Below, one piece after another: positions 1-64,000 of a stretch of 64,000 nucleotides of DNA. The stretch's first letter is position 1; each line of letters starts with the position of its first letter. Made by a program: the position numbers and the translations under genes. Source of the stretch: Eledone cirrhosa (lineage: Eukaryota). Location: assembly GCA_964016885.1 (NCBI GenBank), contig OZ024750.1, forward strand, positions 37,138,001 to 37,202,000, given 5' to 3'. Below the pieces are notes generated by a model, which saw only the letters and a program-made list of their open reading frames with translations, was not told where the DNA came from and did no database searches.

Positions 1-16258: not shown

Positions 16259-16686
16259 ATATAATTACATATACATGTGTGTGTTTATATTGTATACGTG
16301 TACGTGTTTGTGTATGTATGTGTATGTACGTGTTTATGTATTTGTATATGTATATTTATGTGTGTGAGTGTGTGTATGTGTTTACTATTTCGTACGTATG
16401 TATATGTGCTTTTGTGTGTATTACTTACCACGCGTGTCTGTCCTGTTAGCTGGGGCATGTATCGCTGTCAAAAATTTGTTAATATATATTTATATATTTT
16501 TTTCTTATATTTATTTGCGTGTGTTAACATGTAGTGGAGTGCATTCATGTATGTGTATGTATGTACGTTGTATGTTTGTGTGAATGTATGTATGTGTGTG
16601 TATATATATGTGTGTGTATGTGTATGCTTGTACACACACATGTGTGTGTGTGTGTGTGCGTGTGTGTGTGTGTATGTGTATATATG

Positions 16687-16727
<41 letters not shown>

Positions 16728-16760
16728 GGATATGTACATGTGTATATATATGTGTGTGTA

Positions 16761-16791
<31 letters not shown>

Positions 16792-17089
16792 GTGTGTGTG
16801 TGTGTGTATGAATATATGTATGTGTATATGTGTGTATATATGTGTATGTGTGTGTAGGTGTACGCTCTTTATATATATATATATATATGTGTATATGTAT
16901 ATGTGTATGCGTGCATTTATATATATGTGTATATATGTATGTGTGTGTAAGTATGCTTTTGTGTTTTTTTGTGTGTTTGCATGTGTAGTTTTATTTTATT
17001 TTTCCTTTCCTTCTCCCTTTTCCAGCCTCACTTTCATATAGATTGCATTTTTGTCTTTAGAATCCATATTCAATAAACAAACCAGGATT

Positions 17090-17149
17090 TTTCATTCTGA
17101 GGATTGAAAGCAAAACCTTTTGCTTTTAAGAAACCACTGGTAAATGGAA
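17090..17149 (+). ncRNA. Hammerhead ribozyme of family A pLTR (also 21351-21410 +, ~28403-28462 +, ~25845-25905 -)
   Basis: tttcatt-CTGAGGA-ttgaaagcaaaa(cc)ttttgcttttaa-GAA-ACC(act)GGT-A-aatggaa; GUA triplet. Confidence 0.85.
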
Positions 17150-17378
17150 TAATTGCCTTATGTTGTTTATTACATAATAATAATAATTAAGCTCTGTTGC
17201 ATACATAGAGCACTCTTTTTTCCTGGACTTTTCCGATGGATTCCATCGGAAAAACTTCATTTATACAGCTCCAACCGGGATTGATCGCAGCATATTCGAT
17301 ATTACATATACGATTGGCACTTTCCAGCCCGATTAGTTGAGCACTCTACAGTTTTCAGGAATTTAACCAACATACACC

Positions 17379-19508
17379 ATGGACCTTTATGATTTGGATT
17401 ATTCTATCAAAAATATACCCACTCCTTCCAACACAACATACACCAAAATCCTCATTGATAAAATCGAGCAAGTCGTTAAAAGAATGAGATGGAAGGCAAT
17501 GGTTTACGATGGACTATTCAGTGCTGATACTAAAGATTATTTTGACATTAAATCCCGTAAATATCCACCTAGAATTAAAGACATGGCTAACTTCGAATTA
17601 GACCTCGTTAATCTAATTAGTGATATCAAATTTCGTAAGTACAATTTTCAAACTAAACTTTCTCACGATATCTCTAATTTTAGAAATTCTACAAACACTT
17701 TCGTTCTTTCTGATAAAACCAAAAACCTCTTTGAAGTTAATAGTAATTTGTATAACCAACTTTTAACTAATAGTATTACCAATAAATATCAATTAACTAA
17801 TAATAATAGCTACAATACTATCAATAAAGAAGCTAAAGAACTAGCTAGTTCTTTACAAATAGATAACCGGATTGAAAGCTTAGCTAAGCGTAAAGCATAT
17901 ATTACCCTTAAAGACCATAAATTGGACTTTACTAATCGACCTAGTTGTAGACTGATTAACCCGGCTAAATCCGAGGTTGGCCTTGCTAGTAAGAAAATCT
18001 TAAGAAAAATAATTCTCCAAATTAGAACTAACACTGTCCTTTCACAGTGGCTAAATACTTCCTCTGTTATTTCTTGGTTCAATAATATACAAGGTAAAAA
18101 TAAGTGTAGATTTACCCAATTTGACATTGTCGATTTTTACCCTTCTATTACTGTTTCCTTATTAACTAAAGCCTTAGATTTTGCAAGACCCTTCATTAAT
18201 ATCTCCAAATTAGAAGAGGACATTATCTTTCATGCTAGAAAAACTTTACTTTTTACTAATGATAATATTTGGGTTAAAAAGTCAAACCCTGAAAACTCTT
18301 TCGATGTTGCAATGGGTTCTTATGACAGTGCGGATGTGTGCGACTTAGTAGGATTATTCCTTCTCCACACACTCAAAGAGAAATTTCCGTCCCATAATAT
18401 CGGTTTATACCGTGATGACGGATTAGCAGTTTCTCATACCACCAATGGCCATAATCTTGATAAATTCCGTAAAGATTTAATTAGTACCTTTGCTAATCTT
18501 AACCTTAAAATTACTATAGATACGAACCTTACTAATGCTAACTTTCTTGATATTAATCTTGATCTACTTACTGCCTCTTTTAAACCCTATCATAAACCTA
18601 ATGAAAATCTTAGGTATATACACAAAGAGTCTTGCCATCCCCCTATAGTTTTTAATAATCTTATTCCTAACATTAGCCGTAGGATTTCTACCTTATCTTC
18701 GTCTATAGACATTTTTAATAAAGCCGCCCCTTATTATAATAAAGCCCTTAAGAACAGCGGTTTTACAGAAAATATTTCTTATTTACCTACTCCCCCCCCC
18801 CCTAAAACTAACCATAATAACAGGAAAAGGAAGATTATTTGGTTCACACACCCCTTCTCTCTAAATGTCAAAACTAATGTAGGAAGGAAATTCCTTGAAC
18901 TATTAGACAAACATTTTCCTCCTATTCATAGATATTATAAGATTTTTAATAGGAATGTAGTTAAGATCAGCTACTCTTGTTGCCCATCCATGAAGTCCAA
19001 AATCACCAGTTCAAACCGTACGAGGATAAATCCAGGATGCAGTTGCAGGAAGCCGGATGAATGCCCATTGCAGGGTAAATGTAACACAAAATCTGTCGTT
19101 TATGAGGCTAAGATAACGCCAGTTATCAACAACCAGCCAGCCAGAAGCGAGCGATATGTCGGTATGACCCAGGACAGGTTTAAAACCAGATTTTACTCAC
19201 ATGTCGCTTCTTTTAAACACTCAGATAAACGAACATCAACGGCCCTCGCAAGTAAGGTATGGGATCTCAAGGATAGTAATATCCCGTACTCTATTGATTG
19301 GTCTATATTAGACCATTCGAGGGAGTACCAAAGGGGCACAAAGAATTGTTCTTTGTGTACCACAGAAAAGTATAGGATTTTGCTAAACTTGAGAGACACT
19401 TCCGCTTGCCTTAACTCTAAGACTGAGATCTTCAGATGCTGTCCTCATCTGAAATCGCATCTGATCTGTAACTGGATTGACACTCCTACGATAAATCAAC
19501 CGCCTTGA
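17379..19508 (+). CDS. PLE family A polyprotein: reverse transcriptase + GIY-YIG endonuclease (intact, 709 aa)
   Basis: SDKT, QFDIVDFYPS, AMGS, YRDDG, FLDI; RKRKIIWF; CSCRKPDECPLQGKC linker; VVY...YVGMT; C-terminal CxxC and C..H. Confidence 0.95.
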   Translation: MDLYDLDYSIKNIPTPSNTTYTKILIDKIEQVVKRMRWKAMVYDGLFSADTKDYFDIKSRKYPPRIKDMANFELDLVNLISDIKFRKYNFQTKLSHDISNFRNSTNTFVLSDKTKNLFEVNSNLYNQLLTNSITNKYQLTNNNSYNTINKEAKELASSLQIDNRIESLAKRKAYITLKDHKLDFTNRPSCRLINPAKSEVGLASKKILRKIILQIRTNTVLSQWLNTSSVISWFNNIQGKNKCRFTQFDIVDFYPSITVSLLTKALDFARPFINISKLEEDIIFHARKTLLFTNDNIWVKKSNPENSFDVAMGSYDSADVCDLVGLFLLHTLKEKFPSHNIGLYRDDGLAVSHTTNGHNLDKFRKDLISTFANLNLKITIDTNLTNANFLDINLDLLTASFKPYHKPNENLRYIHKESCHPPIVFNNLIPNISRRISTLSSSIDIFNKAAPYYNKALKNSGFTENISYLPTPPPPKTNHNNRKRKIIWFTHPFSLNVKTNVGRKFLELLDKHFPPIHRYYKIFNRNVVKISYSCCPSMKSKITSSNRTRINPGCSCRKPDECPLQGKCNTKSVVYEAKITPVINNQPARSERYVGMTQDRFKTRFYSHVASFKHSDKRTSTALASKVWDLKDSNIPYSIDWSILDHSREYQRGTKNCSLCTTEKYRILLNLRDTSACLNSKTEIFRCCPHLKSHLICNWIDTPTINQPP

Positions 19509-19934
19509 ACTCCTTCTCTGCTCTTTACTTTTGCTACGGTTTTTATTTTGCTGCTTCTACCTTCTGTACTCTTGTATATTTAAAATTTTTTTCTCCCCTA
19601 CCTCCCCTTATATTTTTACCTCCTCTTAGCCCCCCCCCCCCCATATATTCTTTTTGTTTTGCCCTTCACATACCTATGTGTATGTGTATGTATTTTTGTG
19701 TGTATATATGTATATGTGTACGTATGTATATGTGTACGTATATGTTTGTGTATGTATATGTGTATGTATGTATGTATGTATATATATGTATATGTATATA
19801 TATATATATGTATATATGTCTGTATATATATGTATATATATATATATATATGTGTGTGTGCGTGTCTGTATGTGTGTATATATTTGTATATTTGTGTGTG
19901 TATATGTATGTATATGTGGATAAACCAGGCTTTT

Positions 19935-19994
19935 TTTCATTCTGAAGATTGAAGGAAACTTTTTTTGCTTTTAAGAAACCTCTGGTGAATGGAT
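19935..19994 (+). ncRNA. Degenerate paralogous hammerhead (GUG triplet) at the start of the family A pLTR
   Basis: catt-CTGAAGA-ttgaaggaaa...ttttgcttttaa-GAA-ACC(tct)GGT-G-aatg; a further-mutated copy (CTGTAGA) at 27341. Confidence 0.65.
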
Positions 19995-20405
19995 TAATTG
20001 CCTTGTATGGCTTTATTACTTTACTACTATATATACGTTTATGTAAGGTTCATTTGTCTTATCTAATACTGAGCTTTACACATACACACATGTATATGTG
20101 TGTGTGTATGTGTATGCATGTGTGTATGTGTACGTGTATGTGTGTATATATATATATATTTATATATATATGTGTATATATATATGTGTATGTATGTATA
20201 TGTGTGCGTGTGTATTTATTTATTTTTATGTATGTGTGGGTTTGTGTGTGGGTGTGTGTGTGTGTATGTGTGTGTGTTTGTATTTGGTTGTGCGTTCTTT
20301 TGATATATACGTATTTGCATGTGTATAATTGTTTAGCTATGTATGTATATGTGTGTTTACGTATTTATATGTGTGTGTGCGTTTATATTTTTATATTTTT
20401 GTATG

Positions 20406-20511
<106 letters not shown>

Positions 20512-20952
20512 AGTGTGTGTGTATATAATTACATATACATGTGTGTGTTTATATTGTATACGTGTACGTGTTTGTGTATGTATGTGTATGTACGTGTTTA
20601 TGTATTTGTATATGTATATTTATGTGTGAGAGTGTGTGTATGTGTTTACTATTTCGTACGTATGTATATGTGCTTTTGTGTGTATTACTTACCACGCGTG
20701 TCTGTCCTGTTAGCTGGGGCATGTATCGCTGTCAAAAATTTGTTAATATATATTTATATATTTTTTTCTTATATTTATTTGCGTGTGTTAATATGTAGTG
20801 GAGTGCATTCATGTATGTGTATGTATGTACGTTGTATGTTTGTGTGAATGTATGTATGTGTGTGTATATATATGTGTGTGTGTATGTGTATGCTTGTACA
20901 CACACATGTGTGTGTGTGTGTGTGCGTGTGTGTGTGTATGTGTATATATGTA

Positions 20953-20993
<41 letters not shown>

Positions 20994-21021
20994 ATATGTA
21001 CATGTGTATATATATGTGTGT

Positions 21022-21073
<52 letters not shown>

Positions 21074-21512
21074 ATGTATGAATATATGTATGTGTATATG
21101 TGTGTATATATGTGTATGTGTGTGTAGGTGTACGCTCTTTATATATATATATATATATATGTGTATATGTATATGTGTATGCGTGCATTTATATATATGT
21201 GTATATATATATGTGTGTGTAAGTATGCTTTTGTGTTTTTTTGTGTGTGTTTGCATGTGTAGTTTTATTTTATTTTTCCTTTCCAGCCTCACTTTCATAT
21301 AGATTGCATTTTTGTTTTTAGAATCCATATTCAATAAACAAACCAGGATTTTTCATTCTGAGGATTGAAAGCAAAACCTTTTGCTTTTAAGAAACCACTG
21401 GTAAATGGAATAATTGCCTTATGTTGTTTATTACATAATAATAATAATTAAGCTCTGTTGCATACATAGAGCACTCTTTTTTCCTCGACTTTTCCGATGG
21501 AATTACTTCATT

Positions 21513-21563
<51 letters not shown>

Positions 21564-21564
21564 G

Positions 21565-21595
<31 letters not shown>

Positions 21596-21692
21596 GTATA
21601 TATATATGTATATATATATATGTATATATATATATGTATATATATATGTATATATATATATATGTATATATATGTATATATATATGTATATA

Positions 21693-21787
<95 letters not shown>

Positions 21788-21788
21788 G

Positions 21789-21838
<50 letters not shown>

Positions 21839-21842
21839 GATA

Positions 21843-21882
<40 letters not shown>

Positions 21883-21884
<2 letters not shown>

Positions 21885-21936
21885 CTCTTTTACCTGTTTC
21901 AGCCATCCGGCTGAGGCCATGCTGGGGCACCGCCCT
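21883..21936 (-). mobile_element. ~53-bp 3' stub of CR1-like family 1
   Basis: Reverse complement of 9316-9369. Confidence 0.85.
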
Positions 21937-22038
21937 TATGTATATATATATATGTATATATATATATGTATATATATATATGTATATATATATGTATATA
22001 TATATATGTATATATATATGTATATATATATGTATATA

Positions 22039-22133
<95 letters not shown>

Positions 22134-22146
22134 GTATATATATATG

Positions 22147-22223
<77 letters not shown>

Positions 22224-22236
22224 GTATATATATATG

Positions 22237-22267
<31 letters not shown>

Positions 22268-22268
22268 G

Positions 22269-22382
<114 letters not shown>

Positions 22383-22399
22383 TATATATATACATATAT

Positions 22400-23779
22400 A
22401 CAGCACGGCCTAGAATCAAAAGGCCTTAAAATTAACCTGGCTAAGACAAAAGTTCTAGTTTGTAGGAAAGAAAATATAGCGGCAGTCCCATCTGGGAAAT
22501 GGCCATGCTCAGTGTGTAGGAAAGGCGTAGGTAGAAACTCCATTTTATGTCCCAAATGCAAAGTATGGGTGCATAAAAGATGTAGTGGGATCACAGGTAA
22601 GCTAACTAAGAACATAGATTTTACATGTGCAATAAGTAGCAGCAAGTGCCCACGAATACTAGCTCCTTCAACTGCGCAGAGGGTTCTATAGAAATAGTGG
22701 ACAGCTTCCGTTACCTGGGTGACAAAATCAGCAGTGGGGGAGGGTGCTCTGAAAGTACAGTAGCTAGAGTCAGAACTGGATGGAAAAAGTTCAGAGAGCT
22801 TATACCACTATTAGCCGCTAGAGGGTTCTCCCTAAAAATGAAAGGCAGGTTATACGATGCCTGCATACGAACATCAATGCTGCATGGCAGTGAGACCTGG
22901 GCATTGTGTGCAGAGGATATACGCAGACTAGAGAGGAACGAAGCTTGCATGCTCCGCTGGATGTGCAATAGTAATATACGTGAACGGCAAAGCATAAACG
23001 AACTAAGGAAAAAATTAGAAATAAGAGGGATCAGATGTTGTTTACTCGAGAGAAGGCTACGTTGGTACGGTCACGTGATGCGCATGAAAGACGACAGCTG
23101 TATAACAAAGTGCAGGGCAATAAAGATAGACGGTAGCCACGGAGTAGGCAGACCCAGAAAAACATGGGACGAGCTGATAAATTCCGACCTCACACGCTTA
23201 CACCTCTCCAAGACAATGTCACTGGACCGAGACCTTTGGCGGTACTCAGTAATAGAGAAGACCCGCCTTACCTAAATACAAAGTAAAAACCTACTACAGT
23301 CAGTAGGCATCTCTATCAAAACACCCCCCCGTCCCACCACCTCCACCCCACCCACACCGCCCCTTTCAATGTACAGTTATGTTGGTCCCACAACATCCAG
23401 GCCGAAACAAATGAGATCGTGTAGGTGTCACGACAAAAAAACACACAGTCCACGCTGTAAATGTGGCCGTGTAGGCAACACGGTAAAAACCTCCCAGCCC
23501 CACACTGTAAATGTGGTTGGTGTTAGGAAGGGCATCCAGCTGTAGAAAACCCGCCAGACAGTCCACGCTGTAATGTGGCCGTGTAGGCAACACGGTAAAA
23601 ACCTCCCAGCCCCACACTGTAGATGTGGTTGGTGTTAGGAAGGGCATCCAACTGTAGAAAACCCGCCAGACAGTCCTATGCGAGCAAGACAACCACTCTT
23701 GCCTCAAGTGGGAAAACCCCCGCCCAAACCCATGCAAGCGTGGAACACGGACGCTAAACCTGATGATGATGATGATGAT
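22400..23779 (+). mobile_element. 5'-truncated, disrupted RTE-clade LINE (RT C-terminus with Cys-rich finger, 3' UTR, (GAT)n tail)
   Basis: [38 protein letters not shown], then FRYLG...RRLRWYGHVMRM..GRPRKTW after a frame break; 113-bp tandem duplication at 23446-23676. Confidence 0.85.
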
Positions 23780-23811
23780 ATATACATATATATCTATATA
23801 TATATATATAC

Positions 23812-23907
<96 letters not shown>

Positions 23908-23968
23908 GTATATATATATATGTATATATATATATGTATATATATATATGTATATATATATATATTTG

Positions 23969-24045
<77 letters not shown>

Positions 24046-24048
24046 TTG

Positions 24049-24113
<65 letters not shown>

Positions 24114-24116
24114 TTA

Positions 24117-24166
<50 letters not shown>

Positions 24167-24216
24167 TATATTTATATATATGTATATATATGTACATATA
24201 TATATATATATGTACA

Positions 24217-24247
<31 letters not shown>

Positions 24248-24253
24248 TTTTAA

Positions 24254-24730
<477 letters not shown>

Positions 24731-24924
24731 GATAAATCTACCAAGAGTTTACGGTAGTGTCCAATCCGTATGAAGAACTCAATGTAATCCGGATATCATG
24801 GAAAGAAGAGATGCAATGAAAAATCACTTTCGGTGAAAGATAAACGGAATACAGAGTCAAGATAAAATATTTAAAAAATAGTGAATAAAACAATGAAACA
24901 GTTCCTTATATTAAACAAAAAAAG

Positions 24925-25078
24925 TTCATTATTTAACGATCGTTTCTAGGATATATATGTGTTGGAATTGGCATGCATATTCAACAGATCTATGTACAAA
25001 ATTATACAAAATTATACAAACTATCAAAATTAAATATACATACCAACACATATATATGCCGTCTTCAGAAATAATGAA
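24925..25078 (-). ncRNA. Family B hammerhead with long helix II
   Basis: Reverse complement of the motif at 55442-55595. Confidence 0.75.
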
Positions 25079-25679
25079 ATATATTTATTGATAATAACAA
25101 CAATTCAAAATTACAGGTCTGTTTGGGAACAGAGTTCAAATTGACCAATGAAAACACAAAAAGTTTATACAGTTAGGTGTATGTATATATGTAAGTAACT
25201 TCGTTCACAGATATGCATAAAAATATATATGTGTTCACATGCATGCGCATGCCGAAAAGATGTATGTAAATACAAAAATTCAGGGCTAATGTCTCTGTAT
25301 GTTTATAATCTACAGATAAAATACGTATATGCATATAAACATATAAATATAAAAATAAATATATACACATTCATATACTCACACATATACATACATTCAC
25401 ACACACACGCGCGTATACGCATAAACATACACACAACCACGAACATACATACACACACACACCTCCACATACATATATGTGTATATACTATTATCATAAG
25501 CATATGGACATTAATGCGCGCACATAAACACTGCCACACACATTAAGATCCAGATACAGAAAGTAGGTGGGGGGGGGGGAAGAGGTCAGTATTTACAGGT
25601 GTCAGCAAACTGCCTATTTATAAATGTATCTATAAATTTAGAAATAAAAAGAAAAAGAAAAAAGAAAAATATAAAGAAA

Positions 25680-28562
<2,883 letters not shown>

Positions 28563-28570
28563 ATTCACAC

Positions 28571-28601
<31 letters not shown>

Positions 28602-28888
28602 TATAAACAAGTAAAATATAAAATATACATCGATATACATACATATACATATATATATACATATATATATATATACATATATATACATACATATACATAC
28701 ACATATACATAAACACATACATACACATACATATACATACACACACCATATAAATACACATACACATACACACACGCATACATATAGAGACACATACATA
28801 TACACATAAAAATACATAGACATATACATATATACACACATGTATATATATATATATATACACACATACATACATATATACATTCACA

Positions 28889-28952
<64 letters not shown>

Positions 28953-28956
<4 letters not shown>

Positions 28957-31900
28957 AATTAAGTTAAAAATGTACATCCACATATGTATACTGAAATACT
29001 AGTATGCATATGAATACACACACGTGTACATATGTAGATGTACCGAGTTTTTCACTGGACACTTTACTGTGAGTGTCCAGCTATTCTGTATGTAAACACA
29101 CACACAAACCGGTTTTCGAGGAAACACCTTTCCTCTATTCTCCAGAAAGCCAGACAAGGAATATTGGACTAGTTTCGATGTTGTTACATCTCATCAGCAA
29201 TATTTACCTATCTTCCGGCCTTTCTAGAGAATCGTAAAAGCACATATCGTTATATGCTTTTTCTATGAAAATTAGCAATGGGCAGACCAATTTGCATAGA
29301 GCGTGAGTACGTACCGGTTCAGCGGAGACGATAAAAACAAATAACGAAACGAAATTAAATTTCGTTTCGTTTGTAACTCACTTTTGTATGACTGACGCTT
29401 AAACAATTAAGTTAAAAATGTACATCCACATATGTATACTGAAATACTAGTATGCATATGAATACACACACGTGTACATATGTAGATGTACCGAGTTTTT
29501 CACTGGACACTTTACTGTGAGTGTCCAGCTATTCTGTATGTAAACACACAGACAAACCGGTTTTTAGAGTCATGCTGGTTTTCGAGGAAACACCTTTCCT
29601 CTATTCTCCAAAAAGCCAGACAAGGAATATTGGACTAGTTTCGATGTTGTTACATCTCATCAGCAATATTTACCTATCTTCCGGCCTTTCTAGAGAATCG
29701 TAAAAGCACATATCGTTATATGCTTTTTCTATGAAAATTAGCAGTGGGCAGACCAATTTGCATAGAGCGTGAGTACGTACCGGTTCAGCGGAGACGATAA
29801 AAACAAATAACGAAACGAAATTAAATTTCAATATTCCTTGTCTGGCTTTCTGGAGAATAGAGGAAAGGTGTTTCCTCGGAAACCAGTATGACTCTAAAAA
29901 CCGGTTTGTCTATGTGTTTACATACAGAATAGCTGGACACTCACAGTAAAGTGTCCAGGGAAAAACTCGGTACATCTACATATGTACACGAGTGTGTATT
30001 CATATGCATACTAGTATTTCAGTATACATATGTGGATGTACATTTTTAACTTAATTGTTTAAGCGTCAGTCATACAAAAGTGAGTTACAAACGAAACGAA
30101 ATTTAATTTCGTTTCGTTATTTGTTTTTATCGTCTCCGCTGAACCGGTACGTACTCACGCTCTATGCAAATTGGTCTGCCCACTGCTAATTTTCATAGAA
30201 AAGGCATATAACGATATGTGCTTTTACGATTCTCTAGAAAGGCCGGAAGATAGGTAAATATTGCTGATGAGATGTAACAACATCGAAACTAGTCCAATAT
30301 TCCTTGTCTGGCTTTCTGGAGAATAGAGGAAAGGTGTTTCCTCGAAAACCAGTATGACTCTAAAAACCGGTTTGTCTGTGTGTTTACATACAGAATAGCT
30401 GGACACTCACAGTAAAGTGTCCAATGAAAAACTCGGTACATCTACATATGTACACGTGTGTGTATTCATATGCATACTAGTATTTCAGTATACATATGTG
30501 GATGTACATTTTTAACTTAATTGTTTAAGCGTCAGTCATACAAAAGTGAGTTAAAAACGAAACGAAATTTAATTTCGTTTCGTTATTTGTTTTTATCGTC
30601 TCCGCTGAACCGGTACGTACTCACGCTCTATGCAAATTGGTCTGCCCACTGCTAATTTTCATAGAAAAAGCATATAACGATATGTGCTTTTACGATTCTC
30701 TAGAAAGGCCGGAAGATAGGTAAATATTGCTGATGAGATGTAACAACATCGAAACTAGTCCAATATTCCTTGTCTGGCTTTCTGGAGAATAGAGGAAAGG
30801 TGTTTCCTCGAAAACCAGTATGACTCTAAAAACCGGTTTGTCTGTGTGTTTACATACAGAATAGCTGGACACTCACAGTAAAGTGTCCAGTGAAAAACTC
30901 GGTACATCTACATATGTACACGTGTGTGTATTCATATGCATACTAGTATTTCAGTATACATATGTGGATGTACATTTTTAACTTAATTGTTTAAGCGTCA
31001 GTCATACAAAAGTGAGTTACAAACGAAACGAAATTTAATTTCGTTTCGTTATTTGTTTTTATCGTCTCCGCTGAACCGGTACGTACTCACGCTCTATGCA
31101 AATTGGTCTGCCCACTGCTAATTTTCATAGAAAAAGCATATAACGATATGTGCTTTTACGATTCTCTAGAAAGGCCGGAAGATAGGTAAATATTGCTGAT
31201 GAGATGTAACAACATCGAAACTAGTCCAATATTCCTTGTCTGGCTTTCTGGAGAATAGAGGAAAGGTGTTTCCTCGAAAACCAGTATGACTCTAAAAACC
31301 GGTTTGTCTGTGTGTTTACATACAGAATAGCTGGACACTCACAGTAAAGTGTCCAGTGAAAAACTCGGTACATCTACATATGTACACGTGTGTGTATTCA
31401 TATGCACACTAGTATTTCAGTATACATATGTGGATGTACATTTTTAACTTAATTGTTTAAGCGTCAGTCATACAAAAGTGAGTTACAAACGAAACGAAAT
31501 TTAATTTCGTTTCGTTATTTGTTTTTATCGTCTCCGCTGAACCGGTACGTACTCACGCTCTATGCAAATTGGTCTGCCCACTGCTAATTTTCATAGAAAA
31601 AGCATATAACGATATGTGCTTTTACGATTCTCTAGAAAGGCCGGAAGATAGGTAAATATTGCTGATGAGATGTAACAACATCGAAACTAGTCCAATATTC
31701 CTTGTCTGGCTTTCTGGAGAATAGAGGAAAGGTGTTTCCTCGAAAACCAGTATGACTCTAAAAACCGGTTTGTCTGTGTGTTTACATACAGAATAGCTGG
31801 ACACTCACAGTAAAGTGTCCAGTGAAAAACTCGGTACATCTACATATGTACACGTGTGTGTATTCATATGCATACTAGTATTTCAGTATACATATGTGGA

Positions 31901-34317
31901 TGTACATTTTTAACTTAATTGTTTAAGCGTCAGTCATACAAAAGTGAGTTACAAACGAAACGAAATTTAATTTCGTTTCGTTATTTGTTTTTATCGTCTC
32001 CGCTGAACCGGTACGTACTCACGCTCTATGCAAATTGGTCTGCCCACTGCTAATTTTCATAGAAAAAGCATATAACGATATGTGCTTTTACGATTCTCTA
32101 GAAAGGCCGGAAGATAGGTAAATATTGCTGATGAGATGTAACAACATCGAAACTAGTCCAATATTCCTTGTCTGGCTTTCTGGAGAATAGAGGAAAGGTG
32201 TTTCCTCGAAAACCAGTATGACTCTAAAAACCGGTTTGTCTGTGTGTTTACATACAGAATAGCTGGACACTCACAGTAAAGTGTCCAGTGAAAAACTCGG
32301 TACATCTACATATGTACACGTGTGTGTATTCATATGCATACTAGTATTTCAATATACATATGTGGATGTACATTTTTAACTTAATTGTTTAAGCGTCAGT
32401 CATACAAAAGTGAGTTACAAACGAAACGAAATTTAATTTCGTTTCGTTATTTGTTTTTATCGTCTCCGCTGAACCGGTACGTACTCACGCTCTATGCAAA
32501 TTGGTCTGCCCACTGCTAATTTTCATAGAAAAAGCATATAACGATATGTGCTTTTACGATTCTCTAGAAAGGCCGGAAGATAGGTAAATATTGCTGATGA
32601 GATGTAACAACATTGAAACTAGTCCAATATTCCTTGTCTGGCTTTCTGGAGAATAGAGGAAAGGTGTTTCCTCGAAAACCAGTATGACTCTAAAAACCGG
32701 TTTGTCTGTGTGTTTACATACAGAATAGCTGGACACTCACAGTAAAGTGTCCAGTGAAAAACTCGGTACATCTACATATGTACACGTGTGTGTATTCATA
32801 TGCATACTAGTATTTCAGTATACATATGTGGATGTACATTTTTAACTTAATTGTTTAAGCGTCAGTCATACAAAAGTGAGTTACAAACGAAACGAAATTT
32901 AATTTCGTTTCGTTATTTGTTTTTATCGTCTCCGCTGAACCGGTACGTACTCACGCTCTATGCAAATTGGTCTGTCCACTGCTAATTTTCATAGAAAAAG
33001 CATATAACGATATGTGCTTTTACGATTCTCTAGAAAGGCCGGAAGATAGGTAAATATTGCTGATGAGATGTAACAACATCGAAACTAGTCCAATATTCCT
33101 TGTCTGGCTTTCTGGAGAATAGAGGAAAGGTGTTTCCTCGAAAACCAGTATGACTCTAAAAACCGGTTTGTCTGTGTGTTTACATACAGAATAGCTGGAC
33201 ACTCACAGTAAAGTGTCCAGTGAAAAACTCGGTACATCTACATATGTACACGTGTGTGTATTCATATGCATACTAGTATTTCAGTATACATATGTGGATG
33301 TACATTTTTAACTTAATTGTTTAAGCGTCAGTCATACAAAAGTGAGTTACAAACGAAACGAAATTTAATTTCGTTTCGTTATTTGTTTTTATCGTCTCCG
33401 CTGAACCGGTACGTACTCACGCTCTATGCAAATTGGTCTGCCCACTGCTAATTTTCATAGAAAAAGCATATAACGATATGTGCTTTTACGATTCTCTAGA
33501 AAGGCCGGAAGATAGGTAAATATTGCTGATGAGATGTAACAACATCGAAACTAGTCCAATATTCCTCGTCTGGCTTTCTGGAGAATAGAGGAAAGGTGTT
33601 TCCTCGAAAACCAGTATGACTCTAAAAACCGGTTTGTCTGTGTGTTTACATACAGAATAGCTGGACACTCACAGTAAAGTGTCCAGTGAAAAACTCGGTA
33701 CATCTACATATGTACACGTGTGTGTATTCATATGCATAATAGTATTTCAGTATACATATGTGGATGTACATTTTTAACTTAATTGTTTAAGCGTCAGTCA
33801 TACAAAAGTGAGTTACAAACGAAACGAAATTTAATTTCGTTTCGTTATTTGTTTTTATCGTCTCCGCTGAACCGGTACGTACTCACGCTCTATGCAAATT
33901 GGTCTGCCCACTGCTAATTTTCATAGAAAAAGCATATAACGATATGTGCTTTTACGATTCTCTAGAAAGGCCGGAAGATAGGAAAATATTGCTGATGAGA
34001 TGTAACAACATCGAAACTAGTCCAATATTCCTTGTCTGGCTTTCTGGAGAATAGAGGAAAGGTGTTTCCTCGAAAACCAGTATGACTCTAAAAACCGGTT
34101 TGTCTGTGTGTTTACATACAGAATAGCTGGACACTCACAGTAAAGTGTCCAGTGAAAAACTCGGTACATCTACATATGTACACGTGTGTGTATTCATATG
34201 CATAATAGTATTTCAGTATACATATGTGGATGTACATTTTTAACTTAATTGTTTAAGCGTCAGTCATACAAAAGTGAGTTACAAACGAAACGAAATTTAA
34301 TTTCGTTTCGTTATTTG

Positions 34318-34322
<5 letters not shown>
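28953..34322 (+). mobile_element. Retrozyme-like tandem array, 466-bp unit: ~1.9 inverted units (28953-29829) + ~9.6 forward units (29829-34322)
   Basis: Exact 466 periodicity (HHR cores at 30264, 30730, 31196, 31662, 32128, 32594, 33060, 33526, 33992; minus-strand cores at 29191-29197 and 29657-29663); units near-identical. Confidence 0.93.
30257..30301 (+). ncRNA. Type I hammerhead ribozyme of the 466-bp unit
   Basis: aatattg-CTGATGA-gatg(taacaa)catc-GAA-ACTAGT-C-caatatt; perfect core, GUC triplet, palindromic helix III; distal stem ttctctagaaaggccgg/ctggctttctggagaa. Confidence 0.93.
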
Positions 34323-34385
<63 letters not shown>

Positions 34386-34429
34386 TATAAACACACTCAT
34401 GTATATACACACATACACATACAAACCCG

Positions 34430-34492
<63 letters not shown>

Positions 34493-34524
34493 ATACACAC
34501 ACATACACATACACACATACAAAG

Positions 34525-34561
<37 letters not shown>

Positions 34562-34795
34562 TACACACATACATATACGCATATATACACATACATACAC
34601 ATCCATGTATGCGTATACACATACAAACACAACCACACGCTCACACAACTCAGACATACATAATTAAAGGGATATACATACACATGTATACATATATAAA
34701 TAGAGATACATATACACATATAAATATATACACACACACACGCATATACATACACATACATACACACATACATATATATACACACACATATACAT

Positions 34796-34866
<71 letters not shown>

Positions 34867-34972
34867 TATATAAAAATAAATAAATAAAATAAATAAATAA
34901 ATAAATAAATTAATACACACAGTCAGACAAATATGCACACACATACATGTACACATATATATACACATACAT

Positions 34973-35045
<73 letters not shown>

Positions 35046-35085
35046 CATATACATACATATATATATACACATACACACATCAACT

Positions 35086-35118
<33 letters not shown>

Positions 35119-35121
<3 letters not shown>

Positions 35122-35499
35122 AAAGTTATATTTAAATTGTTGGGTTACAACTAGTAAATATTTATAACTGATATAAAAGCACTCAACAATTATTTGGAGT
35201 ATATTTACGATACTAAATAAATGGAAACTACATCTACAAAAGCATATCTATCTCATCATACATACCTCAGGGACATCACACTAACAATATGCTATGCCCT
35301 CCTCAGACAAAATACTGCCAAATCAACTTTTTAAATACAAGTCGATGTTGAACGGTATGTCAAATCTATTTATTTATAAAACTGTCTATATTGTATTTTG
35401 TCTGAAGAAGGCACAACACATCGTCAATATGATATCCCTGAAACATATATAATGAAACAAACATGGCCCTACAAATACAGCCTCCATTCATTCAACATC

Positions 35500-35502
<3 letters not shown>
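35119..35502. mobile_element. Family C inverted-repeat cassette inside PLE B, heavily T>C mutated on the + strand
   Basis: Arms ~35200-35315 and ~35395-35502 compared with unmutated copies at 39812-40268 and 45620-45807. Confidence 0.85.
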
Positions 35503-35555
<53 letters not shown>

Positions 35556-36925
35556 TCCCATATACATGCGCACATACGTACATATATACACATACACACA
35601 TATACACACAGACGTACATATGCGCATACATATACATACACACATATACCCACATAAATACATAGATACATATATATATATATATACATATATATATACA
35701 CATATATATACATATATATACATACATATATATATACACACAATCATACACCCTTATTTACATGCGCACATATGTATTTTTATACTCACATACAAACACC
35801 CGAACATACATACCTACCTACATATACATACATACATCCACGCTTACAAATGCAAATAATAATAGGGGGGGAGGGGGGATTATAGTAAATATAGGTTTCA
35901 AGAAACATAGAATATTAATCTGCATTTAGATCATAATATGTGTTTACATAGTAGTTTCAGTATTAGGAAATGTAAGAAAGAAGGCAAAATTATGCATATT
36001 AATATAAGTAGACTATTAATTATAGGTTAACTAAATTAAAGATAGTTATTATATTGATTTCTAAGGTGTATACTACTTAGGTTTATAATATTTGAAGCGG
36101 AATTTTGAAGTTAAATAGTAGTAGAGTATTAATTATAGTATAACTAAATTAAAATTATTAACGTTATGGTATCAATATTAGGAAATGAATTTAGTAATAG
36201 GGAAAAAAACCAAATAAAGTATTACATCGGTAGTAGAATATAAATTATAGGTTAACTAAATTAAAAATTATATATTAATTTCTATAGTATATGTTAATTA
36301 GGTTTATAATAATTAAAACAGATATTGTATTTTATCTATAGTAGAATATAATTATAGGTAAACAGAAATTAAAATTAATATATACACATATATATATACA
36401 CACATATATATATACATATATATATATATATACATATACACACACATATATATATATATACATATTTTTTCAAAAATTGCAAAGAATATATTAACTAGGT
36501 ATACATCCAAAACCTATCTCACTCTATAATTACATGACACTCTGCAATCCATCTGTATTAGGATTTTAATTTTAAGCCAATTAAATTAAATTTTTAGGTT
36601 AACCAAATTAAAACCAAATTATAAATATATTTCTAAAATGTACAATAATTAGGTCTATAATATTAAAAAATATTTCTCTGTCATTGAATACACGATATTT
36701 TGTTATATTTTATCTGTAAAGGAACTTTAATAAAAGGTTAAATAAATTAAAATAAATCTATAAATTAATTTACGAAGTATATATTAGTAATATTTAAAAG
36801 TTTTTCACAATTTATGATTACACAATATTTTATAATCTCATCTGTAGTAGAATTTTAATTAAATTAAATTTATAGGTTAACTAACATTTAAATTAAATTA
36901 TATATTAATTTCTAAAATAATTTTA

Positions 36926-39362
36926 TTAATTAGGTTTATAATATTTAAATGTTTTTCTTAGTTTATGATTACACGATATAATTAATTCCTGTCGTTTATT
37001 TAATAAGATATCCTTAGATTTCATTATTTCAAATAGTTCTTGGGAACATAATCTACATTCATTTCTATTATTTTGATAAGGGGTGGCTCTTTTGAGCACA
37101 CTCCAGGTCATATCATATTCTATATTCTTATTTTTATAACTATTGATTTTTTCTGCTAGAGATGTTGTATTAGCCAGTGCGGCATTTTTAAAAACTATGT
37201 TTGTGGGTATTAAACCTTACCTTAAAATTGTTAGAAGTAGCTCCTATATATGAGCAAATAGAATCTTTAGTTTTAACATTACATTTATAAACTATGTTGT
37301 TAACAAGACAATTTCCTTTTAATGGGCAGTTTGCTTTGTTTCTACAGTTACAACCTTTCGTTAATTCTGTATTTGAGGAGATATTATGGTTAGTTTGATG
37401 TATTGGTGGTATACTTATGGTATTCTTACATTTATATGCATTATAGGCGCTTATATTTTGTTTTATGTTATTGGTTGTTGAGTATGAGAATTTAACTGTA
37501 GACCTATTTAAGATTTGATGGTATTTGTGGTTTGGCGGGAAGTTTTTCTCTAGGATATAAACAAATTTTTTAGCAATATTATCCTTAATTTGTAAATTAA
37601 ATGGAGCATTATACCAAGTAACTCGTCTATTACGGTTTCTATGTTGTTTATTATTTTTATAGGTTGTATCGTGATGTTTACTAGGAGGATTAATGTTAAT
37701 GATCTCACCACGCACATTTTTAGTTAGATTTATAGATTTAGGTGTTTTATCTTGTTTATTAGGAGTTTTATTATTAACATTTATTAGAGTTGTATGATGA
37801 GTAGTTTTTTGAGAGTTACTATACTTTATATTAGAAGAGTTGTTGGTATTTTGGGGTATAGTGTGGGTGGCATTTAGGTGTGTACTTATCATTTGGTGTT
37901 TGTTGGTAATATTAGGTTGTATGTTTATAGTATTTTTAGTAGAAGGTATATATTCTAATCTATTTTTGTGGCCACTTCTATCTAGAGCTTCGTTATAGAA
38001 GGTCGCATTTTTATCAAATACATCTTGGTTAGAAGAAAGGTTAGAAATTCTAAGTGATATATTATATGCAAGGTTTTTAAGGATAGATTTAGGGTGATTA
38101 GATTGTGAGTGTATGTAGTGTAAGTTTTGGTTGGGTTTATGGTAAGGTTGGTAGATACCCGTAGCTAAGTCTAAAGTTATATCTAGGAAATTAACTACTT
38201 TACTTGTTTTTTCAAAAGTAATATGAAGACTATAATAGTCTTTAAGGAAAGTTCTAATATGCTTTTTGTTTTTTTCTATTTCTGAAAGGCTAAGGTTGTT
38301 GGAAAGAAGAAGACAGTCATCACGATATAAACCACCTTTAAGGTGGGGAAAGGAGGCATTTATGTTGAAAAGGAGAAAGAGGCCCACAAGATCAGTAATT
38401 TGGGCGGAATCGCTTGAACCCATAGTAATATCAAATAGATTACTATATGTGTTTCTGGTCCAGTATTCATTCTGAAATTCAATAAGTGTTAGTCTAGCAT
38501 GTGTAATAATATTAATGTCATCCAAAGTTAAGTTAGATCTATTTTTAGCAAATATCAATGCTTTGTTCAGGAGTATAGGTGATATAGAAGAATAGTAATT
38601 ATCTATATCAAATTGTAGAAATGAAGCAGAAGATTTACATCTAATATTTTTAAACCAGTTAATTACCTGGGAAGTGTTTTCCCAGAGTGGTAAATTAACG
38701 TGTTTTCTTATTTGTGGGATGACTCTATCCAAAATTTTTTTGCTAATTATTCCAATATCAGATTTGGAGGGACATATAAGTCTTATAGAAGGATTTGAGT
38801 TAAAGTTTGATTTATGATCCTTCAGGTTGAAGTGTGGTCTTTTCAATGCCAAAGGTTCAGTTCTATCTTCAATGTTTAGTTTTTTTACTATGTTGTGTGT
38901 TTTGTTGTTGATGTTGGTGAGTGACGCATTATTAGATTTTTTATAATTTTTCCTGAGTTCTTTATATATGAACTCATTATAATCTTCAATATCCATGTGA
39001 TACAAGTTACCAGTTTTGTCCGAGTGGACATGGATTTTTTTAGACTTTTTTAGGTCCAATAGGGTAGAATCAAGGTCCTTTTGAAAGACAGATTTATACT
39101 TCTTAAATTTGAGGTGTTTAATTAAATTAAAAAGGTCTTTCTCAAAGTCTTCAAGCAAAGAGTTGTGTGGTGGATTCTTGTAAGTATTGAAATCATACAT
39201 ATATTTCCTATCTGCACATTTAGATTTTTTATCGAAGTGGTAGGCCCTCCATCTAACTCTTCTGATAAATTGGTTAGTTTTTTGAATCATAAGGAGTAAG
39301 AAGTCATCCTTAGAAGGTATTGGTATGTTCTTTAAAGAGGTTCCCAAGTATTGTTTTTCCAT
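36926..39362 (-). pseudogene. PLE family B RT + GIY-YIG ORF with one frameshift in a homopolymer near 37190
   Basis: MEKQYLG start; SDKT, QFDIDNYYSS, TMGS, YRDD; CNCRNKANCPLKGNC; IVY..YIGAT; C-terminus continues in the 36926-37111 ORF. Confidence 0.9.
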
Positions 39363-39604
39363 TGTGATATGGATGATGGACAATTGAAAGAGCTCAACTA
39401 AATGTATATGGGTTTACAAAATCATACATATATATGTATATACATAAATATAAAATTAACACACACATACAGTACAAAAATACGAATATTTCCGTGAAAA
39501 TAGGAGCAAAATTATGTAGATAAATCTACCAAGAGTTTACGGTAGTGTCCAATCCGTATGAAGAACTCAATGTAATCCGGATATCATGGAAAGAAGAGAT
39601 GCAG

Positions 39605-39761
39605 TGATGTCCCTGAGGTATGTATGATGAGATAGATATGGTTTTGTAGATGTAGTTTCCATTTATTTAGTATCGTAAATATACTCCAAATACTTGTTGA
39701 GTGCTTTTATATCAGTTATAAATATTTACTAGTTGTAACCCAACAATTTAAATATAACTTT

Positions 39762-39813
<52 letters not shown>

Positions 39814-40330
39814 GGAAAGTTATATTTAAATTGTTGGGTTACAACTAGTAAATATTTATAACTGATATAAAAGCACTCGACAAGTATTTGGAGTATATTT
39901 ACAATATTAAATAAATGGAAACTATATTTATAAAACCATATTTATTTCATTATATATATTTCAGGGATATCATATTAACAATATGCTATGCCTTCCTCAG
40001 ACAAAATACAATATAAACAGTTTTATAGATAAATAGATTCGACATACCGTAACAACATCGACTTGTATTTGAAAAAGTTATGCCAATTCAACTTTTTCAA
40101 ATACAAGTCGATGTTGTTACGGTATGTCGAATCTATTTATCTATAAAACTGTTTATATTGTATTTTGTCTGAGGAAGGCATAGCATATTGTTAATATGAT
40201 ATCCCTGAAATATATATAATGAAATAAATATGGTTTTATAAATATAGTTTCCATTTATTTAATATTGTATATATATATATATATATTTGTAGTTGATGTG
40301 TGTATGTGTATATATATATGTATGTATATG

Positions 40331-40369
<39 letters not shown>

Positions 40370-40481
40370 ATGTATGTGTATATATATGTGTACATGTATG
40401 TGTGTGCATATTTGTCTGACTGTGTGTATTAATTTATTTATTTATTTATTTATTTTATTTCTTTATTTTTATATATATATG

Positions 40482-40530
<49 letters not shown>

Positions 40531-40647
40531 ATGTATATGTGTGTGTATATATATGTATGTGTGTATGTATGTGTATGTATATGTGTGTGTGTGTGTATAT
40601 ATGTATGTCTATGTATGAGTATGTATATGTATGTATGTGTATGTATA

Positions 40648-40720
<73 letters not shown>

Positions 40721-40729
40721 TATATTATA

Positions 40730-40760
<31 letters not shown>

Positions 40761-40792
40761 CTTTGTATGTGTGTATGTGTATGTTGGTGTAT

Positions 40793-40841
<49 letters not shown>

Positions 40842-40897
40842 CGGGTTTGTATGTGTATGTGTGTAAATACATGAGTGTGTTTATATATATGTATAGA

Positions 40898-40974
<77 letters not shown>

Positions 40975-40993
40975 TGTGAATGTATATATGTAT

Positions 40994-41028
<35 letters not shown>

Positions 41029-41269
41029 CATGTGTGTATATATGTATATGTATATGTATTTTTATGTGTATATGTATGTGTCTCTATATGTATGCGTGTG
41101 TGTATGTGTATGTGTATTTATATGGTGTGTGTATGTATATGTATGTGTATGTATGTGTTTATGTATATGTGTATGTATATGTATGTATATATATGTATAT
41201 ATATATATATGTATATATATATGTATATGTATGTATATCGATGTATATTTTATATTTTACTTGTTTATA

Positions 41270-41310
<41 letters not shown>

Positions 41311-42105
41311 ATATATATATATATATATATTTTCTTAATATTTTTCTTTTTTCTTTTTCTTTTTCTTTTTCTTTTTATTTCTAAATTTATAGATACATTT
41401 ATAAATAGGCAGTTTGCTGACACCTGTAAATACTGACCTCTTCCTCTTCCCCCCCCCCCACCTACTTTCTGTATCTGGATCTTAATGTGTGTGGCAGTGT
41501 CTATGTGCGCGCATTAATGTCCATATGCTTATGATAATAGTATATACACATATATGTGTGTGGAGGTGTGTGAGTGTATGTATGTTCGTGGTTGTGTGTA
41601 TGTTTATGCGTATACGCGCGTGTGTGTGTGAATGTATGTATATGTGTGAGTATATGAATGTGTATATATTTATTTTTATATTTATATGTTTATATGCATA
41701 TACTTATTTTATCTGTAGATTATAAACATACAGAGACATTAGCCCTGAATTTTTGTATTTACATACATCTTTTCGGCATGCGCATGCATGTGAACATATA
41801 TATTTTTATGCATATCTGTGAACGAAGTTACTTACATATATACATACACCTAACTGTATAAACTTTTTGTGTTTTCATTGGTCAATTTGAACTCTGTTCC
41901 CAAACAGACCTGTAATTTTGAATTGTTGTTATTATCAATAAATATATTTCATTATTTCTGAAGACGGCATATATATATGTGTTGGTATGTATATTTAATT
42001 TTGATAGTTTGTATAATTTTGTATAATTTTATACATAGATCTGTTGAATATGCATGCCAATTCTAACACATATATATCCTAGAAACGATCGTTAAATAAT
42101 GAACT

Positions 42106-42110
<5 letters not shown>
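39605..42110 (+). mobile_element. Inverted tail of the family B insertion (copy of its 3' UTR starting inside the mutated C cassette and ending after the HHR at 41948-42103)
   Basis: 39605-39765 is the reverse complement of 35119-35280; 40270-42110 mirrors the B UTR segments. Confidence 0.8.
39812..40268. mobile_element. Unmutated family C inverted-repeat cassette (HHR core CTGAGGA at 40169)
   Basis: Near-perfect inverted repeat centred at ~40080, TA flanks. Confidence 0.85.
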
Positions 42111-42145
<35 letters not shown>

Positions 42146-42163
42146 ACATATATATATATATAT

Positions 42164-43308
42164 TACTCTTTTACTCTCTTACCTGTTTCAGCCATCCGGC
42201 TGAGGCCATGCTGGGGCACGGCCCTTGTTGCTACACATTTTATCTCCAGCCTGTATAGGTTGGCCACTGGTGTAGGAGGGAGTTTGTTGCTGCTGCCCTT
42301 AGGTTTCCCTCGTGTCTTGCTGTGGACTCATCCGGGATCCTGGATAACAAGGTGTCGAGATGTTTCTTAAAGACATCCACCTCCACGTCATGCAAGTCTC
42401 GCAGATGCCTCGGCAGCCTGTTGAAGAGTTGAGGGCCCCTGAATCCCAGGCTATTGCAATACCTGCTCCTTATTCTAGATGTGGAAGACGGGACCTTTGG
42501 CACCACACAGTGACGTCCTGTTCGACGGTTGGTCCAGCTCCCAATGCCAAAGTTTGGTGCTAGTCCCTCCAGGATTTTCCACATGTAGATCACTGCGTAT
42601 CTCTCCCGTCTTCGCTCCAAGGAGTGGAGGTTCAGTTCCTTCAGCCTCTCCCAGTAGCTTGTCTCCCTCATCTTGGCAATCCTCTTGGTGTAGCTTCGCT
42701 GGATTGCCTCAAGCTCCGTGGTTAGTTTGACACTATGGGGTGACCACAGCTGGGAGCAGTAGTCCAGGCGGCTTAGGACAAAAGTCCTCCACAGTGTCAA
42801 CATGGTGTCTCGATCTCTTGTAAGGAAAGTCCTCAAGATCCAGCCAGCGAATCGTCTACATGCTGTCGCCACCTTCATGATGTGTGAAGAAAAAGATGCA
42901 TCATCGCTCATGTCTATGCCCAGGTCTCGTATCGATTTTGACACGGGGATATCGGTCCCTCCTGGTCCTGTGTAGCTGTGTTCCGCTATATTTGTGTTTG
43001 TGTTTGCAGGTTTGTATTGTAGGGCTTGGAATTTGCCAGCATTAAACTGCATGTTGTTTTCTTCCGCCCATCTGTATATGGCATCCAGATCCTGCTTTAA
43101 GAGGGCAGCGTCAGCCGGGTTTTTGATTGCCTGTGCTACCTTAGTGTCATCAGCATAGCTAGTGAGGGATGTTGTTGCATGCACCACAGAGGGCATGTCC
43201 GAGAGAGCCACCAAAAACAGTAGTGGTCCCAGGACTGTCCCCTGAGGCATCCCACTTGTTATCGGTGTTTCCCTCGAGAGGGCCCCATTTGCTGCGACTG
43301 CCTGGCTT
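42164..43308 (-). mobile_element. 5'-truncated copy of CR1-like family 1
   Basis: Nearly identical to the reverse complement of 8233-9375. Confidence 0.95.
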
Positions 43309-44376
43309 CTAAAAATAGAAATTGAGAACAACCATAGAATAGTCAATTTCCTAGATATAACATTAAATCTCAACACATGTCTTCACTATCCATTTCACAA
43401 GTTGAATGAAAACTTAAACTATGTCAGCTTTAACTCTAACCACCCCAGATCTGTCAAAAACACTATAGTAAACTCTGTTCAAAAACGTATCTCTAGAATC
43501 TCGTCTAATAGAAAGATTTTCGACGAAAAAGCCCAGTACTACAATGAAGCGTTAGCTAGAGCAGGATATAGTGATAAGATTATGTACATAGATAATGATA
43601 GACAAACTAAACAAAATAACAACTATTTTAATTACGGCCACAACCTTAACAACTATAATAGAAAGCATTACAATAATTCCAAAAGCCAAAAAAGAAATAG
43701 AACTAGGAACATAATATGGTTTGCCCCCCCTTTCTCACTAAACATTAAAACCCACATCGCTAAACTATTTTTTAAAGCTCTTGATAATCGCTTCCCTAGA
43801 ACACATAGGTATCACTCAATTTTCAATAGACATACTATAAAATTAACCTACTCATCCACCAAAAATTTAGCACAAAATATTAATAGAATAAATAATAGGA
43901 ACTTAAAACCTAGCGATAATAGCATAAATAATATACAAGTTAACAAATGTAACTGTAGAGATAGATCTAAATGTCCGTTAAATAACAACTGCTTAGTTAA
44001 AAATATAATATACAACTGTAATGTTAAAACGGACTCTAATTCTTTTAACTACGTCGGTTCCACATCGACGGAATTTAAACTTCGCTATAATAACCACAAG
44101 AATTCTTTCACAGATCCAAGCAAAAAATCTTCAACAGCACTATCAGGCGTACTCTGGCAACTTAGGCAAGATAACGTTAGATATTCGACGGCTTGGAATA
44201 TAGTCTCAAGAGGGATTCCTTTTAATTCATCCTCTGAGACATGTGACCTCTGCGCGGAGGAGATATTCTTTATACTAAAATCTAAAAATTCCCTTAATCT
44301 ACGGACAAATTTATTCAGTTGCTGCAAACATAGATTGAACTCAACTTTTAAATATAAATTTAAATTTAAAATGTAG
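43309..44376 (+). pseudogene. 5'-truncated Naiad-type PLE ORF (family C): RT thumb, linker, GIY-YIG
   Basis: LKIEIENNHRIVNFLDITLNL.., RNRTRNIIWFAPPF, CNCRDRSKCPLNNNC, IIY..YVGST, CDLC. Confidence 0.9.
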
Positions 44377-45698
44377 TATATTTAGTTTGATTTGTAATTA
44401 TTTGGGAAACTAGCCGATAAATCTTTCGATTTCTTCTTTTTATTCTTCTTTTCATTTTTATTTTATTTTAAACATTCTTCATGAAAAATTAAACTACCCT
44501 AAAAGTTGATGCTCCAAATATATCGAATAAACGTTACACTAGATAAACTTCTATATTAAATATAAGAACATATGTAGACCAAATGGGCATCCTAAACTTT
44601 TGAAATGATTTCTGCTAGACGCGATTTGGTAAATAATTTTTAGCTTTATCTGTTTTCGACTCTGATGCTAATTGGCAATATATTGTCAATTAATTTTGAA
44701 GGGTTGATCTTTGTGGTCGATTTGCGTGGCATATTATGTTTTTATTTTTATTATTTTAATATTTTTTAATATTTTTAATATTTTCATTTTTAATATGTAA
44801 TATTTTTTAGTTTTCTATTTTATTTATTTGTTTATTATTATTATTATTATTATTATTATTTTTTGTTTTTGTTTCTGATATTTTTATTAATATATTGAAA
44901 TCTGTTCTCTATTTCTGCTTGATAGATAATCATGTAGAGTAAAGACAAGAATAGTATTGTTAAAATTAATATAGACTCTATATATATGTGTATATATATA
45001 CATATATGTATACTTAAATTTTTATAGCACAATGAGAATGTTCTCCGTGTGAAATAGGGGTTTGCAGAGTTGATCACGTAAATTCACATCGATGTTTGTA
45101 GTTATCATATAAACATATGAATTTTTAAAACTAGACATAAGATCATTACTTTTCACACATTATAGATACGTGTCTCATTCAGGAATACTGATATTTACAT
45201 TATAGTGCCTGGTTTTTATACGAACTAATATTTCTACATTAAAACATAGGGTTTTTAAATTCTGCCTCGCCTATGTCTGGTTACTTTTCATTTTTCTCTC
45301 TATATAACGGCTGGTTTCTTTCCTAACCACATATATCTCCCTTACATTAATACTAGAGCTAAATAAATAAATAAATAAATAAATAAATGTATCATTGATA
45401 CGTCGTTCAACTACCTACTTTTCTCTATATATATCTATCTCTATCTATTTCCTCTCTCTATATATCTCTCTCTGTTTCTTTACATGAAGTTCTTCTCTTT
45501 ATCTATCTTTCCATCTCTCTATTTTGTTGCATGCATTTCTTCTTTTTCTTCTTTTTCTTCGTTTTCTTTCTTTCTTTCCTTCTTTCTTTCTTTCTTTCTT
45601 TCTGTTTACAATTTTTCACTGCCAAATCAACTTTTTCAAATACAAGTCGATGTTGAACGGTATGTCAAATCTATTTATCTATAAAACTGTCTATATTG

Positions 45699-45773
45699 TA
45701 TTTTGTCTGAAGAAGGCATAACATATTGTTAATATGATATCCCTGAAATATATATAATGAAATAAATATGGTT
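45699..45773 (+). ncRNA. Family C hammerhead (also at 46451-46525 and 40161-40225)
   Basis: tattttgt-CTGAAGA-agg..catatt(gtt)aatatg..cct-GAA-ATATATAT-A-atgaaata; AUA triplet. Confidence 0.7.
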
Positions 45774-45804
45774 TTATAAATATAGTTTCCATTTATTTAA
45801 TATC

Positions 45805-45841
<37 letters not shown>

Positions 45842-45878
45842 TATATACATATATATCTATATATATATATATAGATAC

Positions 45879-45978
<100 letters not shown>

Positions 45979-46002
45979 GATTGATTCTATAGACACGTTT
46001 TA

Positions 46003-46101
<99 letters not shown>

Positions 46102-46140
46102 TATATATATATATATATATGTACATAAATATATATGTAC

Positions 46141-46273
<133 letters not shown>

Positions 46274-46288
46274 TATATACATATATAC

Positions 46289-46369
<81 letters not shown>

Positions 46370-46371
46370 CA

Positions 46372-46423
<52 letters not shown>

Positions 46424-46643
46424 AAACTGTCTATAAAACTGTCTATATTGTATTTTGTCTGAAGAAGGCATAACATATTGTTAATATGATATCCCTGAAA
46501 TATATATAATGAAATAACTATGGTTTTATAAATATAGTTTCCATTTATTTAATATCGTAAATATACTCCAAATACTTGTTGAGTGCTTTTATATCAGTTA
46601 TAAATATTTACTAGTTGTAACCCAACAATTTAAATATAACTTT

Positions 46644-46648
<5 letters not shown>
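46424..46648 (+). mobile_element. Family C terminal fragment with HHR and distal 3' end
   Basis: Matches 45682-45807 and continues to ...aactttccata. Confidence 0.8.
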
Positions 46649-46720
<72 letters not shown>

Positions 46721-46730
46721 TATATATATA

Positions 46731-46884
<154 letters not shown>

Positions 46885-46942
46885 TATATATATATATATG
46901 TACATATATATGTACATATATATATATATATGTACATATATA

Positions 46943-46999
<57 letters not shown>

Positions 47000-47089
47000 A
47001 CATATATATATATATATATGTGTACATATATATATATATATATGTATAGATATATATGTATATATGTACATATATATATATATGTACAT

Positions 47090-49300
<2,211 letters not shown>

Positions 49301-49304
<4 letters not shown>

Positions 49305-51344
49305 AACTCAGAAAAAATTATAAAAAATCTAATAATGTGTCACTCACCAACATCAACAACAAAACACACAACATAGTAAAAAAACTAAACATTGAAGATA
49401 GAACTGAACCTTTGGCATTGAAAAGACCACACTTCAACCTGAAAGATCACAAATCTAACTTTAACTCAAATCCTTCTATTAGACTTATATGTCCCTCCAA
49501 ATCAGATATTGGAATAATTAGCAAAAAAAACTTTAGATAGAGTCATCCCACAAATAAGAAAACACGTTATTTTACCACTCTGGGAAAACACCTCCCAGGT
49601 AATTAACTGGTTTAAAAATATTAGGTGTAAATCTTCTGCTTCTTTCCTACAATTTGATATAGATAATTACTATTCTTCTATATCACCTATACTCCTGAAC
49701 AAAGCATTGATATTTGCTAAGAATAGATCTAACTTAACTTTGGATGACATCAATATTATTACACATGCTAGACTAACACTTATTGAATTTCAGAATGAAT
49801 ACTGGACCAGAAACACATATAGTAATCTTTTTGATATTACTATGGGTTCAAGCGATTCCGCCCAAATTACTGATCTTGTGGGCCTCTTTCTCCTTTTCAA
49901 CATAAATGCCTCTTTTCCCCACCTCAAAGGTGGTTTATATCGTGATGACTGTCTTCTTCTTTCTAACAACCTTAGCCTTTCAGAAATTGAAAAAAACAAA
50001 AAACATATTAGAACTTTCCTTAAAGACTATTATAATCTTAATATTACTTTTGAAAAAACAAGTAAAGTAGTAAATTTCCTAGATATAACTTTAGATTTAG
50101 CTACGGGTATCTACCAACCTTACCATAAACCTAACCAAAACTTACATTACATACACTCACAATCTAATCACCCTAAATCTATCCTTAAAAACCTTGCATA
50201 TAATATATCACTTAGAATTTCTAACCTTTCTTCTAACCAAGATGTATTTGATAAAAATGCGACCTTCTATAACGAAGCTCTAGATAGAAGTGGCCACAAA
50301 AATAGATTAGAGTATATACCTTCTACTAAAAATACTGAAAGCATACAACATAATATTACCAACAAACACCAAATGAAAAGTACACACCTAAATGCCACCC
50401 ACACTATACCCCAAAATACCAAATCTTCTAATATAAAGTATAGTAACTCTCAAAAAACTACTCATCGTACAACTCTAATAAATATTAATAATAAAACTCC
50501 TAATAAAAAGGATAAAACACCTAAATCTACAAATATAACTAAAAATAGTTGTGGTGAGATCATTAACATTAATCCTCCTAGTAAAAATCACGATACAACC
50601 TATAAAAATAATAAAAATAATAAACAACATAGAAACCGTAATAGACGGGTTACTTGGTATAATGCTCCTTTTAATTTACAAGTTAAGGATAATATTGCTA
50701 AAAAATTTTTTTATATCCTTGAGAAAAACTTCCCGCCAAACCACAAATACCATCAAATCTTAAATAGGTCTACAGTTAAATTCTCATATTCTACAACAAA
50801 TAACATAAAACAAAATATAAGTGCATATAATGCATATAAATGTAAGAAAACCATAAGTATACCACCAGTACATCAAATTAACCATAATATCTCCTCAAAT
50901 ACAGAATTAACGAAAGGATGTAACTGTAGAAACAAAGCAAACTGCCCATTAAAAGGGAATTGTCTTGTTAACAACATAGTCTATAAATGTAATGTTAAAA
51001 CTAAAGATTCTATTTGCTCATATATAGGAGCTACCTCTAACAATTTTAAGACAAGGTTTAATACCCACAAGCATAGTTTTAAAAATGCCGCACTGGCTAA
51101 TACAACATCTCTAGCGGAAAAAATCAATAGTTATAAAAATAAGAATATAGAATATGATTTGACCTGGAGTGTGCTCAAAAGAGCCACCCCTTATCAAAAT
51201 AATAGAAATGAATGTAGATTATGTTCCCAAGAACTATTTGAAATAATGAAGTCTAAGGATATCTTATTAAATAAAAGACAGGAATTAATTATATCGTGTA
51301 ATCATAAACTAAAAAAAACATTTAAATATTATAAACCTAATTAA
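49301..51344 (+). pseudogene. PLE B ORF, 5'-truncated, frameshift in A-run at ~49525
   Basis: ORF track 49337-49540 + 49707-51344 jointly match 56450-58381. Confidence 0.9.
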
Positions 51345-51908
51345 TAACATTATTTTAGAAATTAATTTAATTTAAATGTTAGTTAACCTATAAATTTAAT
51401 TTAATTAAAATTTTATTACAGATGAGAATATAAAATATTATGTAATCATAAATTGTGAAAAACCTTTAAGTATTACTAATATATACTTAGTAATTTAATT
51501 TATAGATTAATTTTAATTTATTTAAACCTTTTATTATAATTCTTTTACAGATAAAATATAACAAAATAATATCGTGTATCCAATGACAGAGAAATAATTT
51601 TTAGTATTATAGACCTAATTAATATACATTTTAGAAATATATTTATAATTTGGTTTTAATTTTAATCAACCTAAAAATTTAATTTTAATTTGCTTAAAAT
51701 TAGTATCCTTATACAGACGAATTGCAGAATGTCATGTAATCATAGAATGGGATGTGTTTTGGATATATACCTAGTTAATATATTCTATGCAATTTTTTGA
51801 AAAAGATATGTATATGTATATGTGTATGTGTATGTGTGTGTGTATGTATATGTGTATATATGTATATATATATATATATATGTGTATATATATGTATATA
51901 TGTATGTG

Positions 51909-51939
<31 letters not shown>

Positions 51940-52996
51940 TAATTTTGATTTCTATTTGCATATAATTATATTATGCTATTGATAAAATACAATATCTGCT
52001 TTATGTATTGTATACCTAATTAACATATACTATAGAAATAAATATATAATTTTTAATTTAGTTAACCTATAATTTATATTCTACTACCGATGTAATACTT
52101 TATTTTATTTGTTTTTTCCCTATTACTAAATTCATTTCCTAATATTGATACCATAACGTTATTAACTTTAATTTAGTTATACTATAATTAATACTCTACT
52201 ACTATTTAACTTCAAAATTCTGCTTCAAATATTATAAACCTAACTAATTTACACCTTAGAAATCAATATGTTAACTATCTTTGGTTTAGTTAACATAAAA
52301 TTAATGGTATACTTATTTATTTTGAGATGCATAGATTTTGCCTTAGTTCTTGTTTGTTGTATTTCCTAACACTGAAACTATGTAAAAACATACATTGGAT
52401 AAAGATACGGAAAATATTCTATGTTTCTTGAAACATATATTTACTATGATCCCCTTCTCCAAACCCCCCCTTTCCCCCATACTATTATCATCTGTATTTG
52501 TAAGCGTGTATGTATGAATATATATGTAGGTAGGTGTCTATATAGGTTTGGGTATTTATATCTAAATGTAAAAATACATATATGCGCATGCAAATATGAA
52601 TGTAAGATTGTGTGTGTATATATGAGTATGTGTATGTATGTATATATGTGTATATATGCATGAATATATGTATGTGTATGTGAATGTGTGTATATATATG
52701 TGTATGTATATATATATATATATGTATATATATGTATATATGTATATATAGGAATATATATATATGTATATATATGTATATGTATATGTGTGTGTATGTA
52801 TGTGTGTGTATGTGTGTTGTATATATATGTATGTCTCTCTATTTATATGTCTATCTTAGTATCTATGTGATATATGTGTGTGTGTGTGCATGTATGCACA
52901 TATATGTGTTTATGTGTATATATGTGTATGTGTGTATATATGTGTGTGTGCACACATATATATATGTGAGTGTGTATATGTGTCTGTGTATATGTA

Positions 52997-53050
<54 letters not shown>

Positions 53051-53440
53051 TGTCTATGTGTGAATATATGTCTATATTCGTATGTGTGTATATATGTATG
53101 TATATGTTTATATGTATATATATATATATATATGTGTATGTATATATATATGTATATATATATATATATATATTATTTTTTATTATTATAATATAACTTA
53201 TGTGTATGTGTGTATATGTGAGGTTGTGTATGTGTATATAATATGTGTATATATAAGTGTAAAAAAATATATATATATGTGCATGTCTGTTTTTTATGTG
53301 TGTGTATATATATATATATATATATACGTGTGTGTATATATATGTATATGTGGGTGTTTGTATGTGTATTTATGGTGGTATGAGTGTGTGGGTATCTATA
53401 TATATATATATGTATGAATGTGTGTGTGTATATATGTATA

Positions 53441-53487
<47 letters not shown>

Positions 53488-53846
53488 ATATATATCTCTA
53501 TTAATGCGTGTATATATGTATATGCATATGCCTTTTTATTTTTATTTGTATGTCTGAGTTAGGTGAGGTTGTAGTGGTGTTTTTATGTATATACGCATAT
53601 ATGGATGCGTATGTATTTGTATATATGAGTATAAGTAAGTGCATATGTATGTATGATTATATATCTAATTCTATGTATGAATATACATGTATATATATGT
53701 GTGTATGTAAGTTGTGTGTGTATGTATGTATATGTCTATGTGTGTATATATATATGTATGTATATCGATGTACGTGTATGTATGTACATGTATGTATATG
53801 TATGTGTGTATGTATGTGTATGTATATTTATGTGTATGTATATATG

Positions 53847-53901
<55 letters not shown>

Positions 53902-54123
53902 CTTTATTATTTATTTTTTATATATATATGTATGTGTGTATGTGTTGTGTGTGTGTGTGTGTGTGTATATATATCTTTATATATGTGTATGTGTATGTTC
54001 GTGTAGGTGTATGTGTGTGTATGAATTTATATGTATGTGTGTATGTGTGTATGCGTATATATTTCTATGTGTGTGTACATGTATGTATGTGTGTATATGT
54101 GTATGTGTGTGTATGTATGTATG

Positions 54124-54156
<33 letters not shown>

Positions 54157-54187
54157 GTTATATATATATATGTATATGTATATGTGC

Positions 54188-54218
<31 letters not shown>

Positions 54219-54468
54219 TATGTTTTTCTATTTGTATATGTATGTGTGTATAGGTATATACCTTTCTCTTTGTATTTCTAAGTTGTGTGATAGTGTAGTG
54301 GTGTTTGTATGTATATACCGATATATAGATGCGTAAGTATTTGTCTGTATGTATATTAGTATGTAAGTGTTGTATATGTGCATGTATGTGTGTGGTTATA
54401 TATATCTGTTCTATATAGTATGTGTGATTATATGTATATGTGTGTGTATATGTACGTGTATATACATA

Positions 54469-54539
<71 letters not shown>

Positions 54540-55441
54540 ATTTGTATGTATATGTGTATATGTATGTATGTGTGTATATGTATATGTTTATATATGTGTG
54601 TGTATGTATGTTCTTAGTGTGTATGTGTGTATATGTATGTATGTGTTTGTATATGTGTGTATATTTATGTATGTGTGTGTGTGTGTATATGTGTATATAT
54701 GTGTATATTATATATATATGTATATGTGTGTGTATATATATATATATATATGTAGGTGTATATATGTATATATATATATTTATTTTCTTGATATATTTCT
54801 TTTTTCTTTTTTCTTTTTTCTGTTTTCTTTCTATTCTTTCCTCTTTAATGTTTATTTATTTATTATTTTTTATTTTTATTTTTTTATTTTCTTAGTTTAT
54901 AGATACATCTATATTAGGCAGTCAGCTCAGACCGTTGAATACTGACCTCTCCCCCCCCCCTCCCACCTAATTTCTGTATCTTGATCTAAAAATGTGTGTG
55001 CCAGTGTTTTATGTGAGTGAATTAATATCCATGTGCTTATGATTTTATATCCACATATATAAATGTGAGTGGGGGTGTGTGTGTATTTGTATGTTTGTGG
55101 TTATGTGTATATTTATGCATATACGCGCGTGTATGTGTGATTGTACGGATATGTGTGAGTATGAAAAAATATATTTATATACTTAATTTCATAAGTGTCA
55201 ATACGCATCTTATCTGTGCATTATAAAGTTACAGAGACATTAACCTTGAAATTTTATTATTTGCATCCATCCCTTTAGTATGCGTATACAAATTATACAT
55301 ACATTTTTGTAAAATATGTGTAAGGGTTTTACATGTATATACACACACCGAACTGCATTTAACCCTTTGTGTTTTCATTGGTCAATTTTGTTCCCAAACG
55401 GACCTGAAATTTTGAATTGTTGTTATTATCAATAAATATAC

Positions 55442-55595
55442 TTCATTATTTCTGAAGACGGCGTATATATGTGTTGGTATGTATATTTAATCTTGATAAT
55501 TTGTATAATTTTGTATAATTTTGTACATAGATCTGTTGAATATGCATACCAATTCTAACACATATATATCCTAGAAACGATCGTTAAATAATGAA
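55442..55595 (+). ncRNA. Family B hammerhead with ~115-nt helix II (also 62551-62704 +, 41948-42103 +, 63351-63505 -)
   Basis: ttcattattt-CTGAAGA-[55459-55573]-GAA-ACGATCGT-T-aaataatgaa; perfect 10-bp helix I. Confidence 0.75.
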
Positions 55596-55938
55596 CTTTT
55601 TTTGTTTAATATAAGGAATTGTTTATTCATTATTTGTTTAATATTTTATCTTGACTCTGTATACCGTTTATCTTTCACCGAAAGTGATTTTTCATTACAT
55701 CTCTTCTTTCCATGATATCCGGAATACATTGAGTTCTTCATACGGATTGGACACTACCGTAAACTCTTGGTAGATTTATCTACATAATTTTGCTCCTATT
55801 TTCACGGAAATATTCGTATTTTTGTACTGTATGTGTGTATTAATTTTATGTTTATGTATATACATATATATATGTATGATTTTGTAAACCCATATACATT
55901 TAGTTGAGCTCTTTCAATTGTCCTTCATCCATATCACA

Positions 55939-58381
55939 ATGGAAAAACAATATTTAGGAACCTCCTTAAAAAACATACCAATACCTTCTAAGGATGACTT
56001 CTTACTCCTTATGATTCAGAAAACTAATAATTTTATCAGAAGGGTTAGATGGAGAGCCTACCACTTCGATAGAAAATCTAAACAAGCAGATCGGAAATAT
56101 ATGTATGATTTCAATACTTACAAGAATCCACCACACAACTTTTTACTTGAAGACTTCGAGAAAGACCTTTTTAATTTAATTAAACACCTCAAATTTAAAA
56201 AGTATAAATCCGTCTTTCAAAAGGACCTTGATTCTACCCTATTGGACCTAAAAAAGTCTAAAAAAATCCATGTCCACTCGGACAAAACTGGTAACTTGTA
56301 TCATATGGATATTGAACATTATAACGAGTTCATATATAAAGAACTCAGAAAAAATTATAAAAAATCTAATAATGTGTCACTCACCAACATCAACAACAAA
56401 ACACACAACATAGTAAAAAAAACTAAACATTGAAGATAGAACTGAACCTTTGGCATTGAAAAGACCACACTTCAACCTGAAAGATCACAAATCTAACTTT
56501 AACTCAAATCCTTCTATTAGACTTATATGTCCCTCCAAATCAGATATTGGAATAATTAGCAAAAAAATTTTAGATAGAGTCATCCCACAAATAAGAAAAC
56601 ACGTTATTTTACCACTCTGGGAAAACACCTCCCAGGTAATTAACTGGTTTAAAAATATTAGGTGTAAATCTTCTGCTTCTTTCCTACAATTTGATATAGA
56701 TAATTACTATTCTTCTATATCACCTATACTCCTGAACAAAGCATTGATATTTGCTAAGAATAGATCTAACTTAACTTTGGATGACATCAATATTATTACA
56801 CATGCTAGACTAACACTTATTGAATTTCAGAATGAATACTGGACCAGAAACACATATAGTAATCTTTTTGATATTACTATGGGTTCAAGCGATTCCGCCC
56901 AAATTACTGATCTTGTGGGCCTCTTTCTCCTTTTCAACATAAATGCCTCTTTTCCCCACCTCAAAGGTGGTTTATATCGTGATGACTGTCTTCTTCTTTC
57001 TAACAACCTTAGCCTTTCAGAAATTGAAAAAAACAAAAAACATATTAGAACTTTCCTTAAAGACTATTATAATCTTAATATTACTTTTGAAAAAACAAGT
57101 AAAGTAGTAAATTTCCTAGATATAACTTTAGATTTAGCTACGGGTATCTACCAACCTTACCATAAACCTAACCAAAACTTACATTACATACACTCACAAT
57201 CTAATCACCCTAAATCTATCCTTAAAAACCTTGCATATAATATATCACTTAGAATTTCTAACCTTTCTTCTAACCAAGATGTATTTGATAAAAATGCGAC
57301 CTTCTATAACGAAGCTCTAGATAGAAGTGGCCACAAAAATAGATTAGAGTATATACCTTCTACTAAAAATACTGAAAGCATACAACATAATATTACCAAC
57401 AAACACCAAATGAAAAGTACACACCTAAATGCGACCCACACTATACCCCAAAATACCAAATCTTCTAATATAAAGTATAGTAACTCTCAAAAAACTACTC
57501 ATCGTACAACTCTAATAAATATTAATAATAAAACTCCTAATAAAAAGGATAAAACACCTAAATCTACAAATATAACTAAAAATAGTGGTGGTGAGATCAT
57601 TAACATTAATCCTCCTAGTAAAAATCACGATACAACCTATAAAAATAATAAAAATAATAAACAACATAGAAACCGTAATAGACGGGTTACTTGGTATAAT
57701 GCTCCTTTTAATTTACAAGTTAAGGATAATATTGCTAAAAAATTTTTTTATATCCTTGAGAAAAACTTCCCGCCAAACCACAAATACCATCAAATCTTAA
57801 ATAGGTCTACAGTTAAATTCTCATATTCTACAACAAATAACATAAAACAAAATATAAGTGCATATAATGCATATAAATGTAAGAAAACCATAAGTATACC
57901 ACCAGTACATCAAATTAACCATAATATCTCCTCAAATACAGAATTAACGAAAGGATGTAACTGTAGAAACAAAGCAAACTGCCCATTAAAAGGGAATTGT
58001 CTTGTTAACAACATAGTCTATAAATGTAATGTTAAAACTAAAGATTCTATTTGCTCATATATAGGAGCTACCTCTAACAATTTTAAGACAAGGTTTAATA
58101 CCCACAAGCATAGTTTTAAAAATGCCGCACTGGCTAATACAACATCTCTAGCGGAAAAAATCAATAGTTATAAAAATAAGAATATAGAATATGATTTGAC
58201 CTGGAGTGTGCTCAAAAGAGCCACCCCTTATCAAAATAATAGAAATGAATGTAGATTATGTTCCCAAGAACTATTTGAAATAATGAAGTCTAAGGATATC
58301 TTATTAAATAAAAGACAGGAATTAATTATATCGTGTAATCATAAACTAAAAAAAACATTTAAATATTATAAACCTAATTAA
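55939..58381 (+). pseudogene. PLE B full-length RT + GIY-YIG ORF with a single frameshift in an A-run at ~56420
   Basis: ORFs 55918-56433 and 56450-58381 join to give the same protein as 36926-39362. Confidence 0.9.
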
Positions 58382-58945
58382 TAACATTATTTTAGAAATT
58401 AATTTAATTTAAATGTTAGTTAACCTATAAATTTAATTTAATTAAAATTTTATTACAGATGAGAATATAAAATATTATGTAATCATAAATTGTGAAAAAC
58501 CTTTAAGTATTACTAATATATACTTAGTAATTTAATTTATAGATTAATTTTAATTTATTTAAACCTTTTATTATAATTCTTTTACAGATAAAATATAACA
58601 AAATAATATCGTGTATCCAATGACAGAGAAATAATTTTTAGTATTATAGACCTAATTAATATACATTTTAGAAATATATTTATAATTTGGTTTTAATTTT
58701 AATCAACCTAAAAATTTAATTTTAATTTGCTTAAAATTAGTATCCTTATACAGACGAATTGCAGAATGTCATGTAATCATAGAATGGGATGTGTTTTGGA
58801 TATATACCTAGTTAATATATTCTATGCAATTTTTTGAAAAAGATATGTATATGTATATGTGTATGTGTATGTGTGTGTGTATGTATATGTGTATATATGT
58901 ATATATATATATATATATGTGTATATATATGTATATATGTATGTG

Positions 58946-58976
<31 letters not shown>

Positions 58977-60033
58977 TAATTTTGATTTCTATTTGCATAT
59001 AATTATATTATGCTATTGATAAAATACAATATCTGCTTTATGTATTGTATACCTAATTAACATATACTATAGAAATAAATATATAATTTTTAATTTAGTT
59101 AACCTATAATTTATATTCTACTACCGATGTAATACTTTATTTTATTTGTTTTTTCCCTATTACTAAATTCATTTCCTAATATTGATACCATAACGTTATT
59201 AACTTTAATTTAGTTATACTATAATTAATACTCTACTACTATTTAACTTCAAAATTCTGCTTCAAATATTATAAACCTAACTAATTTACACCTTAGAAAT
59301 CAATATGTTAACTATCTTTGGTTTAGTTAACATAAAATTAATGGTATACTTATTTATTTTGAGATGCATAGATTTTGCCTTAGTTCTTGTTTGTTGTATT
59401 TCCTAACACTGAAACTATGTAAAAACATACATTGGATAAAGATACGGAAAATATTCTATGTTTCTTGAAACATATATTCACTATGATCCCCTTCTCCAAA
59501 CCCCCCCTTTCCCCCATACTATTATCATCTGTATTTGTAAGCGTGTATGTATGAATATATATGTAGGTAGGTGTCTATATAGGTTTGGGTATTTATATCT
59601 AAATGTAAAAATACATATATGCGCATGCAAATATGAATGTAAGATTGTGTGTGTATATATGAGTATGTGTATGTATGTATATATGTGTATATATGCATGA
59701 ATATATGTATGTGTATGTGAATGTGTGTATATATATGTGTATGTATATATATATATATATGTATATATATGTATATATGTATATATAGGAATATATATAT
59801 ATGTATATATATGTATATGTATATGTGTGTGTATGTATGTGTGTGTATGTGTGTTGTATATATATGTATGTCTCTCTATTTATATGTCTATCTTAGTATC
59901 TATGTGATATATGTGTGTGTGTGTGCATGTATGCACATATATGTGTTTATGTGTATATATGTGTATGTGTGTATATATGTGTGTGTGCACACATATATAT
60001 ATGTGAGTGTGTATATGTGTCTGTGTATATGTA

Positions 60034-60083
<50 letters not shown>

Positions 60084-60329
60084 TGTCTATGTGTGAATAT
60101 ATGTCTATATTCGTATGTGTGTATATATGTATGTATATGTTTATATGTATATATATATATATATATGTGTATGTATATATATATGTATATATATATATAT
60201 ATATATTATTTTTTATTATTATAATATAACTTATGTGTATGTGTGTATATGTGAGGTTGTGTATGTGTATATAATATGTGTATATATAAGTGTAAAAAAA
60301 TATATATATATGTGCATGTCTGTTTTTTA

Positions 60330-60365
<36 letters not shown>

Positions 60366-60479
60366 CGTGTGTGTATATATATGTATATGTGGGTGTTTGT
60401 AAGTGTATTTATGGTGGTATGAGTGTGTGGGTATCTATATATATATATATGTATGAATGTGTGTGTGTATATATGTATA

Positions 60480-60520
<41 letters not shown>

Positions 60521-60879
60521 ATATATATCTCTATTAATGCGTGTATATATGTATATGCATATGCCTTTTTATTTTTATTTGTATGTCTGAGTTAGGTGAG
60601 GTTGTAGTGGTGTTTTTGTGTATATACGCATATATGGATGCGTATGTATTTGTATATATGAGTATAAGTAAGTGCATATGTATGTATGATTATATATCTA
60701 ATTCTATGTATGAATATACATGTATATATATGTGTGTATGTAAGTTGTGTGTGTATGTATGTATATGTCTATGTGTGTATATATATATGTATGTATATCG
60801 ATGTACGTGTATGTATGTACATGTATGTATATGTATGTGTGTATGTATGTGTATGTATATTTATGTGTATGTATATATG

Positions 60880-60938
<59 letters not shown>

Positions 60939-61158
60939 TTATTATTTATTTTTTATATATATATGTATGTGTGTATGTGTTGTGTGTGTGTGTGTGTGTG
61001 TATATATATCTTTATATATGTGTATGTGTATGTTCGTGTAGGTGTATGTGTGTGTATGAATTTATATGTATGTGTGTATGTGTGTATGCGTATATATTTC
61101 TATGTGTGTGTACATGTATGTATGTGTGTATATGTGTATGTGTGTGTATGTATGTATG

Positions 61159-61191
<33 letters not shown>

Positions 61192-61222
61192 GTTATATAT
61201 ATATATGTATATGTATATGTGC

Positions 61223-61259
<37 letters not shown>

Positions 61260-61565
61260 TTTCTATTTGTATATGTATGTGTGTATAGGTATATACCTTT
61301 CTCTTTGTATTTCTAAGTTGTGTGATAGTGTAGTGGTGTTTGTATGTATATACCGATATATAGATGCGTAAGTATTTGTCTGTATGTATATATGTAAGTC
61401 TGTATATATTTGTGTGTATATATAGCTATGTATGTGTATATCTGTATGTATATTAGTATGTAAGTGTTGTATATGTGCATGTATGTGTGTGGTTATATAT
61501 ATCTGTTCTATATAGTATGTGTGATTATATGTATATGTGTGTGTATATGTACGTGTATATACATA

Positions 61566-61640
<75 letters not shown>

Positions 61641-61825
61641 ATTTGTATGTATATGTGTATATGTATGTATGTGTGTATATGTATATGTTTATATATGTGT
61701 GTGTATGTATGTTCTTAGTGTGGATGTGTGTATATGTATGTATGTGTTTGTATATGTGTGTATATTTATGTATGTGTGTGTGTGTGTATATGTGTATATA
61801 TGTGTATATTATATATATATGTATA

Positions 61826-61860
<35 letters not shown>

Positions 61861-62889
61861 GTAGGTGTATATATGTATATATATATATTTATTTTCTTGA
61901 TATATTTCTTTTTTCTTTTTTCTTTTTTCTGTTTTCTTTCTATTCTTTCCTCTTTAATGTTTATTTATTTATTATTTTTTATTTTTATTTTTTTATTTTC
62001 TTAGTTTATAGATACATCTATATTAGGCAGTCAGCTCAGACCGTTGAATACTGACCTCTCCCCCCCCCCTCCCACCTAATTTCTGTATCTTGATCTAAAA
62101 ATGTGTGTGCCAGTGTTTTATGTGAGTGAATTAATATCCATGTGCTTATGATTTTATATCCACATATATAAATGTGAGTGGGGGTGTGTGTGTATTTGTA
62201 TGTTTGTGGTTATGTGTATATTTATGCATATACGCGCGTGTATGTGTGATTGTACGGATATGTGTGAGTATGAAAAAATATATTTATATACTTAATTTCA
62301 TAAGTGTCAATACGCATCTTATCTGTGCATTATAAAGTTACAGAGACATTAACCTTGAAATTTTATTATTTGCATCCATCCCTTTAGTATGCGTATACAA
62401 ATTATACATACATTTTTGTAAAATATGTGTAAGGGTTTTACATGTATATACACACACCGAACTGCATTTAACCCTTTGTGTTTTCATTGGTCAATTTTGT
62501 TCCCAAACGGACCTGAAATTTTGAATTGTTGTTATTATCAATAAATATACTTCATTATTTCTGAAGACGGCGTATATATGTGTTGGTATGTATATTTAAT
62601 CTTGATAATTTGTATAATTTTGTATAATTTTGTACATAGATCTGTTGAATATGCATACCAATTCTAACACATATATATCCTAGAAACGATCGTTAAATAA
62701 TGAACTTTTTTTGTTTAATATAAGGAATTGTTTATTCATTATTTGTTTAATATTTTATCTTGACTCTGTATACCGTTTATCTTTCACCGAAAGTGATTTT
62801 TCATTACATCTCTTCTTTCCATGATATCCGGAATACATTGAGTTCTTCATACGGATTGGACACTACCGTAAACTCTTGGTAGATTTATC

Positions 62890-62944
<55 letters not shown>

Positions 62945-62968
62945 TAAAACGTGTCTATAGAATCAATC

Positions 62969-64000
<1,032 letters not shown>

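Follow-up and report, generated by a model that had tools for sequence, protein, structure and literature searches.

APOBEC DNA editing is known to have been fixed in LTR retrotransposons, where it changes G to A on the cDNA and has no requirement for a duplex. The A>G changes reported here would be similar in that hypermutation by a host deaminase is inherited in copies of a retroelement, and would differ in that the changes are made on duplex RNA. The closest precedent is the ADAR-type A-to-G hypermutation of avian retroviruses (the U3 of Rous-associated virus and an inverted repeat of avian leukosis virus), as outlined in summarising passages of PMC12925331, where an inverted repeat in a reverse-transcribed RNA likewise has a large share of its As changed to G. 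Unlike the retroviral cases in those passages, the present locus belongs to a non-viral Penelope-like element (PLE) in an assembled genome, is found at dozens of loci, bears serial lineage-specific edits and has a ribozyme within its duplex. A search of titles and abstract openings, with most subscription papers outside it, found no literature on edited PLE copies fixed in a genome, and the term ADAR does not occur in a 2026 retrozyme preprint (10.64898/2026.07.22.740005).

Two published descriptions of PLEs are relevant to the locus. The Hydra clade is characterised, in the relevant passages of Craig et al. (2021, PMC8557442), by RW(R/K) and DKT motifs, a CxCx5C linker, CxxC and CxH, along with GIY-YIG at the C terminus. 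The host element studied here (family B) shares with this clade the RT motifs, the C-terminal GIY-YIG, (TA)n targets, a hammerhead (HHR; in B a putative one) in the pLTR and an inverted 5' copy, a placement made by motifs and architecture; neither nested cargo nor editing is mentioned in those passages. Minimal PLE hammerheads, as presented in parts of Cervera and De la Pena (2014, PMC4209133), have in common with the donor family (family C) a type I core, a long helix II, an extra base after position 9, a short palindromic helix III and a pLTR location. In comparison with the hammerheads in those parts, the C copy described below is a passenger in the 3' UTR of another family, is paired with its own complement and has an edited core, and helix II of its subfamily closes by A-U or G-U instead of G10.1-C11.1.

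The stretch of DNA analysed here (the window) comprises 64,000 nt on contig C10 of a 3.0-Gb assembly and is a nest of PLEs and HHR repeats within (TA)n (Table 1; C1, C2, C3, C9, C10 and C13 denote contigs, and C alone the element family). By eye, the translations of B contain the Hydra-clade motifs RWR, DKT, CNCRNKANC, CRLC, CNH and IVY..YIG, and (TA)n targets, a pLTR and an inverted 5' copy are all present. Pfam returned no family for any of the four window ORF proteins, and a PDB sequence search with the window proteins gave nothing meaningful. B has a putative HHR of its own, upstream of its 3' end, in which the core, a 10-bp helix I and a palindromic helix III are found in 17 of 17 matches (duplicates included), with the core intact in all, together with a helix II that is very long (~130 nt) and, ahead of GAAA, a junction of atypical form. 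The long helix II and the atypical junction are kept between subfamilies B1 and B2 (window 41946-42105 on the plus strand, 24925-25078 on the minus strand, 55440-55600 and 62550-62700).

Table 1. Positions in the window of the host element, the edited cassette and related B and C copies
Feature	Position	Strand	Remark
Host element B1 (Hydra-like PLE)	24725..39607	-	Interrupted by later inserts at ~25810-28530 and 28952-34324
B1 ORF, RT and C-terminal GIY-YIG	36950..39413	-	Window copy frameshifted near 37190
B1 3' pLTR, containing the putative HHR of B, intact (core start 25068)	24725..25640	-	
Edited cargo cassette, a fold-back fragment of PLE family C inside a (TA)n tract of the B 3' UTR	35118..35504	-	Empty-site B copies have only (TA)n here
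Single-stranded C 3' end of cassette, unedited (0/33 As in majority of copies)	35118..35206	-	
Sense arm of hairpin (15/41 As are G in majority of copies)	35207..35315	-	
Minimal type I hammerhead of family C, in sense orientation in B RNA	35249..35314	-	Stem I 35314-35307 with 35256-35249; core CTGAGGA 35306-35300; GAGG 35268-35265
Loop, 77 nt, unedited (0/29 As in majority of copies)	35316..35392	-	
Antisense arm, first transcribed in B RNA (17/45 As are G in majority of copies)	35393..35501	-	
Start of B1 inverted 5' tail, a partial edited sense arm (12/29 covered As are G)	39604..39765	+	
Unedited C hairpin of later origin, with 179 bases identical between its arms, intact core, only in B1 tail	39812..40268	.	
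Rest of B1 inverted tail: B1 3' UTR and pLTR with B's putative HHR (core 41958), cut off by LINE fragment	40290..42110	+	
5'-truncated C element (ORF end, 3' UTR, HHR at 45707 unedited), from the donor family and used as unedited reference	43309..45808	+	
Tandem B2 copies, another subfamily, cassette absent	49295..62895	+	

Several other elements lie in the window. Two tandem arrays (28952-34324 with 466-bp units, which sits in the B1 3' UTR, and 2536-3970 with 310-bp units) have a hammerhead core and a palindromic helix III in each unit and an inverted partial copy at one end each, a retrozyme-like organisation with PLE-style insertion in (TA)n. A short family with a CTGATGA/GAAA core is found in an inverted arrangement in (TA)n at 48506-49150. 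An APE-RT LINE has an open frame of 1076 codons (6071-9301, plus strand), and a 98.7% identical 3' fragment of it (42111-43310, minus strand) interrupts the tail pLTR of B. A third Hydra-like PLE ORF of 713 codons occupies 17367-19508 on the plus strand, with pLTR copies carrying a CTGAGGA motif at 17097, 21358, 25897 and 28410. In B and in another PLE, the microsatellite 3' UTRs have far more G than C on the sense strand (28571-28950, 34330-35090, 40290-41330, 59630-61890 and 19681-21212). In the TA tracts at the insertion site of the cassette, 21 TG and 2 CA interruptions were counted; edited (UA)n hairpins are a possible cause, though a skew is seen in other TA fields of the window as well.

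On the B sense strand the cassette runs from an antisense arm through a 77-nt loop to a sense arm with the HHR and then the C 3' end, with a (TA)n tract on either side. It was also considered as the pLTR of B itself, which was rejected since B has its own pLTR and HHR downstream. The unedited HHR of family C has an 8-bp helix I, a long helix II hairpin and a palindromic helix III (ATATATAT), and the unedited C copies of the window read GAAA at 40000 (-), 40169 (+), 45707 (+) and 46459 (+). Among free C copies, of which we sampled 30 (the first in a list of 27,093 matches, these 30 being from contig C1), the core CUGANGA plus GAAA is intact in 26, and N7 may be T, G, A or C; a core kept with a free N7 in these copies supports a selected motif. 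Helix II variants among the free copies keep pairing, as judged by eye. The G10.1-C11.1 closing pair is present in the CCCC-GAAA C subfamilies, and the CCCT subfamily of the cassette has T at 11.1. No Rfam match was found in the window at the gathering threshold, which is probably not surprising for a minimal HHR variant. Independent C insertions share identical fold-back junctions (locus L043; loci L075-L077), so that the inverted-copy junction is stereotyped, and the tails share a single end point, which is what an internal start site for RT would produce.

The initial annotation had read the cassette HHR on the B sense strand as CTGAGGA...GAGG in place of GAAA, and this reading is borne out at the positions in Table 1. 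The CTGAGGA part does no damage: it has G at the free position N7 and is a natural C variant. In hammerhead numbering, which we take from general rules for these ribozymes, A14 and A15.1 are G (within GAGG), and the cleavage-site A17 is G at window position 35257. By the same general rules, changes such as A14>G, A15.1>G and A17>G would abolish hammerhead cleavage, and self-cleavage is predicted to be disabled in every cassette copy read. Our literature search for hammerhead core-mutation rules found no paper stating them. That the same mutated arm recurs in the inverted tail was also correctly noted, the tail arm being 98.9% identical to that of the body.

The cassette was found at at least 37 loci, in agreement with the earlier statement that it had been part of the mobilised RNA. 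In a DNA search, 40 of 1140 candidates were scored and all 40 were full hits to the cassette, and the exact junction pattern gave 39 matches, comprising 38 cassettes and one unedited free hairpin (L043). The alignment contained 43 copies, namely the tail in the window and 42 from fetched loci, which correspond to 34 places after merging of body and tail pairs. The fetched copies read GAGG (39), GGGG (1), GAAG (1) or GAGA (1), the window tail reads GAGG, and four further partial copies, from three loci, comprise three with GAGG and one with GGGG, the latter at a junction. GAAA is thus kept in 0 of 47 cassette copies, and A17>G is present in all 43 aligned ones, so the initial suggestion to check whether multi-copy variants with the cassette are all HHR-dead has, at the level of the core sequence, an affirmative answer; four cassette copies are on small contigs and may be haplotype duplicates. 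Four of the 20 cassette loci that were extended upstream span the whole ORF, one of them with an uninterrupted frame of 828 codons. B1 copies mostly have an empty site: with marker positions paired by hand on contigs C1, C2 and C3 up to 341 Mb, 36 of 61 copies were empty, 13 had the cassette, 2 had other C inserts and 10 were unpaired, and the last, once fetched, were mostly empty sites with marker variants. The tandem copies of the window do lack the cassette, as had been noted, but they could not serve as a pre-insertion control and were rejected as such, since they belong to another subfamily (B2, ~90% identical to B1 overall and 83% in the unique 3' UTR stretch); the right control is the empty-site B, which is the majority.

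In a tree of a 586-base stretch of the B 3' UTR (53 rows), the cassette copies fall in one young B1 clade (support 100/98) together with seven empty-site copies. This poorly resolved tree is too weak to show or reject a single origin of the cassette; the case for a single origin is based on the shared junction and on 29 near-fixed edits. Extra edits are common to groups of copies; some of these groups also appear in the weakly resolved UTR tree, and there are conflicting sites, of the sort that recurrent editing or recombination would produce. At one locus (L067, G000:C9:27133200-27138800), the body of the copy contains a further short hairpin, formed by a second fold-back of the edited arm, and both of its arms carry the edited core.

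All majority changes in comparison with unedited C are A>G (32/32), on one strand (B sense) and in both arms, the direction of change being given by unedited free hairpins with the same junctions (L043 for this cassette, L075-L077 for a second one described below). They affect 32 of 86 duplex As and none of 62 unpaired As (Fisher p = 1.5e-9), and stop exactly at the duplex borders. Of these 32, 29 are near fixed, and each copy has 27 to 38 edits. ADAR favours U or A as the 5' neighbour of the edited A and avoids G, and favours G as the 3' neighbour. In the arms, 14 of 28 As with a 5' A were edited, 17 of 38 with a 5' T, 1 of 10 with a 5' C and 0 of 9 with a 5' G (A/T 31/66 versus C/G 1/19, p = 9e-4), and 2 of 5 As with a 3' G were edited, a class with few sites. 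Later variation has the same character, since of the 57 duplex As that were left, 26 are read as G in one copy or more, versus 5 of 86 for duplex T>C and 2 of 62 for unpaired As, and the flanking B UTR, examined as a control in 30 cassette copies, varies symmetrically (A>G 13/201, T>C 15/245). Thus, the A>G changes were likely made by ADAR on B RNA and fixed in DNA by reverse transcription, and editing as the source of the changes, already proposed in the initial annotation, is retained.

The cluster might instead have arisen by RT hypermutation, by a process at the DNA level or as an assembly artefact, and some (TA)n fields of the window do show strand-biased TG interruptions. Such origins are highly improbable, as the changes end at duplex borders, occupy one strand in both arms and have an ADAR-like 5' bias. 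Moreover, the same edits recur on many contigs, and contigs of one public run, which may be the assembly's own sample, match the edited stretches with 2 differences over 80 bases; the four public sequencing runs compared mostly show an abundant unedited C family.

A second edited C cassette is present at the same B1 site at one locus (L074, G000:C13:18736000-18745999). Its junction is different and is common to three unedited free copies (L075-L077). Derivation of the second cassette from the first was rejected because of this junction, its distinct C subtype, and edits at positions that form the loop in the first cassette. The second cassette has 18 and 15 one-arm A>G changes, with edits common to body and tail, and it keeps GAAA and has A17>G. 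Ten edit sites are common to both cassettes in the sense arm (p = 0.002) and six in the other arm (p = 0.10), and we read these as hot spots. Four A>G changes of the second cassette are mirrored as T>C in the other arm, which suggests that the C RNA was edited before insertion, or repair between the arms.

We next consider the claim that inactivation of the internal ribozyme let the full-length B RNA survive and be carried, in which case the hammerhead would cut B RNA and edited cores would have been selected because only uncut RNA is copied. The uniform loss of GAAA and gain of A17>G agree with such selection, as does the finding that both RNA-passaged cassettes are core-broken (2/2), the second also by A17>G. 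However, core changes are expected by chance at the given density of editing: with 13-15 edits among 41 As, the chance that at least one of six core As is edited is 0.92-0.95, or 0.78 when matched for context, so that two dead cores in two events carry little weight. In the founder all three core As in an editable context are edited (context-matched p ~0.06), and the least-edited copies (27-29 edits) already have the full set of core changes. A partly edited ancestor with an intact core was not found among the cassette copies, so the order of edits is not readable, and in the dead-core lineage core edits went on accumulating (A6>G in 10 copies), which is what neutrality would predict.

Unedited C inserts with an intact core would be the natural comparison. 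The five examined in B1 (window 39812-40268, L029, L064, L069 and L070) are each at one locus, with L064 duplicated locally, and among them there was no amplified B copy with an intact sense HHR, the observation that had been named as contrary to the initial claim. This single-locus distribution fits selection of core edits; nevertheless, these are weak controls, as the inserts seem to have arrived later, in copies that perhaps never acted as templates (in L069 one arm only). Copying across the cut site is routine for C and B cores that are intact. For C, there are 9,975 exact matches in which core and cut site are both spanned and the core is intact, and all 30 sampled copies (the same first 30 on contig C1) run through the site; for B, the putative HHR is intact in the 17 of 17 matches mentioned above. 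The caveat on both is that cleavage followed by ligation, or circular RNA, would also give DNA spanning the cut site.

The predicted structure also weighs against a cutting ribozyme. The fold predicted for the unedited hairpin has 109 bp of pairing at -177 kcal/mol (-161 kcal/mol when edited), which would sequester the HHR core in the duplex, and forcing the HHR fold is predicted to cost ~90 kcal/mol in the unedited and 85 kcal/mol in the edited form. In the tests presented in parts of PMC4209133, a minimal PLE HHR showed no cleavage as a monomer and little as dimers, and passages of PMC6765202 agree on the dependence on dimers. For an anole PLE, the relevant sections of PMC11167929 report that the HHR needs protein, that HHR mutants have no effect on PLE insertion in vitro and that the main substrate is unprocessed RNA. 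The initial annotation had allowed that the consensus C HHR might be inactive anyway, and this looks to be the case, given a duplex-locked core whose partner strand is transcribed first and a minimal, dimer-type motif. Overall, selection of core edits by self-cleavage is quite unlikely, and the proposal that ribozyme inactivation permitted carriage is not supported.

Editing might have permitted carriage in another way, by weakening or masking the long perfect duplex, so that the RNA would evade small-RNA or dsRNA surveillance or would be read through more easily by the RT, and not via the ribozyme. I-U pairs weaken duplexes, and only edited hairpins were seen mobilised (2/2) while unedited ones were not, although the same pattern is expected if ADAR simply edits every such RNA. 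Because the fixed G-U hairpin is still predicted to be stable and was further edited, yet the lineage spread, we also regard this possibility as unlikely. The two ideas can be combined into a broader proposal, in which ADAR acts as a licence for retroelement cargo: a PLE RNA with a self-complementary ribozyme fragment would be transposable only after editing breaks the core or masks the duplex, and each round of transposition would write new inherited edits, giving a dated phylogeny of editing. We consider this proposal conceivable but doubtful.

From the sequence comparisons we conclude that the cassette is probably a heritable serial record of ADAR editing, with loss of the ribozyme as an incidental by-product. 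C inserted in the (TA)n of a B1 copy as a stereotyped inverted pair, as is shown by the empty sites and by a free, unedited hairpin whose junction is identical, and that B1 copy later acted as a template, as its amplification shows. In the B RNA the two arms are predicted to form the 109-bp duplex that buries the hammerhead, and ADAR then probably changed roughly one in three of the duplex As, with A14, A15.1 and the cut-site A17 among them; the pattern is seen directly, and the enzyme is the one that best fits it. The RT of B would have copied inosine as G, after which the lineage reached the loci counted above. Since G-U pairs are predicted to preserve the hairpin, editing probably continued in later rounds, each adding lineage-specific A>G changes of the kind observed.

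The role of PLE hammerheads is an open question; going by the numbers of copies, they do not keep the RNA that contains them from being reverse-transcribed across the cut site. Under the licence model, if it were true, ADAR would promote the capture of cargo by retroelements, a step that the data do not require. More generally, A-to-I edits, which are usually transient, have here most likely become heritable DNA changes at multiple loci via a non-viral retroelement, in which a founder layer is followed by layers specific to lineages. The cassette copies would record the site preference of ADAR in the cells where B elements transpose, and they make available a natural series of substrates, from unedited through once edited to repeatedly edited hairpins.
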